Assembly (NCBI RefSeq): GCF_009931435.1 | Contig: NZ_CP043414.1 | Reading direction: 5' to 3' (one strand) | From: Escherichia coli | GTDB taxonomy: Bacteria > Pseudomonadota > Gammaproteobacteria > Enterobacterales > Enterobacteriaceae | DNA length: 64,000 nt | Part shown: positions 1 through 64,000 of the stretch, one piece after another | How positions within the stretch are numbered: position 1 is the stretch's first letter | Layout of the letters: the number at the start of each line of letters is the position of its first letter | Notes under the pieces: generated by a model | Database searches by the model: none | What the model was told of the DNA's origin: nothing | The model's input: the letters and a program-made list of their open reading frames with translations, nothing else | Translations under genes and position numbers: made by a program

Positions 1-153
1 AACAACATTATTAGCGCGCAGATGGATTACGCCGGTGGCGTTAAGTTCGGCATCATGCTGACTGAAATGCACGGCACACAACAAGATACGCAAGCCGCCA
101 TTGCCTGGCTGCAGGAACACCATGTAAAAGTAGAGGTACTGGGTTATGTCTGA
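1..153 (+). CDS. metN: Methionine ABC transporter ATP-binding protein MetN, C-terminal fragment (5' end outside window)
   Basis: Frame 1 reads ...[37 protein letters not shown] then TGA at 151-153; stop overlaps metI ATG (146) in ATGTCTGA, typical metNIQ coupling. Confidence 0.85.
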
Positions 154-799
154 GCCGATGATGTGGCTGCTGGTTCGTGGCGTATGGGAAACGCTGGCAA
201 TGACCTTCGTATCCGGTTTTTTTGGCTTTGTGATTGGTCTGCCGGTTGGCGTTCTGCTTTATGTCACGCGTCCGGGGCAAATTATTGCTAACGCGAAGCT
301 GTATCGTACCGTTTCTGCGATTGTGAACATTTTCCGATCCATCCCGTTCATTATCTTGCTGGTATGGATGATTCCGTTTACTCGCGTTATTGTCGGTACA
401 TCGATTGGTTTGCAGGCAGCGATTGTTCCGTTAACCGTTGGTGCAGCACCGTTTATTGCCCGTATGGTCGAGAACGCTCTGCTGGAGATCCCAACCGGGT
501 TAATTGAAGCTTCCCGCGCAATGGGTGCTACGCCGATGCAGATCGTGCGCAAAGTGCTGTTACCGGAGGCGTTGCCAGGTCTGGTGAATGCAGCAACTAT
601 CACCCTGATTACTCTGGTCGGTTATTCCGCAATGGGTGGCGCAGTCGGTGCCGGTGGTTTGGGTCAGATTGGCTATCAGTATGGCTACATCGGTTACAAC
701 GCGACGGTGATGAATACGGTACTGGTATTGCTGGTCATTCTGGTTTATTTAATTCAGTTCGCAGGCGACCGCATCGTCCGGGCTGTCACTCGCAAATAA
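146..799 (+). CDS. metI: Methionine ABC transporter permease MetI
   Basis: 217-aa ORF, hydrophobic multi-TM permease, sequence and length recognised as E. coli MetI; position between metN and metQ. Confidence 0.95.
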
Positions 800-838
800 C
801 GTTCAACACAACATAAATAATTGAAGAAGGAATAAGGT

Positions 839-1654
839 ATGGCGTTCAAATTCAAAACCTTTGCGGCAGTGGGAGCCCTGATTGGATCACTGGCACTGGT
901 AGGCTGCGGTCAGGATGAAAAAGATCCAAACCACATTAAAGTCGGCGTGATTGTTGGTGCCGAACAGCAGGTTGCAGAAGTCGCGCAGAAAGTCGCGAAA
1001 GACAAATATGGCCTGGACGTTGAGCTGGTCACCTTCAACGACTATGTTCTGCCAAACGAAGCATTGAGCAAAGGCGATATCGACGCCAACGCCTTCCAGC
1101 ATAAACCGTACCTTGATCAGCAACTGAAAGATCGTGGCTACAAACTGGTCGCAGTAGGCAACACGTTTGTGTATCCGATTGCCGGTTACTCCAAGAAAAT
1201 CAAATCGCTGGATGAACTGCAGGATGGTTCGCAGGTTGCCGTGCCAAACGACCCGACTAACCTTGGTCGTTCACTGCTGCTGCTGCAAAAAGTGGGCTTG
1301 ATCAAACTGAAAGATGGCGTTGGCCTGTTGCCAACAGTTCTTGATGTTGTTGAGAACCCAAAAAACCTGAAAATTGTTGAGCTGGAAGCACCGCAGCTGC
1401 CGCGCTCTCTGGACGATGCGCAAATCGCTCTGGCGGTTATCAACACCACCTATGCCAGCCAGATTGGCCTGACTCCGGCGAAAGACGGTATCTTTGTCGA
1501 AGATAAAGAGTCTCCGTACGTAAACCTGATCGTGACGCGTGAAGATAACAAAGACGCAGAGAATGTGAAGAAATTCGTCCAGGCTTATCAGTCTGACGAA
1601 GTTTACGAAGCAGCGAACAAAGTGTTTAACGGTGGCGCTGTTAAAGGCTGGTAA
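839..1654 (+). CDS. metQ: Methionine-binding lipoprotein MetQ (NlpA family)
   Basis: 271-aa ORF with signal peptide and lipobox LVGC; recognised MetQ sequence; RBS AAGGAA upstream. Confidence 0.95.
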   Translation: MAFKFKTFAAVGALIGSLALVGCGQDEKDPNHIKVGVIVGAEQQVAEVAQKVAKDKYGLDVELVTFNDYVLPNEALSKGDIDANAFQHKPYLDQQLKDRGYKLVAVGNTFVYPIAGYSKKIKSLDELQDGSQVAVPNDPTNLGRSLLLLQKVGLIKLKDGVGLLPTVLDVVENPKNLKIVELEAPQLPRSLDDAQIALAVINTTYASQIGLTPAKDGIFVEDKESPYVNLIVTREDNKDAENVKKFVQAYQSDEVYEAANKVFNGGAVKGW

Positions 1655-1691
1655 TTTTTAGGCTGTTTCCACAATTTGTAATATCATTCAG

Positions 1692-1720
1692 GACGGGCGC
1701 TTGCCCGTCTTGTCATTTTT
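1692..1720 (+). terminator. Intrinsic terminator downstream of metQ
   Basis: Hairpin GACGGGCGCttGCCCGTC followed by TTGTCATTTTT. Confidence 0.6.
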
Positions 1721-1771
1721 ACAAGCTCCTGATTCAATATTGACGTTTTGATCATACATTGAGGAAATACT

Positions 1772-2176
1772 ATGCGTGCTTTACCGATCTGTTTAGTAGC
1801 ACTCATGCTAAGCGGCTGTTCCATGTTAAGCAGATCCCCTGTCGAACCCGTTCAAAGCACTGCACCCCAGCCGAAAGCGGAGCCTGCAAAACCGAAAGCA
1901 CCGCGCGCCGCGCCGGTCCGAATTTATACCAATGCAGAAGAATTAGTCGGCAAACCATTCCGCGATCTCGGTGAAGTCAGTGGCGATTCTTGCCAGGCCT
2001 CTAATCAGGACTCTCCGCCGAGCATTCCAACCGCGCGTAAGCGGATGCAAATCAATGCCTCTAAAATGAAAGCCAATGCGGTATTACTGCATAGCTGCGA
2101 AGTTACCAGCGGTACGCCAGGCTGCTATCGTCAGGCTGTATGTATCGGTTCTGCGCTTAACATTACGGCGAAATGA
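1772..2176 (+). CDS. rcsF: Outer-membrane lipoprotein RcsF (Rcs phosphorelay sensor)
   Basis: 134-aa ORF, lipobox LSGC, Pro/Lys-rich linker, four Cys in C-terminal domain; recognised RcsF. Confidence 0.93.
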   Translation: MRALPICLVALMLSGCSMLSRSPVEPVQSTAPQPKAEPAKPKAPRAAPVRIYTNAEELVGKPFRDLGEVSGDSCQASNQDSPPSIPTARKRMQINASKMKANAVLLHSCEVTSGTPGCYRQAVCIGSALNITAK

Positions 2177-2880
2177 GCAGTTTCCAGTTCGAGCAAATAG
2201 GCGTTATTCGCTCGCCCTATAAAGAAAAATTCGCCGTTCCGCGCCAGCCAGGTCTGGTAAAAAGCGCCAACGGTGAACTGCATCTCATTGCTCCCTACAA
2301 CCAGGCCGACGCCGTTCGCGGCCTGGAAGCGTTTAGCCATTTATGGATCCTTTTTGTCTTTCATCAAACAATGGAAGGCGGCTGGCGTCCGACTGTGCGT
2401 CCACCGCGCCTCGGCGGTAACGCCAGAATGGGCGTTTTCGCCACACGCTCTACTTTCCGCCCTAACCCGATTGGTATGTCGCTGGTAGAGCTGAAGGAAG
2501 TTATTTGTCATAAAGATAGCGTGATTCTGAAGCTCGGCAGTCTGGATCTGGTCGATGGTACGCCGGTGGTAGATATCAAACCGTATCTTCCCTTTGCCGA
2601 ATCGCTTCCTGATGCCAGTGCCAGCTATGCGCAAAGTGCACCAGCGGCAGAGATGGCGGTGAGTTTTACCTTAGAGGTCGAAAAGCAGCTTTTGACATTG
2701 GAGAAGCGCTATCCGCAGTTAACGCTGTTTATCCGCGAAGTACTGGCGCAGGACCCGCGTCCAGCCTATCGTAAAGGTGAGGAAACGGGCAAAACCTATG
2801 CCGTCTGGCTGCATAATTTTAACGTTCGCTGGCGCGTCACCGACGCTGGTTTTGAAGTCTTTGCGCTGGAACCGCGTTAA
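2173..2880 (+). CDS. trmO: tRNA (adenine37-N6)-methyltransferase TrmO (YaeB/TsaA family)
   Basis: 235-aa ORF overlapping rcsF stop by 4 nt; recognised YaeB sequence. Confidence 0.9.
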   Translation: MSSFQFEQIGVIRSPYKEKFAVPRQPGLVKSANGELHLIAPYNQADAVRGLEAFSHLWILFVFHQTMEGGWRPTVRPPRLGGNARMGVFATRSTFRPNPIGMSLVELKEVICHKDSVILKLGSLDLVDGTPVVDIKPYLPFAESLPDASASYAQSAPAAEMAVSFTLEVEKQLLTLEKRYPQLTLFIREVLAQDPRPAYRKGEETGKTYAVWLHNFNVRWRVTDAGFEVFALEPR

Positions 2881-2990
2881 ATTCGCGCCCTTCTCTTTTG
2901 ACATTTCTTTTGCACTGGTAAACTAAATCACTTTTTTTGTCCCAGGCTCGCCTTGAGCCTGCTCTACCTTCCAACTGGAACCGTAACAAC

Positions 2991-4709
2991 ATGCGTACTA
3001 GCCAATACCTGCTCTCCACTCTTAAGGAGACACCTGCCGACGCCGAGGTGATCAGCCATCAGCTGATGTTGCGCGCCGGGATGATCCGCAAGCTGGCCTC
3101 CGGGTTATACACCTGGCTGCCGACCGGCGTGCGCGTTCTGAAAAAAGTCGAAAACATCGTGCGTGAAGAGATGAACAACGCCGGTGCGATCGAGGTGTTA
3201 ATGCCGGTGGTTCAGCCATCTGAACTGTGGCAAGAGAGTGGTCGTTGGGAACAGTATGGCCCGGAATTGCTGCGTATTGCTGACCGTGGTGACCGTCCGT
3301 TCGTACTTGGCCCAACTCATGAAGAAGTGATTACCGACCTGATTCGTAACGAGCTGAGCTCTTACAAACAGCTGCCGCTGAACTTCTATCAGATCCAGAC
3401 CAAGTTCCGTGATGAAGTGCGCCCGCGTTTCGGCGTCATGCGTTCCCGCGAATTCCTGATGAAAGATGCTTACTCTTTCCATACCTCTCAGGAATCCCTG
3501 CAGGAAACCTACGATGCAATGTATGCGGCCTACAGCAAAATCTTCAGCCGCATGGGGCTGGATTTCCGCGCCGTACAGGCCGACACCGGTTCTATCGGCG
3601 GTAGCGCCTCTCACGAATTCCAGGTGCTGGCGCAGAGCGGTGAAGACGATGTGGTCTTCTCCGACACCTCTGACTATGCAGCGAACATTGAGCTGGCAGA
3701 AGCTATCGCGCCGAAAGAACCGCGCGCTGCTGCTACCCAGGAAATGACGCTGGTTGATACGCCGAACGCGAAAACCATCGCGGAACTGGTTGAACAGTTC
3801 AATCTGCCGATTGAGAAAACGGTGAAGACTCTGCTGGTTAAAGCGGTTGAAGGCAGTAGCTTCCCGCTGGTTGCGCTGCTGGTGCGTGGTGACCACGAGC
3901 TGAACGAAGTTAAAGCAGAAAAACTGCCGCAGGTTGCAAGCCCGCTGACTTTCGCGACTGAAGAAGAAATTCGTGCGGTGGTTAAAGCCGGTCCGGGTTC
4001 ACTGGGTCCGGTAAACATGCCGATTCCGGTAGTAATTGACCGTACTGTTGCGGCGATGAGTGATTTTGCTGCTGGTGCTAACATCGATGGCAAACACTAC
4101 TTCGGTATCAACTGGGATCGCGATGTCGCAACCCCGGAAGTTGCGGATATCCGTAACGTAGTGGCTGGCGATCCAAGCCCGGATGGCCAGGGTACGCTGC
4201 TGATCAAACGTGGTATCGAAGTCGGTCACATCTTCCAGCTGGGTACTAAGTACTCCGAAGCACTTAAAGCCTCCGTTCAGGGTGAAGATGGCCGTAATCA
4301 GATCCTGACTATGGGTTGCTACGGTATTGGCGTAACGCGCGTAGTAGCGGCGGCAATTGAACAGAACTACGACGAACGCGGCATCGTATGGCCTGACGCT
4401 ATCGCACCTTTCCAGGTGGCGATTCTGCCGATGAATATGCACAAATCCTTCCGCGTACAGGAGCTGGCTGAGAAACTGTATAGCGAACTGCGCGCACAGG
4501 GTATCGAAGTGCTGCTGGATGATCGCAAAGAACGTCCGGGCGTGATGTTTGCTGATATGGAACTGATCGGTATTCCGCACACTATCGTGTTGGGTGACCG
4601 TAACCTCGACAACGACGATATCGAATACAAATACCGTCGTAACGGTGAGAAACAGTTAATTAAGACCGGTGACATCGTCGATTATCTGGTGAAACAGATT
4701 AAAGGCTGA
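2991..4709 (+). CDS. proS: Prolyl-tRNA synthetase
   Basis: ORF track gives 590 aa from an upstream start; canonical ProS (572 aa) begins at internal [23 protein letters not shown]; class II aaRS motifs. Confidence 0.95.
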
Positions 4710-4718
4710 TGCCAGAAA

Positions 4719-4746
4719 GGGTCCTGAATTTCAGGACCCTTTTTTA
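4719..4746 (+). terminator. Intrinsic terminator downstream of proS
   Basis: Hairpin GGGTCCTGAAatTTCAGGACCC followed by TTTTTT. Confidence 0.7.
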
Positions 4747-4761
4747 CATGGATTGTATAAA

Positions 4762-5586
4762 ATGGATAAACCAAAGGCGCATTGCCGCCTGCTTCTCCCC
4801 TGCTTTCTTTCACTTTCGGCCTGTACCGTTGATATCAGCCAGCCAGACTCATCAGCCACAGCGGTAGATACCGAGGCAAAAACATGGGCAGTCAAATTCC
4901 AGCATCAAAGCTCTTTCACCGAACAATCAATAAAAGAAATAACAGAACCTGATCTCAAACCCGGCGATTTACTGTTCTCCTCAAGCCTCGGGGTAACCTC
5001 ATTTGGTATCCGCGTCTTCAGCACTTCCTCAGTGAGCCACGTTGCAATCTTTTTGGGAGATAATAACGTTGCAGAAGCGACAGGAGATGGCGTCCAGATT
5101 GTTTCCCTTAAAAAAGCGATGAAGCATAGTGATAAGCTTTTCGTCTTACGAGTCCCGGATCTTACCCCGCAACAAGCCACAGAAATTACCGCGTTTGCCA
5201 ATAAAATCAAAGATAGCGGTTATAACTATCGCGGCATTGTCGAATTTATTCCATTTATGGTGACTCGCCAGATGTGCTCACTGAATCCGTTCTCCGAGGA
5301 TTTTCGCCAACAGTGCGTCAGCGGCCTGGCGAAAGCGCAGTTAAGCAGTGTGAGCGAAGGAGACAAAAAGTCGTGGTTTTGTTCGGAATTTGTCACTGAT
5401 GCATTTGCCAAAGCCGGACATCCGCTTACGCTGGCACAGTCTGGCTGGATTAGCCCTGCCGATCTGATGCATATGCGTACTGGCGATGTCTCTGCGTTTA
5501 AGCCAGAAACGCAATTAGAGTATATTGGGCACTTGAAGCCAGGGATTTATATCAAAGCGGGTCGCTTCGTTGGGTTGACTCAGTGA
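4762..5586 (+). CDS. yaeF: Lipoprotein YaeF, permuted NlpC/P60 (C40) peptidase family, function unknown
   Basis: 274 aa from MDKPKAH...; lipobox LSLSAC; His (SHVAIF) precedes Cys (WFCSEF) consistent with permuted papain-like order; GC lower than neighbours. Confidence 0.85.
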   Translation: MDKPKAHCRLLLPCFLSLSACTVDISQPDSSATAVDTEAKTWAVKFQHQSSFTEQSIKEITEPDLKPGDLLFSSSLGVTSFGIRVFSTSSVSHVAIFLGDNNVAEATGDGVQIVSLKKAMKHSDKLFVLRVPDLTPQQATEITAFANKIKDSGYNYRGIVEFIPFMVTRQMCSLNPFSEDFRQQCVSGLAKAQLSSVSEGDKKSWFCSEFVTDAFAKAGHPLTLAQSGWISPADLMHMRTGDVSAFKPETQLEYIGHLKPGIYIKAGRFVGLTQ

Positions 5587-5612
5587 TAAAAGCCAGCCTC
5601 GTCCACAAAATA

Positions 5613-5711
5613 CCGGATGAGGCGTGAGCGCCTTACCCGGCCTACAAAATCGTGCTAATACAAAATGTTGCATTATTGGCTGTAGGCCTGATAAGCGCTG
5701 CGCATCAGGCA
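5613..5711. repeat. REP/BIME element (two inverted REP units) between yaeF and nlpE
   Basis: CCGGATGAGGCGTGAGCGCCTTACCCGGCCTACA and TGTAGGCCTGATAAGCGCTGCGCATCAGGCA: canonical REP palindromes in opposite orientation. Confidence 0.7.
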
Positions 5712-5741
5712 ATTTTTCGTTTGTTTCTGTCTCACGATGGC

Positions 5742-6452
5742 TTACTGCCCCAAACTACTGCAATCCTGGTGCGGGTAAAATTTACCTGCCGTATCGGGCG
5801 CAAATACTTTGGTCGGCGCACCAGTATCCGGATTAGCCTCAAGCGTAAAGTGACCTTCTACTGACAGTAACACTGGTTTCTCGCTGTTGCCGCGGGCAGC
5901 CAAATAGCCCCGTTCCAGCTCAGCGTTATTCGCTACCATGAAACGTTTTCCGGTCGCACAATCAGTAAAGGTTGCCGCATCAGCCATATAAAAATACATG
6001 CCGCGTAGAGTCATCGGCGTCACTGGCAGGCTGGATTTTGCCGGTTCCAGTGTATAGTTGAACTGCGATTCGATCGGATTGCCTTCACGATCGAGCATCT
6101 CCAACGCATCTCCTTTCGCCCGATAATATGACTTTTCACCTTTACTGTCGGTTAATACCAGTTTGTCAGCGGTTCGCGCCCATGTACCGTAGGAGGCGAA
6201 AGAGGAAGGCTCTTCACGCGCGCCCAGATAACGCTCATTCATCACCCAGGTTCCATCTTTTTCGAGGAACAGAGAGGTTTCGATACCTTCGCAATCAGCA
6301 CACGGCAGCACGCCGCGCCAGCTTTGCGGCATCGGCTTCAGTTCAGCGGCCTGCGCCGGAGAAAGCGTATCGACTTCGGCTCGATTATTACATCCCATCA
6401 GAGTAAAGAGGCTGATTACAGCCATCGCTGTCACTATCGCTTTTTTCACCAT
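5742..6452 (-). CDS. nlpE: Outer-membrane lipoprotein NlpE (CutF), Cpx pathway activator
   Basis: 236-aa ORF, lipobox LMGC, CxxC motif; recognised NlpE. Confidence 0.93.
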   Translation of the reverse strand: MVKKAIVTAMAVISLFTLMGCNNRAEVDTLSPAQAAELKPMPQSWRGVLPCADCEGIETSLFLEKDGTWVMNERYLGAREEPSSFASYGTWARTADKLVLTDSKGEKSYYRAKGDALEMLDREGNPIESQFNYTLEPAKSSLPVTPMTLRGMYFYMADAATFTDCATGKRFMVANNAELERGYLAARGNSEKPVLLSVEGHFTLEANPDTGAPTKVFAPDTAGKFYPHQDCSSLGQ

Positions 6453-6465
6453 CCATTCCTTCTTT

Positions 6466-6888
6466 TTATTCCCGACCGCCGCGCACTTTGCCGCGCAACG
6501 CCTTCACGCTTGATTTTTGTGCTTTCGATACCAGCCTGCGCTCTTTTGATGCGCGGGTAGGTCGTGTCGGTCGCCGGTTTTTTTGTTCTGTTGTTAATTC
6601 TTTAATCACTGCCACCAGCCGAGCCAGCGCCGCTTCGCGGTTCAGTTCCTGGCTGCGGTATTCCTGTGCCTTGATGACTATCACTCCATCGCTGCTAATC
6701 AGATGATGGCTGGCAGCGAGCAGGCGCTCTTTGTAATACTCTGGCAGGCTGGACGCTCGAATGTCAAAACGCAGATGAATAGCCGTTGAGGTCTTATTAA
6801 CATGCTGTCCGCCCGCGCCCTGTGCACGAATAGCAGTGATCTCAAACTCGCCATCGGGGATAGCAACATGTCGGGAAATCATAATCAT
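6466..6888 (-). CDS. arfB: Peptidyl-tRNA hydrolase ArfB (YaeJ), ribosome rescue factor
   Basis: 140-aa ORF with GGQ motif ([10 protein letters not shown]) and basic C-terminal tail; recognised ArfB. Confidence 0.93.
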
Positions 6889-7430
6889 GAAGGTTGTTGC
6901 CAGGCGATTAAATTTACTTCCAGATTATTCTTATCATCCGATAACCAAATCACCCCATCCTGAATCGTTGCCTGCAGCGTCATGGTACGATCGGCAAAGG
7001 CGCTCACTTTTGCCAGTTGCTCGTCGTCCAGATACCAGACAGAAAGATTGGCAAACTGCGCACATTTGCTCTGATTTTGCTGCCACCAGATTTGCGCCGC
7101 CCGACTATTATAGGCAAACAGCGCCACTTCTGCGGCCTGGGTGCAGGCTTTCTTAATCCGCCGCTCATCCGGCAGCCCCAGTTCAATCCACAAATCAATG
7201 CCCAGATGATCATTACGCAGCCACGCTTCCGGCTCATCATCGGCACACAAACCTCGGGTAAATTGCAGACGTTCATCAGCATATTTCAGCCACGCCAGCA
7301 GGCGCAGCATCATGCGCTCCTGGGTTTCTGAAGGATGGCGCGCCAGCGTCAGAGAGGCATCGAGAAACTGGTTGCGGTCGAGATCGGCCACATTAACCGT
7401 CGCTTTATAAATTGTCGCTTTAAGCGCCAT
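6885..7430 (-). CDS. yaeQ: Conserved protein YaeQ
   Basis: 181-aa ORF, start overlaps nothing, stop overlaps arfB start by 4 nt; recognised YaeQ. Confidence 0.9.
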
Positions 7431-7595
7431 AAGAAAACTCCTTTCGAATCAGGAGGCCATTGTAACGGAATACATGCAGTTGCGGCGCTGATATTGCAGA
7501 AATGAGTGTGGTATAGTCACCTTGCGAAACAGAGTTTATCTTCGTAGGCTTAGACTTGCATCCACGGTTAAGTCAGAGTGCTGACAGGAGGGCAT

Positions 7596-7796
7596 GTGGA
7601 AAAATATTGTGAGTTAATACGCAAGCGGTACGCGGAAATCGCCAGCGGAGACTTAGGATACGTTCCGGACGCGCTGGGCTGCGTTTTGAAAGTGCTGAAT
7701 GAAATGGCTGCCGACGATGCCCTTTCTGAGGCTGTCAGGGAAAAAGCAGCATACGCTGCGGCAAACTTACTGGTGAGCGATTATGTCAATGAATGA
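7596..7796 (+). CDS. yaeP: Small protein YaeP (UPF0253)
   Basis: 66 codons from GTG at 7596 preceded by AGGAGG (7585-7590); sequence [23 protein letters not shown]... recognised. Confidence 0.85.
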
Positions 7797-8043
7797 TACG
7801 TATCAACCAATCAATTGTGATGATTACGATAATCTTGAGCTCGCCTGCCAGCATCATTTAATGCTGACACTTGAGCTGAAAGATGGCGAAAAACTGCAGG
7901 GGAAGGCCAGCGATTTAGTCTCCCGCAAAAATGTGGAATATCTGGTCGTTGAAGCTGCTGGCGAAACCCGCGAGCTACGCCTGGATAAAATTACCAGCTT
8001 TAGCCACCCGGAAATTGGTACGGTGGTGGTGAGCGAGTCCTGA
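7789..8043 (+). CDS. rof: Rho-binding antiterminator Rof (YaeO)
   Basis: 84 aa from [20 protein letters not shown]...; overlaps yaeP 3' end; recognised Rof. Confidence 0.88.
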
Positions 8044-8052
8044 TTGACTTTC

Positions 8053-8085
8053 GCCGGATGCGACGTTTGAAGCGTCTTATCCGGC
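8053..8085. repeat. REP element between rof and tilS (convergent gene ends)
   Basis: GCCGGATGCGACGTTTGAAGCGTCTTATCCGGC, canonical REP palindrome. Confidence 0.65.
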
Positions 8086-8091
8086 TTTCAC

Positions 8092-9390
8092 TTAACTAAG
8101 CGTTTTCTTCCAGACAAAACTTACGCCATTCTCACCTTCGGCCACACCTTCTTGCGTCACAAATACCTCTGCCGCTGCAATCAGCGTTTCGCCATAAAAC
8201 AGCAGTGGCGTGGTGTCACGCAGCCACGGCGGTACGCCCAGTTCCTGCCAGATTTTCTTTAGCTTACGTCCGCCGTTGCGGCCGACAATATGCAGCAATC
8301 CTGGCGCTTTGAAACGCACGCTGACCGCTTCGTCTGCACGCGGAGGGCGAATATCGCCTCCCGCAGTAAGTTGTACACTTCCCAGCGCCGCCGGTAATTC
8401 CAGCGGTTGTAGCCACGTCTGCCACGGCACAATGGTTTCGCTTTGCCCAGTGACGGATTTAATCCACCACAGTTGCGACTGATAGCGGCGGATTTCAAAC
8501 GCACCCAAACGTAAACAGGGGGAAGCATCTTCTCGCGCCAGCGCCACTTCCTGCCAGATCCTCACCAACGCGTCGCGGGAAGGCATCGGTGCATTCTGCC
8601 CTGCCAGCCAGCGGCGGATAATCGCCGCGCGACGGGCATCACTCATCGCCAGCATTGGCGCAATCTGCAGCGTCCCCTGCGGCGTTTGACAGTGTGCTAA
8701 ATCATCTGCCAGCAGTTCATCCAGCAGGCTCTCTTGCTCAGCACAAAGTGCAGCGCTGCGGGCCGTTGCTTCGGCAAAATGCGGCCAACGCTGCTGCAAT
8801 AACGGCACTACGCGCAGGCGCAGGAAGTTACGATCGTATGAGTCGTCCTGATTACTTTCGTCTTCAATCCAACGTAAACCATGCGCCAACGCCCACTGCT
8901 CCAGTTCTCCCCGTGTGCGGGCGAGCAACGGGCGGATCAGCCGCGTTCCGGCAAACTCCGAGACTTCCGCCATAGCCGAAAGCCCTGCAGGGCCGCTACC
9001 ACGTTTTAACGCCAGCAGAAACGTTTCACATTGATCGTCGAGATGTTGCGCTGTAACCAGCACTTCACCAGGTAACAGGGTACGAGCAAATGCCTGATAA
9101 CGTGCCTGCCGCGCCTGCGCCTCAATACCTAGCCCCTCTTGCGCAAGTTGCACACGCTCAACCACCAGCGGCACCTGCCACTGCTGGCAGATATTTTCAC
9201 AATGTTTCACCCAAGCATCAGCGTTGGCACTTAAACCGTGATGCACATGAATAGCGCGCAGGGTGACGCCCGGATTTTCCGTCCGCCACTGCACCAACTG
9301 ATGCAGCAGAACGGTGGAGTCAAGCCCGCCGCTAAAGGCCACCAGAATCTGGCGTGAGATGAGAAGTTGTCTATTGAGCGTGAGTGTCAT
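8092..9390 (-). CDS. tilS: tRNA(Ile)-lysidine synthetase TilS (MesJ)
   Basis: 432-aa ORF with PP-loop SGGxDS ([12 protein letters not shown]); recognised TilS. Confidence 0.95.
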
Positions 9391-9454
9391 GATGGTGCGA
9401 TTTTACAGTAGCAATGCCCGGCACGTTACCGGGCAAATGTGGCGATGACAAGCC

Positions 9455-9844
9455 TTACTGCTCATACAGTTCCAGCGGCAGCCCGTCAGGATCGTTAAAG
9501 AACGTGAAGCGTTTTTGCGTATACGGGTCGACACGTATGGCTTCACATTTCACGTTATGGCTTTCAAGATGCGCCACTGCCGCATCGATATCATCAACGC
9601 TAAAAGCCAGATGACGCAGGCCGCAAGCTTCCGGTCGGCTGGGGCGCTCCGGCGGGAACGGAAATGAGAAAAGCTCAATCACATATTGCCCATTAAGCGC
9701 CAAATCCCCTTTCCACGAATCGCGCGCTTCGCGATAGACTTCGCTTTGCAGCGTGAAACCGAGAATATCGCAGTAGAAAGCTTTGCTCACCGCATAATCC
9801 GTCGCAATAATCGCAATATGATGAACTTGTTTTAAACCCAGCAT
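9455..9844 (-). CDS. yaeR: VOC/glyoxalase-family protein YaeR
   Basis: 129 aa from internal ATG (MLGLKQVHHIAIIATDY...); ORF track's 138-aa form starts 9 codons upstream. Confidence 0.85.
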   Translation of the reverse strand: MLGLKQVHHIAIIATDYAVSKAFYCDILGFTLQSEVYREARDSWKGDLALNGQYVIELFSFPFPPERPSRPEACGLRHLAFSVDDIDAAVAHLESHNVKCEAIRVDPYTQKRFTFFNDPDGLPLELYEQ

Positions 9845-9900
9845 AACGTCTCCTTTATTTGTTAACAGCACGTTACTCGCCCGGAAGCCGCTCTGGCAAG

Positions 9901-12042
9901 TTATCCCGCCATTTTTAGGACTCGTACGCGGTAAACGCCATCTTCGTCCTGTTTCGCGCCGTGAATATCCGTTTCAAAGCCGGGGTAGCGCTGACCCACC
10001 GAACAGAGCATCAGCAGAAAATCGAGTACCGTGCGGCTCTCCTCGGTCAGCATTTCTCCTGGCATCAGTAGCGGTACGCCAGGCGGATAAGGCAGGATCA
10101 TATTTGCCGATACTCTACCGACCAGTTGTTCCAGCGCAATGGTTTCTACTTCACCTTTAATCTGTCGTTGCCAGGCCTGATGTGGCGTCATGATCATCTC
10201 CGGCAAAGTATCAAATGCCCGCAACATCAAACCGGGAAGATCGTGTTTACGAATCAGCTCATGGATCCCTTGCGCGAGATCCTGAATACGCATATTGCGA
10301 TAAAAATCGGGATCTTCTGCATAGAGATCGGGCAGCATATTTTTGATCCGCAGGTTGAGATCGTAAGAGCGCTTAAATTCCGTCAACCCACGCAATAATC
10401 CCATTGCTTTGGTTTTATCGATGCCAATACTAAAGAGAAACAGCAGGTTATAAGGGCCGGTTTTCTCTACTACGATCCCACGTTCGTCGAGGAATTTTGC
10501 CACCAGCGCCGCCGGGATCCCCTCATCGCTCATATTGCCCTGCTCGTCCATCCCCGGTGTCAAAATAGTGACTTTAACCGGATCGAGAAACATATGATCG
10601 GCATCCGCATCGTTAAAGCCGTGCCACTGTTCGCCAGGCGCAACGGGCCAGCATTCGGCTTCATCCACCTGCGGCGGTTGCCAGATATCGAAAAACCAGC
10701 CGTCAGACTCTTCCCGCAGCCGCTGGACCTCTTTGCGAAAATGCAGCGCTCGTTCTACTGAACGGTTAATCAGCCGTTTGCCCGGATTACCACGCAGCAT
10801 CGCCGCCGCTGTCTCAACCGAAGCAACAATGGGATAACTGGGCGAGGTGGTGGTATGCATCATAAAGGCTTCATTAAACGCCTCTTCGTCGTACTCACCT
10901 TTAATGTGGATCAGTGATGCCTGCGACAACGCCGCCAGCATTTTGTGGGTTGATTGCGTTTCGAAGAAAACTTTTCCTGCCATCCGATCGCCACTCATAC
11001 CACTTTTGCCCTGATAGATCGGATGAAAATGAGTATACGGGACCCAGGCGGAATCGAAGTGGATCGAGGGGACATCCAGCGTCTGTTTGATCCAGTCGGT
11101 GTTGTAGAGCAAGCCATCATAGGTTGAGTTGGTGATCACCGCATGAACCGGCCATTGTGCCTGCGTGGTAGCAGCGACTTTCTCTTCGATACTGTCGCGG
11201 GTAAATTCTCGTCGCGGGATCCCGCCCAGAATCCCCAACGCATTACGTGTTGGTTTTAGCCAGACCGGCACTACATCGTTCATCATCAACAGATGCGCCA
11301 GCGATTTATGACAATTGCGGTCAATTAACAGCGTACTGCCGGATGGCGCGGCGTACATACCCACAATTTTGTTCGACGTCGATGTTCCGTTGGTGACGAT
11401 ATAACTCTGTTCCGCGCCGAAAGTCCGTGCGATGTACTCTTCCGCTTCCAGATGTGGCCCGGTGTGGTCGAGCAACGAACCTAGCTCGGTTACCGAAATA
11501 GAGACGTCCGCCTTGAGGGTATTCCCGCCGAAAAAATCATAAAACAGACAGCCTACCGGGCTTTTCTGATACGCGGTGCCACCCATATGCCCCGGCGTAC
11601 AAAAGGTGTACTTCCGCTCTTTAACATAGGTAAACAAGGCTTTCGTGAACGGCGGGGTAATGTTATCGAGATATTCGTTGGTGTACTGACGAATACGAAT
11701 GGCGATATCTTCTGCCTGCCCCAACGCATATTCAAAGAACCAGAGCGCCATCCGCATATCCTGCACGCTGACATCCATCGTCGAGTGAGTATTGATGAAG
11801 GCATAAAGCGGGAGATATTCATTAAGTTGATTGATATCGCTACATAAATCGAGACTGTATTCATCCCAGTCAAAAATCACGCCGCATATTCGTGAGTTGT
11901 GTTCGATAAATTTCAGCAAATCAACGCTGTTTTGTGGCCAGATAATCTGAAAACCTTGCGCCACCAGCGCCGACTCCAGTTCTTTGATGGGCTCATCTTT
12001 ATAAAAGACGCCATGCGGTCCCATAATGGCAATGATATTCAT
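9901..12042 (-). CDS. ldcC: Constitutive lysine decarboxylase LdcC
   Basis: 713-aa ORF, PLP-dependent Orn/Lys/Arg decarboxylase fold (STHK lysine motif); recognised LdcC. Confidence 0.95.
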   Translation of the reverse strand: MNIIAIMGPHGVFYKDEPIKELESALVAQGFQIIWPQNSVDLLKFIEHNSRICGVIFDWDEYSLDLCSDINQLNEYLPLYAFINTHSTMDVSVQDMRMALWFFEYALGQAEDIAIRIRQYTNEYLDNITPPFTKALFTYVKERKYTFCTPGHMGGTAYQKSPVGCLFYDFFGGNTLKADVSISVTELGSLLDHTGPHLEAEEYIARTFGAEQSYIVTNGTSTSNKIVGMYAAPSGSTLLIDRNCHKSLAHLLMMNDVVPVWLKPTRNALGILGGIPRREFTRDSIEEKVAATTQAQWPVHAVITNSTYDGLLYNTDWIKQTLDVPSIHFDSAWVPYTHFHPIYQGKSGMSGDRMAGKVFFETQSTHKMLAALSQASLIHIKGEYDEEAFNEAFMMHTTTSPSYPIVASVETAAAMLRGNPGKRLINRSVERALHFRKEVQRLREESDGWFFDIWQPPQVDEAECWPVAPGEQWHGFNDADADHMFLDPVKVTILTPGMDEQGNMSDEGIPAALVAKFLDERGIVVEKTGPYNLLFLFSIGIDKTKAMGLLRGLTEFKRSYDLNLRIKNMLPDLYAEDPDFYRNMRIQDLAQGIHELIRKHDLPGLMLRAFDTLPEMIMTPHQAWQRQIKGEVETIALEQLVGRVSANMILPYPPGVPLLMPGEMLTEESRTVLDFLLMLCSVGQRYPGFETDIHGAKQDEDGVYRVRVLKMAG

Positions 12043-12094
12043 GTGTTCCTCCTGGAAAATCCTTCCTTAATCATAGCCCGCTCAAACCATGGCG

Positions 12095-12125
12095 ATAAAA
12101 AAGGGCCACCGAAGTGACCCTTTTC
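12095..12125 (-). terminator. Putative intrinsic terminator downstream of accA
   Basis: Minus strand: GGGTCACTTCGGTGGCCC imperfect hairpin followed by TTTTTTATC. Confidence 0.5.
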
Positions 12126-12139
12126 AGAACATTTGCTGA

Positions 12140-13099
12140 TTACGCGTAGCCGTAGCTCATCAGGCGCTGATAACGACGATTTTTTAAATCTTCAGTGCTT
12201 AACACGTCGAGATCGGCCAGATCCGCCAGCAGCTGCGCTTTCAGAGACGCCGCCATCGCTTCCGGGTTACGGTGAGCACCACCCAGCGGTTCCGGGATGA
12301 TGGAGTCGATCAGTTTCAGTTCTTTCAAACGCGGAGCGATGATCCCCATCGCTTCAGCCGCCAGCGGCGCTTTGTCGGCGCTCTTCCACAGAATGGACGC
12401 ACAACCTTCCGGCGAGATAACAGAATAGGTGCTGTATTGCAGCATATTCACTTTATCGCCCACGCCAATCGCCAGCGCGCCGCCAGAACCACCTTCACCG
12501 ATAACGGTGCAGATAGTCGGTACGCTAAGGCGAGACATTTCACGCAGGTTGCGTGCAATGGCTTCAGACTGACCGCGTTCTTCTGCGCCCACGCCCGGAT
12601 AAGCCCCCGGGGTGTCGATAAAGGTGATGATTGGCATCTTAAAGCGTTCAGCCATTTGCATCAGACGCAGTGCTTTGCGGTAACCTTCTGGCGCTGGCAT
12701 ACCAAAGTTACGGCGAATTTTTTCTTTGGTTTCACGACCTTTTTGATGACCAATGATCATCACCGGACGACCATCGAGACGGGCGATACCACCGACGATA
12801 GCTTTATCGTCTGCATACGCGCGGTCGCCAGCCAGTTCGTCAAATTCATCAAAGGCCAGGCGAACGTAATCCAGGGTATAAGGACGCTGTGGATGGCGTG
12901 CCAGTTGCGCAATCTGCCATGCACCGAGATCGGCGAAGATTTTACGCGTCAGTTCTACGCTTTTTTCACGCAGACGATGCACTTCTTCATCGATATTAAT
13001 ATCCAGTTTCTCATCCTGGCGGCTAACCGCAGTCAGAGAATCGATTTTCGCTTCCAGCTCTGCAATCGGCTGTTCAAAATCAAGGAAATTCAGACTCAT
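12140..13099 (-). CDS. accA: Acetyl-CoA carboxylase carboxyltransferase alpha subunit
   Basis: 319-aa [23 protein letters not shown]...; recognised AccA. Confidence 0.97.
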
Positions 13100-13111
13100 A
13101 GTATTCCTGTA

Positions 13112-16100
13112 TTAGTCAAACTCCAGTTCCACCTGCTCCGAACCAATGAGGCCACGGAGATCGTTTAATAAACGATCGCTCGGAGAGACACGCCACGTCG
13201 CGCCAAAACGCAACCGCGCGCGTGCATCCGCCCTCTGATAGTAGAGATGTACTGGAATTGTCCCAGAGCGGTGGGGTTCCAGAGACTGACGGAGTCGGTT
13301 TAAAAGCTGGTCATCAATTTGCCTGTCCGTCAGCGAGATAGCAAGCCCGCGAGCATATTTTTCCCGGGCTTCGTCAATATCCATCACTTCGCGAGCGGTC
13401 ATTTTAAGCCCACCGCTGAAGTCATCAAAGCTGACCTGTCCGCTGACGATAAGTATGCGGTCTTTTTCCAGCAATTGCTGGTATTTATCCAGGGCGTCAG
13501 TAAACAACATCACTTCCAGCCGCCCGGAACGGTCATCCAGCGTGCAGATACCGATACGATTGCCGCGCTTGGTGACCATAACCCGCGCAGCAACAACGAG
13601 CCCCGCAGCCGTGGTGACTTTACCACGTTCTGTCGGGTGCATGTCTTTCAGCCTTACGCCTCCGACATAACGCTCAATCTCTTTTAAATACTGGTTGATA
13701 GGGTGTCCCGTCAGGTACAGACCTAACGTTTCACGTTCCCCATCTAACACCACCTGCTCCGGCCACGGTTGGCAACTGGCGTAGGATTGTTCAATTTGTT
13801 CCGGCTCTTCTGCCAGCACGCCGAACATATCGGCCTGACCGATGGCTTCTGCTTTCGCGTGTTGATCAGCCGCCTTTAACGCATCGCCCAGCGAGTTCAT
13901 CAGCGCCGCGCGGTGTGGCCCAAGACGGTCAAACGCCCCGGACATGATCAGTTTTTCCAGCACTCGCCGGTTTAACTTTTTGGTGTCTGTACGGGCGCAG
14001 AGATCAAACAATTCACGGAAATAGCCGCCTTTATTACGGGCTTCAATGATCGCCTCAATCGGACCTTCACCTACCCCTTTGATCGCGCCAATACCATACA
14101 CGATTTCGCCGTCGTCGTTGACGTGGAAATGGTAAAGACCGGAGTTTATATCTGGTGGTAGGATTTTCAGCCCCATCCGCCAGCACTCATCCACCAGGCC
14201 TACCACCTTCTCGGTGTTGTCCATATCGGCGGTCATTACTGCCGCCATAAACTCCGCTGGATAGTGCGCTTTCAGCCATAACGTTTGATATGAAACCAAA
14301 GCATAGGCCGCAGAGTGCGATTTGTTAAATCCGTAACCAGCGAATTTCTCCACCAGGTCGAAGATTTTCATCGCCAGTTCGGCGTTGATCCCGTTCTTTT
14401 CTGCGCCTTCAGCAAATACAGAACGCTGCTTGGCCATCTCTTCCGGCTTCTTCTTACCCATCGCACGACGCAGCATATCCGCGCCACCGAGGGTATAACC
14501 AGAAAGCACCTGGGCAATCTGCATGACCTGTTCCTGATACAGGATGATGCCGTAGGTTGGCTCCAGTACCGGTTTCAGGCTTTCATGCTGCCACTGCACA
14601 TCCGGATAGGAGATCTCTTCGCGACCATGTTTACGGTCGATAAAGTTATCCACCATCCCTGATTGCAACGGGCCGGGGCGGAACAGTGCCACCAGTGCGA
14701 TCATATCTTCGAAGCAGTCAGGTTGCAGACGTTTGATCAGGTCCTTCATGCCGCGCGATTCAAGCTGGAATACCGCCGTGGTTTCCGAGCGTTGCAGCAT
14801 GTCGAAACTTTTCTTGTCATCCAGCGGGATCGCGGCGATATCCAGCGGCGGCTCGCCATTCTTCGCCCGCCGCTTGTTGATCATCTCCAGCGCCCAGTTG
14901 ATGATGGTGAGCGTACGCAAACCAAGGAAGTCGAACTTCACCAGCCCGGCGTATTCAACGTCGCTTTTATCAAACTGGGTAACCGGATGTTTGCCCTCTT
15001 CATCGCAATAAAGCGGCGCAAAATCGGTAATTTTGGTCGGCGCGATAACCACCCCACCGGCGTGCTTACCAGCGTTACGGGTGACCCCTTCCAGTTTGCG
15101 CGCCATGTCGATCAGCGCCTTAACTTCTTCGTCCGCTTCGTAGATTTCCGGCAGTTGCGGCTCGGCTTCAAACGCTTTCGCCAGCGTCATCCCCGGATCG
15201 GGCGGGATCAGTTTCGAGATACGATCGACAAAGCCGTACGGATGCCCCAGCACGCGGCCTACGTCGCGGATCACCGCTTTTGCCGCCATTGTACCGAAGG
15301 TGATGATCTGCGATACCGCATCACGGCCGTACATATCTGCCACGTGTTCGATAACCTGGTCGCGTTTTTCCATACAGAAGTCAACGTCGAAGTCAGGCAT
15401 GGAGACACGTTCCGGGTTAAGGAAACGTTCGAACAGCAGGTCAAATTCCAACGGATCGAGGTCGGTGATTTTTAACGCGTAAGCCACCAGTGACCCTGCA
15501 CCAGAACCACGGCCAGGCCCTACCGGTACGCCGTTATCCTTCGACCACTGGATAAATTCCATAACGATGAGGAAGTAACCCGGGAAACCCATCTGGTTGA
15601 TAACCTGAAGTTCAGTATCCAGACGCTCGTCATACTCCGGGCGACGCTTAAGACGTTCTTCCTCGTCAGGGAATAAAAACGCCAGACGCTCTTCCAGGCC
15701 TTCTTTTGCACGCTTGACCAGATAATCTTCGGTGCTCATGTCCCCGGTCGGGAACTGCGGCAGGAAGTATTCACCGAGACGCACTGTCACGTTACAGCGT
15801 TTGGCGATCTCAACAGTGTTGGCAAGGGCTTCGGGGATGTCGGCAAACAGCTCGCACATCTCCTCTTCGCTGCGCATATATTGCTGCGGCGAATAATTAC
15901 GCGGGCGTTTGGGATCGTCGAGAGTAAAGCCGTCATGGATCGCGACGCGGATTTCGTGCGCGTCAAAGTCACTGCTGTCGATAAAGCGCACGTCATTGGT
16001 CGCCACGACGGGCAAACCGCGCGCTTCCGCCAGTTCCACTGCCGCGTGCAGATAACTTTCTTCGTCCGGCCTGCCGGTTCGGATCAGCTCGAGAAAATAG

Positions 16101-16594
16101 CGATCCGGGAAGTGCTCTTCATAAAACGCAACGCACTCATCTACCAGCGCGCTGTTACCACGCAAAAGACTGCGCCCGACGTCGCCCATGCGCCCGCCGG
16201 AAAGGAGGATCAGCCCTTCGTTTAATTCGATAAGCCAGTCGCGATCGATGATCGGCCCGGCGGCACCGTACCCGCGCTGATACGCTTTTGAGATCAGCAA
16301 CGTCAGATTCTGATAGCCGATATTGTTCGCCGCCAGCACCGTCAGGTGGGTTAACTCATCACCCAGCAGGTCGCACTGGACATTAAAATCTGCCCCGACG
16401 ATGGGCTTAATCCCTGCGCCATGTCCCGCTCCGTAGAACTTCACCAGACCGCAAAGGTTGGTGAAATCGGTGATCGCCAGTGCTGGCATACCCAACGCCG
16501 CCGCCTTTTTTACCAGCGGCGCGGTTTTGGCCAGGCCATCGATCATCGAGTAGTCGCTGTGCACCCGCAGGTGTACGAAACGTGGTTCAGACAT
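13112..16594 (-). CDS. dnaE: DNA polymerase III alpha subunit
   Basis: 1160-aa ORF, PHP domain N-terminus ([17 protein letters not shown]), recognised DnaE. Confidence 0.97.
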
Positions 16595-16630
16595 CTTCAG
16601 ATTCCGGTTTACTTAATCTCGACACAAGAA

Positions 16631-17227
16631 TCAGGACGCAAGTCCCAGTGCGCGTTTGACAGGCCCAAAGCTGCGACGATGATGTTCAGTCGCGCCATAT
16701 TCAGCCAGTTTTTCCAGATGAAAAGCGGTTGGATACCCTTTGTGCTGGGCAAAACCATATTGCGGGAAAACAATATCCAGCGCCGCCATTTCAGCGTCGC
16801 GCGTCACTTTCGCCAGGATAGACGCAGCACTGATTTCCGGTACGCGGCTATCGCCTTTCACCACTGCCATCGAAGGCATCGGTAATTTTGGGCAGCGGTT
16901 ACCATCAATCAACACATATTCTGGCGCAATATGCAGCCCCGCGACGGCGCGCTGCATCGCCAGCATGGTCGCATGAAGAATGTTCAGTTCGTCGATTTCG
17001 TGGGGTTCCGCGCGGCCCAGACTCCAGCTTAACGCTTTCTCTTTGATCTCTTCACAGAGCGCCAGACGGCGTTTTTCGCTCAGCTTTTTGGAATCATTCA
17101 GCCCGGCAATCGGGCGCGCCGGGTCAAGGATTACAGCAGCGGTAACCACCGCGCCAACCAACGGCCCGCGTCCGACTTCATCCACACCCGCAACCAGCTG
17201 CGTGTGCGGATAAACAAATTCGATCAT
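16631..17227 (-). CDS. rnhB: Ribonuclease HII
   Basis: 198-aa ORF, DEVGRGP catalytic motif; overlaps lpxB stop by 4 nt. Confidence 0.95.
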
Positions 17228-18372
17228 TGTGCTAACTCCAGAACGGCTTGTGCCGCCTGCTCATCGGCATTGCAGCGGATCTGCTGATGCAGTTCACGGA
17301 AGGTATCGTGCATCGCGTGACTGGTTTTCCCATTCGCCAACAGCGGTAACAGCGCCGCAGCCAGTTTTTGCGGCTCACACTCTTCCTGCAATAACTCTTT
17401 GACTAACTCTCTGCCCGCCAGCAAATTTGGTAGCGAGACATACTCGGTTTTCACCAGCCTCTTCGCCAGCCAGAAGGTAAAAGGCTTCATGCGATATCCC
17501 ACCACCATCGGGCATTTCGCCAGCATGCACTCCAGGGCTGCCGTACCCGACGCCAGTAGCGCCGCATCACTGGCGACCATCGCCTCACGGCCCATTCCAT
17601 CCAGCAGATGAACAGCAAGGTCCGGTGCGACTTCAGCTTTGATACGCTCAAACTGCTCGCGGCGTTTGGCATTCACCAGCGGCACCACGATCTCGAGATC
17701 GGGATATGTCTGACGCAAAAGCTGGGCCGTTTTCAGGAAATCGGCACTCAGCATCTCCACTTCCGCACCACGGCTTCCCGGCAGCAACGCAAGACAGTGA
17801 GCATCGTGAGGGATCCCCAGCACATCACGCGCGGCGTTTTTATCTGGATCTAACGGCATGGCATCAGCCATGGTGTGACCGATAAAACGGCACGGCACGT
17901 TGTATTTGTCATAAAACGCTTTTTCGAAAGGCAGAAATGCGAGCACCAGATCGGTGGCTCTGCCTATTTTGAAAACGCGTTTCTGTCGCCACGCCCAGAC
18001 GGACGGACTGACGTAATGAATGGTTTTGATACCCTGCTTTTTAAGATTACCTTCGAGGGTAATATTGAAGTCAGGTGCATCAATGCCGACAAAAACATCT
18101 GGCTTCAGTTCGCCAAAACGCTTTGTCAGATCGGCACGAATATGCAGTAAGCGACGCAGACGACCGAGCACTTCAACAATGCCCATCACCGCCAACTCTT
18201 CCATTTCGTACCAGGCTTCGCAGCCTTCGGCCTGCATTCGTGGCCCGGCAACGCCAACAAAGCGAGCGTTGGGCACACGTTCTTTCAGAGCACGGATTAA
18301 ACCGGCCCCCAGGATATCGCCGGAGGTTTCTCCGGCGACCAGGGCAATCGTTAATGGACGCTGTTCAGTCAT
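17224..18372 (-). CDS. lpxB: Lipid-A-disaccharide synthase
   Basis: 382-aa ORF; recognised LpxB; 1-nt overlap with lpxA. Confidence 0.95.
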
Positions 18373-19160
18373 TAACGAATCAGACCGCGCGTTGAGCGTG
18401 CAAAGAAATCGGTAAAGGCTTTTACTTCCGGATATGTTTCCGCCAGTTCGGCAATTTCCGGTTTCACTTCATCGAGCGTTTTACCGCTGCGATAAATCAG
18501 CTTATACGCATTGCGGATAGCGGTAATCGCCTCACGGCTGAATCCGCGGCGCTTCAGCCCTTCGATGTTGACACCGAACGGCGTTGCGTGGTTACCCTGC
18601 GCAATGACATAAGGAGGGACGTCCTGCGCCACACCGGAACAGCCGCCAACCATCACGTGCGCACCAATGATGCAGAACTGATGGACTGCGGTCATGCCGC
18701 CGATGATCGCGAAGTCGTCTACCGATACATGACCCGCCAGCGTTGCGTTGTTGGCGAGGATGCAGCGGTTACCTACCGTACAATCGTGCGCAATGTGCGC
18801 GTTGATCATCAGTAAGTTGTCGCTGCCCACCTTCGTCAATCCACCGCCCTGGACTGTGCCACGATGAATGGTGACGCTTTCGCGAATGCGGTTACGATCG
18901 CCGATTTCCACACGGGTCGGTTCGCCAGCATATTTAAGATCCTGGTTGACTTCGCCGATGGAGGCGAACTGATAAATCTCATTGTCGCGGCCAATTTTAG
19001 TATGACCATTCACGACAACGTGAGATTTCAGTACGGTACCCTCACCAATTTCGACATGGGGTCCAACGATACAAAAAGGACCAATGTGAGCATTGGCGGC
19101 AATCGATGCGCCCTCTTCCACAATGGCGGTTGGATGCACAAAGGCGGATTTATCAATCAC
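18372..19160 (-). CDS. lpxA: UDP-N-acetylglucosamine acyltransferase
   Basis: 262-aa ORF with hexapeptide (left-handed beta-helix) repeats; recognised LpxA. Confidence 0.96.
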
Positions 19161-19163
19161 GTA

Positions 19164-19619
19164 TCAGGCCTCCCGGCTACGAGCACACATCATCGTTGCT
19201 TCGCAAACTACTTTACCGTCGACCAGAGCAACCCCTTTAAAACGGGTCAGGCCGCGGCGCGTTTTTTCGAAAGTGACTTCCATGATCATTTGATCGCCTG
19301 GCACGACCGGGCGCTTGAAGCGCGCTTCGTCAATACCGGCGAAGTAGTACAGCTCGCCCGGTTCCAGTTTTCCTACGCTCTTAAACGCCAGAATACCTGT
19401 TGCCTGTGCCATTGCTTCCAGAATAAGCACACCCGGGAAAATCGGTTTTCCAGGAAAATGGCCCTGGAAGAATGGCTCATTGACAGAGACATTTTTTACT
19501 GCGCGCAGAAAACGACCTTCTTCAAAATCCAGCACGCGATCCACCAGTAAGAACGGGAAACGGTGCGGCAGAAGTTCTAAAATCTCTTCAATCTGCAGAG
19601 TATGAGTGTTAGTAGTCAA
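19164..19619 (-). CDS. fabZ: 3-hydroxyacyl-ACP dehydratase FabZ
   Basis: 151 codons from TTG at 19619 ([23 protein letters not shown]...) with AGGAAG RBS; ORF track 182-aa form also starts at TTG; no in-frame ATG near N-terminus. Confidence 0.93.
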
Positions 19620-19723
19620 GATACTCTTCCTGTCAAAATATAAGAAACGACAATAATAACACGGCCTGCCGCAATCGTAAGAATGAGACAGGCCGTAAAG
19701 TTTGGCGAACAAAAGATGGAACG

Positions 19724-20749
19724 TTAGTCTTGTTGATTAACCTTGCGCTCAAGCGATTTCAAACGCTTGCTCATGTCATCAATGTTCATCACCAGTGCAG
19801 CGGTTTTGCGCCAGACTTTGTTGGGTTGCAGCGGAATGCCTGAGGAATAGACGCCTGGTTCAGTGATGGGACGCATCACCATACCCATGCCCGTAACCGT
19901 CACTTTGTCGCATATTTCCATATGCCCGTTGATTACGCTGGCTCCGCCGATCATGCAGTAACGACCAATTTTCAGGCTTCCCGCCATAATGACGCCACCG
20001 GCAACCGCCGTATTGTCGCCAATCACGACGTTATGTGCAATCTGGCACTGGTTATCAATGATCACACCATTGCCAATAACAGTGTCATCCAGCGCGCCGC
20101 GATCGATGGTAGTACATGCGCCGATCTCCACGCGATCGCCAATAATTACGCGACCAATCTGCGGGATCTTCACCCAGTTACCCCGATCGTTGGCATAACC
20201 AAAGCCGTCTGCGCCTACCACTGTTCCGGACTGGATCAGGCAATTCTGACCGATCTGGATCTCATGGTAAATGGTTACGTTCGCCCAGAGACGCGAACCT
20301 GCACCTATTTTGCTGTTTTTACCTACGAAGCAACCGGCACCGATAATCACGTTATCGCCCAGTTCAACGCCGGACTCAATCACCGCGTTAGCGCCAATCG
20401 ATACGTTGTTACCCAGCTTCGCCGTCGCGTCGATCACCGCACTGGGTGCAATGTTCTGCGCGGGCTGCGGCGTGGTATCTAAAATTTGCGCCATGCGCGC
20501 GTAAGTCAGGTAGGGGTTCTTCACTACCAGCGCGGCACTTTTCGCGAAAGGAAGATCGTCCTGGGTCATGACAACCGCGGACGCCTGGCACAAGCCTAAA
20601 TGCTCACGGTATTTTGGGTTAACCATGAACGTGATGTGACCTGTTTGTGCAGATTGCATGGACGCAACGCCGGTGATGACGATATCGCCATCACCGTGTA
20701 GTTCTGCATCCAACTGCTGCGCTAAATCAGCCAGTCGAATTGAAGGCAT
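19724..20749 (-). CDS. lpxD: UDP-3-O-(3-hydroxymyristoyl)glucosamine N-acyltransferase
   Basis: 341-aa ORF with hexapeptide repeats; recognised LpxD. Confidence 0.96.
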
Positions 20750-20752
20750 TAC

Positions 20753-21238
20753 TTATTTAACCTGTTTCAGTACGTCAGCAGTGATGTCTTTTACATCGCT
20801 GCTGTTGTAAGCAACGGCGTTTGCATCAACAACCAGATCGATATCCTGGCTGTTGGCAACGGATTTCACAGCAGTCTGGATACGAGTAACCAGTTTGCCG
20901 CGTTCTTCGTTGGAACGACGAGCGCGATCCTGCTCAAAAGCCTGCGCTTTCTGAGCAAAAGTCTGGCGCTGAGCCATCACGTCTTTTTCCAGTTTGGTAC
21001 GATCGCTGCCCGCTTTCATGGACTGCAGCTTTTTCATTTTAGCCTGCAGATCGGTTTCCATACGCTGCAGTTCGCTGGCACGGCCTTTGAACTCATTTTC
21101 CAGCGTGTTAGAAACACCGGTTTTCTGCGCTACCTGCTGGAACAGGCTGCCCATATTGACGATTGCAATTTTGTCAGCCGCCTGAGCAGAAGTTGCCAGT
21201 GCTAAACCGAGACCTGCAGCTAATAACCACTTTTTCAC
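20753..21238 (-). CDS. skp: Periplasmic chaperone Skp (OmpH)
   Basis: 161-aa ORF, signal peptide, Lys/Gln-rich coiled coil; recognised Skp. Confidence 0.96.
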
Positions 21239-21359
21239 AATAAACTCCTTACCATCCCATTTGCACCGGAGGGTGCAGTTCTTTGCGTGGCCCGGCGATC
21301 TTATATTGATCGCCTAAAGTCATCGCTACACTACCACTACATTCCTTTGTGGAGAACAC

Positions 21360-23810
<2,451 letters not shown>

Positions 23811-23821
23811 CTAACTAACTC

Positions 23822-25174
23822 TCATAACCGAGAGAAATCATTGAAAAGTGCAAGCCCCATTAACAGCACCAGCAGAATCGAGCCAATGCGATAACAAAAG
23901 TCTTGAACCCGCTCGGATACCGGTCCGCCCTTGATCTTTTCGATCGCAAGGAACAGCAGATGCCCCCCGTCAAGTACGGGCAACGGAAACAGGTTAATTA
24001 TCCCTAAGTTCACGCTAATAAGCGCAAGAAACGGCAGGTAATAAACAACCCCGAGTTCCGCTGTCATCCCAGCCCCCTTGGCGATAGAGATCGGCCCACT
24101 GAGGTTGTTCAGTTTCACATCACCGGTGATCAATTTTCCCAGCATACTGACCGTCAGCTTCATCAGCTGCCACGTTTTGTCCGTGGCTTCGACGATGGCG
24201 TTGAACGGCCCATACTGGCGTACAACTTTATACTCATCTGGCAAAGGAATGACTTTCGGCTCAATACCGACAAAACCAATCGCCTTACCATTACCCGGTT
24301 TACTCTCCGGGATTAATGTCAAAGACAAGGGACTCCCCTGTCTTTCGATTTCTAACGCTAAGGATTTACCCGGGTTATCCCGGACAAGCATCACAAAGGT
24401 CACCCACTGCGTTAAGGGCTGACCATCGACTTTAACGATCCTGTCGCCTGCTTGCAAACCTGCCTTGCTTGCGGCCGAGTTTGGCTGCACATTTTCCAGT
24501 ACAGGTTCAATTTGCGGGCCACGAGGACGAATCCCCAGCGAAGATACCGGATCTTCTTTATCAGGCTCAAACGCCCAATGACGTAAATCGAGCTTTACAT
24601 CCCGTCGTTGGTCGCTGCCAAATGGCGCCACCGTAATGGTGGTGCTTTCATCGCCAATTTTATCGACCAACTGCAAACGCACGGCATCCCAATCAGGCGT
24701 TTCGATACCATCTACGGCTTTTAGTTCCGTACCTGGTGCAATTTGTGCTTCCGCAGCTATCGAATTGGCTGCTATTTCGCCAACCACCGGACGTACGCCA
24801 GGTACACCAATAATAAAAACCAGCCAGTAGGCAAAGATAGCAAAAATGAAGTTTGCAACCGGACCTGCGGCAATAATCGCCGCACGTTGGCCGACAGATT
24901 TATTATTGAAGGCATGGTGGCGGAGTTCCGGAACAACCGGTTCTGCGCGCTCATCCAGCATTTTGACATAACCGCCCAACGGGATCAGGGCGATGACATA
25001 TTCGGTGCCTAGCTTATCAGTTCGGCGCCAGAGCGCCTTGCCAAAACCTATTGAGAAACGCTCAACGCGAACACCACAACGCCGGGCAACCCAGAAATGA
25101 CCAAATTCATGCACGGTGATAAGTACACCCAGTGCAACGATGAACGAAGCCAAATCCCAGAGAAAACTCAGCAT
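23822..25174 (-). CDS. rseP: Site-2 protease RseP (YaeL)
   Basis: 450 aa from [27 protein letters not shown] (HExxH zinc motif), two PDZ regions, LDG motif; ORF track extends 15 codons upstream. Confidence 0.94.
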
Positions 25175-25185
25175 ATTACCTTCCG

Positions 25186-26043
25186 TTAAAGCGTCCTGAA
25201 TACCAGTAACAACAAGCAAGCAAAGACCGGTACCGCAGCCGTCAGACTATCAATACGATCTAAAATACCACCGTGTCCTGGAATTAAATGACCGCTGTCC
25301 TTAATTCCTGCTTCACGCTTAAACATACTCTCGGTCAGATCGCCGAGCACTGAGGCTAACGCTGCGACAATAGAGCAAATGAGTAAGGTGACGGGAGCGA
25401 CGTCGAGATTCGCCCACATGCCATAACCCCATGAGATTACCGCTGCAGTTGCGAGTCCACCGATAAAGCCTTGCCAGGTTTTACCCGGAGAAACCTTCGG
25501 TGCCAGCTTATGTTTACCAAACAATTTGCCAAACATATATGCGCCAGAGTCAGCGCCCCATACCAGGATCATGACATAGAGCAGCCATATTGCGCCACTG
25601 TAATGATTCTCGTCGTAGTGCCAGGCCCGTAACGCCAGCATGCCCCAGAAGAAGGGAACAATGGTTAGCACGCCAAAAATAATGCGCAATGTTTTAGAGT
25701 TACGCCAGATTGCTGCGGAACCTGGGTAAAACAGCACCAGCAATAGCGCGACAATCCACCAACCCAGCGAAGCCCAAAGTGAGATTTCAACCAGCGGTTG
25801 ATGAATATTTCGGTGATATTCCGGCAACAGAAAAAGCATCAGCGCCAACAATAACCCACATAACACCGCCAACCATACTCGCTGCGAGCGAGTGGTAAAA
25901 CCGCTAAGCTGTCCCCATTCCCACGCTGCCAGCATGCAGACCACCAGCGTTACAATGGCGAACCCCACCGGCGGCAACAGAAACAACGCCGCGATGACGA
26001 CGGGTATTAACACAAAAGCAGATATCAGGCGATACTTCAGCAA
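25186..26043 (-). CDS. cdsA: CDP-diglyceride synthase
   Basis: 285-aa hydrophobic ORF; recognised CdsA. Confidence 0.93.
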
Positions 26044-26055
26044 AAGCGACCCCCA

Positions 26056-26817
26056 TCAGGCTGTTTCATCACCGGGCTCGGTGCCGCCGAAACGACGCTC
26101 TCGATTAGCAAAGGCATTTAACGCCCCTTCAAAGTCTTGTTCATCGAAATCGGGCCAGAGAACATCTGTAAAGTAAAGTTCGGCATAGGCAATTTGCCAA
26201 AGCAAAAAGTTACTAATGCGATGCTCCCCCCCAGTCCTAATTACTAAATCTACAGGGGCCAGTTCATGCATACAGACATGCTGGTTTAGCATCTCTTCAT
26301 CTATCTGATCTGGTTGCAGGTTTCCTTGCTGCACCTTTTCAGCCAGTTGCCTGACTCCCTGGACTATATCCCAACGTCCACCGTAGTTCGCCGCAATATT
26401 CAGCGTTAGACCGGTATTTCCGGCTGTTAGCGCTTCCGATTTACGAATACGTTCTTGCAAACGCGAGTTAAAGCGACTGGTATCGCCAATAATACGCAGA
26501 CGCACGTTATGTCGGTGCAGACTCTTTACTTCGCTATCAAGCGCCCACACAAACAGTTCCATTAACGCACTGACTTCCTGCGCTGGTCGGTTCCAGTTTT
26601 CACTACTAAAGGCATACAGCGTTAACGCCTCAATACCGTTGTTGGCCGCAAAAGAGACAGCCCGGCGGACGGATTTTGCCCCGGCTTTATGCCCAAAGGC
26701 ACGAATCTTCCCTTGCTTTTTTGCCCAGCGACCATTGCCGTCCATAATGATCGCAACATGACGACAGCCATGTACTGGCAATTTTTCGCTAAGTGGTTGA
26801 GTAGCAGACAACATCAC
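26056..26817 (-). CDS. uppS: Undecaprenyl pyrophosphate synthase
   Basis: 253-aa ORF, cis-prenyltransferase motifs (HVAIIMDGNGRWA); recognised UppS/IspU. Confidence 0.94.
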   Translation of the reverse strand: MMLSATQPLSEKLPVHGCRHVAIIMDGNGRWAKKQGKIRAFGHKAGAKSVRRAVSFAANNGIEALTLYAFSSENWNRPAQEVSALMELFVWALDSEVKSLHRHNVRLRIIGDTSRFNSRLQERIRKSEALTAGNTGLTLNIAANYGGRWDIVQGVRQLAEKVQQGNLQPDQIDEEMLNQHVCMHELAPVDLVIRTGGEHRISNFLLWQIAYAELYFTDVLWPDFDEQDFEGALNAFANRERRFGGTEPGDETA

Positions 26818-26862
26818 GCGTTTCTTATTCCCTGACAGGGTTTACGGTACTCAGGAATACTG

Positions 26863-26899
26863 AAGCCTATACAAAAAAAAGCCGTGTAAAACCACGGCA
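26863..26899 (-). terminator. Intrinsic terminator downstream of dxr
   Basis: Minus strand: GCCGTGGTTTTACACGGC hairpin followed by TTTTTTTT. Confidence 0.6.
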
Positions 26900-27002
26900 T
26901 ACCTGACCTTATAAAGCCAACTACTTATGGTCAGATGGCGCAGACTATATCACTGAAGCCCTACGCTAACAAATAGCACGACTCTCTGTAGCCGGATTAT
27001 CC

Positions 27003-28199
27003 TCAGCTTGCGAGACGCGTCACCTCTTTTCTGGCGACTTCACGCGCGTTCGTATCAACAGATAACACATCGTCCACGCATTGTGGTTCGCGCATATCCA
27101 TTTTTTCCAGTACGGATAAATTCAACGCGGCGATATCCGTAAAGCGGATTTGTTGCGCAAGAAAGGCTGCAACGGTGATTTCGTTTGCGGCATTCAATGC
27201 AGTCGTCGCAGCCTGGCCTTGTTCGAACGCGTCCATTGCCAGTTTAAGGCATGGATAGCGATCATAATCCGGTGCGGCAAATGTCAACGCACTGAGTTTG
27301 CAAAAATCGAGCGGCTTCACACCAGAGTTCACGCGATTCGGCCAGGCCATGGTGTGGGCAATTGGCGTACGCATATCCGGTTCACCCAACTGCGCCAGAA
27401 CACTGCCGTCCTGATAACGCACCATTGAGTGAATCACTGACTGCGGATGAATCAGCACTTCCATCTGGCTGGCACTGGCGTTAAACAACCAACGCGCTTC
27501 AATGTATTCCAGACCTTTGTTCATCATGGTAGCCGAATCGACAGAAATTTTACGCCCCATCGACCAGTTCGGATGACGGCAGGCTTGATCCGGCGTCATT
27601 GTTGCCAAATCGCGCAATGGCGTCTCACGGAAAGGGCCACCAGACCCGGTAAGCAAAATGGACACCACGCCATTTTGCTCAAGGTCAGCGTATCCCAGAT
27701 TATGCTGGATAGGTTGCGGTAAACTCTGAAAAATGGCGTTATGTTCGCTATCGACTGGTAACAATTGCGCTTTGCTCTGCTTTACGGCGTCCATAAACAG
27801 ACGTCCGCAAGTGACCAGTGATTCTTTATTGGCCAGCAAAATGGTTTTACCCGCGCGGATCGCAGCAAGCGTAGGTAACAGGCCAGCTGCGCCAACAATG
27901 GCTGCCATCACCTGATCAACATCCTCAAGCGCTGCCATATCGCAAGCGGCTTGTTGCCCACTTAAGACTTCGGTGCGGCTACCCTGTTGCTGTAGCATCG
28001 TTTTAAGAAGTTTCGCACTCGCTTCATCGTCCATTACGGCATAGCGGGGAGAGAATTCCAGGCACTGCTCTACCATGCGAGTGACATTTTTGCCTGCCAC
28101 CAGCGCAACTACGCGGAAGTGTTCGGGATTATGGCGCACCACGTCCAGCGTGCTGCAACCAATCGAGCCGGTCGAGCCCAGAATGGTGAGTTGCTTCAT
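27003..28199 (-). CDS. dxr: 1-deoxy-D-xylulose 5-phosphate reductoisomerase
   Basis: 398-aa [23 protein letters not shown]...; recognised Dxr. Confidence 0.96.
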
Positions 28200-28221
28200 G
28201 AAACATCCAGAGTTGAGACAG

Positions 28222-28275
28222 AATAAAAAGCAAAACGCCGCCAGCCGATCCGCAAGGATCTACTGAGCGGCGTTT
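28222..28275 (-). terminator. Putative terminator downstream of frr
   Basis: Minus strand: AACGCCGC...GCGGCGTT long-loop hairpin (nested GATCC/GGATC stem) followed by TTGCTTTTT. Confidence 0.45.
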
Positions 28276-28290
28276 TTGTCGTTCAAGAAA

Positions 28291-28848
28291 TCAGAACTGC
28301 ATCAGTTCTGCTTCTTTGTCTGCCAGCGCCGCTTCAATTTTCTTGATTGCAGCATCAGTCAGTTTCTGTACATCGTCCTGAGAACGGCGATCGTCGTCTT
28401 CGCTGATCTCTTTATCTTTCAACAGTGCTTTCACTTTGTCGTTCGCGTCACGACGCACGTTACGTACTGCAACACGCGCTTGTTCTGCTTCACCACGAAC
28501 GATTTTGGTCAGATCTTTACGACGTTCTTCCGTCAGCGGCGGCAGCGGAACACGGATGTCGCTACCCGCAGAGTTCGGGTTCAGGCCAAGATCGGACGCC
28601 ATAATCGCTTTTTCAACGGCCGGAGACATTGAACGATCAAACACGTTGATTTTCAGAGTACGGGAATCTTCTACCGTTACGCTTGCCAGCTGACGCAGCG
28701 GCGTCGGCGTGCCGTAATATTCCACGACAATGCCATCCAGCAGGCTGGGAGAAGCACGACCCGTGCGTATTTTGCTGATTTGGGTTTTGAACGCTTCTAC
28801 GCATTTATCCATGCGTACTTCAGCATCTTTTCTGATATCGCTAATCAC
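28291..28848 (-). CDS. frr: Ribosome recycling factor
   Basis: 185-aa ORF starting at GTG ([16 protein letters not shown]...); recognised RRF. Confidence 0.96.
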
Positions 28849-29139
28849 GTTACGAATCCTTGAAAACTTGTCTCAGTCAGACCAGACAGTCACACACAGT
28901 GGAAGTGTGCTAAGTATAGCCCTGATTAAACATATTACGGGTAATCGTCTGGATTATTAGGCTATTTTATTTGCCATTTTGGCCCCGGGCAGTGCTCGCC
29001 ATCCTCACGTACTTGTGTACGCTCCGGTTGCTGCGCGCTGGCCGTGACCAAACTGCCTGCAACAATAACGCCTTATAACCAGACTTACGCCCCCGCGATA
29101 CTTACGCGGAATCTTACCCTTATTTATCCATCACGGGAA

Positions 29140-29865
29140 TTATTCCGTGATTAAAGTCCCTTCTTTTTCACCCATTACCACACGGCGCAGCGCACCCGGT
29201 TTGTTCATATTGAAAACACGAATCGGTAATTTATGGTCACGAGCCAGCGTGAAGGCCGCCAGGTCCATGACTTTCAGCTCTTTTTCCAGCACTTCGCTGT
29301 AAGTCAGTTGCTCGTACATCGTTGCGGTTGGATCTTTCGCCGGATCAGCAGTAAACACGCCGTCAACTTTGGTTGCTTTCAGCACCACATCGGCTTCAAT
29401 TTCGATACCACGCAGGCAAGCTGCAGAGTCGGTGGTAAAGAACGGGTTACCTGTACCGGCGGAGAGGATCACCACACGATTGTTGCGCAACAGGCTAATC
29501 GCTTCTGCCCAGCTGTAGCTGTCGCACACGCCATTCAATGGAATAGCGGACATCAGACGAGCGTTCACATAGGCGCGGTGCAGTGCATCACGCATTGCCA
29601 GGCCGTTCATTACGGTCGCCAGCATCCCCATGTGGTCGCCCACAACGCGGTTCATACCCGCTTTCGCCAGACCAGCGCCACGGAACAGGTTACCCCCACC
29701 AATCACCACACCAACCTGAATACCCAGTTCAACCAGTTCTTTGATTTCCTGAGCCATGCGATCCAGTATGCTTGCATCAATACCGAAGCCTTCCGTGCCC
29801 TGCAGAGCTTCGCCACTCAACTTAAGCAGAATGCGTTTATAGACGGGTTTTGCATTGGTAGCCAT
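29140..29865 (-). CDS. pyrH: UMP kinase
   Basis: 241-aa [24 protein letters not shown]...; recognised PyrH. Confidence 0.96.
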
Positions 29866-29961
29866 GTTTCTTTCCTGAGACTGTCAACGATTGAAATGAA
29901 TTAATACCGGCGACATTGTACGTCGCTTTTCAGCGCAGCCCCATAAGGGTTAGCTGAATTT

Positions 29962-29990
29962 ACAAGATGGGCGCAAAAAGAAGCCGCCCT
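29962..29990 (-). terminator. Intrinsic terminator downstream of tsf
   Basis: Minus strand: GCCGCCTGAGGGCGGC hairpin followed by TTCTTTTT. Confidence 0.65.
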
Positions 29991-30011
29991 CAGGCGGCTC
30001 CTTTTCGATAA

Positions 30012-30863
30012 TTAAGACTGCTTGGACATCGCAGCAACTTCTGCTGCAAAGTCAGTCTCAACTTTCTCGATGCCTTCACCTACTTCGAAGCGGATGAAGC
30101 CAGTCACTTCAGCGTTATGCTCTTTCAGCAGCTGACCAACAGTTTTGCTTGGTTCCATAACGAACGGCTGACCGGTCAGAGAAACTTCGCCGGTGAATTT
30201 CTTCATGCGGCCTTCAACCATTTTCTCTGCGATTTCTTTCGGCTTACCAGACTGCATCGCGATATCCAGCTGAACCTGGTATTCTTTCTCTACCACTTCA
30301 GCGGAAACGTCTTCCGGTTTGATGAATTCTGGTTTGCTTGCAGCAACGTGCATAGCGATGTGTTTAACCAGCTCTTCGTCAGCGCCTTTAGCAGCAACCA
30401 GAACGCCGATACGCGCACCGTGCTGATAAGAACCCAGAACGTCGCCTTCCAGCGCAGCAACGCGGCGAATGTTGATGTTTTCACCGATTTTCGCTACCAG
30501 CGCAACACGTTCTTCTTCGAACTGTGCTTTCAGAACTTCAACGTCAGTGATTTTGCCAGCAACAGCTGCGTCCAGAACTTTGTCTGCGAACGCCTGGAAA
30601 CCAGCGTCTTTTGCAACGAAGTCAGTCTGGCAGTTAACTTCCAGAATGATGCCGTAGTTGCCGTCGATTTTGGTTTTGATCACGCCGTCAGCAGCAACGT
30701 TGCCTGCTTTTTTCGCTGCTTTGATAGCACCGGACTTACGCATGTTTTCGATTGCCAGCTCGATGTCGCCGTTAGCTTCAGTCAGTGCTTTTTTGCAATC
30801 CATCATGCCTGCGCCAGTACGCTCACGCAGCTCTTTTACCAGGGATGCGGTAATTTCAGCCAT
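30012..30863 (-). CDS. tsf: Elongation factor Ts
   Basis: 283-aa [30 protein letters not shown]...; recognised EF-Ts. Confidence 0.97.
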
Positions 30864-30918
30864 TCTAAAATCCTCGGAGATGTGATCTGCCCGGCGTTAA
30901 ACCGCACAGATATAAAAG

Positions 30919-30946
30919 TGAAAAAGGGGGCCATATGCAGGCCCCC
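30919..30946 (-). terminator. Attenuator-type intrinsic terminator in rpsB-tsf intergenic region
   Basis: Minus strand: GGGGGCCtgcatatGGCCCCC perfect 7-bp GC stem followed by TTTTTCAC, just upstream of tsf start. Confidence 0.65.
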
Positions 30947-31030
30947 TAACCAAACGTGTACTACCTGGTCTATAAGGGCTCTCCCCCCTTCATATTTCGC
31001 GCCGCAGATGCGTTGTCTTCGCTCGCTCAT

Positions 31031-31070
31031 CCCGGTCACTTACTGATGTAAGCTCCCGGGAATTCTCGAG
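31031..31070. repeat. boxC-like imperfect palindromic repeat in rpsB-tsf spacer
   Basis: CCCGGTCACTTACTGATGTAAGCTCCCGGG palindrome; 3' arm continues into CCCGGGAATTCTCGAG. Confidence 0.5.
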
Positions 31071-31121
31071 CTTGCCGCCTTTCTGCAACTCGAACTATTT
31101 TGGGGGAGTTATCAAGCCTTA

Positions 31122-32069
<948 letters not shown>

Positions 32070-32214
32070 TCAGACGATGAATTTTCTATTATAGAAAACG
32101 TTCAGTGGCACGTTTGGCGAAATTCAGAATGATTCTCAATTTGCCCGGGTGTGATACCATTGACGACACTTACATATATATTGTCGGTATCACCGACGCT
32201 GATGGACAGAATTA

Positions 32215-33009
32215 ATGGCTATCTCAATCAAGACCCCAGAAGATATCGAAAAAATGCGCGTCGCTGGCCGACTGGCTGCCGAAGTGCTGGAAATGATCGA
32301 ACCGTATGTTAAACCGGGCGTCAGCACCGGCGAGCTGGATCGCATCTGTAATGATTACATTGTTAATGAACAACACGCGGTTTCTGCCTGCCTCGGCTAT
32401 CACGGCTATCCGAAATCCGTGTGTATCTCTATTAATGAAGTGGTATGCCACGGTATCCCTGACGACGCCAAGCTGCTGAAAGATGGCGATATCGTTAACA
32501 TCGACGTCACTGTAATCAAAGATGGTTTCCACGGCGATACCTCAAAAATGTTTATCGTCGGTAAGCCAACCATCATGGGCGAACGTCTGTGCCGCGTAAC
32601 GCAAGAGAGTCTTTACCTGGCGCTGCGCATGGTAAAACCGGGCATTAATCTGCGCGAAATCGGTGCGGCGATTCAGAAATTTGTCGAAGCAGAAGGCTTC
32701 TCCGTCGTTCGTGAATATTGCGGACACGGTATTGGTCGCGGCTTCCACGAAGAACCGCAGGTGCTGCACTATGACTCCCGTGAAACCAACGTCGTGCTGA
32801 AACCGGGGATGACCTTCACCATCGAGCCAATGGTCAACGCGGGCAAAAAAGAGATCCGCACCATGAAAGATGGCTGGACGGTAAAAACCAAAGATCGCAG
32901 CTTGTCTGCACAATATGAGCATACTATTGTGGTGACCGATAACGGCTGCGAAATTCTGACGCTACGCAAGGATGACACCATCCCGGCGATAATCTCGCAC
33001 GAAGAATAA
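32215..33009 (+). CDS. map: Methionine aminopeptidase
   Basis: 264-aa ORF MAISIKTPEDIEKMRVAGRLAAEVL...; recognised Map; divergent from rpsB. Confidence 0.96.
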   Translation: MAISIKTPEDIEKMRVAGRLAAEVLEMIEPYVKPGVSTGELDRICNDYIVNEQHAVSACLGYHGYPKSVCISINEVVCHGIPDDAKLLKDGDIVNIDVTVIKDGFHGDTSKMFIVGKPTIMGERLCRVTQESLYLALRMVKPGINLREIGAAIQKFVEAEGFSVVREYCGHGIGRGFHEEPQVLHYDSRETNVVLKPGMTFTIEPMVNAGKKEIRTMKDGWTVKTKDRSLSAQYEHTIVVTDNGCEILTLRKDDTIPAIISHEE

Positions 33010-33052
33010 GATGAAGCCGGCGAATGCCGGCTTTTTTAATACGATAATTTAA

Positions 33053-35743
<2,691 letters not shown>

Positions 35744-35773
35744 TGTGTTTACTGATATGAAAAGAGTTTAACA

Positions 35774-36598
35774 ATGCAGCAGTTACAGAACATTATTGAA
35801 ACCGCTTTTGAACGCCGTGCCGAGATCACGCCAGCCAATGCAGACACCGTTACCCGCGAAGCGGTAAATCAGGTGATCGCCCTGCTGGATTCCGGCGCAC
35901 TGCGTGTAGCGGAAAAAATTGACGGTCAGTGGGTGACGCATCAGTGGTTGAAAAAAGCGGTGCTGCTCTCTTTCCGTATTAATGATAATCAGGTGATCGA
36001 AGGGGCAGAAAGCCGCTACTTCGACAAAGTGCCGATGAAATTCGCTAACTACGATGAAGCACGTTTCCAGAAAGAAGGCTTCCGCGTCGTGCCACCAGCG
36101 GCAGTGCGTCAGGGCGCGTTCATTGCCCGTAACACCGTGCTGATGCCGTCTTACGTCAACATCGGCGCATATGTTGATGAAGGCACCATGGTTGATACCT
36201 GGGCGACCGTCGGTTCCTGTGCGCAGATTGGTAAAAACGTCCACCTTTCCGGTGGCGTGGGTATCGGCGGCGTGCTGGAGCCGCTGCAGGCTAACCCGAC
36301 CATTATTGAAGATAACTGCTTCATCGGCGCACGCTCTGAAGTGGTTGAAGGGGTGATTGTCGAAGAAGGTTCCGTCATCTCTATGGGCGTATACATTGGT
36401 CAGAGCACCCGTATTTACGACCGTGAAACCGGCGAAATCCACTACGGTCGCGTTCCGGCGGGGTCTGTGGTTGTGTCAGGTAATCTGCCGTCGAAAGATG
36501 GCAAATACAGCCTCTACTGTGCGGTTATCGTTAAGAAAGTTGACGCGAAAACTCGCGGCAAAGTTGGTATTAACGAACTGCTGCGTACCATTGACTAA
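35774..36598 (+). CDS. dapD: Tetrahydrodipicolinate N-succinyltransferase
   Basis: 274-aa [27 protein letters not shown]..., hexapeptide repeats; recognised DapD. Confidence 0.96.
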
Positions 36599-36609
36599 AA
36601 GTATGTACA

Positions 36610-36640
36610 CGGGCAGCACGACGCTGCCCGATTGCTTTCT
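36610..36640 (+). terminator. Intrinsic terminator downstream of dapD
   Basis: Hairpin CGGGCAGCacgacGCTGCCCG followed by ATTGCTTTCT. Confidence 0.6.
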
Positions 36641-36910
36641 GGTTCAGAATAATTCGTCCTACTCATTCTTCTTCCCCTTTTTTAAATACTTTTTCATCTT
36701 GTTTCGGACTGTCATGTAATTCGCAAAACAAAGATAAATGTGCTAATCCATCCCATGGAATATCGCCAGAATAAAGCAGGTAATTTTTTGATTTTTACGC
36801 CATGATAGAAGTCTGGAAGAAAAAGGCTTTCTGCGATCACAGTCGAGCCGGGCGGGCCAGGCCAAATGCTAAAATAAGCACAATTTACTGACTCATTTTG
36901 AGGTAACGCT

Positions 36911-37297
36911 ATGTACGACAATCTGAAAAGTCTGGGTATTACCAATCCTGAAGAAATTGATCGTTACAGCCTCCGGCAGGAAGCCAACAACGATATTCTG
37001 AAAATCTATTTCCAGAAAGACAAAGGCGAGTTTTTCGCCAAGAGCGTGAAATTTAAATATCCACGTCAGCGCAAAACGGTCGTCGCTGATGGTGTGGGTC
37101 AAGGTTATAAAGAAGTACAGGAAATCAGCCCGAACCTGCGGTATATCATTGATGAACTTGATCAAATCTGCCAGCGTGACCGCAGCGAGGTCGATCTTAA
37201 GCGTAAGATCCTCGACGATTTACGTCACCTGGAATCAGTCGTCACTAACAAAATCAGCGAGATTGAAGCCGATCTGGAAAAACTGACGCGTAAATAA
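36911..37297 (+). CDS. yaeH: UPF0325 protein YaeH
   Basis: 128-aa [24 protein letters not shown]...; recognised YaeH. Confidence 0.9.
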
Positions 37298-37310
37298 TGT
37301 CATTCTGTGG

Positions 37311-37345
37311 GCCGGGTAAAGTCTCACCCGGCTGTAATTTTGTAA
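37311..37345. terminator. Bidirectional terminator between convergent yaeH and cdaR
   Basis: Hairpin GCCGGGTaaagtctcACCCGGC flanked by T-rich (TGTAATTTTGT) sequence. Confidence 0.55.
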
Positions 37346-37350
37346 TCGAC

Positions 37351-38508
37351 CTACCGCTCTTCATCTAGTTGCAGCGCCACATACAGCAGCAACCTGTCAT
37401 CAAAATTGCCCAAATCAAGCCCGGTCAGTTCCGATATACGATTAAGCCGATACTCAAGAGTATTACGATGAATAAACAACGCCTTTGACGTTGCCAGCGG
37501 TTGCACATTGTGGCGAAACCACGCCGCCAGCGTTCGCCGCAGCAAGCCGTTATTGTCCATCGCTTTCAGCCGCGCCAGCGGTCGCGCCAGTTCGTTGGCC
37601 TGCCAGTCGCCACGCAAACTGTCTAGCAACACAGGCAACATCAAATCCTGATAAAAATAGCAGCGACTTTCGGGCATCCGCTGTTTACCCACCACCATCG
37701 TCGTTTTCGCCGTACGATAAGAGCGGGCAATACTGCCTGGTCCGGTAAAATAGTTACCCAGCGAAACGCGAAAACGTAGCTGACCATACTCTTTCATGCG
37801 GGCAATCAGTTGTTCAACTCGCTTACGATGATCTTCTGCATCCCAGCGCCCAAACGAATTCAACGCCGGTTTCAACACCACCATTTCGGTCAGTGAAACA
37901 ATCGCCACCAGATTATTACGCTCGGGCGTAGTCAGCGCGTTTTGCAGTTGCTGTAACTCCGCCATTGCGCTATCCACGCCAAGTTGACCGCTATCGACCT
38001 CAACAATAGCCACCACTCGCGGTTGATTGAGATCGATCCCCAACCGTTGCGCCCATTCAGTGAGTGCGGGAGTATTCTCCTCCGCCTGAATCAGGTTCAT
38101 CACCAACTCTTCCCGCAAACGGCTATCCTGCGCCAACAGATGCATCAACCGCGACTGTTCCAGCATCATTTCAGCCGTCATGCAGACCAGTTCGCCATAT
38201 TTACGCAGATTCTCTGGTTCACCAGTCAGGCCGATTACGCCGACAATTTCACCTTCCAGCCGTAATGGTAGATTAATCCCCTGCCGCACACCGTGCAGAT
38301 GACGTGCCACCGCGTCATCGATATCGACGACTCGTCCCTGTGAAAGTACCAGCAATGCACCTTCGTGCAATTCACCAATACGCTCACGATCGCCGCTGCC
38401 GATAATACGCCCGCGGGCATCCATTACGTTAATATTGGTATCAATGATGCGCATGGTGCGCGCCACGATATCCTGCGCCATTTTGGTATCAAGATGCCAG
38501 CCAGCCAT
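37351..38508 (-). CDS. cdaR: Carbohydrate diacid regulator CdaR (SdaR)
   Basis: 385 aa from MAGWHLDTKMAQDIVARTMRII..., C-terminal PucR-type HTH; ORF track adds 6 codons upstream. Confidence 0.9.
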   Translation of the reverse strand: MAGWHLDTKMAQDIVARTMRIIDTNINVMDARGRIIGSGDRERIGELHEGALLVLSQGRVVDIDDAVARHLHGVRQGINLPLRLEGEIVGVIGLTGEPENLRKYGELVCMTAEMMLEQSRLMHLLAQDSRLREELVMNLIQAEENTPALTEWAQRLGIDLNQPRVVAIVEVDSGQLGVDSAMAELQQLQNALTTPERNNLVAIVSLTEMVVLKPALNSFGRWDAEDHRKRVEQLIARMKEYGQLRFRVSLGNYFTGPGSIARSYRTAKTTMVVGKQRMPESRCYFYQDLMLPVLLDSLRGDWQANELARPLARLKAMDNNGLLRRTLAAWFRHNVQPLATSKALFIHRNTLEYRLNRISELTGLDLGNFDDRLLLYVALQLDEER

Positions 38509-38626
38509 AAGTCCTCCGTTATGCACGGCTTAGCATAAGGAAGTACGTAACGTACGGCATTGTGCAAATGCCCAAAGGATGAGGAAGATGTATGGAGTTG
38601 TGGTGAAGTTCACAGATTGTAAGGAG

Positions 38627-38656
38627 AACCCCTTCCCGTTTTCAGGAAGGGGTTGA
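38627..38656 (-). terminator. Putative terminator downstream of degP
   Basis: CCCCTTCCcgttttcaGGAAGGGG 8-bp stem between degP stop and cdaR start; weak U-tract. Confidence 0.5.
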
Positions 38657-38662
38657 GGAAGA

Positions 38663-40087
38663 TTACTGCATTAACAGATAGATGGTGCTGTCGCCGCGCT
38701 GAATATTCAGTGCCAGCACAGACGGTTTGCTGTCGAGAACTTTACGCAGTTCAGCGATGTTTTTCACTGCCTGCTGGTTCGCACCAATAATCACATCACC
38801 TTTCTTCAGGCCGATCTGCGCAGCTGGAGTGCCCGTTTTCACGTTGTTCACCACCACGCCCTGATCTTTGCCTTTGTTGCTCATCTCAGCGCCTTCAATG
38901 CCGTTGAAGATGGTGCTGGAATCAACCTGATTCTGGCTGCTCTGCTGCAGTTCCAGGTTCACGTTAACCTGCTTCCCGTCGCGCAGTAAGCCCAGGGTCA
39001 GTTTGCTGCCTACCGGCATAGTGCCCACCTGAGCACGCAGTGCGGCAAAGCTGCTGATTGGCTTACCGTTCAGTGAGGTGATCACATCACCCGCTTTAAT
39101 GCCCGCTTTCGCGGCGGAAGAATTCGGCAGAACCTGGCTTACGAAAGCACCGCGCTGGGCGTCAACTTTCATCGCTTTCGCCAGATCGGAGTTCAGCTCA
39201 GTCCCCATAATACCCAGCTCACCGCGTTTCACCTGGCCGTATTCCACCATCTGCGAGGTCAGGTTTTTCACCATGTTACTCGGGATAGCAAAACCGATAC
39301 CGATGTTGCCGCCGTCCGGTGCGAGGATCGCGGTGTTGATACCGATCAGTTCGCCGTTCAGGTTAACCAGCGCACCACCGGAGTTACCACGGTTGATCGC
39401 AGCATCGGTCTGGATGAAGTTTTCATAGTTTTCGGCATTCAGACCGCTACGCCCCAGCGCAGAGACAATCCCGGAAGTTACCGTCTCACCCAGACCAAAC
39501 GGGTTACCAATTGCTACGGTGTAATCACCCACGCGCAGTGCATCAGAATCCGCCATCTTAATTGCGGTCAGATTTTTCGGGTTCTGGATCTGGATCAGCG
39601 CGATATCAGAGCGCGGATCTTTGCCAACCATCTTCGCGTCGAACTTACGACCATCGCTCAGCTGGACTTTAATCACCGTCGCGTTATCAACAACGTGGTT
39701 GTTGGTGACGACATAGCCTTTATCGGCATCAATGATGACGCCGGAACCCAGCGCCATGAATTTCTGTTGCTGGCCGCCGCCATTACCGCCCTGGCCCCCC
39801 TGGCAGAACGGAGAGCTCTGGAACGGAGAACCTTCCTGGCAGAACGGAGAATCATCACCGAAGAACTGCTGGAAATTACGCGGCATACGCGGCGTATTAA
39901 CGGTTGTGCTACCTTCTACGTTAATGCTGACCACTGAAGGCATCACCTTTTCGAGCATCGGTGCAAGGCTTGGCATCTGCTGGGCTGTCGTTGCTGAAGA
40001 AGTCTCAGCCGCCGTTGCAGAGAGCGGAGATAACGCCAAACCTAAACTCAGAGCCAGTGCACTCAGTGCTAATGTGGTTTTTTTCAT
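38663..40087 (-). CDS. degP: Periplasmic serine endoprotease/chaperone DegP (HtrA)
   Basis: 474-aa ORF, signal peptide, GNSGGAL catalytic serine motif, Q/G-rich linker, two PDZ domains. Confidence 0.96.
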   Translation of the reverse strand: MKKTTLALSALALSLGLALSPLSATAAETSSATTAQQMPSLAPMLEKVMPSVVSINVEGSTTVNTPRMPRNFQQFFGDDSPFCQEGSPFQSSPFCQGGQGGNGGGQQQKFMALGSGVIIDADKGYVVTNNHVVDNATVIKVQLSDGRKFDAKMVGKDPRSDIALIQIQNPKNLTAIKMADSDALRVGDYTVAIGNPFGLGETVTSGIVSALGRSGLNAENYENFIQTDAAINRGNSGGALVNLNGELIGINTAILAPDGGNIGIGFAIPSNMVKNLTSQMVEYGQVKRGELGIMGTELNSDLAKAMKVDAQRGAFVSQVLPNSSAAKAGIKAGDVITSLNGKPISSFAALRAQVGTMPVGSKLTLGLLRDGKQVNVNLELQQSSQNQVDSSTIFNGIEGAEMSNKGKDQGVVVNNVKTGTPAAQIGLKKGDVIIGANQQAVKNIAELRKVLDSKPSVLALNIQRGDSTIYLLMQ

Positions 40088-40129
40088 GTATTTCAGTCTC
40101 GATTAACAGATAACGCAAAATTGCTGTGT

Positions 40130-40162
40130 TCTTCAGATTCGTTTTATAGCGCGAAGTTCCGA
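40130..40162 (-). promoter_or_regulatory. Sigma-E (RpoE) promoter of degP
   Basis: Minus strand GGAACTT (-35, 40154-40160) - 16 nt - TCTGA (-10, 40133-40137), matching sigma-E consensus and known degP promoter architecture. Confidence 0.7.
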
Positions 40163-40179
40163 ACTAAAGTTTCTGCAAA

Positions 40180-40207
40180 AGGTAAAAATTTATTGTTCGT
40201 CTTTACA
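40180..40207 (-). promoter_or_regulatory. Putative CpxR binding region upstream of degP promoter
   Basis: GTAAA pentamers on both strands (GGTAAAAATTTATTGTTCGTCTTTAC) at expected distance upstream of sigma-E promoter. Confidence 0.4.
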
Positions 40208-40216
40208 AAAGCCTGG

Positions 40217-41734
40217 TTATTGTTCTACGGCCATCAGACGTCGGTATTCATCCCAGGCATAGAGGTCGGTCATACCGCTGATATAATCCTGCAGCAGGCG
40301 GCAACGGTAATAATATTCCCATAGCGGAAACTCAGGAGAATCTGACGGTAATTTACTGACAGCCTCGACATAGGCCAGCCGATGGCGCGTCGAGAGTTTG
40401 TGGAATAAGCGCGATTCAATAGGGAAACGTTTCACCCGTTCTTTTTCTACCAGTTCAGTAAAGTCTGATAACGACAGGCTTAATAAAGGGCGATAAATCT
40501 CTAATAATCCGCTAATGACCCGATAGCCCTGCAATTCAAGCTGCTCGACATCTGGATGGCTAAACACATGTTTTACAGCGACATTTTTATATAGCTTTAG
40601 AAGATCGCTGCATTCGCTGGCATCTTCCAATAATGCATGATTAAACGTTCCGGCGAAAATCGCAGGCAGATTATCAATAAATCGTTGTGCCGCGTAGGGT
40701 ACCAGTTTATTTAGGGTGTTTACCCGTAAATACATAAAAAACTGATCTTCCGTACTGCGGCTTAAACTATTTGAGCGTGATTTTTCCCAGGCATTTTCAA
40801 CCACCAGCGAAAAGAGCGAACCTTTCTCATGCTGGCCCCACGCTTCGTGCAAATGATGATAAAGCTGCTCAACGCTGAATATTCTTTTCTCTACCGCATC
40901 TTCAAGATCTGCCACACAATAGGAGATGTCGTCGGCAGCTTCCATAATCCACGTTAATGGAAAACGACTGTAAAGCGCCAAATTAAGTTCTTTACGCAAC
41001 CGGGCAATATAGGCTTCTTCAGAAAGATAATAACCCGGCTTTTTCATTAAATAGTGATGTGTCTCAGGCGTTTCACCACGCCACCACGCCGGACGAGTAT
41101 ATTTTAAAATACCGCCAACCTGTGCCCAGGTGAGATTCATCCGCATCAATGTATGCACCAGACGAATGCCTTGTGCATTCCCCTCAAAATGACATAAGTC
41201 CTGACGTATTTTGCGCCGCAGCTCGTTAAGCGGTTCTTCCCCGTCCCGTAAACGTAGTGCTGCCACGCTGCAGCGATCGTCAGTCAGAGGCTGGCTTTCG
41301 GCATCAGCCGGATACAAACGCTGGCGAAACCAGTCATTTATCGCCGCTTCGCCAAAATGGCCAAACGGCGGATTGCCGATATCGTGCATCAGGCATGACA
41401 TCTCAACAATACTTTCAAAAGGGCCGGTCAGTTCATCCAGACCATACTCTTCCAGTAATTTAAGCTCTTTCAGACGGCTTAAAATTTCTTTGGCGATGTA
41501 GCGCCCCACCTGCTGGACTTCCATTGAATGGGTAAGACGCGTGCGCACGGCGGCATTTCGCTCCAGCGGAAAAACCTGGGTCTTTTGTTGCAGACGACGA
41601 ATTGCCGGAGAGTTGATAATACGCCCGCGATCGCTCTCAAAGATTCGCAGGATCTCATGTTCGGTTTTAACGCCCTGTGGTGAACGGTAACGACGATGCC
41701 AGTTTATTTTTTTTCGGAAATCAATCTGTGCCAT
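40217..41734 (-). CDS. dgt: dGTP triphosphohydrolase
   Basis: 505-aa ORF with HD-domain motifs ([11 protein letters not shown]); recognised Dgt. Confidence 0.95.
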
Positions 41735-41817
41735 GTCCTCTCCCGCGTGAGAAATACGCTTCCCCGTAAGCGCATGGTAAACTATGCCTTCAAATCGGGC
41801 TTATCGCGAGTAAATCT

Positions 41818-42516
41818 ATGAAAATCGGCATCATTGGTGCAATGGAAGAAGAAGTTACGCTGCTGCGTGACAAAATCGAAAACCGCCAAACTATCAGTCT
41901 GGGCGGTTGCGAAATCTATACCGGCCAACTGAATGGAACCGAAGTTGCGCTTCTGAAATCGGGCATCGGTAAAGTCGCTGCGGCACTGGGTGCAACTCTG
42001 CTGTTGGAACACTGCAAGCCAGATGTGATTATTAACACCGGTTCTGCCGGTGGCCTGGCGCCAACGCTGAAAGTGGGCGATATCGTTGTCTCGGACGAAG
42101 CACGTTATCACGACGCGGATGTCACGGCATTTGGTTACGAATACGGTCAGTTACCTGGCTGCCCGGCTGGCTTCAAAGCTGACGATAAACTGATCGCTGC
42201 CGCTGAGGCCTGCATTGCCGAACTGAATCTTAACGCTGTACGTGGCCTGATTGTCAGCGGCGACGCTTTCATCAACGGTTCTGTTGGCCTGGCGAAAATC
42301 CGCCACAACTTCCCGCAGGCCATTGCTGTAGAGATGGAAGCGACGGCAATCGCTCATGTCTGCCACAATTTTAACGTCCCGTTTGTTGTCGTACGCGCCA
42401 TCTCCGACGTGGCCGATCAACAGTCTCATCTTAGCTTCGATGAGTTCCTGGCTGTTGCTGCTAAACAGTCCAGCCTGATGGTTGAGTCACTGGTGCAGAA
42501 ACTGGCACATGGCTAA
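41818..42516 (+). CDS. mtnN: 5'-methylthioadenosine/S-adenosylhomocysteine nucleosidase
   Basis: 232-aa [27 protein letters not shown]...; recognised Mtn/Pfs. Confidence 0.95.
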
Positions 42517-43309
42517 GTCACTGTTCAGGGCGCTGGTCGCCCTGTCTTTTCTCGCCCCTCTGTGGCTCAACGCCGCACCGCGCGTCATCACGCTTTCACC
42601 CGCCAACACTGAACTTGCTTTTGCCGCCGGGATCACGCCGGTTGGGGTCAGCAGTTATTCCGACTACCCTCCACAAGCGCAAAAGATTGAGCAGGTTTCA
42701 ACCTGGCAGGGGATGAATCTCGAACGCATTGTGGCCCTTAAACCCGATCTGGTGATTGCCTGGCGTGGAGGTAATGCCGAGCGGCAGGTTGGCCAGTTAG
42801 CTTCGCTGGGAATAAAAGTGATGTGGGTCGATGCGACAAGCATTGAACAAATTGCCAATGCGTTACGTCAACTGGCCCCCTGGAGTCCACAACCAGACAA
42901 GGCCGAACAAGCCGCACAATCCCTGCTGGACCAGTACGCACAATTGAAAGCGCAATATGCTGATAAACCTAAAAAACGTGTTTTTCTGCAATTCGGCATT
43001 AATCCGCCATTTACCAGTGGAAAAGAGTCGATTCAAAACCAGGTACTCGAAGTTTGTGGCGGAGAAAACATCTTTAAAGACAGCCGGGTTCCCTGGCCGC
43101 AAGTTAGCCGCGAACAGGTGTTAGCACGCGCGCCACAGGCGATTGTCATTACAGGCGGACCGGACCAAATTCCTAAAATCAAACAATACTGGGGTGAACA
43201 GCTCAAAATTCCCGTTATTCCTCTCACGAGTGACTGGTTTGAACGTGCAAGCCCACGTATTATCCTCGCTGCACAACAGCTCTGTAATGCGCTTTCACAG
43301 GTAGATTAG
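42509..43309 (+). CDS. btuF: Vitamin B12-binding periplasmic protein BtuF
   Basis: 266 aa from [26 protein letters not shown]...; start overlaps mtn stop by 8 nt. Confidence 0.93.
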
Positions 43310-43346
43310 CGCCTGATCTTTTCAGGTGCTCAGTGGGGATTGAACA

Positions 43347-43970
43347 ATGCTCGTCTATTGGCTGGATATAGTCGGCACAGCGGTATTTGCCATCTCCGGC
43401 GTTTTGTTAGCCGGAAAATTGCGTATGGACCCTTTTGGTGTTCTGGTACTGGGCGTGGTTACCGCAGTAGGCGGCGGGACAATTCGCGACATGGCGCTGG
43501 ATCACGGCCCGGTCTTTTGGGTGAAAGATCCCACCGATCTGGTTGTTGCAATGGTGACCAGCATGCTGACGATCGTGCTGGTGCGCCAGCCAAGACGCTT
43601 ACCGAAATGGATGTTGCCGGTGCTGGATGCCGTTGGTCTGGCGGTGTTTGTCGGCATTGGCGTGAATAAAGCCTTTAATGCGGAAGCCGGTCCGTTAATC
43701 GCGGTTTGTATGGGCGTCATTACTGGCGTTGGCGGCGGGATCATTCGTGATGTACTGGCCCGCGAAATCCCCATGATTTTACGCACAGAAATCTACGCAA
43801 CGGCCTGTATTATCGGCGGTATTGTCCACGCTACGGCTTATTACACATTTTCCGTACCACTGGAAACAGCCAGTATGATGGGCATGGTCGTGACGCTATT
43901 GATTCGGCTGGCGGCTATTCGTTGGCATCTTAAGCTACCGACGTTTGCGCTGGATGAGAATGGGCGTTGA
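43347..43970 (+). CDS. yadS: UPF0126 inner-membrane protein YadS
   Basis: 207-aa hydrophobic ORF with two copies of a G-G-G-x-I-R-D motif (internal duplication). Confidence 0.88.
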   Translation: MLVYWLDIVGTAVFAISGVLLAGKLRMDPFGVLVLGVVTAVGGGTIRDMALDHGPVFWVKDPTDLVVAMVTSMLTIVLVRQPRRLPKWMLPVLDAVGLAVFVGIGVNKAFNAEAGPLIAVCMGVITGVGGGIIRDVLAREIPMILRTEIYATACIIGGIVHATAYYTFSVPLETASMMGMVVTLLIRLAAIRWHLKLPTFALDENGR

Positions 43971-43980
43971 AGAGAGAAGA

Positions 43981-44006
43981 TGTGCCGGATAGTTTATCCG
44001 GCACAT
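43981..44006. terminator. Bidirectional terminator between convergent yadS and erpA
   Basis: Perfect hairpin GTGCCGGATAgtttATCCGGCAC. Confidence 0.65.
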
Positions 44007-44016
44007 GAACAACAGA

Positions 44017-44361
44017 TTAGATGCTGAAGGAAGAACCGCAACCGCAGGTGCTTTTCGCGTTCGGGTTGGTCACGATGAAACGAGAACCTTCCAGACCTTC
44101 GGTATAGTCAACGGAACCGCCGACCAGATATTGCAGGCTCATCGGGTCAACCACCAGGCCAACGCCCTGTTTTTCGATGGTCATATCGCCTTCGTTCACC
44201 TGATCATCAAAGGTGAAACCATACTGGAAGCCGCTGCAACCGCCACCGGTGATATACACGCGTAATTTCAGATTCGGGTTATCTTCGTCAGCGATCAGGC
44301 TTTTAACTTTGTTGGCTGCTGCGTCGGTAAACTCCAGCGGCAGTGCTACGTCATCACTCAT
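44017..44361 (-). CDS. erpA: Iron-sulfur cluster insertion protein ErpA
   Basis: 114 aa from [20 protein letters not shown]..., C-terminal CGCGSSF A-type carrier motif; ORF track adds 11 codons upstream. Confidence 0.93.
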
Positions 44362-44442
44362 ATTTTGCTCCAAACGACATCGGCAATTGGGCAAATTCTA
44401 ACCCAATAATAATCGCCATTATCTAATACCCTGGTATTTCGT

Positions 44443-45882
<1,440 letters not shown>

Positions 45883-46088
45883 TCATACAAATAAGATGAC
45901 GGCATTTTACTCGCACGTTCCATGAAAATCCTTTGCAAAGCGTAATGTTTCAAATGTACAAAACTTTTATACTCTACGAAATCAGGATTGCACCAGCAGA
46001 AGCAACCTGACGTTTGACGAGTATTTAACTTGTTATGAATAAAATAGAATAGCAGCCATTCACTTTTTCTACGAATCAGGAACCCTCC

Positions 46089-47369
46089 ATGAGTAAGTCT
46101 GAAAATCTATACAGCGCAGCGCGCGAGCTGATCCCTGGCGGTGTGAACTCCCCTGTTCGCGCCTTTACCGGCGTGGGCGGCACTCCACTGTTTATCGAAA
46201 AAGCGGACGGCGCTTATCTGTACGATGTTGATGGCAAAGCCTATATCGATTATGTCGGTTCCTGGGGGCCGATGGTGCTGGGCCATAACCATCCGGCGAT
46301 CCGCAATGCCGTGATTGAAGCCGCCGAACGTGGTCTGAGCTTTGGCGCACCGACCGAAATGGAAGTGAAAATGGCGCAACTGGTGACCGAACTGGTGCCG
46401 ACGATGGATATGGTGCGCATGGTGAACTCCGGCACCGAAGCGACGATGAGCGCCATCCGCCTGGCCCGTGGTTTTACCGGTCGCGACAAAATCATTAAAT
46501 TCGAAGGTTGCTACCACGGTCACGCTGACTGTCTGCTGGTAAAAGCCGGTTCTGGCGCACTCACTTTAGGCCAGCCAAACTCGCCGGGCGTTCCGGCAGA
46601 TTTCGCCAAACATACATTAACCTGTACTTATAACGATCTGGCCTCTGTACGCGCCGCGTTTGAGCAATACCCGCAAGAGATTGCCTGTATTATTGTCGAG
46701 CCAGTAGCAGGCAACATGAACTGTGTTCCGCCGCTGCCAGAGTTCCTACCGGGTCTGCGCGCACTGTGCGACGAATTTGGCGCATTGCTGATCATCGATG
46801 AAGTGATGACCGGTTTCCGCGTGGCGCTGGCTGGCGCGCAGGATTATTACGACGTGGTGCCAGACCTCACCTGCCTGGGCAAAATCATCGGCGGTGGAAT
46901 GCCGGTAGGCGCATTCGGGGGTCGTCGTGATGTGATGGATGCGCTGGCCCCAACCGGTCCGGTCTATCAGGCGGGTACGCTTTCCGGTAACCCGATTGCG
47001 ATGGCAGCCGGTTTCGCCTGTCTGAATGAAGTCGCGCAGCCGGGCGTTCACGAGACGCTGGATGAGCTGACAACACGTCTGGCAGAAGGTCTGCTGGAAG
47101 CGGCAGAAGAAGCGGGAATTCCATTGGTCGTTAACCACGTTGGCGGCATGTTCGGTATTTTCTTTACCGACGCCGAGTCCGTGACGTGCTATCAGGATGT
47201 GATGGCCTGCGACGTCGAGCGCTTTAAGCGTTTCTTCCATATGATGCTGGATGAAGGTGTTTACCTGGCACCGTCAGCGTTTGAAGCGGGCTTTATGTCT
47301 GTGGCGCACAGCATGGAAGATATCAATAACACCATCGATGCTGCACGTCGGGTGTTTGCGAAGTTGTGA
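46089..47369 (+). CDS. hemL: Glutamate-1-semialdehyde 2,1-aminomutase
   Basis: 426-aa [29 protein letters not shown]...; recognised HemL. Confidence 0.96.
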
Positions 47370-47383
47370 TCCAGCATGGTTTG

Positions 47384-47468
47384 TCGGATGCGGCGTAAAC
47401 GCCTTATCCGACCTACAGATCAGGACCGTTTGTAGGCCCGATAAGACGCCACAGCGTCGCATCGGGCA
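47384..47468. repeat. BIME (pair of inverted REP units) between convergent hemL and fhuB
   Basis: GTCGGATGCGGCGTAAACGCCTTATCCGACCTACA and TGTAGGCCCGATAAGACGCCACAGCGTCGCATCGGGCA. Confidence 0.7.
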
Positions 47469-47526
47469 TCCGTTGCCGCGTAAAAGCTTTATCCATCCAG
47501 GAGTTAAGGGCCGTTATATGGAAAAA

Positions 47527-49509
47527 TTAACGGCTCTGCTTTCTCAACAAATAGATAAAATACGGCGCGCCGATAAAGGTCGACAGCAGCCCCGCTGGGA
47601 TCTGGAATGGAAACAGCACCATCCGCCCACACCAGTCAGCGAACACCAGCAACAATCCCCCTACCAGCGCCGAAATCACGATGTGCGGCATCGTCCGTCG
47701 AAAGCCCATCATCCGTGCGATATGCGGTGCCATCAGGCCAACAAAACTCAACGGCCCGATGGTCATTGTCGCGGTCGCCGTCAGGCAAGCCGCCAGCAGC
47801 AGTAGCGCAATTCGCGTCGGCGTCAGCGCCATTCCCACGGCTCGTGCGGTATCACCTCCCAGCGGTAAAATGGTCAGCCAGCGGCGGCACAGCGGGGTAA
47901 TCGCCAGCAAAATCACCATCACAATTCCGGTGCGCCAGACCTGCGCCTCGGTCGCGTTGTAGGTCGAACCGGAAATCCAGGTCAGCACTTGCGCCATTCG
48001 CGGGTCACCACTTGCCTGCAACATCATCAAAAGCATGGTGAACGCAGTACTTAAGGCCATCCCCGCCAGTAACATGCGGTGTGGGGAAAATCCACCGCGC
48101 CCGGCAGCGATCATAATGATCAACAGCGTCACCGCCGCGCCGAGACTGCCCGCGGGTAACAGCCAGCCAAAGGCATTACCCGGCACCAGAAACAGCATCA
48201 ACACCACACCAAACGCCGCGCCTGAACTAATCCCCAGCACTTCGGGGCTTGCCATCGGGTTTCCGGTCAGCCGCTGAATAATACAGCCCGCCACTGCCAG
48301 CATGATGCCCGCAAACAGTGCCGCCATAATTCGCGGCCAGCGCCAGGGCATTAAATCATCGAGCAGCGCCCCGCTCGCCCACGTCCAGCCGTGCGCATCA
48401 CGACCAAACGACAGCGCCACCACCACAGCAATTATCAGCAGCACACCGCCAGCAAGGGCAAACGCCAGCACATGTTGGCGTTCAGTCGCGACACGATCGT
48501 TGGCCTTCATATCCGGCGCACTGATGCTGCGTAAACGCGGCAGCAGCCACAGTAACAGCGGCGCACCTATCAACGCCGTCACCGAACCGGTAGAAACTTC
48601 CATCCACACGCGAGTCAGCCAGAGGATGATTTGATCGGAAAGCCAGAGGATCAGCGCACCAATCAGTGACGCCAGCAGCAGTCTTGGCAGCAGACGCCGC
48701 GCCCCCAGCATTTTTGCCAGCAGTGGCGCGAACAACCCGATAAAGCCGATAATCCCCACCGCGTTCACCAACAGAGCACTGATGACTATCGCCAGCGACA
48801 GCGCCGCCAGACGCGCGAGCGATAAGGCCAGCCCGAGATTACGCGCCACGCCATCATCAAGCCCCATCAGGGTTAATGGACGAAGTAGCAGTAACGTCAG
48901 CATCACGCCGCCCAGCAGCTGTGGCCATAAACGCTCAACGCCGCCCCAGTCGGTTTGCGTCAGCGTTCCGGTACTCCACAGGAACATGCTTTGCAGCTGG
49001 TCGTGATGGAAGATAACCAGTAGCTGATTAATTGCCCCACAATAAAGGCTCACCACCAGCCCCGCGAGGATCAGTGTTACCGGCGAAAGCCGTTTCCCCC
49101 ACGCGACGCCAAAGACAATTAAGCCAACAACGCAAGCCCCCGCCAATGCAGCAAACTGGCTCGCCATAGCACCAGGGATCGCCCAGAGCGTGGTGACGGT
49201 AATCCCCAGTTGCGCGCCTGTAGCAACGCCCAACGTCGTCGGCTCCGCCAGCGGGTTACGCAGCACTTGCTGAAATAGCACGCCCACCAGCCCCAGACCC
49301 GCGCCCACCAGCAGCGAAATCGCCAGACGCGGCAGCAAGCTGTAGTGAAAAATCATCTGCTCGATGACATCGATATCCGGCGACCAGGTGGCCTGCACCC
49401 ACTGGCTACGCGGCAGCGCCTGCGAGAAGTTCATCCAGGTTAGCATCGCTGCGGCAATCACCAGCAGCGCCAGCAATAACGCCGGGAAAAGCGCAATACG
49501 TTTACTCAC
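47527..49509 (-). CDS. fhuB: Ferric hydroxamate ABC transporter permease FhuB
   Basis: 660-aa ORF with duplicated permease halves; recognised FhuB. Confidence 0.95.
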   Translation of the reverse strand: MSKRIALFPALLLALLVIAAAMLTWMNFSQALPRSQWVQATWSPDIDVIEQMIFHYSLLPRLAISLLVGAGLGLVGVLFQQVLRNPLAEPTTLGVATGAQLGITVTTLWAIPGAMASQFAALAGACVVGLIVFGVAWGKRLSPVTLILAGLVVSLYCGAINQLLVIFHHDQLQSMFLWSTGTLTQTDWGGVERLWPQLLGGVMLTLLLLRPLTLMGLDDGVARNLGLALSLARLAALSLAIVISALLVNAVGIIGFIGLFAPLLAKMLGARRLLPRLLLASLIGALILWLSDQIILWLTRVWMEVSTGSVTALIGAPLLLWLLPRLRSISAPDMKANDRVATERQHVLAFALAGGVLLIIAVVVALSFGRDAHGWTWASGALLDDLMPWRWPRIMAALFAGIMLAVAGCIIQRLTGNPMASPEVLGISSGAAFGVVLMLFLVPGNAFGWLLPAGSLGAAVTLLIIMIAAGRGGFSPHRMLLAGMALSTAFTMLLMMLQASGDPRMAQVLTWISGSTYNATEAQVWRTGIVMVILLAITPLCRRWLTILPLGGDTARAVGMALTPTRIALLLLAACLTATATMTIGPLSFVGLMAPHIARMMGFRRTMPHIVISALVGGLLLVFADWCGRMVLFPFQIPAGLLSTFIGAPYFIYLLRKQSR

Positions 49510-50396
49510 GCTTTACCTCCAATAGCATTATCCAGAATACGCACAAAATGCATTGCCGAGAGCGTCGCACCATAAAACCAGACTGCGGGGACGCGCTGAA
49601 AGCGTCCGGCACGGACAAACGGCATGGCCTGCCACAGCGGGGTTGCCATTAGTGCGTCCATGTCTCTGCTGTTGTCGTGATCAAAACAGAGCACATCAAC
49701 GTCCTTATACGCTGCCAGACGATCGATACTGACGGCAGTACTGCCCCAGAAGTTGGTTTCTCCTTGCCAGGCATTTGGGATGCCGTACTCATCGAGAATT
49801 TCCTGGAACAGGCTGTTCGGGCCGAAGACCAGCATATGGCGCGGATCGATAAGTGTCGTCAGCAATAACGGGCGCGCACCACGCTTCACAAAGCGGGGTT
49901 TCATGCTGCGGATAAAGTCTTCATAGTGCGCTAAATGCGTTTCCGCTGCGCTTTGCAGGTTAAGTAAATCTGCCATTTCCGTCAGTGACTTACGCGCCAT
50001 CGCCAGCGGCTGTTTGCCGTCGCTGAAGTTAAATCCGCGCCCAGGCGCAATGCGTGCCAGCATTTCTGGTGAAGGGCCATACCCTGCCGACCAGACCATA
50101 AACGACGGTTTCATTTCGGTCAGCAGTTCAAGGTTAGGTTCTGTCCGCAAACCAACGTCAATCACTGAATCCGGCAATGGTGGCTCGCTGACCCACAGGC
50201 GATAGTTGATGGTATCCGCCACGCCGTAAGGTACGATGCCGAGCGCCAGCAGTAATTCCACCGGCAACCACTCCAGCGCCACAATACGATTGGGATCAAT
50301 AGCCGCCGCGCGGGCGGTATTCATCTGCCATAACAACGGAGAAAGCGCCATCGCTGTTAACAGTCGACGGCGCGTAATTAGAGGTAAGCTGCTCAT
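49506..50396 (-). CDS. fhuD: Ferric hydroxamate periplasmic binding protein FhuD
   Basis: 296 aa from ATG at 50396; overlaps fhuB start by 4 nt and fhuC stop by 1 nt (ATGA). Confidence 0.93.
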   Translation of the reverse strand: MSSLPLITRRRLLTAMALSPLLWQMNTARAAAIDPNRIVALEWLPVELLLALGIVPYGVADTINYRLWVSEPPLPDSVIDVGLRTEPNLELLTEMKPSFMVWSAGYGPSPEMLARIAPGRGFNFSDGKQPLAMARKSLTEMADLLNLQSAAETHLAHYEDFIRSMKPRFVKRGARPLLLTTLIDPRHMLVFGPNSLFQEILDEYGIPNAWQGETNFWGSTAVSIDRLAAYKDVDVLCFDHDNSRDMDALMATPLWQAMPFVRAGRFQRVPAVWFYGATLSAMHFVRILDNAIGGKA

Positions 50397-51193
50397 CAAT
50401 AAACAAAACTCACAGGTGCAGCACCCGCCGGATGCGGCAAAATACCCATCGGGATGCCATAAATCATTTCGAGGGTTTCGCCGCGCATAATTTCCGCAGG
50501 CGTTCCCTGAGCAATCATTTCACCGCCGCGCAGGGCGACCAGATAATCACAGTAACGCGCAGCCATATTGATATCGTGCAGCACGGCAATGACCGTCAGG
50601 CCACGCTCCTGACTTAAACGATGCACCAGCGCCAGCACATCAACCTGGTGGGCGATATCCAGCGCCGAGGTCGGTTCGTCGAGCAACAGACAACGGCTAT
50701 CCTGCGCCACCAGCATGGCGATCCACGCCCGTTGACGTTCGCCGCCAGAGAGGCTATCGACCAGCCGATGCGCCAGCGGTTTTAAGCCAACCAGCGAGAT
50801 AGCCTCTTCGACCTTTTCGCGATCTGCCGCGCCAAAGCGCCCCAGCGCGCCATGCCACGGGTAACGACCAATCGCCACCAGTTCACGCACCGTCATCCCT
50901 TCTGCCGGAGGAAGCTGCTGCGGCAAATAAGCCACTTTGCGAGCAAACGCTTTGCTGCTCCAGCTTTCCAGCGGCTGGGCATCAAGAAGAATCTCCCCTT
51001 CTGACGGTGGCTGATGGCGGCCCAACATTTTTAACAGCGTGGATTTACCAGAGCCGTTGTGACCAATCAGACCGGTCACTTTCCCGGCAGGAAAGGTTAA
51101 CGACAGCGGATGCAAAAGCGTGCGCCCGGGCACACGAAAGGAGATATTACGCAGTGCAAAAGTGGTATCGGAATGATTCGTGTATTCCTGCAT
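50396..51193 (-). CDS. fhuC: Ferric hydroxamate ABC transporter ATPase FhuC
   Basis: 265 aa from MQEYTNHSDTTFALRNISFRV..., Walker A GHNGSGKST; ORF track adds 14 codons upstream. Confidence 0.93.
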   Translation of the reverse strand: MQEYTNHSDTTFALRNISFRVPGRTLLHPLSLTFPAGKVTGLIGHNGSGKSTLLKMLGRHQPPSEGEILLDAQPLESWSSKAFARKVAYLPQQLPPAEGMTVRELVAIGRYPWHGALGRFGAADREKVEEAISLVGLKPLAHRLVDSLSGGERQRAWIAMLVAQDSRCLLLDEPTSALDIAHQVDVLALVHRLSQERGLTVIAVLHDINMAARYCDYLVALRGGEMIAQGTPAEIMRGETLEMIYGIPMGILPHPAGAAPVSFVY

Positions 51194-51243
51194 AACAGCC
51201 AACTTGTGAAACGGGCACGGAAATCCGTGCCCCAAAAGAGAAA

Positions 51244-53487
51244 TTAGAAACGGAAGGTTGCGGTTGCAACGACCTGACGTTCTGCGCCCCAGAAGCAGCC
51301 ATAGGTATTAAAGCAGCTGGCGACGTATTCACGATCGAACAGGTTGTTGACATGCAGCGCCACGTTGGAGCCAGCCATGCCGACCCGCGCCAGATCATAA
51401 CGCACTAACGCATCCACGACCGTATAACTTCCCACTTTAAAGGAGTTAGCCGGATCACCATAGCTGGAGCCAGTATAACGACCACCAGTACCCAGCGTCA
51501 GGCCAGAAAGCGGACCATCAAAGAAGGTGTAGTCAGCCCACAGCGAAGCCATATGTTTTGGCACCTGCGCAGGCGTATTGCCTTTATAGGTAGTGTCGGT
51601 GGTGTATTCTGCATCGGTGTAAGTATAAGAACCAACTACGTTAACACTCGCCGACAGCGCCGCTTTCGCTTCGATTTCTACGCCACGCGCGCGGATTTCA
51701 CCACCTTCAACCGAGAAGAAGGAACCCTCAGGGTCCGCCATCAGGTTGTTGGTTTTAGTGAGATTATACACAGCACCAGTAACCACAATTGGGCGATCTT
51801 CCGGTACATATTTCACGCCGACCTCATACTGCTTACCTTTAGACGGCGCAAAAATATTACCATCCTTCCCAACTTGTGAAGAAGGTTCAAACGATTCGCT
51901 ATAGCTGAAGTAAGGTGTTACACCATTATCAAACAGGTAGTTAACACCACCACGCCAGGTAAACTGTTTGTCATCACGTTTATCGGTCGTCCCTTCAACG
52001 CGGTTATGAGACTCTTGATCCGCCCAGTCATAACGACCGCCCAGGGTGACCAGCACTTTATCCCACTGCGCCTGATCCTGAACATAAACACCCGTTTGTT
52101 TCTGCTTATTCAGAATGCGGTAAGGGCCGGAGTTTGCCGGATCTTTCGCATTGAAGTCGAAATCGGTATTCACCGGATTGTACAGATCGAGCAGCGGTAC
52201 GGAGTCGTCGTAACCAAACCAGGCGTTGATGTCATTACGCATACGCATAAAGTCGACACCGGTCAGCAGAGTGTGGTCGATATCGCCAGTGGCAAACTTG
52301 CTCTGCAACTGGGTATCAACGGAGAAGTTTTGCAGCTTCTCATCATCAACGACGTATTTACGTGCCAGGTAGTGACCTTTATCGGCTGGCGCTAAAGCGG
52401 CACACTGTTTGCTGTAAGCATTCGCCGGATCGGAGCAGACGCCGTAACCATAAACGCTGTTTTGCGAGGTTTTGTTTTCAGCAAAGCGCAGGTTCTGACG
52501 CACAGTAAAGGTGTCGTTAAATTCGTGATCGAAGCTGTAGCCCACCATCTTCTCATTACGAGAATAGGTGTTGTTCTTCGCCCCTTCGTTAAAATCTGTC
52601 GGCAGACGCTTACCGTTCGGCAGCGGCTCAACGGTTCCCTCTTTCGGCAGCCAGCCGTAATAACCGGTTTCCGGCTCGTTCTGGAAGTAAGAAAGGAAGG
52701 TGAAATTGGTTTTATCATCCGGACGCCAGGTAAACGCTGGCGCAATGGCATAACGCTGCTCTTCCGCGCCCTTTTGCTGGGCATTGGCAGAGCGCGCCAG
52801 TCCGGTCAGACGATAAGAGTAAACGCCGTCATCATCCAGCGCATCGCTAAAGTCGAAACCGGTCTGGAACAGGCTGTCTGTGCCCGCTTTAAATTGGATT
52901 TCTTTCAGCGGTTCGGTGGTTGGGCGCTTGCTGACCATATTTAACAGGCCGCCAGGGCTACTTTTACCGTAAAGAACAGAAACAGGGCCACGCATAATTT
53001 CAGCGCGTTCCAGCATATACGGGTCAATAACTGCATCGTTATAGAAGTTGCCTTGCAACTTCAGACCATTCAGATAGTTATTCTGGCTTTGGCCTTCTGC
53101 TGCAAAACCACGAATAATCAAATGATCATAAGTGTTTGATGCACCACGCGTACCGACCGAAACGCCTGGCGTATAGCTAAGCGCTTCTTTTACTGACTTA
53201 GGCTGATGCAGCGCCATTTCTTCGGCAGTGACAACAGAAATTGACTGCGGCACTTTTTGAATCGGTGTATCGGTTTTGGTGCCGGTAGCGGACTGTCGCG
53301 CCGCAATAGTTGCAGCTGGCCCCCATGCGCTTTCTTGCGGCGCTGGTGCAGCGGTAACGGTGATAGTGTCTTCTTTCGGTTCAACCGCTGCCTGTGCATA
53401 AACAGACATGCCGCTAACCGCTGTGGCTACTACAACTGCGATTTTACGCAGTGAGTGTTTTGGCTGAGCAGTTTTGGAACGCGCCAT
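51244..53487 (-). CDS. fhuA: TonB-dependent ferrichrome outer-membrane receptor FhuA
   Basis: 747-aa ORF, signal peptide, TonB box (DTITV), C-terminal ...ATATFRF; recognised FhuA. Confidence 0.96.
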   Translation of the reverse strand: MARSKTAQPKHSLRKIAVVVATAVSGMSVYAQAAVEPKEDTITVTAAPAPQESAWGPAATIAARQSATGTKTDTPIQKVPQSISVVTAEEMALHQPKSVKEALSYTPGVSVGTRGASNTYDHLIIRGFAAEGQSQNNYLNGLKLQGNFYNDAVIDPYMLERAEIMRGPVSVLYGKSSPGGLLNMVSKRPTTEPLKEIQFKAGTDSLFQTGFDFSDALDDDGVYSYRLTGLARSANAQQKGAEEQRYAIAPAFTWRPDDKTNFTFLSYFQNEPETGYYGWLPKEGTVEPLPNGKRLPTDFNEGAKNNTYSRNEKMVGYSFDHEFNDTFTVRQNLRFAENKTSQNSVYGYGVCSDPANAYSKQCAALAPADKGHYLARKYVVDDEKLQNFSVDTQLQSKFATGDIDHTLLTGVDFMRMRNDINAWFGYDDSVPLLDLYNPVNTDFDFNAKDPANSGPYRILNKQKQTGVYVQDQAQWDKVLVTLGGRYDWADQESHNRVEGTTDKRDDKQFTWRGGVNYLFDNGVTPYFSYSESFEPSSQVGKDGNIFAPSKGKQYEVGVKYVPEDRPIVVTGAVYNLTKTNNLMADPEGSFFSVEGGEIRARGVEIEAKAALSASVNVVGSYTYTDAEYTTDTTYKGNTPAQVPKHMASLWADYTFFDGPLSGLTLGTGGRYTGSSYGDPANSFKVGSYTVVDALVRYDLARVGMAGSNVALHVNNLFDREYVASCFNTYGCFWGAERQVVATATFRF

Positions 53488-53509
53488 TGGTATATCTCTG
53501 ATGTAAAGT

Positions 53510-53545
53510 GAATGATAACGTAAACGAGAATGATTATTATAAAGA
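53510..53545 (-). promoter_or_regulatory. Fur box / iron-regulated promoter region of fhuA
   Basis: GAATGATAACGTAAACGAGAATGATTATTATAAAG: overlapping GATAAT/ATTATC hexamer arrays resembling Fur consensus, 20-60 nt upstream of fhuA start. Confidence 0.6.
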
Positions 53546-53665
53546 TGAGATAATATTCGAAACGCTGGCGGGTTCGCAAGCGGTACGCAATCTGAGCATT
53601 CCTGAGGGGTTAATAAACAATCAGATGAAAAGAAAGGGTTAATACTTTGGGTAGGATGTTATTTT

Positions 53666-53690
53666 ACCGGATGGCGACTCGCCATCCGGT
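53666..53690 (-). terminator. Strong inverted repeat downstream of mrcB (possible terminator; no U-tract)
   Basis: ACCGGATGGCGactCGCCATCCGGT, 11-bp perfect stem, 16 nt after mrcB stop. Confidence 0.4.
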
Positions 53691-53705
53691 ATGTCAGCTT
53701 AGACG

Positions 53706-56240
53706 TTAATTACTACCAAACATATCCTTGATCCAACCTGCTACGCCGTCACTGTCTTTCTGCTCTTGCTGAGCAGGTTGCTGTTGCGGCTGTTGCTGCG
53801 GCTGAGAAGACTGATCAAACGGATTGCCTGACGGTTGCTGCTGAATCTCACTCTGCTGGCACAGCGATTGCGGATCGCTGGTCCAGACCGGCAAGACACG
53901 CATGCCACCGCTGCAAACAAAGTTGCCGTCGTAGTCCACGCCCATATCTGCAATATCTTCTGGTGGAACAAGATTCAGCGGTGTTGGCGTCTGGTTAGCC
54001 AGATAACGCTGATAAATCGACATTGCCCCGCTGGCTCCATACAGTTTGGTCGGCTGGTTGTTATCACGGCCTACCCAGGTGATGGTCACCGTGCTGCCGT
54101 CAATGCCCGCAAACCAGGTATCTACGTTGTTGTTGGTAGTACCCGTTTTCCCTGCCAGATGCAGATTTGGATATTTCGCCCCAAGCTGACGTCCCGTACC
54201 GCGTTGTACTACCTGCTGCATGGTCCATAGTGTCAGATACGCCGCCTGAGCCGGAACAGCGCGTTCCGCCTGCGGGAAGCTCTGATACAGTACCTTGCCA
54301 TCTTCCGCGATTACCGAACGCAGCGCAGAAAGCGGTGCTCGGTTACCACCACTAGCGATGGTCTGGAACGCCTGCGCCACTTCAATTGGCGTTAAGTTCA
54401 ACGCCCCCAGCAGCATTGCCGGAACCGGATGCAGCTGATCTTTCGGTACGCCCAGTTTAATCCAGGTATCCGTAACCGCAGGCAGACCCAGCGCCATCCC
54501 CAGATTCACCGTCGGCACGTTCATCGAACGTGTCAACGCATCCACCAGCATCACTCTGCCACTTTCGCTATAACGACGGTCATCGTTCTGCGGTGACCAG
54601 ACCTGGCCATTCGGCTGACGCAGCGCGATTGGCGCATCGGCAATCCACGTGTTCAGGCGATAGATTTTCGGCTGGCTTAAGGCCGTCAGATAAGTCGCTG
54701 GTTTTGCAAGAGAACCAATCGAACGACGCGCCTGCATCGCACGGTTGTAACCCGCAAACTGCGGCTCAGAACCACCGACCATCGCACGAACTTCACCACT
54801 AAAGCGGTCGACGACCACAATCGCGGTTTCAAGATCGCTCAACTTACGCTGTTTCTTCAGTGCCGGAATGCCTTCCACGGCGGCTTTTTCTGCCGCGTCC
54901 TGGGCCACCGAGTCAAAGGTTGTGAAGATCTTCACGCCGGAGAGATCTTTTACCTTATCGCCCAGTTTTGCCTGCAACTCCTGACGCACCAGCTGCATAA
55001 AGGCTGGCTGTGGAGAGATTACCCCACCGCGCGGCTGAACGCCCAGCGGACGTGCACTCAACATGTCATAGAGCTCTTGATCAATAATCTGCTGTTGTTG
55101 CAGCAGACGCAGTACCAGATTACGTCGCTCCAGCGCCAGTTTCGGGTTACGCCACGGGTTATAGATCGACGCCCCTTTCACCATACCAACCAACAGCGCC
55201 TGCTGGTCGAGACTCAGCTCTTCTACCGGGCGACCAAAGTAGTACAGGCTCGCCAGCGGGAAACCGCGGATTTCGTTGTCGCCGCTCTGACCGAGATACA
55301 CCTCGTTCATATACAGCTCAAGAATGCGGTCTTTGCTGTAACGCGCATCCATAATCAGCGCCATGTAGGCTTCGTTAGCTTTACGCCAGTAAGAACGTTC
55401 GCTGGAGAGGAACAGGTTTTTCACCAACTGTTGCGTCAGCGTACTCGCTCCCTGCACCGTGCGTCCGGCGGTCAGGTTTGCCAGCACCGCTCGTCCGATG
55501 GAGTAGAGACTGATCCCATCATGCTCGTAGAAATGACGGTCTTCAGTCGCCAACAACGTATCCACCAGCAAATCCGGGAACCCACTGCGCGGCACAAACA
55601 GACGCTGCTCGCCGTTTGGTGAGGAGATCATGGTGATCAGGCGCGGATCAAGACGGAAGAAACCGAACTGACGGTTGTTCTCCATATTGACGATGGTCGC
55701 CAGATGATCGCCATCAAAGGTCAGACGTGCACGCACCTGCCCTTCTTTACTGTCCGGGAAATCAAACGGACGGCGGATCATTTCAATGCTGTTGGCCTGC
55801 ACGGTAAATTCGCCAGGACGGGTCATTTTCGACACCTGACGATACTGGGTCGCCTCCAGCAGTTTCACCATCTCGTTTTTGCTGATGGTCATGTCTGGCT
55901 CAAGGTTGACCATTCGGCCATAAACAGCCGCAGGCAATTGCCAGACTTTGCCATCAATACGGCTACGAATTTTTTGATCGAGATAAACGCCGTAAATGGC
56001 GATCAGCACGGCAAAAACGATAGCAAGTTTTAGCAGTAGCCATAGCCAGCCGCGTTTGCCACGAGGCTTACGCCCTTTGCCTTTGCCCTTACCTTTGCGC
56101 GGCATCGGTTCTTCATCCTCATAGTCATCATAATCGTCGTAATCATCGTCATCTTCATAACGACGACGGCTTACCTTTTGTTTGACCGGACGCGTCGGTT
56201 TCCCTTTGCGTCCAATTGGCTCGCGGTCATTCCCGGCCAT
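53706..56240 (-). CDS. mrcB: Penicillin-binding protein 1B (bifunctional transglycosylase/transpeptidase)
   Basis: 844 aa from [17 protein letters not shown]...; acidic/basic cytoplasmic tail, single TM, GT51 and transpeptidase domains. Confidence 0.95.
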
Positions 56241-56333
56241 GCTTTTTCTCCGCAATATTCAGGCGCAAAAGCCCGATTTTCTGTTCTTCTGTAACAAGAC
56301 AGAAGAAGATATCTCTCAAATTTACTTTGGTCT

Positions 56334-58763
56334 TCATGAATACTTTTTCGTCCGTCGCGTCGGTGCGGTATTTGCCGGATCATCCGGCCAGACGTGTTTG
56401 GGATAACGCCCTTTCATCTCTTTTTGCACCTCGCGATACGCACCTTTCCAGAAGGCGCTCAAATCTCGTGTGATTTGCAGCGGCCTTTGGGCAGGAGAAA
56501 GCAACTCCAGCACCAGCGGCACACGCCCCTGGGCGATCGTCGGATTGGTGGCCTCGCCAAACATCTCCTGCATTCTCACCGCCAGCGCGGGCGGGTTATC
56601 TTCATGGTAACGAATGGCGATCCGGCTCCCCGTCGGCACAGTGTAATGCGCAGGCAATTCACTATCCAGACGTTGCTGCATCCCCCAATCAAGTAATCCG
56701 CGTAGCGCCTGATAAATATCGAGTGATTTCAGGCCGCGTAGCGAATGTACGCCTGCCATATGCGGCAGTAGCCACGTTTCCAGCGTCGCCAACAAACTTG
56801 CATCATCAACCGCTGGCCAGTCATATTCCGGCAACCACTTTGCGGCGCATAACAAACGCAAGCGTAGCTGTTCCGCTTCCGCCGTCCAGTTGAGCACGCT
56901 TAAACCTTTATCACGAATGCCGTTAAGCATTGCCTGATGCAACTCGTCTTCCGAGGGTTTCGCCAGCGGCTGCACTTTCACCGTCAACTGACCGATTTGC
57001 AGCCGACGCCACGCTTTCAGCGTACCTTGCGCATCATCCCACTCCACAGTGTCAGACTGCTGTACCAACTGCGGACAGCGTTGTACTAATTCATCGATAT
57101 CGACCGGTAGCGCCAGTAAAATCCGCGCATCCGGCGAGGCGCTGCCCTGCAATAATAACGGTGCGATCAACCATTCGTGGCGGCTTAGCGCATCGTCGGC
57201 ATCGAGCATTGCCCCCATGCCGTTTGCCAGTTGATAGCGTCCATCTTGCCCACGGCGACGAGCAATGCGATCGGCATACGCCCCGGCAAGTAGCGGCGCG
57301 ATAAGAGAACTGTCTGCCTCACCGCCGCGTACGTTTAAACGTTTTAACAGTTGCTGGCTACGTTGCTGCCAGGCAGGTTGATTGCGCGAAAACGCCACAT
57401 CCAGATCGATATTGCCCATCCGTGGTGGCTCTTCGAGAATAGCGGCAATTTTTGCAGCGGTAGCAGCTTCGTCGTCGCTCCTTGCGCTCACCAGCATTGC
57501 CGCTAAACGCGGATCGTTACCCAGCGTCGCCATTTTCTGCCCTTTCGTGCTTAGCCGTTCACCGTCCATCGCCCCCAGCATCCGTAACAGGCGTTTCGCG
57601 GCCTGTAAATTCACGGCTGGCGGTTGATCCAGCCAGCTCATCTGCGTCGGATCGCTGCATCCCCATTGCAGTAATTCCATCAGCAAACCGGAGAGATCGC
57701 TTTGTAAGATTTCCGGTTCACTTTGCGCGGAGGCGCGTTCTGCTTGTTCTTTGGCGATTAAATGTAAACAGATCCCCGGCTCCAGACGTCCGGCACGCCC
57801 GGCGCGTTGCGTCATTGATGCCTGGCTAATGCGTTGGGTAATCAGCCGCGTTAGCCCCGTGCGCGGATCAAAGCGCGCCACACGTTCCTGAGCACAATCC
57901 ACCACCAGACGAATACCTTCGATGGTTAAACTGGTTTCAGCAATATTGGTTGCCAGCACCACTTTGCGCATCCCTTCTGGTGCCGGAAGGATCGCTTTTC
58001 GCTGATCGTTCAGCGACAACGCGCCATACAGCGGGCAGAGCAACACATCACTACCGATGCGCGAAGCTAGTTGTTCCTGAACGCGCTGAATTTCTCCGAC
58101 ACCAGGTAAAAATAACAGTAATGAGCCGCTTTCCTGATGCAGCAATTCGGCGGTGGCAACCGCCACGGCTTCATCAAAACGCTGATGAGCGAGCAGCGGT
58201 AAATATCGGCGTTCAACCGGAAATGAGCGCCCTTCTGAGATGACGACGGGCGCTTCTGGCAGCATCTGCTGCAAGCGGTCATTGTCCAGCGTAGCCGACA
58301 TAATCAGTAGTTTAAGGTCATCACGCAGACCTTGTTGCACATCGAGTAACAGCGCCAACGCCAGATCCGCCTGCAAGCTGCGCTCATGAAACTCATCGAG
58401 GATCACCAATCCAACGCCGCTCAGTTCAGGGTCACGCTGGATCATGCGCGTCAACACGCCTTCGGTAACTACTTCCAGGCGAGTATTTGGCCCGACACAG
58501 TTTTGCGCGCGCATCCGGTAGCCTACCGTATCACCTGTTTTTTCGTTAAGCAGTTCCGCCAGTCGTTGCGCAACGTTACGCGCCGCCAGGCGACGCGGCT
58601 CCAGCAGGATAATTTTTCCGTTAATGCCGGGATGCGCCAGCAGTTGCAGCGGCAGCCAGGTTGATTTCCCGGCCCCGGTCGGCGCACTTAATAACACCTG
58701 CGGTGCACCATCGAGGGCAGCAAGTAACTCAGGTAAGACGGCGGCAACGGGCAACGACGACAC
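56334..58763 (-). CDS. hrpB: ATP-dependent RNA helicase HrpB (DEAH family)
   Basis: 809 codons from GTG at 58763; Walker A GAGKST and DEFH motif; ORF track 824-aa form starts 15 codons upstream. Confidence 0.9.
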   Translation of the reverse strand: MSSLPVAAVLPELLAALDGAPQVLLSAPTGAGKSTWLPLQLLAHPGINGKIILLEPRRLAARNVAQRLAELLNEKTGDTVGYRMRAQNCVGPNTRLEVVTEGVLTRMIQRDPELSGVGLVILDEFHERSLQADLALALLLDVQQGLRDDLKLLIMSATLDNDRLQQMLPEAPVVISEGRSFPVERRYLPLLAHQRFDEAVAVATAELLHQESGSLLLFLPGVGEIQRVQEQLASRIGSDVLLCPLYGALSLNDQRKAILPAPEGMRKVVLATNIAETSLTIEGIRLVVDCAQERVARFDPRTGLTRLITQRISQASMTQRAGRAGRLEPGICLHLIAKEQAERASAQSEPEILQSDLSGLLMELLQWGCSDPTQMSWLDQPPAVNLQAAKRLLRMLGAMDGERLSTKGQKMATLGNDPRLAAMLVSARSDDEAATAAKIAAILEEPPRMGNIDLDVAFSRNQPAWQQRSQQLLKRLNVRGGEADSSLIAPLLAGAYADRIARRRGQDGRYQLANGMGAMLDADDALSRHEWLIAPLLLQGSASPDARILLALPVDIDELVQRCPQLVQQSDTVEWDDAQGTLKAWRRLQIGQLTVKVQPLAKPSEDELHQAMLNGIRDKGLSVLNWTAEAEQLRLRLLCAAKWLPEYDWPAVDDASLLATLETWLLPHMAGVHSLRGLKSLDIYQALRGLLDWGMQQRLDSELPAHYTVPTGSRIAIRYHEDNPPALAVRMQEMFGEATNPTIAQGRVPLVLELLSPAQRPLQITRDLSAFWKGAYREVQKEMKGRYPKHVWPDDPANTAPTRRTKKYS

Positions 58764-58836
58764 AAAACGCTCCAGAGGGTTAACATTCTTCGCGCCACAT
58801 TGTAGCATCGCGGTAATGCATAACCGAGTACCTCAC

Positions 58837-60086
<1,250 letters not shown>

Positions 60087-60263
60087 TAGAGTAAGTAACT
60101 GGTTAATTTACATTCTGGTCGCGTGCGCAAATACGCTTTTCCTCACACAGTTGTCAAGTGTTACGTTTAGATAATTGCTATCCGGAAAAGCTTCTGCTAT
60201 TTATAGCGGCCTCATTTTTCCCCCGAACATGGGGATCGATAGTGCGTGTTAAGGAGAAGCAAC

Positions 60264-60719
60264 ATGCAAGAAGGGCAAAACCGTAAAACATCGTCCCTGA
60301 GTATTCTCGCCATCGCTGGGGTGGAGCCATATCAGGAGAAGCCGGGCGAAGAGTATATGAACGAAGCCCAGCTGGCGCACTTCCGTCGTATTCTGGAAGC
60401 ATGGCGTAATCAACTCAGGGATGAAGTCGATCGCACCGTTACACATATGCAGGATGAAGCAGCCAACTTCCCGGATCCGGTAGACCGTGCAGCCCAGGAA
60501 GAAGAGTTCAGCCTCGAACTGCGTAACCGCGATCGCGAGCGTAAGCTGATCAAAAAGATCGAGAAAACGCTGAAAAAAGTGGAAGACGAAGATTTCGGCT
60601 ACTGCGAGTCCTGCGGTGTTGAAATTGGTATTCGTCGTCTGGAAGCGCGCCCGACAGCCGATCTGTGCATTGACTGCAAAACGCTGGCTGAAATTCGCGA
60701 AAAACAAATGGCTGGCTAA
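60264..60719 (+). CDS. dksA: RNA polymerase-binding transcription factor DksA
   Basis: 151 aa from [15 protein letters not shown]..., C4 zinc finger [25 protein letters not shown]; ORF track adds 6 codons upstream. Confidence 0.96.
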
Positions 60720-60747
60720 TTACAGCCGTTCCATCACGTTTACCACA

Positions 60748-60776
60748 GGCGGGAAATGCTCCCGCCTTATTTTTTG
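60748..60776 (+). terminator. Intrinsic terminator downstream of dksA, overlapping annotated gluQ start
   Basis: GGCGGGAaatgcTCCCGCC followed by TTATTTTTTG; gluQ first ATG (60756) sits in the loop. Confidence 0.65.
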
Positions 60777-61682
60777 TTCAACGAGATGACAGACACACAC
60801 TATATTGGCCGCTTTGCCCCCTCTCCTTCCGGCGAGCTTCATTTTGGCTCTCTGATTGCCGCGCTTGGAAGCTTTCTACAGGCTCGCGCCCGGCAAGGTC
60901 GCTGGCTTGTTCGCATTGAAGATATCGATCCGCCTCGTGAAGTTCCCGGTGCCGCAGAGACCATCCTGCGCCAGCTGGAACATTACGGTTTACACTGGGA
61001 CGGCGATGTTCTCTGGCAATCGCAACGTCACAACGCCTATCGCGAAGCACTCGCATGGTTACATGAGCAAGGGTTAAGTTATTACTGCACCTGCACGCGC
61101 GCACGTATTCAAAGCATTGGCGGTATTTACGACGGTCATTGCCGGGAGTTGCATCATGGGCCAGAAAACGCTGCTGTACGTATTCGCCAGCAGCATCCGG
61201 TCACCCAGTTTACTGACCAGCTGCGCGGCATTATTCATGCCGACCAAAAACTGGCGCGGGAAGATTTTATTATTCATCGTCGTGATGGTCTATTTGCCTA
61301 TAACCTGGCGGTGGTCGTTGACGATCACTACCAGGGCGTGACAGAAATTGTTCGTGGCGCGGATTTGATCGAACCCACGGTGCGCCAAATCTCGCTGTAC
61401 CAGCTTTTTGGCTGGCAGGTGCCAGATTACATTCATTTGCCACTGGCACTTAATCCACAAGGCGCTAAACTTTCCAAGCAGAATCATGCGCCTGCGTTGC
61501 CAAAAGGCGATCCTCGGCCGGTGTTAATCGCGGCACTTCAATTTCTGGGCCAGCAGGCAGAAACACACTGGCAGGATTTCAGCGTCGCGCAAATTCTCCA
61601 GTCAGCCGTCAAAAACTGGCGGCTCACCGCAGTGCCTGAGTCGGCAATTGTAAATTCAACATTCTCAAATGCGTCATGCTGA
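60756..61682 (+). CDS. gluQ: Glutamyl-Q tRNA(Asp) synthetase GluQ (YadB)
   Basis: 308-aa ORF with class I aaRS-like motifs; first ATG lies in loop of dksA terminator hairpin, alternative ATG at 60786 would give 298 aa. Confidence 0.88.
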
Positions 61683-61741
61683 GCTATGATTAGCCGCTAT
61701 TTTTTTGTCCTGAATGATGTTTGACACTACCGAGGTGTACT

Positions 61742-63139
61742 ATTTTTACCCGAGTCGCTAATTTTTGCCGCAAGGTGCTAAGCCGCGAGGAAAGCGAGGC
61801 TGAACAGGCAGTCGCCCGTCCACAGGTGACGGTGATCCCGCGTGAGCAGCATGCTATTTCCCGCAAAGATATCAGTGAAAATGCCCTGAAGGTAATGTAC
61901 AGGCTCAATAAAGCGGGATACGAAGCCTGGCTGGTTGGCGGCGGCGTGCGCGACCTGTTACTTGGCAAAAAGCCGAAAGATTTTGACGTGACTACTAACG
62001 CCACGCCAGAGCAAGTGCGCAAACTGTTCCGTAACTGCCGCCTGGTGGGTCGCCGTTTCCGTCTGGCTCATGTGATGTTTGGCCCGGAGATTATCGAAGT
62101 TGCGACCTTCCGGGGACATCACGAAGGTAACGTCAGCGACCGTACGACCTCCCAACGCGGGCAAAACGGCATGTTGCTGCGCGACAACATTTTCGGTTCC
62201 ATCGAAGAAGACGCCCAGCGCCGCGATTTCACTATTAATAGTCTGTATTACAGCGTGGCAGATTTTACCGTCCGTGATTACGTTGGCGGCATGAAGGATC
62301 TGAAGGACGGCGTTATCCGTCTGATTGGTAACCCGGAAACGCGCTACCGTGAAGATCCGGTACGTATGCTGCGCGCGGTTCGTTTTGCCGCCAAATTGGG
62401 CATGCGCATCAGCCCGGAAACCGCAGAACCGATCCCACGCCTGGCTACCCTGCTGAACGATATTCCTCCTGCACGCCTGTTTGAAGAATCGCTTAAACTG
62501 CTACAAGCGGGCTACGGTTACGAAACCTATAAACTGTTGTGTGAATACCATCTGTTCCAGCCGCTGTTCCCGACCATTACCCGCTACTTTACGGAAAATG
62601 GTGACAGTCCAATGGAGCGGATCATTGAGCAGGTGCTGAAGAATACTGACACGCGTATTCATAACGATATGCGCGTCAACCCGGCGTTCCTGTTTGCCGC
62701 CATGTTCTGGTATCCCCTGCTGGAAACAGCACAGAAAATCGCGCAAGAGAGCGGCCTGACTTATCACGACGCTTTCGCGCTGGCAATGAACGATGTGTTA
62801 GACGAAGCCTGCCGTTCACTGGCGATCCCGAAACGGCTAACCACTTTAACGCGTGATATCTGGCAGTTACAGTTGCGCATGTCCCGCCGTCAGGGTAAAC
62901 GCGCATGGAAATTACTCGAACATCCGAAGTTCCGTGCCGCTTATGACCTGCTGGCACTGCGTGCTGAAGTAGAACGCAACGCCGAGCTACAACGTCTGGC
63001 GAAATGGTGGGGTGAGTTCCAGGTTTCCGCGCCGCCGGACCAAAAAGGGATGCTTAACGAACTGGATGAAGAACCGTCACCGCGTCGTCGTACTCGTCGC
63101 CCGCGCAGACGTGCGCCGCGCCGTGAGGGCACCGCATGA
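61742..63139 (+). CDS. pcnB: Poly(A) polymerase I
   Basis: 465 codons from ATT at 61742 ([12 protein letters not shown]...) with GAGG 6 nt upstream; first in-frame ATG is ~55 codons downstream; nucleotidyltransferase GGxVRD motif ([13 protein letters not shown]). Confidence 0.9.
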
Positions 63140-63612
63140 CAGTGGCGTATATTGCTATCGGCAGCAATCTGGCCTCTCCGCTGGAGCAGGTCAATGCTGC
63201 CCTGAAGGCAATAGATGACATTCCTGAAAGCCGCATTCTTGCCGTTTCTTCGTTTTACCGCACCCCACCACTGGGGCCGCAAGATCAACCCGATTACTTA
63301 AACGCAGCCGTGGCGCTGGAAACCTCTCTTACAGCTGAAGAACTCCTCAACCACACACAGCGTATTGAGTTGCAGCAAGGTCGCGTCCGCAAAGCTGAAC
63401 GCTGGGGACCGCGCACGCTCGATCTTGATATCATGTTGTTTGGTAATCAGGTCATAAACACTGAGCGCCTGACCGTTCCGCACTATGATATGAAGAATCG
63501 TGGATTTATGTTGTGGCCGCTGTTTGAGATCGCGCCGGAACTGGTGTTTCCTGATGGTGAAACGCTGCAAGCAAGACTCACTACTTTCCCTCCCTGCCCA
63601 CAGCACTGGTAA
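63136..63612 (+). CDS. folK: 6-hydroxymethyl-7,8-dihydropterin pyrophosphokinase (HPPK)
   Basis: 158-aa [23 protein letters not shown]..., start overlaps pcnB stop by 4 nt; C-terminal ~17 aa differ from K-12 FolK as I recall it. Confidence 0.9.

Positions 63613-64000: not shown

Follow-up and report, generated by a model that had tools for sequence, protein, structure and literature searches.

What does the yaeF gene of Escherichia coli encode, and on which bond in the cell envelope would its product act? We addressed this question in a window of 64,000 nucleotides (the whole stretch of DNA analysed), in which the gene order is metQ-rcsF-tsaA-proS-yaeF, followed by nlpE-arfB-yaeQ on the opposite strand. 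yaeF is an ordinary core gene of E. coli, an old resident that is already annotated. Its DNA was present in 5423 of 5426 complete E. coli genomes, with coverage of at least 80% in 5419, and in the matching genomes RefSeq names it yaeF, 'YaeF family permuted papain-like enzyme', and places it between proS and nlpE. The literature and RefSeq already cover the gene, its family, the permutation and the lipoprotein signal; the family was described in 2003 by Anantharaman and Aravind (as cited in PMC6403190), and it was treated in 2011 by Xu et al. (PMC3142127).

In our literature search, yaeF came up as a family name, in a list of transposon hits and in a table of a pangenome, and a search with the K-12 locus tag 'b0193' returned unrelated papers only. 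The search gave no test of YaeF itself, no assay and no reported phenotype, and the original prediction, which had listed the function of the gene as unknown, was right in this respect.

Gene extent and the predicted lipoprotein signal

The coding sequence and its predicted signal peptide are located as follows.

4762-5586, plus strand: yaeF coding sequence, ATG at 4762 and TGA ending at 5586, 274 codons and a stop
4762-4824, plus strand: predicted lipoprotein signal peptide, residues 1-21, with lipobox L18-S19-A20-C21, from sequence and orthologue conservation

The YaeF equivalog profile NF008552 (NCBIfam) matched the product with 527.3 bits against a cutoff of 279, and residues 1-274 were aligned on profile positions 1-274. 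Since this match runs from residue 1, the ATG at 4762 is favoured over an in-frame upstream TTG at 4753. YaeF also passed the thresholds of two Pfam families, PF05708 Peptidase_C92 (44.2 bits, gathering threshold 27) and PF00877 NLPC_P60 (35.9 bits, cutoff 23), and the YiiX equivalog (NCBIfam) scored it at 20.9 bits against a cutoff of 216. The aligned part of PF05708 covered profile positions 2-98 of 166 and YaeF residues 65-156; the match is partial because a hairpin insertion in YaeF, described below, splits off the half of the domain that bears the cysteine.

The YaeF of E. coli K-12 (b0193) is the same gene, between the same neighbours and behind the same proS terminator. The yaeF allele of the K-12-type strain C600 was 94.4% identical to that of the window at the DNA level, and 14 of the 274 residues differed, with none of the 14 substitutions at a conserved position. 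Judged from sequence, the lineage from which the yaeF allele of the window comes is a divergent one within Escherichia.

The N-terminus of YaeF reads MDKPKAHCRLLLPCFLSLSAC. As marks of a lipoprotein we took a charged n-region, a hydrophobic h-region and a lipobox of the form [LVI][ASTVI][GAS]C within the first ~35 residues, and all of them were found: a basic n-region with K3, K5 and R9, then LLLPCFLSL, and then L-S-A-C21. The lipobox had already been proposed, as LSLSAC, and the comparison of orthologues agrees with it, as the Cys column and the hydrophobic run before it were kept in Citrobacter, Klebsiella, Serratia and other orthologues in an alignment of 76 sequences. The lipobox variants among the orthologues were LLSAC, LLCAC, LLTAC, LVGC and LTGC, and lipobox-like motifs were found in 100 of 139 stand-alone homologues. 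These results support YaeF as a lipoprotein precursor, the mature form of which would begin at a lipidated Cys21.

According to the outer-membrane sorting rule, lipoproteins bound for the outer membrane have no Asp at position +2. YaeF would be processed and lipidated at Cys21, and since the residue that follows, Thr22, is not Asp, it would be transferred in a Lol-dependent manner, most likely to the periplasmic face of the outer membrane.

Active site, fold and subfamily features

The original prediction had placed a candidate catalytic His before the candidate Cys, that is, in permuted order, and had proposed that the two residues be compared with those of related hydrolases in three dimensions. 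The residues and motifs that bear on the active site and on the subfamily are listed below.

5038-5040, plus strand: His93 codon, in SHVAIF, candidate catalytic His, aligned to His49 of BcPPNE and His49 of YiiX
5074-5076, plus strand: Glu105 codon, in VAEAT, candidate third member of the triad that would orient the His, aligned to Glu64 of BcPPNE
5221-5223, plus strand: Tyr154 codon, in GYNYRG, the NlpC/P60 signature Tyr (putative oxyanion or P1 carbonyl role), aligned to Tyr115 of YiiX
5275-5316, plus strand: Cys172-Cys185 pair, subfamily-specific, on an inserted helical hairpin that follows Tyr154 and precedes Cys207, with the helices taken from the model
5380-5382, plus strand: Cys207 codon, in WFCSEF, candidate catalytic nucleophile, aligned to Cys154 of BcPPNE and Cys128 of YiiX
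5521-5535, plus strand: Y254-I-G256-H257-L258, motif of a C-terminal strand (252-259 of the model), YaeF-subfamily-specific

The residue numbers and roles in BcPPNE and YiiX are those of Xu et al. 2011 (PMC3142127). In a phmmer alignment of YaeF with BcPPNE of B. cereus (PDB 3kw0), His93, Glu105 and Cys207 were paired with His49, Glu64 and Cys154. A profile made from the YaeF alignment matched 3kw0 at 3.3e-14 and YiiX of E. coli (2if6) at 1.2e-11, and the His, Glu, Tyr and Cys positions were aligned; the pairing of Tyr154 with Tyr115 of YiiX was seen in this profile alignment. Among 110 distant homologues, defined as sequences less than 50% identical to the YaeF of the window, the position of His93 was His in 109 and that of Cys207 was Cys in 109, the position of Glu105 was Glu in 108 and Asp in 2, and the position of Tyr154 was Tyr in 98 and Phe in 11. 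Of 200 homologues, 182 had the complete H-E-Y-C tetrad, and in 11 more Phe replaced Tyr. We also noticed that D69, S92 and R130 were nearly invariant, and all of them have counterparts in YiiX. Thus His93 precedes Cys207 and both align onto solved catalytic residues, as the proposed permuted order required, which supports the placement of YaeF in the permuted YaeF/YiiX branch of NlpC/P60.

The AlphaFold2 model, calculated with the 76-sequence alignment, had a mean pLDDT of 89.1 and a pTM of 0.87, with values above 90 over most of residues 60-260, and it placed Cys207 at the start of a helix (207-217). The superposition of the model on solved structures gave the following scores.

3kw0 (BcPPNE): 17.3, with 2.3 Å over 163 residues
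2if6 (YiiX): 17.1, with 2.1 Å over 142 residues
8iuf_E7 (Euglena NDUEG7, a respiratory supercomplex subunit): 9.3
TseH (permuted superfamily member): 8.1
PLAAT4 (permuted superfamily member): 8.1
MARTX RID (permuted superfamily member): 5.6
PPPDE (permuted superfamily member): 5.2
Aichivirus 2A: 5.2
Canonical NlpC/P60 peptidoglycan peptidases: 3.3-4.5

The top two structures found with Foldseek were also 3kw0 and 2if6. The model thus predicts that YaeF shares a three-dimensional core with the solved permuted NlpC/P60 enzymes, and by the alignments and the global superposition scores the His and Cys residues are placed as in those enzymes. Together, the sequence and fold comparisons support the fold, the permutation and the conservation of the four catalytic residues.

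We also considered YaeF as a canonical NlpC/P60 enzyme similar to MepS. MepS (Spr) is a lipoprotein, as YaeF is predicted to be, and MepS and NlpC belong to the same superfamily with papain-like Cys and His residues; the region of the His is similar enough to produce the PF00877 match, and the YaeF profile matched Spr at an E-value of 0.0017. This assignment was ruled out, as YaeF has neither the order of Cys followed by His nor the canonical topology.

The differences from the two closest solved relatives are substantial. YaeF is only 18-25% identical to YiiX and BcPPNE, and it has in addition the lipoprotein signal and a linker of ~40 residues. BcPPNE Glu67, which binds lysine, has no counterpart in YaeF (Gly108), and the position of BcPPNE Asp68 is not conserved, being Asp109 in the YaeF of the window and Ala in K-12. 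The helical hairpin of YaeF, modelled as helices 156-173 and 179-193, is longer than in either relative and bears Cys172 and Cys185. Both cysteines were present in 194 of 200 homologues and both absent in 4, while a single one was found in 2. This co-variation, together with the predicted periplasmic location, suggests a disulfide, and Cys172 and Cys185 are probably joined in the periplasm. A further addition is the C-terminal strand with the YxGHL motif, which lies outside the sequence and profile alignments to 3kw0 and 2if6. Among the 110 distant homologues, its Y was kept in 108, its G in all 110, its H in 91 and its L in 106, and the H was replaced by R in 16. The exchange of His for Arg at position 257 hints at the binding of an anionic group.

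We infer the chemistry of YaeF from that of the family. The globular part (residues ~60-260) would be a circularly permuted NlpC/P60 papain-like cysteine hydrolase, in which His93, held by Glu105, would deprotonate Cys207, and the Cys207 thiolate would attack a carbonyl (the P1 carbonyl) positioned by Tyr154. A thioester acyl-enzyme would form and then be resolved by water. The Cys172-Cys185 disulfide, which would be made by DsbA, probably staples the helical hairpin that would wall the substrate pocket.

Wall amides and acyl chains as candidate substrates

An exhaustive HMMER search returned 709 relatives of YaeF, and domain architectures were assigned for the best 150 of these 709. Within that set, 66 proteins were at least 400 residues long (400-1760 aa), and in these the YaeF-type domain, 30-43% identical to residues ~60-259 of YaeF, was one module among several and kept the Cys pair as well as the YxGHL motif, in the form YVGHLK. 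An Amidase_2, Amidase_3 or Phage_lysozyme domain was found in 15 of the 66 long proteins, Peptidase_C70 in 21, and trypsin and S8 domains in others, with single cases each of Peptidase_M15_3 and PG_binding_1. One of the fused proteins adjoins a second Amidase_3/VanY protein, and an example from a Burkholderia pyrrocinia isolate bears the annotation N-acetylmuramoyl-L-alanine amidase. That YaeF-type domains are repeatedly fused to wall hydrolases is a new clue from the present analysis, and it sets these domains apart from the lipid-acting permuted enzymes. A link to phage lysins was considered as well and was unsupported, the only matches to phage being weak ones in Ralstonia phages (unannotated, 30-33% identity, E ~1e-4).

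Because YaeF-type domains elsewhere join MurNAc-L-Ala amidases and lysozymes in multi-enzyme proteins, we lean towards peptidoglycan or an envelope amide as the substrate, the bond being located in a stem peptide or in a protein attached to peptidoglycan, and we regard the chance of this as about even. In multi-module lysins, the module beside an amidase or a muramidase is normally an endopeptidase, usually of the canonical NlpC/P60 or CHAP type. The fusions represent an envelope-attacking context and not a bond specificity, and the C70, trypsin and S8 protease domains occur in them as well. In addition, the enterobacterial clade, made up of lipoproteins, may have evolved away from the fused forms.

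Alternatively, the same enzyme, with the same fold and in the same location, could act on a fatty-acyl ester or amide. YaeF would then be a periplasmic thiol acyl-hydrolase or acyltransferase for inner-leaflet phospholipids or for the acyl chains of lipoproteins, which we consider possible, although on the unlikely side. Crystals of the closest solved relative, YiiX, contained a fatty acid, which lay in an S1 tunnel that is narrow and hydrophobic. Xu et al. put forward lipid-amino-acid amides as the bonds cleaved by the permuted enzymes and regarded the hydrophobic S1 pocket as a family trait (PMC3142127). Lipid activities have also been reported for other permuted relatives: LnsA is needed for the N-acylation of lipoproteins (PMC7387801), the T6SS effectors Tox-Act1 and TseH have phospholipase activity (PMC12994826), and PLAAT/HRASLS and LRAT are among the tested permuted members that act on acyl chains (PMC12994826). 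Membrane anchoring would place YaeF beside lipid, and in the enterobacterial clade the residues of helix 156-173 are markedly hydrophobic (GIVEFIPFMVT).

However, no lipid-enzyme Pfam domain (lipase, patatin or acyltransferase) was found in the 66 long proteins among the best 150 of 709 relatives, against the 15 with an amidase or lysozyme domain. The kinship to YiiX is remote, as the equivalog score indicates, so the pocket of YiiX need not transfer to YaeF. PLAAT/HRASLS, LRAT, TseH, Tox-Act1 and LnsA of S. aureus are far more distant from YaeF than YiiX and BcPPNE are, and the reported lipid activities are those of proteins outside the YaeF subfamily.

Gene neighbourhoods were, as a whole, uninformative about function. 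A Cupriavidus homologue overlaps a gene of the fatty-acid-hydroxylase family by 4 nt and is translationally coupled to it, which speaks for an acyl substrate; against this, neighbourhoods outside Enterobacterales were heterogeneous. In the eight neighbourhoods inspected, no recurrent operon partner was found; they held genes for OmpA-domain proteins, a fatty-acid hydroxylase, a PepP-like M24 peptidase, and M15 and YkuD proteins, and a Snodgrassella homologue lay downstream of an OmpA-domain gene, which would suit a wall substrate.

In a more specific form of the acyl proposal, YaeF would be a thiol acyl-hydrolase or acyltransferase tethered to the outer membrane, which edits the lipid anchors of lipoproteins or the inner-leaflet phospholipids. 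We know of no such periplasmic thiol enzyme described in E. coli, and we consider this version improbable. If it were true, the position of yaeF between rcsF and nlpE, which encode the two lipoprotein stress sensors RcsF and NlpE, would be more than a coincidence. The probability left by a wall amide on one side and by a fatty-acyl bond on the other falls to some other substrate.

Expression, constraint and origin of yaeF

The elements that flank the gene are the following.

4714-4745, plus strand: proS intrinsic terminator, a G+C-rich hairpin (4714-4744) with a T run to 4745
5612-5645, plus strand: REP element, Y type, with a 33-base core at 5613-5645
5682-5710, minus strand: second REP element, inverted
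5742-6452, minus strand: nlpE, convergent with yaeF on the plus strand

The proS terminator ends 17 nt before the yaeF ATG. The RNA of 4706-4765 was predicted to fold at -23.5 kcal/mol (z -5.0), and the terminator sequence is nearly identical in C600. The Shine-Dalgarno sequence of yaeF is weak, no sigma-70-like promoter was found in 4300-5900, and inspection by eye gave no convincing alternative-sigma site. Expression of yaeF is probably low and would depend on read-through of the proS terminator or on a promoter that we did not recognise.

At the 3' end, yaeF converges on nlpE, so the strand switch noted earlier does lie at this point, and the REP/BIME element that had been placed after the gene consists of two inverted REPs between yaeF and nlpE. 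The core at 5613-5645 fits, with no further mismatch, a pattern that masks three of the four variable consensus positions; for it and for the inverted REP there were 0 matches in 100 shuffles. Counted by hand, 30 of the 34 positions of 5612-5645 fit the Y consensus. A third REP of the window, at 47383-47416, fits the same Y consensus. The REP at 5612-5645 is common to the window and C600, although the REP content of the downstream BIME differs between the two. The REP region was predicted to fold at -50.3 kcal/mol (z -3.7), and the REP-derived Rfam family naRNA4 covers it with a sub-threshold match; no Rfam family matched at threshold within 4000-7000.

We compared yaeF and 10 neighbouring genes with their C600 counterparts. 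For yaeF, dN was 0.022, dS 0.195 and dN/dS 0.115, the highest ratio among the 11 genes; the neighbours were 91.5-98.0% identical at the DNA level, with dN/dS of 0-0.093, and dS across the region was 0.08-0.35 per gene. yaeF is thus a real gene under strong purifying selection, though the least constrained of the 11. The proximity of the terminator to the start codon, the weak Shine-Dalgarno sequence and the lack of a sigma-70 match, together with the highest dN/dS of the set and the lack of a reported phenotype in the literature search, might be read as signs of a decaying or silent relic, barely expressed and with a product that has no current catalytic role. We consider this very unlikely. 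A dN/dS of 0.115 still represents strong purifying selection, of the 5426 complete E. coli genomes 5419 have the gene at full length, its order and length are maintained as far as Serratia, and neither the catalytic tetrad nor the Cys pair has been lost.

As to composition, the original prediction had described yaeF as a low-GC gene, visibly more AT-rich than proS. The comparison with proS holds, as GC and GC3 were 0.481 and 0.491 for yaeF and 0.538 and 0.595 for proS, and sliding-window GC falls to 0.45-0.47 across yaeF. The deviation is only modest, however, and GC3 lies inside the spread of the window: against the 52 ORFs that a crude longest-ORF call gave for the window (mean GC 0.525, sd 0.026; mean GC3 0.560, sd 0.047), yaeF had z-scores of -1.7 and -1.5, and 4 of the 52 ORFs had a lower GC3, for example 0.455 and 0.462. 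In Serratia the order is metNIQ-rcsF-tsaA-proS-yaeF, then nlpE-arfB-yaeQ on the other strand, and both this order and the length of yaeF are conserved. This synteny and the unremarkable GC3 rule out a recent acquisition.

We also asked if the allele itself was unusually divergent, as it is 90-95% identical to that of most E. coli. This was rejected since the whole region is equally diverged from C600; the low identity reflects the lineage of the window and not yaeF.

The least credible of all the readings considered is that yaeF was acquired horizontally as an insert between proS and nlpE, marked by its lower GC: the difference from proS, the sliding-window dip and the REP elements at the 3' end would fit it, but foreign origin on the basis of GC is effectively refuted by the GC3 spread, by the rcsF-tsaA-proS-yaeF-nlpE-arfB-yaeQ order kept in Serratia and by a divergence from K-12 (94.4% identity, dS 0.19) that matches that of the neighbours (91.5-98%), and the gene is not patchy in its distribution (5419 of 5426 E. 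coli genomes) and is flanked by no mobility genes and no direct repeats.

The best-studied bacterium thus has in its envelope an enzyme, YaeF, that appears to be intact and whose active site is conserved. With the catalytic residues, the boundaries of the soluble domain and two substrate classes defined, the question of its function is directly testable, and the fusion clue turns the substrate question into a two-way test of a wall amide against an acyl chain. If YaeF cuts peptidoglycan, it would be an unrecognised member of the redundant set of wall hydrolases of E. coli and an exception to the rule, now emerging, that lipids are the substrates of permuted NlpC/P60 enzymes. Should acyl chains be its substrate, YaeF would provide a new route for the remodelling of lipoproteins or outer-membrane lipids.

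Sequence context of yaeF

The source lineage of the window is unusually far from K-12. Synonymous divergence per gene over window 1-10000 ranged from 0.08 to 0.35 in comparison to the K-12-type locus (L001), and the proS gene was only 95.4% identical to the copy in that locus. The sole RefSeq genome matching at 99.7-100% was that of strain 2020CK-00188, and yaeF itself was 90-95% identical to its counterparts in most E. coli.

Upstream of yaeF lies a very short intergenic region:

Window 4709-4762, proS-yaeF spacer, only 52 bp

Nearly the whole spacer is taken up by the proS terminator hairpin and its T run, and a conventional promoter does not fit in it; the corresponding spacer in Serratia is ~200 bp long. 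The Shine-Dalgarno sequence of yaeF is weak (GGA, 13 nt upstream). We also noticed that four lipoprotein genes, metQ, rcsF, yaeF and nlpE, are located inside 6 kb (window 839-6452), and that two of their products, RcsF and NlpE, serve as sensors of envelope stress. Such a grouping may be a coincidence.

Composition baseline and a further repeat

Two ORFs kept by the crude longest-ORF gene call were atypical in the GC content of their codon positions (GC1 ~0.50, GC3 ~0.63):

Window 18864-19550 (+), atypical ORF
Window 30117-31046 (+), atypical ORF

Each is probably the antisense shadow of a real gene on the opposite strand, and the pair would thus slightly contaminate the GC3 baseline. A further repetitive element was located directly downstream of an ORF ending at 47369:

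Window 47383-47416, REP element, 3 mismatches to the Y consensus

YaeF-like proteins in other bacteria

Outside Enterobacterales, stand-alone YaeF-like lipoprotein genes were found at three loci with differing neighbours:

L006, 4805-6870
L008, 3625-5786
L005, 4898-6840

The YaeF-like gene overlaps by 4 nt a fatty-acid-hydroxylase-family gene in Cupriavidus and an M24 (PepP-like) aminopeptidase gene in one metagenome-assembled genome; the Snodgrassella copy comes after an OmpA-domain gene.

YaeF-type domains are also present in large multi-enzyme proteins (P0134-P0266), with examples at these loci:

L010, Burkholderia pyrrocinia pBPJTT, NZ_CP091309.1 399959-424561
L003 and L002, further loci of such long proteins

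In these proteins, of 400-1500 aa, Amidase_2, Amidase_3 or lysozyme occurs alongside Peptidase_C70, trypsin or S8 domains. Inspection of their N-termini by eye revealed no signal peptide, and two N-terminal motifs were recurrent, 'MPAQIRPNRLEVTDRFPMLGFTIRT' and 'MxNRF/LxxLE'. In Burkholderia and on one metagenome contig, the multi-enzyme gene clusters with genes for a sigma-54 activator, an S8 peptidase and 5-8 proteins without a Pfam match, one of which matched Trypco2 weakly; the Burkholderia cluster additionally contains a DUF3467 gene. Together with these partners, the YaeF-type multi-enzyme proteins look like an uncharacterised conserved system.

Follow-up and report, generated by a model that had tools for sequence, protein, structure and literature searches.

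A conserved UUG start codon in fabZ of Escherichia coli and other Enterobacterales

Background

The initiator tRNA of bacteria reads UUG as a start and inserts fMet, with an efficiency below that of AUG. Within operons, differential expression is also set by intercistronic stem-loops and partial intrinsic terminators. Initiation at GUG and UUG has been placed at 10-100% of that at AUG in reporter assays, and at AUU at 1-2% (bioRxiv 10.1101/063800). Selection on start codons is described as generally weak and favouring AUG (PMC5622118).

A closely comparable case is the TTG start of cdsA (Hikage et al. 2024, PMC11448367). Like fabZ, cdsA is an essential membrane-lipid gene in the same co-directional array, with a Shine-Dalgarno (SD) motif and no nearby ATG. 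When its TTG is replaced by ATG, induced expression is toxic and lethal (PMC11448367). Unlike the case of fabZ, experiments on cdsA revealed back-up near-cognate codons at positions 2, 6 and 7 (PMC11448367). At fabZ, by contrast, a stop lies only 3-5 codons upstream of the TTG in several species, and FabZ residues 2-8 are conserved. The same 2024 study named fabZ, ftsK and yihA as essential genes with a TTG initiation codon (PMC11448367).

The second comparison is with infC and pcnB, the two E. coli genes in which an AUU start has been confirmed (bioRxiv 10.1101/063800). These starts are discriminated by IF3, and fabZ may be likened to them in that a suboptimal start restrains or regulates a dosage-sensitive protein. 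UUG, however, is one of the three canonical bacterial starts and, at the efficiencies given above, a much stronger codon than AUU. In further contrast to infC and pcnB, we know of no autoregulatory loop for fabZ.

FabZ shares a branch point, R-3-hydroxymyristoyl-ACP, with lipid A synthesis, and its dosage therefore affects the balance of lipopolysaccharide (LPS) and phospholipid. A shift of this balance with FabZ dosage and activity has been described (PMC8745692; PMC4651636). An in-genome deep mutational scan of fabZ deliberately excluded the start codon (PMC9842644), our literature search found no experiment in which that codon was altered, and the text of a preprint on start-site profiling by Ribo-RET does not mention fabZ.

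Here we describe the start site of fabZ in a 64-kb stretch of the E. coli chromosome that runs from metI to pcnB (hereafter the window), which is in reverse orientation relative to the public record with which it was compared. The start codon is compared across E. coli and the Enterobacterales, together with the hairpin that precedes it and the other non-ATG starts of the window, and the explanations for its persistence are weighed.

The fabZ start site

A RefSeq/PGAP record whose fabZ segment is 100% identical to that of the window supplied the annotation, each CDS of which was placed on the window by BLAST. The features at the fabZ start are as follows.

19164..19619, minus strand: fabZ coding sequence, 3-hydroxyacyl-ACP dehydratase, 151 codons plus stop (RefSeq annotation mapped at 100% identity; NCBIfam; product identical to PDB 6n3p)
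19617..19619, minus strand: TTG (UUG) initiation codon of fabZ, the sole in-frame start backed by an SD
19626..19631, minus strand: SD AGGAAG of fabZ, with a 6-nt spacer to the TTG and an anti-SD duplex dG of -4.3 kcal/mol
19615..19634, minus strand: conserved initiation block of fabZ, positions -15 to +5 (+1 being the T of TTG), GACAGGAAGAGTAT(C/T)TTGAC, with 17/20 positions fully invariant and the other 3 conserved at 95-99%
19710..19712, minus strand: spurious upstream in-frame TTG, the longest-ORF pick (182-aa product), with no SD and a duplex dG of -0.7

On the minus strand the sequence reads ...GACAGGAAGAGTATC TTG ACT ACT AAC ACT CAT ACT CTG CAG ATT GAA GAG. A preliminary description of the window, made from its letters, had placed the start of fabZ at TTG 19619 behind the ribosome binding site AGGAAG and had stated that no ATG lies in frame near the N-terminus. 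RefSeq, K-12, the crystallised protein, the family models and the conservation in over 90 species described below all agree with this start. An in-frame ATG is indeed absent from the in-frame stop 39 codons upstream as far as codon +40. The only other NTG upstream in this frame is TTG 19712, with its duplex of -0.7 against -4.3 at TTG 19619.

Both NCBIfam equivalog models recognise the protein well above their cutoffs. NF000582 scores 207.7 bits (cutoff 113) over model positions 1-136 of 137, and TIGR01750 scores 199.7 bits (cutoff 155.15) over positions 1-140 of 141. The matches set in at residue 39-40 of the 182-residue ORF, which is residue 8-9 of the 151-aa protein, and the 31 residues that the longest ORF adds therefore lie outside the FabZ family. 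The 1994 paper that defined fabZ is said to have sequenced the N-terminus of the protein, and Edman degradation reportedly gave TTNTHT.... The crystallised E. coli FabZ (PDB 6n3p) has the identical 151-aa sequence, MTTNTHTL..., and fabZ of K-12 (b0180) has the same protein accession, WP_000210739.1, and the same start. Over 61 nt, SD and spacer included, the start region of K-12 is identical as well, so that the two do not differ at the start site.

The start at TTG 19619 is thus correct, and it is already annotated and cited. The preliminary description rightly treated it as a known case, given its RefSeq annotation and its naming in PMC11448367, and the assignment itself adds nothing new.

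Conservation of the start codon in E. coli and Enterobacterales

Of 5426 complete E. coli genomes, 5423 were matched by a 701-bp query around the fabZ start. An identity of 99% or more was reached in 24 genomes only, and among the matches listed 2 were 100% identical; across this region, which holds fabZ and its flanks, the strain of the window differs from most E. coli by 1-5%.

Within the species, 5413 of the 5423 genomes carry exactly the same 61-mer around the start. When the TTG of this 61-mer was replaced by ATG or GTG, neither query had an exact match in any E. coli genome. Outside the species, we compared one genome for each of 80 other species of Enterobacterales (Enterobacteriaceae, Erwiniaceae and Yersiniaceae, from Citrobacter to Serratia, Yersinia, Pantoea and Erwinia), and the aligned fabZ start is TTG in 80/80. 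A single A>C change, at -8, is the only departure from invariance at the SD positions -12 to -7 in the 81 sequences, and the spacing from the SD to the TTG is conserved, as are FabZ residues 2-8 (TT[DNE]THTL). Position -16 and those beyond it vary among these 81 sequences, as do most third-codon positions. Within fabZ only 1 of 58 four-fold degenerate sites is invariant, the one at codon 7; this comparison is indicative rather than a formal test, given the shared phylogeny of the 81 sequences and the less than full neutrality of four-fold sites. The reading frame upstream of the TTG is closed in other species by in-frame stops 5-61 codons away, and in Pantoea and Erwinia the stop is just 5 codons upstream.

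Among twelve more divergent loci the start is TTG in nine, ATG in two Morganellaceae and GTG in one lineage. The TTG is kept in Pectobacterium, Leminorella and Limnobaculum, in the old insect endosymbionts Baumannia and Blochmannia, in an endosymbiont-like contig of 19% GC, and in two further lineages with different FabZ N-termini. Close upstream of the TTG, at 3-5 codons (3 in two cases), the frame is closed by a stop in several of the divergent lineages, which leaves them no other start. Photorhabdus reads GACAGGAAGAGTATT-TAG-ATG-AGT, the TTG having become a stop with a new ATG 3 nt downstream, and Arsenophonus also starts fabZ with ATG. Since the swap to ATG in Morganellaceae is viable and one lineage has GTG, TTG is not obligatory for fabZ.

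The neighbouring genes of the operon differ in their starts. lpxD begins with ATG in 75/75 loci. For lpxA the start is GTG in about 85 of 88 related loci (77 by automated match and 8 by eye), and ATG in one further lineage and in Photorhabdus and Arsenophonus, the Morganellaceae in which fabZ has ATG. The locus L090 combines an ATG in lpxA with a TTG in fabZ.

This pattern indicates that the TTG of fabZ, with an initiation region of about 20 nt, is probably under purifying selection across E. coli and almost all Enterobacterales. Selection would here act on a weak codon, because the first base is invariant even though a change from T to A or from T to G would still give a working start. The order-wide fixation of a suboptimal start codon in a dosage-sensitive essential lipid gene is a modest addition to what is known.

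The lpxD-fabZ hairpin and nearby RNA elements

The spacer between lpxD and fabZ is 104 nt long and holds two further features.

19662..19695, minus strand: intercistronic hairpin in the lpxD-fabZ spacer, with the base CGGCCUG/CAGGCCG and a 20-nt inner stem-loop (computed fold)
19632..19661, minus strand: A/U-rich tract from the hairpin to the SD (UGUUAUUAUUG...UAUAUUUUGAC), conserved in its part next to the hairpin

The hairpin ends 42 nt upstream of the TTG. Of 91 loci, 85 carry it, in 72 distinct sequence versions; the medians are 14 bp and -22 kcal/mol. Its 7-bp base is invariant in sequence across the loci. About 15 unrelated sequence classes can be told apart in the inner segment; of its 67 distinct versions, 91% pair better than shuffled copies of themselves (median z -2.7). 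RNAalifold on a MAFFT alignment recovered the invariant base only, because the upper stems differ in length, and a per-sequence shuffle test was therefore used instead. The GC-rich stem-loop thus appears to be maintained by selection, the upper stem turning over in sequence while its pairing is kept. The region has no family in Rfam, where only two chance matches (E of 6-9) were returned, and a literature search found no paper that describes an lpxD-fabZ hairpin.

The element resembles the intercistronic stem-loops and partial terminators of other operons in its GC-rich stem of 10-16 bp, its U-rich tract, its place between cistrons and the retention of pairing. It departs from that class in three respects. 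The tail that follows the hairpin, UGUUAUUAUUG, is U-rich and conserved, but its U tract is interrupted; the 7-bp base is invariant and shows no covariation; and the essential genes fabZ, lpxA and lpxB lie downstream, so that termination cannot be complete. A simple terminator scan flagged only a 5-bp sub-stem. With those genes downstream and only 42 nt between hairpin and TTG, a full terminator can be set aside, and the hairpin is more likely a partial attenuator or an element of mRNA stability or processing. The flank on the 3' side of the hairpin, UGUU(A/G)UU(A/G)(U/A)UG, is conserved, and the A/U-rich tract to which it belongs could help to load ribosomes on the weak start of fabZ.

A promoter scan from the hairpin to the TTG gave none on the strand of fabZ and a single match on the opposite strand, no more than shuffles give. 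No paper was found that links CsrA or a specific sRNA to control of fabZ through ACAGGAAG. A second hairpin was considered at the start codon itself, where AGAGUAU (-8 to -2) can pair with AUACUCU (+16 to +22) and leave the UUG in the loop. In its favour, neither arm varies among the 81 sequences, the sole invariant four-fold site of fabZ is at codon 7, and Blochmannia carries a compensatory G>A / C>U change. The structure is not supported overall, in that two pairs are lost, with no compensation, in Limnobaculum and two likewise in the 'HPL' lineage. It is also weak, at only -4.8 kcal/mol, and the local minimum free energy is no better than that of shuffles.

Other non-ATG starts in the window

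The preliminary description had set fabZ beside three genes with GTG starts, frr, yaeP and hrpB, and had spoken of a cluster of non-AUG starts in one operon block. The positions given for frr (28848), yaeP (7596) and hrpB (58763) match the annotation, and with fabZ all 4/4 starts coincide with those of RefSeq/PGAP. The four genes named do have non-ATG starts, and the list is incomplete: lpxA, skp, cdsA, fhuB and pcnB were missed. The annotated non-ATG starts other than that of fabZ are the following.

19158..19160, minus strand: GTG start of lpxA, 3 nt beyond the stop of fabZ, SD GGGAGG, dG -10.3
21236..21238, minus strand: GTG start of skp, SD dG -8.7
26041..26043, minus strand: TTG start of cdsA, the subject of an experimental paper (PMC11448367)
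28846..28848, minus strand: GTG start of frr, SD AAGGA, with no earlier NTG following the stop that lies 8 codons upstream
7596..7598, plus strand: GTG start of yaeP, SD AGGAGG, dG -10.8, where the ORF list picks GTG 7578
58761..58763, minus strand: GTG start of hrpB, with an in-frame ATG at 58808
49507..49509, minus strand: GTG start of fhuB
61742..61744, plus strand: ATT start of pcnB

The 57 mapped CDSs of the window start with ATG in 48 cases, GTG in 6, TTG in 2 and ATT in 1. Across the genome E. coli uses 83% AUG, 14% GUG and 3% UUG (bioRxiv 10.1101/063800). The non-ATG share of the window, 9/57 (16%), is thus that of the genome, with P(>=9) = 0.65 at a background of 17%, and for this reason the wording of a cluster fails. 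Nor do fabZ, frr, yaeP and hrpB form one operon block, since they are spread over 51 kb and two strands. There is no cluster of non-ATG starts beyond chance, and those other than fabZ are ordinary annotated cases.

Explanations for the persistence of the UUG codon

Our overall account, to which we give a probability of about 0.9, is that FabZ starts at UUG 19619 behind its SD, that the codon and the region of about 20 nt around it are held by purifying selection, likely as a setting of FabZ dosage, and that the other non-ATG starts of the window are ordinary. The SD AGGAAG, 6 nt upstream, would place the 30S subunit on the UUG, which the initiator fMet-tRNA would read as a near-cognate start, so that FabZ would begin with Met. 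With Thr as residue 2, that Met is probably removed, as the general rules for its excision would have it. We infer that the UUG is likely kept as a means of fixing the rate of FabZ synthesis relative to that of its operon neighbours.

An error in the annotated start is extremely improbable. The true start would then be TTG 19712 (182 aa), perhaps reached by ribosomes that re-initiate once past the lpxD stop, at a distance of 12 nt, or else a downstream CTG (codon 8), ATT (codon 10) or GTG (codon 26 or 29). The 182-aa product is what a mechanical ORF list gives, and extensions of this kind are carried by 16 of the 120 best FabZ representatives; moreover the family models begin only at residue 8-9, and cdsA can use several downstream near-cognate codons, while non-canonical codons also follow the TTG of fabZ (PMC11448367). 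Against this, TTG 19712 has no SD and a dG of only -0.7, and the frame upstream is not conserved but closed elsewhere by stops 5-61 codons away, or 3 in two lineages. The conservation of residues 2-8 and of the SD-to-TTG spacing, and the 151-aa length of the crystallised form, argue for TTG 19619, and a start at the GTG of codon 26 or 29 would delete the conserved core. With the start at TTG 19619 accepted, the codon might still be selectively neutral, a frozen accident that persists through shared ancestry and through constraint on the neighbouring bases. The retention of the gene after the changes to ATG in Morganellaceae and to GTG in one lineage is compatible with this, as are the generally weak selection on start codons (PMC5622118) and the lack, in our literature search, of an experiment that changed the codon. 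We consider neutrality unlikely, however, given a first base that does not vary in 5413 E. coli genomes or in 80 other species and is kept even in lineages of the age of Blochmannia and Baumannia, while only 1 of 58 four-fold sites is invariant. The change in Morganellaceae, too, is not a simple substitution: the TTG became TAG, the new ATG stands at a distance from the SD that is greater by 3 nt, and ATG is the start of lpxA too in these genomes, which looks like a compensated re-arrangement.

A third explanation moves from the single codon to the group, and treats frr, cdsA, skp, fabZ, lpxA and others as a functional cluster, in which genes for the envelope and for translation would respond jointly to the fidelity of initiation, for instance to the level of IF3 as with infC. 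Three of the four genes in the skp-lpxD-fabZ-lpxA slice have non-ATG starts (uncorrected P = 0.017), as do 5 of the 14 in the co-directional frr..accA array (P = 0.074 at a background of 17%). Deep conservation of the fabZ TTG and the lpxA GTG, with ATG at both in Morganellaceae, would also fit, as would the reported conservation of the cdsA TTG among Gram-negatives (PMC11448367). The only slice with P < 0.05 was, however, chosen after looking, and the window as a whole lies at the background; the four genes first put forward as a group are on two strands over 51 kb, L090 shows that the lpxA and fabZ codons are not strictly coupled, and the literature search yielded no link. This explanation is therefore very unlikely.

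A wider version of the dosage account is possible, though doubtful. In it a single selected post-transcriptional unit would comprise the UUG, the initiation block of 20 nt, the conserved hairpin upstream and the A/U-rich tract that follows it, and would set how much FabZ is made in proportion to LpxD and LpxA at the branch point of LPS and phospholipid. The fabZ UUG and the lpxA GUG, the start codons of two enzymes in competition for R-3-hydroxymyristoyl-ACP, would be co-evolving. Co-evolution is proposed because both codons became AUG in Morganellaceae. If such a unit exists, a change of fabZ to AUG alone is predicted to unbalance envelope lipid synthesis. Were a chromosomal TTG-to-ATG change to give a lipid-balance phenotype, the choice of start codon would emerge as a stoichiometry setting within the operon; the thinking of the field would stay as it is.

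Start calls in ORF lists and databases

The preliminary description had also advised that the starts in the ORF track should not be taken at face value. The ORF list does mis-start fabZ (182 aa), hrpB (824 aa against the annotated 809) and yaeP (72 aa), and the warning extends to public records. In 16 of the best 120 cluster representatives FabZ is begun at a spurious start further upstream, so that the TTG appears as an internal leucine, which makes the advice well founded. One of these over-extended entries, of 196 aa from Yersinia enterocolitica, stands for 131 sequences. In four further entries among the best 120 representatives the first residue is given as L. The structure 5bux from Y. 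pestis was considered as another mis-annotated N-terminal extension and was rejected, the entry consisting of a His tag followed by SMTTDTHTL. fabZ is thus a clean example of the failure of start calls that take the longest ORF or prefer ATG.

For hrpB the preliminary description erred in stating that an ATG start is lacking. The ATG at 58808 lies in frame 15 codons upstream of the GTG and has a poor SD. In frr and yaeP the in-frame ATG is found downstream of the GTG, at a distance of 12 and 36 codons respectively.

Conservation and annotation of the fabZ start

Over the 61 nt of the fabZ initiation region, 5413 of 5423 E. coli genomes show no difference from this strain, whereas the 701-bp stretch at 19100-19800 is matched at >=99% in only 24 of the same genomes. 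The start region is the standout conserved part of 19100-19800, and the scarcity of close matches places this strain in a less common lineage at the locus. Among the 120 best FabZ cluster representatives in the public database, the N-terminus is over-extended in 16 because the TTG was skipped by gene callers. The first residue is given as Leu in four further entries.

A different start is used in two Morganellaceae loci. In Photorhabdus (L083, locus positions 386-406) and Arsenophonus (L084, near locus position 401) the fabZ TTG is replaced by TAG, and a new ATG is present 3 nt downstream. FabZ read from this ATG is 150 aa long with the N-terminus MSENHTL. The lpxA start in these loci is ATG rather than GTG. 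Because both genes start with ATG in Morganellaceae, there is a hint that the fabZ and lpxA start codons change together.

Potential RNA structures at the fabZ start

Features of the lpxD-fabZ spacer and the fabZ start
19662-19695, minus strand: strong hairpin in the lpxD-fabZ spacer
19632-19661, minus strand: U-rich tract next to the hairpin, with conserved UGUUAUUAUUG 3' of the hairpin
19621-19627, minus strand: AGAGUAU, directly 5' of the TTG, complementary to AUACUCU
19597-19603, minus strand: AUACUCU, codons 6-8 of fabZ, complementary to AGAGUAU

The spacer hairpin was found in 85 of 91 Enterobacterales loci. Its 7-bp base (CGGCCUG/CAGGCCG) is invariant in the loci compared, and the upper stem differs in sequence among genera with the pairing kept. 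No family for the hairpin is present in Rfam, and a literature search found no paper describing it. A role as an attenuator or in mRNA stability is possible.

The sole invariant four-fold site of fabZ, the third base of codon 7 (19599), lies within AUACUCU. The pairing with AGAGUAU shows a compensatory change in Blochmannia and is disrupted in two other lineages. The structure is weak (-4.8 kcal/mol).

Other starts and strain variation

Non-ATG starts and a candidate alternative start in the window
26041-26043, minus strand: TTG start of cdsA
61742-61744, plus strand: ATT start of pcnB
58806-58808, minus strand: in-frame ATG for hrpB, 15 codons before the GTG of the annotation, with a weak SD

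The cdsA and pcnB starts were absent from the list of non-ATG starts in the preliminary description. Codons 2, 6 and 7 of cdsA are also usable for initiation, and cdsA with an ATG start is lethal on induction (2024 study, PMC11448367). Only two AUU starts are confirmed in E. coli, pcnB among them (bioRxiv 10.1101/063800). The same list counted hrpB as lacking an ATG start, but an in-frame ATG does lie upstream of its GTG, 29 nt from the start of the divergent thpR, and either codon may be the one used.

In this strain yaeI is missing between dapD and yaeH (36601-36910). Among complete E. coli genomes, 3338 of 5424 share this contiguous junction without yaeI, and the absence is therefore a common presence/absence polymorphism.

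Follow-up and report, generated by a model that had tools for sequence, protein, structure and literature searches.

Why is frr, the gene of the ribosome recycling factor (RRF), separated from pyrH by 291 bp in Escherichia coli, and does the GC-rich palindromic sequence lying between the two genes belong to the control of frr? The question was raised by an earlier note on a 64,000-nt stretch of the contig NZ_CP043414.1 (the window), made from the sequence alone, which suggested that the spacer could be a long structured 5' UTR or an attenuator tuning frr relative to pyrH. The best explanation, which we hold to be very probably correct, is another one: an ancestral regulatory spacer that carries a near-neutral, co-transcribed, MITE-like palindromic repeat.

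The genes form part of a minus-strand cluster, rpsB-tsf-pyrH-frr-dxr-ispU-cdsA, according to the ORF list and the K-12 annotation. The spacer (28849-29139, minus strand) has an equivalent of identical length in K-12 MG1655 (192581-192871), and window positions are converted by the formula K-12 coordinate = 192581 + (29139 - window coordinate). No annotated feature, repeats included, is given for the spacer in the K-12 RefSeq records. The description of a 291-bp spacer with no substantial ORF was confirmed, since the only ORFs touching it are three mechanical ones of 32-36 aa, and so were the GTG start of frr (ORF list and K-12 annotation) and the presence of the quoted GC-rich string GGATGGCGAGCACTGCCCGGGGCC on the coding strand, read from 29004 to 28981. 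That the spacer is unusual in its length holds in part: 291 bp is long, but the rpsB-tsf (258 bp) and dxr-ispU (185 bp) spacers nearby are long as well.

Table 1. Coordinates of the features discussed in the text.
Feature	Position in the window	Strand	Basis or K-12 equivalent
pyrH (UMP kinase) CDS	29140..29865	-	ORF list and K-12 annotation
Putative -10 box of the distal promoter P1, TAAGAT	29111..29116	-	TSS at window 29103/29104 = K-12 192617/192616
Insertion of 145 bp, palindromic MITE-like repeat, probably RSA-type, with ERIC-like design	28945..29089	-	Indel relative to the 149-bp allele
TA dinucleotides bounding the 145-bp insertion	29086-29087 and 28942-28943		
Quoted GC-rich segment GGATGGCGAGCACTGCCCGGGGCC, 3' arm of the repeat hairpin	28981..29004	-	Sequence, fold
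Minor TSS	~28923	-	K-12 192797, Cappable-seq
-10 box of the proximal promoter P2, TATACT	28913..28918	-	TSS at window 28906/28907 = K-12 192814/192813
58-nt leader of the main frr mRNA	28849..28906	-	Alignment, TSS data
Shine-Dalgarno sequence of frr, AAGGA	28857-28861	-	Sequence
frr (ribosome recycling factor) CDS, GTG start	28291..28848	-	ORF list and K-12 annotation

Two alleles of the pyrH-frr spacer

A megablast search with the spacer as query, run on 5,426 complete E. coli genomes of which 5,425 matched, demonstrated that the spacer exists in two forms. The full 291-bp sequence is present in 3,512 of the 5,425 genomes, and in about 1,900 (~35%), including the strains O157:H7, IAI39, APEC O2:K1, and MINF_1D, the block is absent and the spacer measures 149 bp. 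The alignment of four sequences showed that the short allele has the three bases ATC in place of the 145-bp block, with flanks that are identical in three of the four sequences, MINF_1D having one flank SNP. The extra length of the spacer is thus accounted for by the insertion of a 145-bp repeat. The junction sequence is GGGGG-CG-TA[...]TA-CCCG in the long allele and GGGGG-ATCT-TA-CCCG in the short one. When the filled and empty sites were compared, a clean target-site duplication was not seen (the left flank being CG in one and ATCT in the other), so either the event departed from a textbook TA insertion or the flank was changed afterwards.

The direction of the change was judged from orthologous spacers, which were obtained by Frr-anchored retrieval of loci from at least 80 GTDB species, a set that does not include Salmonella, Citrobacter, Klebsiella pneumoniae, E. 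albertii, or E. fergusonii. Among the matches listed, the spacer is 133-172 bp long in 11 of 13 other Enterobacteriaceae species, and in the remaining two it carries independent ERIC insertions; the 145-bp block is missing from the orthologous spacer in all 13 species listed. Further, the short E. coli allele is colinear across the junction with Pseudocitrobacter and Superficieibacter (GGGGGATCTTACCCG versus GGGTCACTTACCCG). Agreement of the short allele with other genera, both in length and at the junction, identifies it as the empty, ancestral state of the site and the block as an insertion. The opposite polarity, with a long ancestral allele in E. coli from which the 149-bp allele arose by deletion, is very unlikely: palindromes are readily deleted and the allele difference is not a clean insertion plus duplication, but a deletion would have had to recreate the ATCT bases, which the long allele lacks, and to arrive at the length and the colinearity seen in other genera.

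In the reading that we prefer, the starting state would have been a regulatory spacer of ~149 bp with two tandem frr promoters, the distal P1 and the proximal P2, and a sequence-conserved 58-nt leader. The repeat would have inserted between P1 and P2 in one E. coli lineage, and the filled and empty alleles both segregate within the species to this day.

Insertions of other repeats were observed at the same locus in other genera. In Enterobacteriaceae bacterium RIT691, the pyrH-frr spacer is 274 bp long and contains an ERIC in reverse orientation upstream of P1 (L008:2255-2352), and in Kluyvera genomosp. 1 a 275-bp spacer has an ERIC between P1 and P2 (L019:2292-2404). With E. coli included, there are three lineages in which palindromic repeats of different kinds entered the pyrH-frr spacer on separate occasions, a pattern suggesting that the stretch from pyrH to the main frr promoter is a permissive landing site. 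Long pyrH-frr spacers that match neither the repeat nor ERIC were also found in Brenneria roseae (254 bp, L028), Hafnia paralvei (190 bp, L033), and Shewanella kaireitica (262 bp, L050). Within the window, the 258-bp rpsB-tsf spacer contains a canonical ERIC/IRU (30986-31104, minus strand; 84% over 119 nt), which is followed by an intrinsic-terminator-like hairpin, GGGGGCCTGCATATGGCCCCC with T5 (30920-30946, minus strand), and a strong Term-seq 3' end, K-12 190800, falls where this hairpin ends.

A dispersed family of palindromic repeats and its hairpin

The block belongs to a dispersed, palindromic, non-coding repeat family. The nearest copy is that in the qseG-qseE(glrK) spacer, with 87-88% identity over about 115 nt. 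In K-12, the pyrH-frr and qseG-glrK copies were verified as sequence within the 157 kb scanned, and the sites speB-loiP, acpS-yfhL, and dsbD-dicD are empty, although they are filled in other taxa. Metagenome contigs were searched by a short-pattern scan followed by blastn and an HMM; the 120 pattern matches include many unrelated sequences that share just the short pattern. Full-length copies were found on these contigs in at least 12 distinct intergenic sites flanked by enterobacterial genes, such as rplT-pheS, lacZ-lacY, dsbD-yjdC, speB-loiP (in three taxa), acpS-yfhL, ugd, gmhA, rlmJ, and ybaN. Among the copies located between co-directional genes, four are in the sense orientation (pyrH-frr, rplT-pheS, dsbD-yjdC, and lacZ-lacY) and two are antisense (qseG-glrK and kduD-like/sbp).

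Concerning the design of the family, the copies are ~150 bp long, with 147-151 nt between the TA ends, compared with 145-146 bp for the pyrH-frr copy. Most of them start with a TAAGAGCC-like and end with a GGCTCTTA-like sequence, which are inverted repeats, and have TA at either end. The termini are mostly TAAG, TTAG, or TTAA at the start and CTAA, CTTA, or GTTA at the end, versus TA...TA in the pyrH-frr copy, whose terminal arms are GTCTGGTTATAAGGC and GCCTAATAATCCAGAC, compared with typically TAAGAGCCTATCCC and GGGATAGGCTCTTA elsewhere. The repeat has several features of a MITE: terminal inverted repeats, no coding capacity (the largest ORF touching it has 36 aa), at least 12 unrelated flanking contexts, and a filled/empty polymorphism of 3,512 versus about 1,900 genomes.

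Two copies contain an extra GC-rich insert of ~61 bp at an identical internal position (L197:5745-5928 and L108:490-706), and these inserts recall the nested insertions described for ERIC. Environmental contigs (L159, L131, L161, L141, L097, and L096) share with the repeat no more than its central 50-110 nt, and the partial matches are tandem or multiple in some of them (three pattern matches in L096, two in L159). These contigs may carry related repeat families of other bacteria, their similarity being partly forced by the pattern.

The cataloguing of small palindromic intergenic repeats in E. coli K-12 goes back to the 1990s. The original GenBank record of K-12 lists a repeat named RSA, of 150/151 bp and in six copies (PMC5172473, Table 1). 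This compares with a family consensus of about 150 bp between the TA ends and with six blastn places of the present repeat in K-12 (median 5 per E. coli genome), two of the six being confirmed as sequence; these figures were obtained with a blastn query displaced by 21 nt relative to the true indel; RSA is also intergenic, as is the pyrH-frr repeat. As length class and copy number both fit, the repeat is probably RSA, and we favor this identification with reasonable confidence. The element is then of an already known kind, and the six annotated RSA units probably include the pyrH-frr copy. What is perhaps unreported is its presence/absence polymorphism (65%/35%) beside an essential gene, the recurrent insertions into the same spacer, and the covariation of its hairpin described below. 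The RSA-type family is almost uncharacterised, and it appears here with clear hairpin covariation and a spread over several enterobacterial genera.

The repeat shares much with ERIC (also IRU or RU-1; 127 bp and 19 copies as IRU in the K-12 GenBank record, PMC5172473): both are imperfect palindromes forming a single hairpin with TA ends, intergenic, co-transcribed, and polymorphic as filled and empty sites among strains, and both have internal insertions in some copies and a similar central core motif. That the block is itself a canonical ERIC/IRU element is nevertheless exceedingly improbable. Its long imperfect palindrome, TA ends, intergenic position, and transcription fit the design, its centre GGAGCGTACACAAGTACGTGAGG resembles the ERIC core GGAGCTTACATAAGTAAGTGACTGG, and genuine ERICs occur in the adjoining rpsB-tsf spacer as well as in the pyrH-frr spacers of two genera. 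Against the 127-bp ERIC consensus (PMC2759123, Table 1a), however, the block reached only 61% identity over 70 nt (E 0.017, with 127 nt as the search space), whereas the rpsB-tsf ERIC, serving as a positive control, gave 84% over 119 nt with E 8e-33. An HMM of the family recovered 17 copies and none of the canonical ERICs among those compared at E<0.01, and the termini differ (TAAGAGCCTATCCC versus TATACCCAAAAT in ERIC). On the weak consensus identity and the HMM result, a canonical ERIC was rejected; the repeat is a separate sequence family with other termini, about 20 bp longer and with far fewer copies per genome.

Other known repeats were compared in the same way. REP/BIME elements, including the RU-3 of Delihas, are likewise GC-rich palindromic intergenic repeats found in 3' UTRs or between cistrons, but their units are about 35-40 bp long with a GCCGGATG... 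consensus, in contrast to the single 137-nt hairpin here, and this consensus was not found on reading the pyrH-frr spacer. RU-3 was rejected as a candidate, having a REP/BIME-like sequence. YPAL/RU-2 of Yersinia and Correia/NEMIS of Neisseria are MITE-like hairpins of 100-170 bp that are co-transcribed and show filled/empty polymorphism, but their sequences and hosts are unrelated; moreover, Correia elements carry IHF sites and promoters, and no such motif was identified in the present repeat. An Rfam covariance scan of the spacer (E<=10) gave no family match, the sole noise match being sX9 on the opposite strand (21 bits versus a gathering threshold of 44, E 0.21).

The palindromic character that had been attributed to the spacer proved to exceed chance. 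As RNA of the frr strand, the fold of the 145-nt block is a single hairpin, long and imperfect, with a dG of -57.8 kcal/mol, compared with -41.0 +/- 3.8 kcal/mol for shuffled sequences (z -4.5), none of 200 shuffles being as stable; the opposite strand folds similarly. The hairpin comprises 137 nt, at about 28947-29083, and in the predicted fold the GC-rich segment of its 3' arm pairs with GGTCACGGCCAGCGCGCAGCAACC at about 29049-29026. Automated repeat finding did not report this long palindrome owing to its gaps and mismatches.

The earlier note had also proposed covariation analysis of the spacer, and covariation was found in one place and not in the other: it is evident in the hairpin across 12 copies of the repeat and not in the orthologous P2 leader. 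Among these 12 copies, 94% of the cells at the hairpin pairs are paired, versus 22-38% in slid controls; 13 of 40 hairpin pairs are doubly changed, and the covariation score was not reached by any of 500 shuffles. For instance, the outer stem of the pyrH-frr copy is CTGGTTAT/ATAATCCAG and the common form is CTATCCCA/TGGGATAG, both arms being different. These data demonstrate that compensatory changes among the copies preserve the hairpin. On the aligned strand of the copies, G.U pairs are in excess over A.C, and selection on RNA structure could be the source of both this excess and the covariation.

Promoters, transcript ends, and the conserved frr leader

The expression data considered here are all published and all derive from K-12, a strain with the long allele. 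SMRT-Cappable-seq placed two TSSs in the spacer, at 192616 and 192813 (PMC6131387 supplement), and Cappable-seq gave scores of 93.9 at 192617, 39.7 at 192797, and 868.8 at 192814 (PMC4782308 supplement); the two main sites agree between the methods with a one-base offset. The distal start precedes the block by 14 nt and has a leader of 255 nt that includes the entire hairpin; the TAAGAT sequence would be its -10 box, judging from the spacing. The proximal start lies 38 nt downstream of the block, has a leader of 58 nt, and is ~9-fold stronger (869 versus 94 by Cappable-seq). No -35 match was found at P1 or P2, and a scan for consensus promoters and terminators was empty on the coding strand.

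Transcripts initiated at P1 have been reported to traverse the repeat as far as the frr terminator (two listings, with 475 and 556 reads), read-through from the pyrH, tsf, and rpsB promoters enters frr, and pyrH-frr co-transcripts are reported. Term-seq recorded 3' ends on the K-12 plus strand at 190800, 192871, and 192996 (PMC7815308 supplement). None is listed between 190800 and 192871, hence none within the block or just after pyrH, and this listing gives no terminator signal 3' of pyrH. The end at 192871 corresponds to window position 28849, the last base before the GTG of frr, and that at 192996 falls inside frr. A 3' terminus within the frr 5' UTR is also reported in PMC10687069. On reading the sequence, no U-tract was found after the repeat hairpin.

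Comparison with other Enterobacteriaceae located the conserved parts of the spacer. In the alignment, 9 of 11 Enterobacteriaceae spacers retain the P1 block GGTAAGATTCCGC and 10 of 11 genera the P2 box CTATACTTAG, Klebsiella sp. BIGb0407 having CCATACTTAT. Conservation is not limited to promoter elements, since besides the two -10 boxes the last ~45 nt of the frr leader (TGGTCTG.CTGAGACAAGTTTTCAAGGATTCGTAAC, followed by GTG) are near-invariant across the 11 genera. The Shine-Dalgarno context AAGGAT.C.TAAC is likewise conserved in the 11 aligned Enterobacteriaceae, all of which keep the GTG start (28846-28848). The P2 leader itself showed no consensus structure (-2.3 kcal/mol) and no covarying pair in the 11-genus alignment. 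The signals that control frr are the pair of conserved -10 boxes and, downstream of the repeat, the 58-nt leader; what had looked like a long structured leader, belonging to an essential translation gene, is corrected to a repeat insertion.

A long structured 5' UTR is a description that fits only a minority form: the block is strongly structured and does lie within the 255-nt P1 leader and the pyrH-frr read-through RNA of K-12, but the main TSS is downstream of it, with a leader of 58 nt that has no conserved structure. The further suggestion, that this structure is a dedicated 5' UTR or attenuator tuning frr relative to pyrH, we regard as scarcely credible. The location of the block within these RNAs, its strong structure (z -4.5), and the existence of an RNA 3' terminus in the frr 5' UTR would speak for it. 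However, the mapped end at 192871 adjoins the GTG and lies neither in nor after the hairpin, no internal 3' end or U-tract marks the hairpin, the P1 transcripts reach the frr terminator, and there is no Rfam match. Additionally, the block is a copy of a dispersed repeat and is lacking in about 35% of E. coli and in the 13 other species among the matches listed, and is thus not conserved at the orthologous position in these related genera. Being dispensable in a third of E. coli and absent at this site in other genera, the repeat is not an frr-specific leader or attenuator.

A short palindrome was observed at ~28891-28909, after TATACT, where it overlaps the main TSS and differs in each genus (also in L008-L016): examples are CACAC...GTGTG (E. 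coli), AGCACACCCGC...GCGGCGTGCT (Superficieibacter), and CCACAG...CTGTGG (Mangrovibacter). Across genera, the symmetry is kept though the sequence varies. As the 5' arm in E. coli is mostly upstream of the mapped TSS, this symmetry may act at the DNA level.

Functional status of the repeat

Within the P1 RNA and the pyrH read-through RNA, the co-transcribed repeat would fold as a self-contained 137-nt hairpin. In the predicted fold of the 255-nt leader, it is self-contained and the Shine-Dalgarno region is unpaired. We consider the repeat to be probably a near-neutral co-transcribed passenger, and any effect would be at most a modest one, on the stability or processing of the minority of RNAs that contain it. 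The RNAs affected would possibly be the P1-initiated fraction of the primary frr transcripts (~10%), together with the pyrH-frr read-through. For an effect of this kind on mRNA there is a precedent in the ERIC of Yersinia, according to the part of PMC2229807 that summarises De Gregorio 2005.

On this precedent, the hairpin might have been co-opted as an mRNA-stability or processing module for pyrH or for the long frr transcripts, in the manner of REP for upstream genes or of ERIC in Yersinia. We regard this as doubtful. The repeat is co-transcribed, compensatory changes keep the hairpin across 12 copies, G.U is in excess over A.C on the aligned strand, and sense copies outnumber antisense copies between co-directional genes by four to two, all of which is consistent with a function in RNA. 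On the other hand, neither 3' ends nor processing ends have been reported for the hairpin in K-12, the presence/absence polymorphism persists at 65% to 35%, and the qseG-glrK copy is antisense to its own operon; moreover, the symmetry of a palindrome can persist at the DNA level with no function in RNA. The broader proposal that RSA-type hairpins have been selected as portable RNA modules in host operons, acting, for example, as entry sites for RNase III/E or as a block to 3'-exonucleases, seems to us quite unlikely. If it were true, the pyrH-frr polymorphism would translate into heritable differences in RRF or UMP-kinase expression among E. coli lineages. Whichever applies, the 291/149-bp polymorphism is a natural experiment on the question of whether hairpin repeats affect neighbouring essential genes.

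Apart from the RNA, the passenger repeat would alter the geometry of the two promoters, by increasing the distance between them and by bringing more AT-rich DNA to the region upstream of P2. The P1 and P2 start sites are 197 bp apart with the insertion and 52 bp without it, and the region from -59 to -38 of P2 contains 64% A+T with the insertion versus 41% without it.

Finally, a 10-nt inverted repeat with 90% complementarity was observed between window positions 28911-28920 and 29095-29104. It has no conservation in other genera and may be due to chance. It joins the start of the distal-promoter transcript (TAAGTATCGC) with the proximal -10 region (GCTATACTTA), and it lengthens the base of the repeat hairpin in the fold predicted for the long leader.

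Follow-up and report, generated by a model that had tools for sequence, protein, structure and literature searches.

The spacer between rpsB and tsf in the Escherichia coli chromosome analysed here contains a 16-mer, CCCGGGAATTCTCGAG, in which the recognition sites of SmaI (31055), EcoRI (31060), and XhoI (31065) overlap. This raises the question of whether a polylinker-like sequence in a ribosomal operon was left by cloning or belongs to the chromosome, to which repeat family it belongs, and whether it bears on the expression of tsf relative to rpsB. The sequence was analysed as a window of 64 kb (64,000 nucleotides of one strand), to which all positions refer (Table 1). A first-pass annotation had placed the 16-mer with its three sites inside an imperfect palindrome of the rpsB–tsf spacer, and both the sequence and the coordinates were confirmed. 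It had also read the 16-mer as native, likened the palindrome to the boxC repeats, and connected it with the tsf:rpsB ratio.

Table 1. Features of the rpsB–tsf region in the 64-kb window.
Feature	Position	Strand	Remarks
rpsB (ribosomal protein S2), upstream gene	31122-31849	-	ORF translation ending FVEAE; orthologous loci annotated rpsB in RefSeq
tsf (elongation factor Ts), downstream gene	30012-30863	-	ORF; RefSeq annotation of orthologous loci
ERIC/IRU element, a MITE (miniature inverted-repeat transposable element)	30981-31108	-	128 bp here, 127 bp in K-12
ERIC central core	31024-31067	.	ERIC2 site (reverse complement) 31024-31045, ERIC1R site 31046-31067
Polylinker-like 16-mer CCCGGGAATTCTCGAG	31055-31070	+	Lineage-specific variant of the ERIC family's CCTGGGGATTCACTCG
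Palindrome, apical hairpin of ERIC	31030-31061		Arms 31030-31043 and 31048-31061, 14 nt each; inverted-repeat search
5' terminal inverted repeat CUCCCCC (mRNA sense)	31102-31108	-	Alignments A2, A3
3' terminal inverted repeat GGGGGGAG (mRNA sense)	30981-30988	-	Holds the window's private extra base
Basal stem, 5' strand AUAAGGC	31116-31122	-	Contains the second in-frame rpsB stop codon
Basal stem, 3' strand GCCCUUAUAG	30970-30979	-	Directly 3' of ERIC
Intrinsic terminator (attenuator)	30915-30947	-	AGGGGGCC-UGCAUAU-GGCCCCCU, then U-run
Rfam RF02798 match (CssrA, 'Chromosome-encoded Shigella sRNA A')	30926-31036	-	131.1 bits vs gathering 93; model 1-111 of 111

The Intergenic Spacer and Its Transcription

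The 16-mer is single-copy in the window even when up to two mismatches are allowed; approximately 0.02 matches are expected by chance, and it was present in 2 of 100 shuffles. The arms of the palindrome are 79% complementary and enclose a loop of 4 nt (31044–31047). The spacer, previously said to match the reference in length, does so to within one base: it measures 258 bp in the window, whereas K-12 MG1655 and all full-length matches in the 5,426 genomes have 257 bp. One additional C in the run at 30983–30988 is private to the window; the possibility that it is shared with RM14721 was rejected, as RM14721 has a T-to-C change instead.

The neighbouring attenuator hairpin is present as annotated, as a minus-strand terminator-like site with a stem at 30925–30947 followed by TTTTCACTTT. 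It forms the 3' end of the monocistronic rpsB mRNA, with approximately one third of transcripts reading through into tsf (PMC2834685). Transcription from the single rpsB promoter runs on through the spacer (PMC2834685), so that every rpsB mRNA contains the ERIC element described below. A consensus scan for sigma-70-like promoters at 30800–31200 was empty, which is weak negative evidence only, and an internal promoter for tsf or CssrA was rejected on this basis. In the literature on the spacer, no experiment on the ERIC copy and no mapped 5' end or RNase site was found, and the SMRT-Cappable-seq supplement has no entries for rpsB or tsf.

Identification of the Repeat

The rpsB–tsf spacer harbours a chromosomal ERIC/IRU element, and the 16-mer falls within its central core. 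Repeats of this family, also called RU-1, reportedly go back to Sharples & Lloyd in 1990 and Hulton et al. in 1991. The ERIC2 and ERIC1R primer sites, with the primer sequences taken as printed in the literature, adjoin one another in the core and match at 19 of 22 positions each, and the next-best matches in the 64 kb carry 7–8 mismatches. An nhmmer profile built leave-one-out from the remaining 18 K-12 ERICs matched 31104–30986 (envelope 30982–31108; model positions 5–123) with E = 5.6e-29 and 96.4 bits. The element is 76–85% identical to paralogues, and when it is aligned with seven of them, the 8-copy consensus includes the ERIC1R and ERIC2 primer sequences with 0 mismatches to either. In the K-12 catalogue of Petrillo et al. 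2008, the locus appears as eco:2_ERIC, from which the window differs by one substitution and one extra base; the rpsB–tsf ERIC is an already known and ordinary copy.

The general features of the family recur at this locus: a length of 127 bp in K-12, a central inverted repeat with the primer sites, 7-bp terminal inverted repeats, an intergenic position within a transcription unit, membership in a dispersed multi-copy family, and a fold made of one long stem-loop. All seven of the other copies examined are likewise intergenic between co-oriented genes. The copies detectable by blastn number 11 per E. coli genome at the median (range 2–18), the literature gives 19–21 or more for K-12, and the only sign of a second ERIC in the window is a marginal, relic-like match in the pyrH–frr spacer (E = 0.013). 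The rpsB–tsf copy departs from the family in its termini, which are CTCCCCC/GGGGGAG instead of TATAC(C/T)C/G(A/G)GTATA, in having no visible flanking TA duplication, in core substitutions that happen to make the three restriction sites, and in an additional GCUCG/CGAGC helix found only in the orthologous lineage of this locus. Among other bacterial MITEs, the Correia/NEMIS elements of Neisseria are comparable in being small, non-autonomous, bounded by terminal inverted repeats, and co-transcribed with their neighbours into long hairpins that RNases can cleave; however, the Correia elements belong to an unrelated sequence family, are targets of RNase III, and may carry promoters or IHF sites.

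The assignment to boxC is wrong. The boxC repeats (PIT/TMECO), which are intrastrand-triplex repeats with the consensus CCCTCNCCCN3-6GGGNGAGGGN3GGGNGAGGG (PMC4666352), share with the rpsB–tsf repeat the general character of short, G+C-rich, imperfectly palindromic intergenic sequences of E. coli, and nothing more specific favours membership. The published consensus matches nowhere in the window, and an nhmmer profile made from five BoxC copies in the literature finds nothing in the spacer, its best match lying elsewhere with E = 7.4. None of the 23 K-12 TMECO sites (PMC4666352 Table 1) lies near 190.6 kb, and the Petrillo catalogue, which lists BoxC too, places the element under ERIC. In addition, the rpsB–tsf repeat has no C-block/G-block/G-block arrangement and is 127 bp long, compared with 34–56 bp for boxC, so that membership in the boxC family is extremely improbable.

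Native Origin of the Restriction Sites

A polylinker or cloning scar left by engineering of the sequenced strain is suggested by the overlap of three common cloning sites within 16 nt and by the rarity of such a sequence in the window, but the distribution of the 16-mer speaks against this. Among 5,426 complete E. coli genomes of human, animal, food, and environmental origin, 4,094 carry the 60-mer at 31031–31090, K-12 MG1655, O157:H7, and dog isolates included, and 3,941 have it identical over all 60 nt; these records do not all descend from a single engineered lineage. The exact 16-mer also occurs in two other Escherichia species, represented by Escherichia sp. E1V33 and MOD1-EC7003, and the orthologues in Salmonella, Citrobacter, and Enterobacter are single bases apart, as in natural divergence. 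Furthermore, a 127-bp repeat surrounds the 16-mer, and the other copies of this repeat have CCTGGGGATTCACTCG in its place. The earlier reading of the sequence as native is upheld, and the chance that it is a scar is negligible, smaller still than that of a boxC origin.

The SmaI, EcoRI, and XhoI sites overlap by coincidence, through a few lineage-specific substitutions that arose in the family sequence CCTGGGGATTCACTCG, and among the 19 K-12 ERICs only the rpsB–tsf copy carries all three. The substitutions that create the SmaI and EcoRI sites are each compensated on the other arm of the hairpin: the G of the SmaI site pairs with a C on the opposite arm (G-C in 10 sequences, A-U in 4), and the T of the EcoRI site pairs with an A (U-A in 8 sequences, C-G in 8). 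The change that creates the XhoI site, from GCGAGTG to GCTCGAG, is lineage-specific and adds the short extra helix GCUCG/CGAGC.

Age and Distribution of the Insertion

The presence or absence of ERIC at this orthologous site is polymorphic, and filled and empty sites are scattered over the Enterobacterales; Citrobacter amalonaticus shows both states. In E. coli, 1,329 genomes have an ERIC-free spacer of 134–137 bp, the 134-bp allele being that of APEC O1 (NC_008563), for example, and the two spacer alleles divide the species into approximately 75% of genomes with the element and 25% without it. Across the order, approximately 90 of the 105 or so species spacers measured are 113–162 bp long and ERIC-free. 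The attenuator is found in filled and empty alleles alike; on the attenuator side, the sampled short-allele genomes match at 99.2%, with one at 91.9%.

The rpsB–tsf ERIC is an old insertion, common to Salmonella arizonae, Citrobacter amalonaticus, and others, and it sits where the ancestral spacer had a small hairpin. The basal-stem sequence AUAAGGC pairs with GCCCUUAU in the minimum free energy (MFE) folds of both filled and empty alleles, and most of the ERIC-free Enterobacterales spacers inspected contain the motifs TAAGG and CCCTTAT. Simple excision of the element does not account for the empty allele. Two independent insertions have occurred at different positions of the spacer, one of type 1 (Escherichia, Salmonella) and one of type 2 (Citrobacter youngae group); the latter has a clean TA duplication and reads TTA-TA[ERIC]TA-GG, compared with TTA-TA-AAC at the empty site.

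The junctions of the window copy, GATAA|CTCCCCC and GGGGGAG|AGCCC, show no clean TA duplication, and both ends have changed together relative to the TATAC.../...GTATA of the family. As the rpsB–tsf junction is not clean, the insertion is deduced from the family to which the element belongs and by setting filled sites against empty ones. The idea that the element simply inserted at the TA in the loop of the ancestral hairpin was considered and remains a conjecture, the right flank GAGCCC fitting and the left flank agreeing at only 5 of 14 positions.

Structure of the Transcribed Hairpin

The palindrome is the mere apex of a far longer hairpin of approximately 128 bp. The transcribed strand of the element folds with an MFE of −74.7 kcal/mol (z = −6.2). 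The hairpin starts 13 nt past the first rpsB stop codon (UAA 31122–31124) and ends approximately 35 nt upstream of the attenuator. The consensus hairpin of the ERIC copies comprises 35 pairs and is 96.2% paired, compared with 87% in shuffles and 37–44% in slid controls; compensatory changes are seen in 18 of the 35 consensus pairs, where 8.5 are expected, and its values were reached by 0 of 500 shuffles on any of five measures. At the base, CUCCCCC (31102–31108) pairs with GGGGGAG (30981–30988) as helix 1, with compensatory change in 5 of 6 pairs, and at the tip, the apical hairpin constitutes helix 5, in which 97.6% of cells are paired and 6 of 12 pairs show compensatory change. The primary sequence of the element is no more conserved than the remaining spacer. 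Long retention with maintained pairing could signal selection rather than neutrality; the pairing of a DNA palindrome can also persist through DNA-level processes.

Relationship to the Small RNA CssrA

The Rfam match to CssrA consists of the 3' arm of ERIC, the linker, and the attenuator hairpin. In the source paper, CssrA was detected in Shigella as a Northern band of approximately 110 nt (Peng et al. 2011); the 3' end given for it comes from a predicted terminator, and the 5' end was calculated from the size of the band alone (Peng et al. 2011). The window covers the full model on the transcribed strand, but no independent gene is visible at this locus, where the scan gave no promoter-like site. 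More probably, CssrA arises from rpsB mRNA as a fragment of processing or decay. In the source table, cssrA is labelled map/rpsB, yet the Rfam model maps to rpsB–tsf. A sub-threshold Rfam match to V_AS5 (24 bits vs gathering 96) gives only a hint that this Vibrio family is ERIC-related.

Functional Significance of the Element

The proposal that the repeat lies where the tsf:rpsB ratio is set holds as far as position is concerned, the element being situated between the rpsB stop codon and the attenuator, but it does not extend to function. ERIC is dispensable, as the short, ERIC-free spacer with the same attenuator occurs in 1,329 E. coli genomes and in most Enterobacterales; because the ERIC-free alleles keep this attenuator, the element cannot be what sets the ratio. 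Its control would instead lie with the uS2 operator in the 5' UTR, with translational coupling, and with the attenuator. We infer that the rpsB–tsf ERIC is largely a neutral passenger. At most, ERIC may modulate the processing or stability of the 3' end of rpsB mRNA, as do the Yersinia ERICs near stop codons, for which RNase E-dependent effects have been described (De Gregorio 2005; summaries in PMC2229807 and PMC10969869). As far as these summaries describe them, the Yersinia elements resemble the rpsB–tsf copy in being co-transcribed just past a stop codon as a long hairpin whose 3' arm has an internal loop rich in A/U, a candidate RNase E site (De Gregorio et al. 2005); the rpsB–tsf element differs in that E. 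coli strains without it exist. According to the Yersinia model, a terminating ribosome would open the base of the hairpin and expose the RNase E site, and such cleavage could release a fragment of approximately 110 nt, made of half an ERIC and the terminator, that would correspond to CssrA.

A stronger proposal is that the element has become a domesticated functional RNA, either as a hairpin that tunes the stability of rpsB mRNA or read-through into tsf, and hence S2:Ts, or with CssrA as a trans-acting sRNA derived from the 3' UTR. The orthologous ERIC persists in Escherichia, Salmonella arizonae, Citrobacter amalonaticus, an Enterobacter species, and Intestinirhabdus, where compensatory changes preserve its pairing, and the AUAAGG/CCUUAU basal stem beneath it is that of the ancestral small hairpin whose place it took. 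Folding of the transcribed strand is more favourable by 16 kcal/mol than that of the opposite strand, the hairpin starts near enough to the stop codon to be opened by a terminating ribosome, and the Shigella band is accompanied by a curated Rfam family. Nevertheless, the element is missing from a large number of natural genomes, as described above, and the two short-allele genomes that were aligned show no compensating change in the attenuator or the tsf leader. Its primary sequence evolves at least as fast as the rest of the spacer. Paralogues elsewhere share the compensatory pattern in both transcriptional orientations, so that the pairing is a property of the family and not a locus-specific adaptation. 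The 5' end of CssrA is a calculated one, and no CssrA target is known. Domestication is therefore unlikely. Its most elaborate form, in which one of two old alleles passing between enterobacterial species has taken over the position and stem of the ancestral post-stop hairpin, and ribosome-dependent RNase cleavage tunes the decay of S2 mRNA and releases a stable, functional CssrA, is a little less likely again.

A role at the level of DNA, as a cruciform, a protein-binding site, or a recombination hotspot, would explain the repeated insertions and the polymorphism, in keeping with two independent insertions at different positions of one spacer and with filled and empty alleles scattered across genera and within species. 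A TA-rich target by the hairpin, together with homologous recombination through the conserved flanking genes, suffices to account for the same observations, and no protein-binding motif is known for ERIC, none being given in PMC2229807 Table 1; a DNA-level role is thus very unlikely. A native ERIC with coincidental restriction sites, present as an old insertion and carried largely as a neutral passenger, is very probably the right explanation of the locus.

Implications

The vector-like sequence in this essential ribosomal operon is natural and needs no contamination flag, and the correct label for the repeat is ERIC, not boxC. By sequence, CssrA equals half an ERIC joined to the rpsB–tsf attenuator, and whether it is a free-standing sRNA gene should be looked at again. 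The two natural spacer alleles of E. coli offer a ready-made test of what a transcribed MITE hairpin does beside a stop codon, and if the element were domesticated after all, E. coli would naturally segregate two settings of S2:Ts expression.

Native origin of the polylinker-like sequence

The rpsB–tsf spacer holds CCCGGGAATTCTCGAG, a 16-mer in which overlapping CCCGGG, GAATTC and CTCGAG sites follow one another as in a polylinker, and which the first-pass annotation had read as part of a native, boxC-like repeat rather than as a cloning scar. The 16-mer, the imperfect palindrome whose 3' arm it overlaps (arms 79% complementary), and the adjoining terminator-like hairpin, followed by a U-run on the transcribed strand, are all present as described. 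The 16-mer occurs once in the 64 kb, even at two mismatches, with a chance expectation of about 0.02 occurrences.

Features of the rpsB–tsf spacer and its surroundings
Feature	Coordinates	Strand
tsf	30012-30863	minus
rpsB	31122-31849	minus
16-mer	31055-31070	
60-mer compared across genomes	31031-31090	
Palindrome arms	31030-31043, 31048-31061	
Stem of terminator-like hairpin	30925-30947	minus
ERIC element	30981-31108	
ERIC2/ERIC1R core	31024-31067	
Dispersed repeat block	30982-31112	
Leave-one-out ERIC profile match	31104-30986 (envelope 30982-31108)	
CssrA match	30926-31036	minus
V_AS5 match	30986-31109	minus
C run	30983-30988	
Other differences from MG1655	30896, 31015	
Weak ERIC profile match, pyrH–frr spacer	28985-29077	minus
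t44 match, rpsB 5' leader	31875-31961	minus

The native reading is borne out by 5,426 complete E. coli genomes, 5,424 of which matched the spacer. The 60-mer enclosing the 16-mer was found in 4,094 of them, in 3,941 without any difference, and K-12, O157:H7 and animal isolates are among those with the identical 60-mer. Two species representatives, Escherichia sp. E1V33 and MOD1-EC7003, likewise have the 16-mer unchanged, and single-base differences set it apart from the orthologues in Salmonella enterica arizonae, Citrobacter amalonaticus and an Enterobacter species. This distribution excludes an engineered origin. The spacer length, earlier equated with that of the reference, is off by one: the spacer measures 258 bp in the window, against 257 bp for K-12 MG1655 and for each of the 4,094 full-length matches, owing to one extra C in a run of six that has five in K-12 and every full-length match among the genomes compared. 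Strain RM14721 has a T-to-C change rather than this extra C, which is either private to the window sequence or a homopolymer sequencing error. Two other positions also differ from MG1655.

Assignment to the ERIC family

By its sequence, the repeat belongs to the ERIC/IRU family of miniature inverted-repeat transposable elements. In its core, the reverse complement of the ERIC2 primer runs straight into the ERIC1R primer, each site matching at 19 of 22 positions, while the next-best places in the window carry 7–8 mismatches. The surrounding block is a dispersed repeat: blastn detects it at a median of 11 places in an E. coli genome, and at 18 at most. Seven further copies (yjbE–yjbF, hsdR–hsdM, iscX–pepB, aceF–lpdA, ybhI–ybhJ, pgk–fbaA and one in an integrative element), all intergenic and between co-oriented genes, align across 127 columns, and the consensus contains both primer sequences without a mismatch. 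This very element is listed as eco:2_ERIC in the K-12 catalogue of Petrillo et al. 2008, from which the window copy differs by one substitution and the extra base. A leave-one-out profile, built from the other 18 catalogued K-12 ERICs without the rpsB–tsf copy, gave one significant match in the window, at the element itself (E = 5.6e-29). Core, full-length similarity, copy number, location, hairpin, terminal inverted repeats and site polymorphism all agree with ERIC membership; only the TA duplication is not clear-cut for this copy.

The boxC assignment proposed earlier is wrong. BoxC is the PIT/TMECO element, with the consensus CCCTCNCCCN3-6GGGNGAGGGN3GGGNGAGGG (PMC4666352); this pattern has no match in the window, the BoxC profile has none in the rpsB–tsf spacer, and none of the 23 listed K-12 BoxC (TMECO) sites lies near the locus (PMC4666352).

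Two weaker similarities were also recorded. The leave-one-out profile gave a weak match in the pyrH–frr spacer (E = 0.013, 11 bits, model positions 18–73), where the sequence GTTGCAGGCAG...CCGGAGCGTACACAAGTACGTGAGG resembles the core variant of the hsdR–hsdM copy; this may be what is left of a decayed ERIC. The Rfam model V_AS5 (Vibrio RNA AS5) aligns with the element over its full length but below threshold (24 bits, with the gathering score at 96), a similarity which suggests that this Vibrio 'antisense RNA' family was built on the Vibrio cholerae ERIC repeat.

Hairpin conservation and the three restriction sites

On the transcribed strand, the element is computed to form one long hairpin (−74.7 kcal/mol, z = −6.2), and the opposite strand at −58.9 kcal/mol. 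Eighteen ERICs were aligned in the rpsB mRNA orientation: nine are orthologues, two come from an independent insertion and seven are E. coli paralogues. The consensus structure comprises 35 pairs, with standard pairs in 96.2% of sequence-by-pair cells, compared with 87.0% in column shuffles and 37–44% when partners were slid by 1–3 columns. Compensatory double changes were found at 18 pairs against 8.5 expected, and none of 500 shuffles reached the observed value on any of five measures; the slid controls carry more weight here, since relatedness alone can let sequences outscore shuffles even where no structure exists. A DNA palindrome may keep its pairing at the DNA or the RNA level, and the paralogues are transcribed in both orientations, so that the preserved pairing characterises the family and is no evidence of a locus-specific role.

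Other family members have CCTGGGGATTCACTCG at the position of the 16-mer. The base that creates GAATTC is paired with a base on the opposite arm that has also changed (U-A in eight sequences, C-G in eight), and the base that creates CCCGGG is likewise matched by a changed partner (G-C in ten, A-U in four). The CTCGAG change is specific to the rpsB–tsf orthologous lineage, and is predicted to add a short helix, GCUCG/CGAGC, to the minimum-energy fold. All three sites occur together in only one of the 19 K-12 ERICs, the rpsB–tsf copy, and SmaI alone in three others. The polylinker look is a coincidence of a few hairpin-preserving substitutions.

Filled and empty alleles across Enterobacterales

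When species-representative genomes were scanned once with the tsf 5' end, 111 loci were found, about 105 with measurable spacers, of which about 90 are ERIC-free (113–162 bp). Short alleles of E. coli share the ERIC-free form, TAAGGCACGCTCGT(A/T)(A/C)GAGCCCTTAT, with Citrobacter and Kluyvera; in Pectobacterium there is a small hairpin related to it. The small hairpin of the ERIC-free form rests on a basal stem of CCUUAU and AUAAGG, the latter containing the second rpsB stop codon. In the ERIC-free E. coli allele (134–137 bp; loci L003 and L004 among others), a perfect 12-bp palindrome, GCTCGTACGAGC, directly follows the rpsB stop codons.

The filled form of the window (type 1), TAAGGC-TTGATAA-ERIC-AGCCCTTAT, retains the basal stem and has the ERIC in place of the small hairpin. 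The same flanks are common to three Escherichia representatives, Enterobacter sp. Cy-643, strain RIT693, Intestinirhabdus alba, Salmonella arizonae (90.6% ERIC identity) and Citrobacter amalonaticus AUH (92.9%). Pseudocitrobacter faecalis (L024; spacer 203 bp) has an internally deleted type 1 remnant, missed by blastn, which keeps both ends (CTCCCCC...GGGGAGAGCCC) and has lost the central core. In the Citrobacter youngae group (filled L035, L048 and L108 compared with L030 and L033), a type 2 form with a clean TA duplication keeps the small ancestral hairpin and lies about 15 nt downstream of the type 1 point, and is a different, independent insertion.

Of the E. coli genomes, 4,094 are filled and 1,329, including APEC O1, are empty. 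As the empty allele bears the ancestral small hairpin, excision from the filled one cannot have produced it; either both alleles are old, or recombination through the highly conserved genes on either side swaps them. The ERIC primary sequence changes as fast as, or faster than, the remaining spacer (96.9% versus 99.1% identity within Escherichia; 90.6% for both to Salmonella). In sampled genomes, blastn-detectable ERIC copies number 2–8 without the rpsB–tsf ERIC versus 9–16 with it. The long spacers at L032, L050, L089, L107 (Siccibacter/Franconibacter group, 213 bp) and L121 (a MAG, 254 bp) have no similarity to ERIC and so must hold other inserted sequences.

Transcription and role in rpsB–tsf expression

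The rpsB–tsf operon is transcribed from one promoter; monocistronic rpsB mRNA stops at the attenuator, an intrinsic terminator, and about one third of transcripts go on into tsf (PMC2834685). Control of the operon is exerted by uS2, which binds the 5' UTR, and by transcription–translation coupling (PMC10931766). The Rfam t44 (RF00127) match in the 5' leader (84.6 bits) corresponds to tff, 'putative small RNA T44' in the K-12 annotation, and lies in the region of the uS2 autoregulatory operator.

The ERIC hairpin begins 13 nt past the first rpsB stop codon and, as the element lies between the stop codons and the attenuator, every rpsB mRNA carries it. The first-pass annotation had placed the repeat where tsf expression relative to rpsB is set; the position stands, but natural absence from a quarter of E. 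coli and most relatives argues strongly against the ERIC setting that ratio. The attenuator and tsf leader are essentially alike in filled and empty alleles. In setting tsf:rpsB expression the ERIC probably plays little part or none; it would be a tolerated passenger in rpsB mRNA, and might at most modulate 3' processing or stability. The best precedent for any effect on the mRNA is found in Yersinia, where ERICs near stop codons, according to the accounts of De Gregorio 2005 in PMC2229807 and PMC10969869, reduce the amount of upstream transcript: when the ribosome terminates, it opens the hairpin and so uncovers an RNase E site in the 3' arm.

The Rfam family CssrA (RF02798, 'Chromosome-encoded Shigella sRNA A') also matches here, at 131 bits against a gathering score of 93, and by sequence consists of the 3' arm of the ERIC, the linker and the attenuator hairpin. 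Cleavage near the ERIC apex would leave this same span. CssrA is based on a Shigella flexneri Northern band about 110 nt in size, with a 3' end from terminator prediction and a 5' end set by arithmetic rather than mapping; its neighbours in the source table are map/rpsB (PMC3071730), while the Rfam model maps instead to the rpsB–tsf spacer. No promoter-like site was found in the spacer, which, together with the calculated and predicted ends, leads us to think that CssrA is probably a fragment left by processing or decay.

Significance

The rpsB–tsf element is an already catalogued, native and ordinary ERIC that had been mislabelled as boxC. ERICs have been known since 1990–91, and that they are transcribed and form hairpins is textbook knowledge; in the K-12 reference record this spacer carries no annotation, which is probably why the feature drew attention. 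The minor additions made here are the explanation of the restriction sites as compensated substitutions, the allele counts across 5,426 genomes, the evidence for two independent ERIC insertions into the same spacer across genera, and the finding that Rfam CssrA is half an ERIC plus the attenuator.

Follow-up and report, generated by a model that had tools for sequence, protein, structure and literature searches.

A common yaeI-less allele of the Escherichia dapD–yaeH interval, likely derived by loss from a yaeI–orfX module

Introduction

In Escherichia coli K-12 MG1655, the genes dapD (b0166), yaeI (b0164, 813 bp) and yaeH (b0163) stand in this order, with yaeI on the same strand as its neighbours and 1027 bp between dapD and yaeH. 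The Escherichia YaeI protein is a metallophosphoesterase with a Tat-type signal. Genomic SELEX has located a binding site for the RpoD holoenzyme in the K-12 spacer between yaeH and yaeI (PMC3946193). Variation in the presence of yaeI is already on record, because a pangenome study lists its orthologous group as accessory and significantly enriched in phylogroup A (PMC5422975). The evolutionary detail behind this variation—a module formed by yaeI and a second gene that we term orfX, its independent decay, and an allele found in more than one species—may not have been written up before; decay of such a module is an ordinary pattern for the accessory genome of E. coli.

Here we describe the dapD–yaeH interval in a 64-kb stretch of DNA, referred to as the window. 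Its initial annotation, which placed a K-12 yaeI gene between dapD and yaeH on the same strand, reported this gene as missing from a 312-bp gap with the dapD terminator hairpin, AT-rich DNA and a 29-codon ORF, and read the difference as a clean single-gene polymorphism in a window whose spacings otherwise mostly match K-12. The coordinates, a tblastn search and the MG1655 record bear out the missing gene and the K-12 arrangement, and all three components of the spacer were found (Table 1). A reference spacer of about 0.3 kb would have spoken against the annotation, but that of K-12 is the longer one given above. The parts concerning a clean event and a K-12-like setting required revision, as set out below.

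Table 1. Features of the dapD–yaeH locus in the window
Feature	Position	Strand	Basis and remarks
dapD CDS	35774..36598	+	274 aa; ORF list; every matching E. coli record annotates it as dapD; flanks the polymorphic site on the left
dapD–yaeH spacer	36599–36910		312 bp exactly
23-codon minus-strand ORF	36666..36595	-	Preceded by a purine-rich Shine-Dalgarno-like sequence; probably not a gene
dapD intrinsic-terminator hairpin, module type	36610..36630	+	GGGCAGC..GCTGCCC; terminator scan and allele alignment
Allele-specific 127-bp filler	36634..36760	no strand	Replaces the 842-bp yaeI segment of K-12; blastn breakpoints
Polypyrimidine tract TCTTCTTCCCCTTTTTT	36667..36686	no strand	Alignment of nine filler alleles
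orfX 3'-end pseudogene remnant, ~17 codons	36740..36791	+	In-register comparison with intact orfX
orfX–yaeH spacer	36792..36910	+	Common to all Escherichia alleles; probably carries the yaeH promoter and RBS
29-codon ORF	36802–36891		Inside the orfX–yaeH spacer; ORF list; probably not a gene
yaeH CDS	36911..37297	+	128 aa, full-length DUF3461; Pfam PF11944, E = 2.4e-55; right flank
Recombination patch with the yaeI-less allele	36430..37300 (approximate)	no strand	Mismatch counts per 125-bp bin

yaeI is replaced by unrelated DNA in the window

The initial annotation had proposed a tblastn search with YaeI as a check, and this search upheld the absence: K-12 YaeI has no match in the 64-kb window (best E-value 0.95, 22 bits). 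Comparison of yaeI with the window by blastn returned only words of chance length, and no translated match to phosphodiesterase YaeI (NCBIfam NF008460; Pfam Metallophos PF00149) was present across the 64 kb, with K-12 YaeI scoring 531 bits against NF008460 as a positive control. Pairwise blastn of the intergenic regions placed the breakpoints relative to K-12 at 36633/36634 and 36760/36761. To the left, the two sequences are common up to 36633, through the dapD stop codon, the hairpin and 'CCCGATT', and to the right, identity with K-12 is 179/180 from 36761 to yaeH. Between these points K-12 carries an 842-bp segment, made up of yaeI with 18 bp ahead of its ATG and 11 bp past its stop codon, and the window carries 127 bp (36634–36760) for which pairwise blastn found no K-12 counterpart.

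The window thus shares with the MG1655 locus the genes on either side and the direction in which they run, as well as the dapD terminator hairpin and the last 150 bp before yaeH, but has 127 unrelated bp where K-12 has yaeI with its leader and 11-bp trailer. The left breakpoint falls inside the terminator T-tract, which is interrupted in the window (ATTGCTTTCT) and intact in K-12 (ATTTTTTTG); K-12 also lacks an extra 21 nt of the orfX tail, described below, that the window keeps. The difference is therefore a replacement-type indel rather than a clean excision. The earlier reading was correct insofar as this is a genuine polymorphism at a collinear locus, but not in calling it clean, since 842 bp correspond to 127 bp without a K-12 counterpart. 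Nor is the window especially K-12-like, its flanking genes being 94.9–97.3% identical to those of K-12.

Under the explanation that the initial annotation proposed, a single clean deletion removed yaeI from a K-12-like dapD–yaeI–yaeH arrangement. Collinearity of both flanks with K-12 and the resumption of common sequence 11 bp past the K-12 yaeI stop codon would agree with such an event, but it supplies no source for the 127 junction bp, which K-12 lacks, and it does not account for the orfX match in the last 21 of them. We regard it as extremely improbable.

Most complete E. coli genomes carry the yaeI-less allele

The annotation had also called for a survey of the locus across phylogroups to distinguish ancestral absence from deletion. 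Among 5,426 complete RefSeq E. coli genomes, the 127-bp filler occurs in 3,338 (~61%), in a single copy each, and is at least 99% identical in 331 of these; none of the 3,338 carries any annotation under it. K-12 yaeI was matched in 2,084 of the 5,426. Together these account for 5,422 of the 5,424 genomes with the locus and, judged from genome counts only, the filler and yaeI look mutually exclusive at this site. Since the filler outnumbers yaeI, K-12 holds the minority state and the yaeI-less allele is that of the E. coli majority; on the second half of the question, the evidence presented below favours derived loss from a module-bearing ancestor.

Direct inspection confirmed the absence of yaeI in CFT073, IAI39, IAI1, HS, an O157:H7 strain and SMS-3-5, which established assignments place in phylogroups B2, F, B1, A, E and F, respectively. 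These strains and ~3,300 others share the architecture of the window, with spacers of 311–314 bp: an unannotated filler lies between a module-type dapD terminator and the orfX tail. In strains such as CFSAN061763 the 127 bp of the filler are 100% identical to those of the window; the other yaeI-less alleles differ only by point differences and in the length of the polypyrimidine tract, and it is the flanking genes of the window that lie on a divergent backbone. The absence of yaeI in the window is therefore an ordinary, known accessory-gene polymorphism in which the laboratory reference holds the minority allele, and a reminder that a sequence can differ from K-12 without anything unusual having happened. 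Because most E. coli lineages, major pathogens included, lack yaeI, the gene is dispensable.

Three genomes carry other, rare variants. Strain 1506 (NZ_CP059288.1) has an IS1 insertion in yaeI, EC0026B (NZ_OX460316.1) has a truncated yaeI ~31 kb from yaeH, and BS-04 (NZ_CP172819.1) has only a partial filler.

Outgroup spacers and the yaeI–orfX module

For a wider comparison, one genome per species with YaeH was scanned, giving 80 loci, with E. fergusonii, Shigella and Salmonella outside the sample. In ~70 of these, all from non-Escherichia Enterobacteriaceae and including Citrobacter, Klebsiella, Enterobacter, Raoultella, Kluyvera, Cedecea, Kosakonia and Atlantibacter, the dapD–yaeH gap measures 109–125 bp and YaeI is absent. 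This spacer of ~110 bp is conserved across genera and has its own terminator (GCGGGGGC..CCCCGC) and a conserved TTTTCGTTAATTATTCA motif. The window shares with these genera a gene-free dapD–yaeH interval, but differs in length and terminator and does not have the TTTTCGTTAATTATTCA motif; in a MAFFT alignment of nine genera, homology to the window is confined to the last ~15 bp before the yaeH ATG. Its spacer is therefore not of the ancestral empty Enterobacteriaceae type.

Within Escherichia, yaeI is present at the locus in E. albertii, E. whittamii, strain SCPM-O-B-8794 and Escherichia sp. MOD1-EC7003. The filler allele was found in Escherichia sp. E1V33 with 93.7% identity, and the yaeI-less allele thus also occurs outside E. 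coli. In MOD1-EC7003, an additional 236-aa ORF, orfX, lies between yaeI and yaeH. A copy annotated as hypothetical is present in E. coli GF43, the sole carrier among the 5,426 genomes. A protein search returned only 21 relatives. The orfX family is small, Cys and His residues are conserved in it and its predicted structure is confident; no relative was detectable in the PDB. The order dapD–yaeI–orfX–yaeH also occurs in E. albertii and in Pseudocitrobacter cyperus, and an Enterobacter sp. has dapD–orfX–yaeH, with orfX but without yaeI. With the exception of this one Enterobacter locus, yaeI lies directly upstream of orfX wherever orfX is intact. Even there a short stretch resembling the 5' end of yaeI seems to remain, on an unscored reading of the alignment.

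The window retains the end of this module. In all intact-orfX loci compared (E. coli GF43, Escherichia sp. MOD1-EC7003, E. albertii, Pseudocitrobacter cyperus and an Enterobacter sp.), orfX ends in …PVPWGIA[RK]IKQVIF*, and both this end and the spacer that follows it are homologous to ~36740–36910 of the window, and the orfX–yaeH spacer of the window can be aligned as a homolog with those of P. cyperus and the Enterobacter sp. Translated in the frame of orfX, this part of the window reads C*SIPWNIARIKQVIF*, compared with CEPVPWGIARIKQVIF* for the intact gene. Of the 21 positions at 36740–36760, 14 agree with intact orfX in the window, versus 4, the chance level, for K-12 in the same register. 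Relative to the complete arrangement of GF43, MOD1-EC7003, some E. albertii and P. cyperus, the window keeps in recognisable form a module-type terminator, the orfX–yaeH spacer and, of orfX itself, the last ~17 codons; it lacks all of yaeI and ~93% of orfX, and its orfX fragment contains in-frame stop codons. Conversely, the intact orfX genes might be chimeras that read into a pre-existing spacer; this is unlikely, because the C-terminal residues of orfX are conserved in homologues that are just 33–60% identical.

The module is not uniform in itself. Between GF43 and MOD1-EC7003, orfX is 95.7% identical and yaeI only 78.4%, and the yaeI–orfX module is therefore itself mosaic. At the P. cyperus locus, the yaeI position carries an annotated metallophosphoesterase.

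Loss or ancestral absence

Because the window retains 21 nt of orfX that K-12 has lost, the window allele cannot descend from the K-12 arrangement; the stop-interrupted orfX fragment points to an ancestor that carried orfX and hence the module, with the loss of yaeI being secondary. On this comparison, the K-12 and window alleles are best read as independent decay products of dapD–yaeI–orfX–yaeH. We consider it highly probable that the allele in the window is the yaeI-less one common at this Escherichia locus, derived by loss from a module-bearing ancestor.

The alternative is that absence is ancestral: the lineage of the window never had yaeI, and the K-12-type allele gained the gene by insertion into the 312-bp spacer. 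Several distributions speak for it, in that most Enterobacteriaceae lack yaeI at this site, the yaeI-less allele is that of the E. coli majority and occurs in five phylogroups (A, B1, B2, E and F), and YaeI is patchy, its next relatives outside a few enterics being 43–56% identical. Against these stand the spacer of the window, which is not that of the outgroups; the orfX fragment, module terminator and downstream spacer, which can only derive from a module-bearing state; the position of yaeI directly upstream of intact orfX in all loci bar the one in Enterobacter; and the presence of yaeI in basal Escherichia species. Weighing the two sides, we find ancestral absence decidedly improbable.

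Returning to derivation by loss, the following sequence of events is proposed. In an ancestor of Escherichia, the short Enterobacteriaceae spacer would have been replaced by the module, with yaeI and orfX arriving jointly together with the terminator and the orfX–yaeH spacer; a few other enterics have this module at the same position. The K-12-type allele may then have lost orfX and kept yaeI, and the window-type allele may have lost yaeI and most of orfX, of which the last ~17 codons stayed behind, with ~106 bp of unassignable AT-rich DNA at the junction, presumably without phenotypic consequence. Both alleles would be old and would have passed from one lineage to another through homologous recombination within the conserved dapD and yaeH flanks. 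The orfX remnant and the filler account for an intergenic region of ~312 bp, versus ~110 bp in other genera. Given its historical link to yaeI, orfX could be a lead to the function of that gene.

In a more elaborate scheme, dapD–yaeH would be a recurrent cargo site at which YaeI and orfX act jointly (in the envelope or in phosphate metabolism), the module would have been lost piecemeal, and the filler would have a role of its own, such as control of read-through from dapD into yaeH. Taken as a whole, we consider this scheme improbable. The site does appear to take insertions repeatedly. In Enterobacter wuhouensis it holds a 762-aa ORF on the opposite strand (1461–3749 (-) of the locus extract), which on our own reading of the sequence may encode a molybdopterin oxidoreductase. 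In Enterobacter sp. BIGb0383, a lipoprotein-like 57-aa ORF occupies the site (3619–3792 (+) of the locus extract).

A recombination patch on a divergent backbone

The surroundings of the locus are divergent from all complete E. coli genomes searched. Over 15-kb stretches of the window (30000–45000 and 48000–63000), the best identity found among the 5,426 genomes was 98.2–98.8%, and over the mrcB–fhuA–hrpB stretch 4,820 genomes are only 90–95% identical to the window. The nearest records are R32_14_1F, MFDS1022581, E400634 and RMDEC465. This backbone may represent a divergent Escherichia lineage, for example a cryptic clade.

Counted in 125-bp bins, mismatches between the window and both MFDS1022581 and E400634 number zero at 35425–36425; divergence begins after ~36425, and few mismatches remain after ~37300. 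These two strains are yaeI-positive, with a yaeI haplotype 90.4% identical to that of K-12. The interior, ~36430–37300, is instead closest to RMDEC465, a strain with the filler allele, at 98.7%. The yaeI-less allele thus sits on a recombination patch of ~0.9 kb in a backbone whose closest relatives carry yaeI. From this mosaic it follows that alleles have been exchanged by homologous recombination through dapD and yaeH. The patch may reflect import of the filler into the lineage of the window or import of yaeI into its relatives.

Origin and possible function of the filler

The last 21 nt are the only part of the filler that is demonstrably orfX by sequence. The remainder, 36634–36739, has no significant similarity to yaeI or orfX. 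Its identity as decayed yaeI or orfX was tried in three ways and rejected as unproven: Smith–Waterman alignment to the MOD1-EC7003 module scored 41, versus 38.8 ± 4.8 for shuffled sequences; local alignment to nine module alleles gave z ≤ 2.4, with TCCCCTTTTTTAAATAC against TCGCCTTTTTTAAAGAC in yaeI as the sole recurring match; and chaining of collinear segments, with long gaps penalised only lightly, gave z from -0.4 to 2.0. A resemblance of 36634–36655 to the yaeI leader of E. albertii (~15/28 positions, counted by eye) is too weak to mark it as a remnant. These first ~106 bp could conceivably be a replacement by foreign DNA. No signature of an IS or transposon was found in 36450–37000, where direct repeats are absent and inverted repeats are short and at chance level; likewise, nothing brackets the yaeI segment of K-12, the junctions have neither IS-like terminal repeats nor target duplications, and the ORF list contains no transposase ORF.

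Across nine collinear filler alleles, the filler is conserved except in the polypyrimidine tract at 36667–36686, whose variable length makes it the main site of variation. Over the stretch from ~36680 to yaeH, divergence between E. coli and E1V33 is ~3% of sites, compared with 7–11% in the flanking genes (89–93% identical). An identity of ~97% over the filler and downstream spacer suggests recent introgression or selective constraint, either of which would fit better than simple neutral decay.

Such conservation raises the possibility that the filler is a functional element selected in place of yaeI, either as a yaeH regulatory region or through the 23-codon minus-strand ORF. Its retention across E. 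coli and another Escherichia species, at ~97% versus 89–93% for the flanking genes, speaks for this explanation, as does a mini-ORF that is intact in 8 of 8 alleles retrieved by pattern (nine were aligned, the pattern missing NT1N25) and has a purine-rich Shine-Dalgarno-like sequence upstream. However, the filler lacks a sigma-70-like promoter, no Rfam family reaches the gathering score, and none of the 3,338 RefSeq genomes has an annotation there; every difference within the mini-ORF (positions 6, 12, 20, 21 and 23) changes the amino acid; its Shine-Dalgarno-like region is the length-variable tract, and its C-terminal half is the reverse of the dapD terminator. Recent spread by recombination explains the high conservation equally well. 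A selected function is therefore very unlikely in our estimation. The mini-ORF itself was rejected as a gene candidate on conservation grounds, each difference altering an amino acid, and probably is not a gene.

In the spacer as a whole, scans for promoters, terminators and known RNAs found only the dapD terminator; the one Rfam signal is sroE on the terminator hairpin, with 22.7 bits against a gathering score of 51. The 29-codon ORF lies in sequence common to the window and K-12. Because its reading frame is broken in MOD1-EC7003 and cut short in Pseudocitrobacter cyperus, it probably does not represent a gene. As the sequence of the RpoD site in the K-12 spacer is retained in the window, the yaeH promoter is probably unaffected.

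Divergence and relatives of yaeI

Between Escherichia species, yaeI is 78–88% identical, versus 90.5–95.6% for dapD, and the gene thus diverges much faster than its neighbours. Genomes labelled E. coli contain at least three yaeI haplotypes: the K-12 type, the E400634 type (90.4%) and the GF43 type (80.9%). In Enterobacteriaceae outside Escherichia, YaeI is scarce, with Superficieibacter at 65%. The next named relatives are in metagenome-assembled genomes of Verrucomicrobiota (44–56%), and unnamed clusters reach 53–59%. This distribution is consistent with a horizontal origin of the module. In addition, YaeI has a partial, sub-threshold match to LpxG (122 bits against a cut-off of 350).

Follow-up and report, generated by a model that had tools for sequence, protein, structure and literature searches.

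The dGTP triphosphohydrolase Dgt of E. coli K-12 is a hexameric HD-domain enzyme that converts dGTP to deoxyguanosine and triphosphate, and deletion of its gene increases dGTP about twofold and causes a mutator effect (PMC9478638; PMC4014421). The promoter-up mutation optA1 raises dgt expression about 50-fold, and this over-expression lowers dGTP and blocks the growth of T7 phages that lack gene 1.2 (PMC9478638; PMC4014421). Gp1.2 acts on the enzyme directly, as its N-terminus enters the active site of Dgt and holds the substrate in a non-catalytic pose (PMC9478638). Like Dgt, the members of the anti-phage dGTPase family (the Sp-dGTPase family, covered by the models NF041026 and PDLC02374 and called dGTPase in DefenseFinder) are HD-domain dNTP triphosphohydrolases; both cleave dGTP to deoxyguanosine and triphosphate (dG + PPPi) and both are related to SAMHD1. 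The Dgt considered here is about 50 amino acids longer and belongs to the core genome, whereas anti-phage dGTPases are found in islands, on plasmids or on phage-plasmids, and only anti-phage members are known to be activated by phage. Between K-12 dgt and the defensive Sp-dGTPase the identity is 24%, and defence islands show no enrichment of close dgt homologues, with a dual role being left open (Tal et al., bioRxiv 10.1101/2021.04.26.441389); the defence-associated set of the same study comprises proteins with at least 45% identity to Sp-dGTPase. A further described system is Clover, which consists of the dGTPase CloA and the nucleotide-signal synthase CloB (PMC12265719). CloA shares the HD/HE active-site architecture with Dgt but is octameric and signal-regulated, and Clover requires the adjacent partner CloB, which the dgt gene considered here lacks: it is flanked by degP and mtn at distances of 129 and 83 bp. 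In the Clover study E. coli Dgt is termed a 'basal housekeeping enzyme' (PMC12265719).

How does the dgt gene in a 64-kb stretch of E. coli DNA, here called the window, compare with these systems? What this gene encodes and does, the phage protein that inhibits it and its place in the core genome have all been described before. Judged from the sequence and its surroundings, this dgt is very probably a vertically inherited chromosomal gene for the housekeeping Dgt, expressed at wild-type level and accompanied by neither partner genes nor an island, and the 64-kb window as a whole very probably carries no defence system.

The dgt gene, its promoter and its neighbours

The locus is made up of the following features, given as coordinates in the window, strand and identity:

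40217-41734, minus strand: dgt coding sequence, an ATG-started open reading frame of 505 amino acids for dGTP triphosphohydrolase, the E. coli-type hexameric HD-domain enzyme
41735-41817, no strand assigned: divergent dgt/mtn intergenic region of 83 bp with the dgt promoter, the classical optA1 site
41818-42516, plus strand: mtn (mtnN) coding sequence, MTA/SAH nucleosidase, an open reading frame whose protein is identical to that of K-12
38663-40087, minus strand: degP (htrA) coding sequence, periplasmic serine endoprotease, an open reading frame, with degP in all matching genomes
40082-40127, minus strand: degP 5' leader with the Rfam HtrA thermometer RF02700 (77 bits, gathering score 52)

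The original prediction had named the gene dgt, and this identification was correct, as the open reading frame at the same coordinates encodes a protein of equal length to K-12 Dgt (b0160; PDB 4X9E) with which it has 500 of 505 residues in common (99.0% identity). At the nucleotide level, aligning the gene codon by codon with that of K-12 MG1655 reveals 34 differences (97.8% identity). A search among solved structures matched residues 1-505 to 4X9E with 1150 bits and also returned the E. coli Dgt structures 4XDS and 6OI7 as well as 7U65, the complex with T7 Gp1.2 (a further structure of the K-12 enzyme is 6OIY); the Pfam domains found in the protein are HD and HD_assoc. The comparison with the reference enzyme that had been proposed as a check reveals five substitutions, A96E, H141Y, E143A, T287S and R398Q, and leaves the catalytic residues unchanged. 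More precisely, the metal ligands H69, H117, D118 and D268 are all kept, and catalytic H126 and E129 are intact, as are the substrate residues Q53, Y272, D276 and F391. In a comparison of eight other dgt alleles, sampled widely across E. coli, Dgt varies at only 11 positions, and the window protein differs from each of these alleles by at most seven amino acids. Q398 and Y141 are both frequent in E. coli, Y141 occurring in four of the eight; E96 and A143 are shared, among the sampled alleles, only with the closest complete genome, that of strain 2017-02-2CC, and S287 was seen in the window protein alone (none of the eight). Between window and K-12, dN/dS amounts to 0.05 for dgt and to 0-0.03 for the neighbouring genes, and the low value for dgt points to strong purifying selection without the signature of an arms race. 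At 99% identity to the K-12 enzyme, the window Dgt would be expected to have the same dGTPase activity and the same hexameric assembly.

The 83 bp between dgt and mtn are, together with the flanking coding starts, identical base for base to those of K-12 MG1655, and the intergenic region is also identical in strain 2017-02-2CC. An optA1-like promoter-up allele, for which identity to the wild type served as test, was rejected because the promoter region is that of wild-type K-12, and with such a region a wild-type, non-optA1 level of dgt expression would be expected. A scan for consensus promoters and terminators around dgt yielded counts no higher than the shuffled expectation and none above chance in 41735-41817.

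On the downstream side of dgt, degP is reached after 129 bp and encodes a protein that differs by two amino acids from that of K-12. The HtrA thermometer falls inside this 129-bp spacer, and a sigma-E-like motif, GGAACTT...TCTGA, which we take to be a sigma-E promoter, is found upstream of the degP leader. On the upstream side, mtn is 83 bp away and divergently transcribed, and the outer neighbours beyond degP and mtn are cdaR and btuF. That dgt lies between degP and mtn as in the core genome had been part of the original prediction and is fully borne out: the 5.5-kb block 38000-43500 (cdaR-degP-dgt-mtnN-btuF) is contiguous and annotated alike in 5424 of the 5426 complete E. coli genomes, and dgt alone is present in 5424 complete E. 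coli genomes, the median copy number being one. Gene order and orientation around dgt in K-12 are those of the window, and public contigs that encode exactly the window Dgt protein carry the same neighbour genes. The intergenic gaps within 38000-43000 measure 136, 129 and 83 bp and are thus too short to hold an accessory gene that escaped annotation; genes of this kind close to dgt were rejected on the grounds of these short gaps, and the mechanical antisense open reading frames inside dgt are unsupported. With degP and mtn as neighbours, and with the outcome of the PADLOC HMM screen described below, the earlier statement that no accessory defence gene adjoins dgt holds as well.

Regarding mobility, dgt genes with at least 99% identity occur in PLSDB 'plasmids' of 0.4-4.9 Mb (CP099174.1, NZ_OL790696.1, NZ_CP134663.1 and others), which are most likely misfiled chromosomes or chromosome fragments and therefore provide no evidence for mobility of dgt. 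A putative mobile Dgt-type copy on the 149-kb 'plasmid' CP044307.1 was discarded; it is 59% identical, lies in three pieces and belongs to a record that is nearly unannotated (42 features).

Housekeeping Dgt and anti-phage dGTPases

In NCBIfam, the housekeeping Dgt equivalog is represented by NF003429 with a cut-off of 405 bits and the anti-phage dGTPase by NF041026 with a cut-off of 400 bits. Window Dgt reaches 895.6 bits on NF003429, its residues 1-504 being aligned to positions 1-500 of the 500 in the profile, but on NF041026 it attains 195 bits in two partial stretches and remains under the cut-off. As positive control served the anti-phage dGTPase of the 88.7-kb IncY plasmid pTET-GZEC065 (positions 3989-5344), retrieved by tblastn of a plasmid collection, which matches NF041026 over its full length with 573 bits and NF003429 with 143 bits. 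The control is 25% identical to window Dgt with 27% gaps, and window Dgt has an insertion around residues 139-181 relative to it, while TIGR01353 matches both proteins. As judged by these profiles, the scores on NF003429 and NF041026 and the identity of 25% assign the window gene to the housekeeping Dgt family and not to the anti-phage dGTPase family, both of which belong to one superfamily. Moreover, window Dgt falls under the bar of 45% used by Tal et al., with 25% identity to the E. coli plasmid anti-phage dGTPase, the figure for Sp-dGTPase being the one that these authors gave for K-12. The original prediction had called the gene the housekeeping copy, and both the NF003429 score, well above its cut-off, and the universal synteny confirm this. 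In E. coli, genuine anti-phage dGTPases are carried by plasmids with sizes of about 88-102 kb; in the one that was inspected, pTET-GZEC065 of the IncY type, the gene adjoins an ssb gene and an IS1.

How would a defence-system predictor treat the window gene? With the PADLOC dGTPase model PDLC02374, the raw HMM search gives window Dgt an E-value of 1.3e-70 and 236.8 bits in two stretches, the best of which spans positions 34-128 of the 395 in the profile, compared with 493 bits and positions 29-381 of 395 for the control from pTET-GZEC065. This match of window Dgt probably reflects superfamily homology. The expectation that 38000-43000 would be free of predictor matches is therefore upheld in part: dgt fails the curated model NF041026, but at the level of the raw PADLOC HMM dgt itself triggers a match, and a PADLOC run might label the window gene 'dGTPase'. 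A search of the literature for the handling of core dgt by PADLOC found nothing usable. For DefenseFinder, a survey of E. coli that cites this tool assigns the dGTPase defence system to the yjcB-ssb island and calls it 'very rarely reported' (PMC11728103), and in a study of ETEC it was confined to single strains and to plasmids (PMC11267873). Since core dgt is present in essentially every E. coli genome, such surveys cannot be counting it, and their report of dGTPase as rare implies that core dgt is left out of the count. In practice, as the PADLOC dGTPase HMM cross-matches the universal dgt at E = 1e-70, raw matches are not to be counted as 'dGTPase defence'. The pair of models NF003429 and NF041026, or alternatively coverage of the full-length profile, cleanly tells core dgt (896 and 195 bits, respectively) from the plasmid anti-phage gene (143 and 573 bits).

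Dgt, Gp1.2 and phage restriction

K-12 Dgt trims the dGTP pool and affects replication fidelity. In the proposed mode of action, the level of window Dgt, with an unaltered promoter, would be the low one of the wild type, which would not make it a dedicated anti-phage system. Dgt would become a barrier to T7 only upon over-expression, as in optA1, and only for a phage without Gp1.2. The residues of Dgt that contact Gp1.2 are A130, N133, R137, H182, H227, K232, P233, R436 and F437 (Klemm 2022, PMC9478638), and all nine are the same in window Dgt and in K-12. The same paper also names 'F193', but position 193 is a valine in both K-12 and the window and F183 adjoins H182, so that 'F193' is probably a numbering slip. 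With an activity like that of K-12 Dgt and, by the same token, a likely sensitivity to Gp1.2, the window enzyme would have the housekeeping task of trimming the nucleotide pool and would be targeted by phages, and it would not be an inducible defence.

That T7-like phages have a dedicated inhibitor suggests that phages are under some selective pressure even from core Dgt (PMC9478638). Could core Dgt therefore, at its native expression level, serve as a low-level constitutive SAMHD1-like restriction factor, with housekeeping and defence functions both, by limiting dGTP for phages that lack an inhibitor of the Gp1.2 type? The specific T7 inhibitor and the block of T7 without gene 1.2 in optA1 (PMC9478638; PMC4014421) would agree with such a function, but descriptions of the phenotype are confined to the promoter-up allele with its roughly 50-fold effect, whereas the window promoter is wild type. 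Tal et al. (bioRxiv 10.1101/2021.04.26.441389) left this possibility open, yet the same authors found dgt without association to defence islands. The homology of window Dgt to the PADLOC dGTPase model, likewise compatible with a restriction function, is at the level of the superfamily, while the dN/dS of 0.05 speaks for purifying selection without a sign of an arms race and the distribution of dgt is near-universal rather than patchy. On balance, restriction of phages by native levels of core Dgt is considered unlikely. Highly improbable is the more far-reaching proposition that native core Dgt adds measurably to phage restriction in a rare lineage in which A96E, E143A, T287S and H141Y weaken inhibition of the Gp1.2 type; if it were true, housekeeping Dgt would be a quietly evolving antiviral factor and not a passive target.

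The window allele could also be an inhibitor-escape variant in which H141Y and E143A would weaken the binding of Gp1.2. Both substitutions are situated just past the helix that contains the contacts A130, N133 and R137, four to six residues from a contact, and E143A and A96E are, among the sampled genomes, common only to the closest one, 2017-02-2CC. However, none of the named Gp1.2-contact residues is altered, H141Y is a common polymorphism found in four of the eight other sampled alleles, and the non-synonymous changes, at five of 505 residues and with a dN/dS of 0.05, do not cluster, which leaves an escape allele scarcely credible. The preferred reading is that of a housekeeping Dgt, and the question of defence turns to the other genes of the window.

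Defence genes and other features of the 64-kb window

The PADLOC HMM screen comprised 57 window proteins, namely the ten around dgt and 47 others, and among these 57 it returned nothing past generic domain homology. Matches on degP, at 1e-14 or weaker, are restricted to the trypsin-like protease portion of the models for RT-Protease, LmuA, HamA and Avs, and the match of mtn to the Effector PN-superfamily model (1.7e-15, partial) is due to the shared PNP/nucleosidase fold only. Except for the single-gene dGTPase and RT-Protease_XI, the models matched are parts of systems with several components, the rest of which are absent, and the genes that carry the matches are well-known core genes in their usual operons. 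The 64-kb window contains neither tRNA nor tmRNA genes, has no gap of coding size without a known gene and no mobile element or unexplained insertion, and runs collinear with the core genome between metN and folK. A defence system hidden elsewhere in the window, to which matches of the PADLOC models mad3, mad8, AriA, PtuA and Cas3 could be taken to point, has a practically negligible probability, as all of these matches were rejected, the first four falling on fhuC (the ABC-transporter ATPase of the fhuACDB operon) by ABC/AAA ATPase motifs only and Cas3 on the DEAH helicase hrpB by helicase motifs only, and as collinearity with the core genome extends over the whole window, which is devoid of tRNA genes and unexplained coding-size gaps. 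The earlier report of an empty search for a defence island is in line with the 57-protein screen, the collinearity and the lack of tRNA genes, and as a clean negative the 64-kb stretch from metN to folK can be annotated as containing no defence system.

Exceptions to collinearity exist relative to strain 2017-02-2CC: the window lacks yaeI and a fimbrial operon and has one spacer that is about 120 bp longer; in addition, the final 430 bp after folK (63571-64000) diverge from the nearest genome. Both K-12 and the nearest complete genome carry the phosphodiesterase gene yaeI; in the window it is missing between dapD and yaeH, where a 312-bp spacer (36599-36910) is found. Since the junction without yaeI is contiguous in 3338 of the 5426 complete E. 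coli genomes, its absence is a common presence/absence polymorphism. The fimbrial operon, of the chaperone-usher type with four genes and about 5.3 kb, is located in 2017-02-2CC at the site where fhuA directly adjoins mrcB in the window (53488-53705). The longer spacer is the one between hemL and fhuB (47370-47526); it contains REP-like GC-rich palindromes, for example gtcggatgcggcgtaaacgccttatccgac, which are presumably REP elements.

Matches to two RNAs lie in another part of the window:

30926-31036 and 31875-31961, minus strand: CssrA sRNA and t44 RNA, around rpsB-tsf (Rfam gathering-level matches)

The same region contains an antisense open reading frame of 309 amino acids (30117-31046, plus strand) that is longer than tsf on the opposite strand (30012-30863, 283 amino acids). 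It was rejected as a gene, being purely mechanical, and it misled the greedy picking of longest open reading frames.

Over positions 1-20000 of the window none of the complete E. coli genomes is at least 99% identical, and the strain appears to come from a sparsely sampled, mosaic lineage. In draft contigs with an identical Dgt protein, dgt differs from the window by 0.2% and degP, cdaR and mtn by 0.4-0.7%, as compared to 3% for btuF and about 2% for yadS and clcA. This pattern of divergence suggests a recombination boundary near 42500, between mtn and btuF.

Finally, dgt had been described as the only defence-relevant activity in the window, which is accurate as far as defence systems are concerned but overlooks the phage-receptor genes fhuA (51244-53487) and bamA (21360-23792). 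FhuA is the receptor for T1, T5 and phi80 and BamA the receptor for some Stx phages; both genes bear on phage susceptibility and are not defence systems. The segment fhuB-fhuA, at 97.0% identity, is the most divergent long segment of the window relative to the nearest genome.

Follow-up and report, generated by a model that had tools for sequence, protein, structure and literature searches.

The closest described relatives of Escherichia coli YadS are the prokaryotic TRIC channels. Su et al (2017; PMC5477506) named the E. coli protein EcTRIC and state that GFP tagging fixed its orientation, and through the same paper the link between UPF0126 and the TRIC channels, together with a 3+3+1 duplication model, can be traced to an earlier bioinformatic study. 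The NYCOMPS TRIC project also used E. coli YadS as its seed. In the reported crystal structure of CpTRIC, the two inverted triple-helix bundles are related by a quasi-two-fold axis lying in the plane of the membrane and can be superimposed at 1.45 Å (71 C-alpha atoms). A trimer is described for both CpTRIC and SaTRIC, the solved TRIC pores are depicted as narrow, water-filled and electronegative, and no K+ binding site could be located in the crystals. The conductance given for SaTRIC is 159 pS, in the order K+ > Na+ > Rb+ > Mg2+ ~ Ca2+, and within the accessible portion of that paper electrophysiology is reported for SaTRIC only and not for CpTRIC (Su et al, 2017; PMC5477506). RsTRIC and SsTRIC complement E. 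coli auxotrophic for K+, and patch-clamp currents have been recorded from them. When EcTRIC was purified, its neutral-lipid bands were the same as those of SsTRIC (Ou et al, 2017). The yadS gene is already known along with its fold, inverted repeat and family assignment, all of which are published and recorded in RefSeq, and in its present form the yadS finding matters little. Two public annotations conflict, however, for this one family, whose 7806 cluster representatives at E <= 1e-3 make it very large: NCBI and PDB give "TRIC cation channel" and Pfam gives "Glycine transporter". E. coli is a convenient organism for settling this conflict, since it is genetically tractable and carries two paralogues, yadS and yicG.

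We analyzed a window of 64,000 nucleotides from E. coli (contig NZ_CP043414.1); all positions refer to this whole stretch. The features at and around yadS were as follows.

41818-42516, + strand: mtnN, from the annotation, upstream of yadS and co-oriented with it
42509-43309, + strand: btuF, from the annotation, upstream of yadS and co-oriented with it
43335-43339, + strand: GGGGA, a Shine-Dalgarno-like motif 7 nt before the yadS ATG, read from the sequence and of presumed function
43347-43970, + strand: yadS (= EcTRIC) coding sequence, an ATG to TGA open reading frame of 207 codons (207 aa) plus the stop
43980-44006, no strand assigned: hairpin with a 12-bp stem in the yadS-erpA gap, from a terminator scan (-20 kcal/mol, z = -5.7)
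44017-44361, - strand: erpA, convergent with yadS

The gene thus lies between btuF, which ends 37 bp upstream, and erpA, 46 bp downstream, where the initial annotation had placed it. The YadS protein was 100% identical to RefSeq WP_000964221.1, whose record reads "yadS: TRIC cation channel family protein". It scored 438.5 bits against the NCBIfam equivalog PRK10578 (cutoff 326), covering residues 1-207 of 207, and Pfam PF03458 matched in two stretches (E = 1.2e-45, 153.7 bits vs a cutoff of 23.5). Weak Pfam matches to DUF6962 and AzlD, under their own cutoffs, were set aside, and an antisense open reading frame at 43502-43786 was dismissed as a shadow of yadS. A 901-bp region containing yadS was detected in 5424 of the 5426 complete E. 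coli genomes, where RefSeq gives the product as "TRIC cation channel family protein", and the five nucleotide differences between this coding sequence and that of strain Z0117EC0005 were all synonymous. yadS belongs to the E. coli core genome and is under purifying selection.

Upstream, mtnN shares 8 bp with btuF, the 37-bp gap separates btuF from yadS, and a promoter scan found no sigma-70-like site on the + strand in 41500-44600. In a TraDIS paper (PMC11731830), mtn-btuF-yadS is listed as a transcription unit. Most likely, yadS is co-transcribed with mtnN and btuF. The hairpin at 43980-44006 has its T/C-rich tail on the - strand only and would therefore be primarily the terminator of erpA, possibly a bidirectional one. 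A stem-loop at 43298-43315, between btuF and yadS, was rejected as a terminator, being weak, with a 5-bp stem and an 8-nt loop. The scanned region held 5 terminator-like sites, vs 3.9 ± 1.9 in shuffles.

The distribution of this gene block was surveyed by tblastn across YadS-like loci, namely the 80 closest genome loci (44-100% identity), which were found with a 16-sequence alignment and included no Shewanella locus. In three gammaproteobacterial lineages mtnN lay upstream on the same strand.

Enterobacterales: 28/28 loci, arranged mtnN-btuF-yadS
Vibrionaceae: 16/18 loci, the other two being truncated, usually arranged mtnN-cobD-btuF-yadS
Colwellia: 3 loci, a fourth being truncated, arranged mtnN-cobD-(rhodanese)-TRIC

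In two Vibrio species, mtnN was followed directly by yadS with a 5-bp gap. As the outer flanks differ between the three lineages, the mtnN-(cobD)-btuF-yadS block is kept as a unit, and the conserved mtnN-btuF-yadS unit offers a practical starting point for studies of expression and phenotype. The yadS-like genes of Aeromonas, Pseudomonas, Alteromonas and other lineages had no linkage to mtnN. In Pseudomonas, the TRIC gene lies 13-24 bp after gor and ahead of a glyoxalase-family gene.

The structure of the YadS monomer was modelled with AlphaFold (AF2) on an alignment of 108 representatives; this MSA-based model replaced a single-sequence model, which was discarded at a pLDDT of 52.5. The model (pLDDT 96.6, pTM 0.91) contained seven helices, which group as follows (helix limits are residue numbers).

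43350-43589, + strand: first repeat, the N-terminal triple-helix bundle (TM1 2-24, TM2 29-51, TM3 63-79), from AF2 and profile comparison
43611-43844, + strand: second, inverted repeat, the C-terminal triple-helix bundle (TM4 89-111, TM5 116-137, TM6 151-166), from AF2 and profile comparison
43860-43925, + strand: TM7 (residues 172-193), the seventh helix beyond the repeat, from AF2, with R187 invariant

Because each bundle has an odd number of helices, the two are oppositely oriented in the membrane. Searched with phmmer against PDB chains, YadS matched every solved prokaryotic TRIC channel over nearly its full length: CpTRIC 5wuf at E = 2.8e-54, RsTRIC 5h36 at 9e-40, and the SaTRIC/SsTRIC chains 5wuc, 5h35 and 5wtr at 2.5e-31, 3.4e-29 and 2.1e-28, respectively. 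When the model was compared with the PDB by Foldseek, all 14 matches at E <= 1e-3 were TRIC channels, as were the next five (E 1.5e-3 to 2.1e-3), after which E rose to 0.065; no other fold in the PDB matched significantly. Prokaryotic TRICs aligned at a target-normalised TM of 0.88-0.95 and an rmsd of 1.4-2.1 Å, and eukaryotic TRICs (5egi, 6iyx) at a TM of about 0.6. Lys and Arg were concentrated in the loops predicted to face the cytoplasm (about 12 vs 2), which is consistent with the N-out, C-in orientation of YadS. Taken together, YadS, a protein of the inner membrane, almost certainly belongs to the prokaryotic TRIC (UPF0126/PF03458) channel family.

The initial annotation had rested its proposal of an internal duplication on two GGGxIRD motifs, one in each half of the protein and each set in a hydrophobic segment. 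The motifs are there, at residues 42-48 and 129-135, and both lie inside hydrophobic segments.

43464-43499, + strand: motif 1 AVGGGTIRDMAL, residues 40-51, the glycine kink of TM2, from the sequence, with the kink role taken from the SaTRIC structure
43725-43760, + strand: motif 2 GVGGGIIRDVLA, residues 127-138, the glycine kink of TM5, from the sequence and the SaTRIC mapping

The GGG kink motifs fall in TM2 (42-44) and TM5 (129-131), as in prokaryotic TRIC channels. Across 108 homologues, G43, G44 and R47 of motif 1 were invariant and D48 was 96% conserved, while in motif 2 G130, R134 and D135 were invariant and G131 was present in 107 of the 108. GGGxxRD did not occur twice in any of 200,000 shuffled YadS proteins. 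BLASTP run directly between the two halves was borderline (21/43 identical, E = 0.07), and for this reason profiles of the two halves were built from the 108 diverse homologues and compared. Residues 2-81 aligned to the second half over 79 columns with 98.4% probability (E = 4.4e-15), so that the duplication is significant at the profile level. The proposed inverted-repeat topology of UPF0126/TRIC type agrees with the strong matches to solved TRICs, the seven-helix model and the TRIC-only Foldseek matches. The internal pseudo-symmetry, which was to be judged by structure, is borne out through the orthologue CpTRIC, in view of its superimposable bundles and the TM of 0.94 between the YadS model and 5wuf. 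The earlier structural interpretation of YadS is correct, and it is not new.

The functional residues of SaTRIC were mapped onto YadS by alignment to the PDB sequence and by reference to the published structure, and their conservation was scored over the 108 homologues.

SaTRIC F20, YadS F14: pore constriction, 87% conserved
SaTRIC F106, YadS F101: pore constriction, 93% conserved
SaTRIC D99, YadS D94: cytoplasmic lock, 100% conserved
SaTRIC R139, YadS R134: cytoplasmic lock, 100% conserved
SaTRIC D140, YadS D135: cytoplasmic lock, 100% conserved
SaTRIC Y155, YadS Y150: cytoplasmic lock, 99% conserved

At the three-fold axis YadS has Arg139, where the matching residue of SaTRIC is Asn144. This Asn is described as binding Na+ or Mg2+, and the N144R mutant as still conducting. 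With Arg139 in place of a cation-binding Asn, the allosteric axis site is probably absent from YadS. The column is variable among the 108 homologues (N 32%, G 24%, R 16%), and hence the axis Asn is not truly family-defining. By analogy with the solved homologues, YadS would form a homotrimer with one gated, hourglass-shaped pore per protomer, bounded by TM1-2 and TM4-5. Backbone groups bared by the glycine kinks would keep water molecules in a file, Phe14 and Phe101 would make up two central constrictions, and a hydrogen-bond network of D94, R134, D135 and Y150 would lock the cytoplasmic end. Once this lock is released, monovalent cations would be able to pass, K+ somewhat more readily than Na+.

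The initial annotation had called the substrate unknown. This holds for YadS itself in the sense that we found neither electrophysiology nor a transport or flux measurement of it in the searched literature; it does not hold for the family, in which homologues conduct K+ over Na+ in bilayers and complement K+ auxotrophy, and for which glycine has been proposed. The homologues with demonstrated conductance are only 32-40% identical to YadS. The E. coli hosts of the complementation assays, which are deficient in K+ uptake, presumably retain both yadS and yicG and are nonetheless K+-auxotrophic, which suggests that YadS at native levels provides no open route for K+ uptake. On this analogy-based reasoning, conduction of K+ or other cations is probably, though by no means securely, the actual function of YadS, and its role would most likely be that of a valve, under tight gating, for K+ or the membrane potential.

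Other explanations of the gene and its function were weighed against this one. The suggestion that yadS is decaying or non-functional, or that its repeat and motifs are chance products of a hydrophobic open reading frame, could appeal to the half-against-half BLASTP, which reaches only E = 0.07, and has virtually no probability. It is refuted by the profile match between the halves (E = 4.4e-15), the absence of a doubled motif in 200,000 shuffles, the 7806 family cluster representatives at E <= 1e-3, the presence of the gene in 5424/5426 genomes with only synonymous differences, and the model confidence (pLDDT 96.6). More serious is the proposal that YadS acts as a small-metabolite facilitator, and more precisely that it transports or exports glycine, its inverted-repeat pore working with two symmetric gates instead of as an ion channel, and that K+ conductance in vitro is a side property; we consider it unlikely, while allowing it a real chance. 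By RB-TnSeq, five bacteria proved to need UPF0126 genes specifically for glycine utilisation (Price et al, preprint), where a glycine transporter was proposed, and a later review counts the glycine phenotype in 11 bacteria. One of these RB-TnSeq genes, SO1319 of S. oneidensis, was named yadS by the Shewanella annotators, and the Pfam name of PF03458 is Gly_transporter. An earlier bioinformatic study is also cited as suggesting metabolite efflux roles. Within YadS, an R-D pair and an acidic residue of TM1 or TM4 occur in both halves (D7-R47-D48 and D94-R134-D135), whereas archaeal SaTRIC has the full lock in its C-terminal half only, and two gates in YadS would fit alternating access. The genomic context gives a further hint: in a metagenomic context, tdh and kbl, which both exceed their equivalog cutoffs and encode the threonine-to-glycine pathway, are followed after 32 bp by a homologue (P0140) with 46% identity to YadS and then by an amino-acid permease. 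That context, however, comes from a single lineage and is one of eight sampled representative contexts, the other seven being unrelated and heterogeneous, and P0140 is a non-orthologous homologue. YadS orthologues show no such linkage to glycine metabolism, since three Rfam scans, reaching out to 3 kb, found no glycine riboswitch at 60 YadS-like loci, and clustering and Pfam searches (families with at least two neighbour matches listed) found no recurrent glycine-cleavage or SHMT family near the 80 loci. The Rfam matches near the 60 loci were only S15 leaders and CsrB/RsmB sRNAs, with no evident link to the TRIC gene. The narrow, water-filled and electronegative character of the solved pores also weighs against a glycine route, no glycine transport assay exists, and in the RB-TnSeq preprint the E. 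coli paralogue yicG had no phenotype while yadS was not reported. Our literature search returned no paper that reconciles the glycine reading with the channel data, and for SO1319, Psest_1636 and SO_1322 it returned nothing beyond the original preprint.

The neighbouring genes suggest a different role, in which YadS would serve its operon partners, for example by releasing 5-methylthioribose, the product of MtnN, or by assisting BtuF and CobD in the handling of cobalamin or cobinamide. The co-oriented block is kept in 28/28 Enterobacterales, 16/18 Vibrionaceae and three Colwellia loci, the gap between mtnN and yadS shrinks to 5 bp in two Vibrio species, and the E. coli gene sits 37 bp behind btuF with no promoter-like site of its own, in a listed mtn-btuF-yadS unit. 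Methylthioribose is excreted by E. coli, which is not known to have an exporter for it. Even so, such a role is very improbable. The linkage is missing in Aeromonas, Pseudomonas, Alteromonas and others, so that the block may be inherited gene order; Rfam scans found no cobalamin or SAM riboswitch at the 60 YadS-like loci; nothing in the biochemistry of TRIC pores ties them to ribose derivatives or corrinoids; and bacterial operons often join genes of unrelated function. A broader reading would make bacterial TRICs such as YadS gated small-metabolite facilitators, for which K+ conductance is not the cellular job and for which glycine, suggested by the transposon phenotypes and the tdh-kbl-TRIC context, or, in YadS orthologues, the MtnN by-product are candidates. 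The symmetric R-D locks in the two halves of YadS would then work as two alternating gates. We regard this reading as decidedly doubtful, yet if it were true, the name "TRIC cation channel" would mislead for thousands of bacterial genes. Gated cation conduction stays our preferred reading of YadS.

Set beside the known systems, the RB-TnSeq glycine genes SO1319, Sama_2463, Psest_1636, AO353_13110 and PGA1_c00920 resemble YadS in having two PF03458 domains. The glycine-utilisation phenotype is reported for these genes and not for the E. coli genes, and the context of SO1319, DUF2721-yadS-NTF2, was absent among the 80 YadS-like loci, in which no Shewanella was included. The E. coli paralogue YicG (b3646, 205 aa) is 42% identical to YadS over the first 151 residues and shares the family and the TM2 GGGxxRD motif with it. 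It differs in having Glu14 instead of the pore residue Phe14, FGG instead of GGG in TM5, and a different locus, dinD-yicG-ligB.

The eukaryotic TRIC-A and TRIC-B channels (C. elegans TRIC-B 5egi, vertebrate 6iyx/6iyz) have their overall fold in common with YadS (Foldseek probability 1.0, TM about 0.6), and in the literature they are trimeric with one pore per protomer, the design that YadS would share. Identity to YadS is 14-21%, and the lock residues are not conserved. Unlike YadS, the eukaryotic channels have a long C-terminal tail, PIP2 binding, less glycine-rich kinks and a location in intracellular stores.

The prokaryotic channels stand much closer. SaTRIC, SsTRIC and RsTRIC (5wuc-5wue, 5h35, 5wtr, 5h36), which are the proteins with measured K+/Na+ conductance or K+-uptake complementation, are 31-40% identical to YadS, have its fold (target-normalised TM 0.88-0.95) and share with it the glycine kinks, the pore phenylalanines and the D-R-D-Y lock. 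In contrast to YadS, with R-D in both halves, the N-terminal half of SaTRIC has no R-D pair (N13-S53-N54-Y70), and D64 of YadS replaces an N-half tyrosine found in 65% of the family. The closest of all is CpTRIC from Colwellia psychrerythraea (5wuf; PMC5477506), 51% identical to YadS over 195 residues and superimposable on the model at a TM of 0.94 and 1.7 Å. A protein encoded in one of the surveyed mtnN-cobD-TRIC loci (L059) shows near-identity to 5wuf over the aligned portion of that sequence. As CpTRIC occupies this Colwellia arrangement, it is the syntenic orthologue of YadS. The two differ at the three-fold axis, where CpTRIC has Asn and YadS has Arg139, and in their gene blocks, since that of Colwellia lacks the btuF present in E. 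coli and sometimes has a rhodanese gene inserted. They share the 7-TM plan of a 3+3 inverted repeat plus one helix, with its GGGTIRD/GG(G)xIRD motifs.

The gene order mtnN-(cobD/cbiB)-btuF-yadS, with all genes co-oriented, was kept in 28 of 28 Enterobacterales and 16 of 18 Vibrionaceae loci, as well as in Colwellia, and the outer flanks of the block varied among these three groups. In two Vibrio loci (L038 and L045), mtnN was followed immediately by yadS, with a gap of 5 bp.

Window 41818-43970: mtnN-(cobD/cbiB)-btuF-yadS block; also present in the comparison loci L003-L047, L050, L057-L059, L064 and L070

Within this block, the 3' end of mtnN and the start codon of btuF overlap by 8 bp (window 42509-42516), and translational coupling of the two genes is therefore suggested. 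ORF calling instead put the btuF start at an upstream TTG, 42482.

Across 6.6 kb surrounding the block (40347-46967), the window was 98.5% identical to a typical E. coli. Over the same interval, DNA of L003, recorded as 'Escherichia coli strain SCPM-O-B-8794', was 91.6% identical to the window, while its YadS protein was 100% identical; L003 probably represents a different species-level lineage of Escherichia. When 901 bp of the window (43200-44100) were searched against 5426 complete genomes, the highest identity was 99.2%.

yadS and erpA converge on a gap of 46 bp, most of which is taken up by a hairpin at window 43980-44006, with a perfect 12-bp stem, a folding energy of -20 kcal/mol and a z-score of -5.7. 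On the yadS side, the hairpin was without a canonical U-tract. It looks like the terminator of erpA, because its pyrimidine-rich tail is found only on the minus strand. RefSeq annotation, transferred here from L001, adds two genes: yadX, downstream of clcA, and the tiny yadW (21 aa), which overlaps the start of erpA.

Window 44354-44419, minus strand: yadW, annotation transferred from locus L001

TRIC genes were also found in other genomic contexts. In two metagenomic contigs (L085 and L086), tdh and kbl (threonine to glycine) are followed after 32 bp by a YadS homologue with 46% identity. The next gene encodes a fusion of an amino-acid permease with a Usp domain. No other glycine-linked context was found. 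In Pseudomonas and Stutzerimonas, gor (glutathione reductase) lies 13–24 bp upstream of the TRIC gene, and a candidate glyoxalase-family gene lies downstream of it in L069, L076 and L078; glyoxalase Pfam matches numbered five, a tally pooled over all neighbours rather than per locus. Whether these neighbours have anything to do with the physiology of electrophiles or of K+ efflux is a matter of speculation. In Aliagarivorans and Agarivorans, two tandem CsrB/RsmB-family sRNA genes are located 3' of the TRIC gene.

L085 1176-4033 and L086 1749-4606: tdh-kbl-TRIC-permease context
L067, L069, L073, L076 and L079, about 1500-4600 in each: gor-TRIC context
L053 4726-5680 and L061 3788-5510: tandem CsrB/RsmB-family sRNA genes

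L002 8875-9489: yicG of E. coli K-12
Window 43761-43763: codon of YadS residue R139

The paralogue YicG carries Glu14 in place of the pore-constricting Phe of YadS and 87% of the family, and FGG instead of GGG in TM5. These two differences hint that YicG differs in selectivity. At the three-fold-axis position, where 32% of the family has N, 24% has G and 16% has R, YadS has Arg139, whereas the archaeal channel SaTRIC has Asn144, at which Na+ or Mg2+ is bound.
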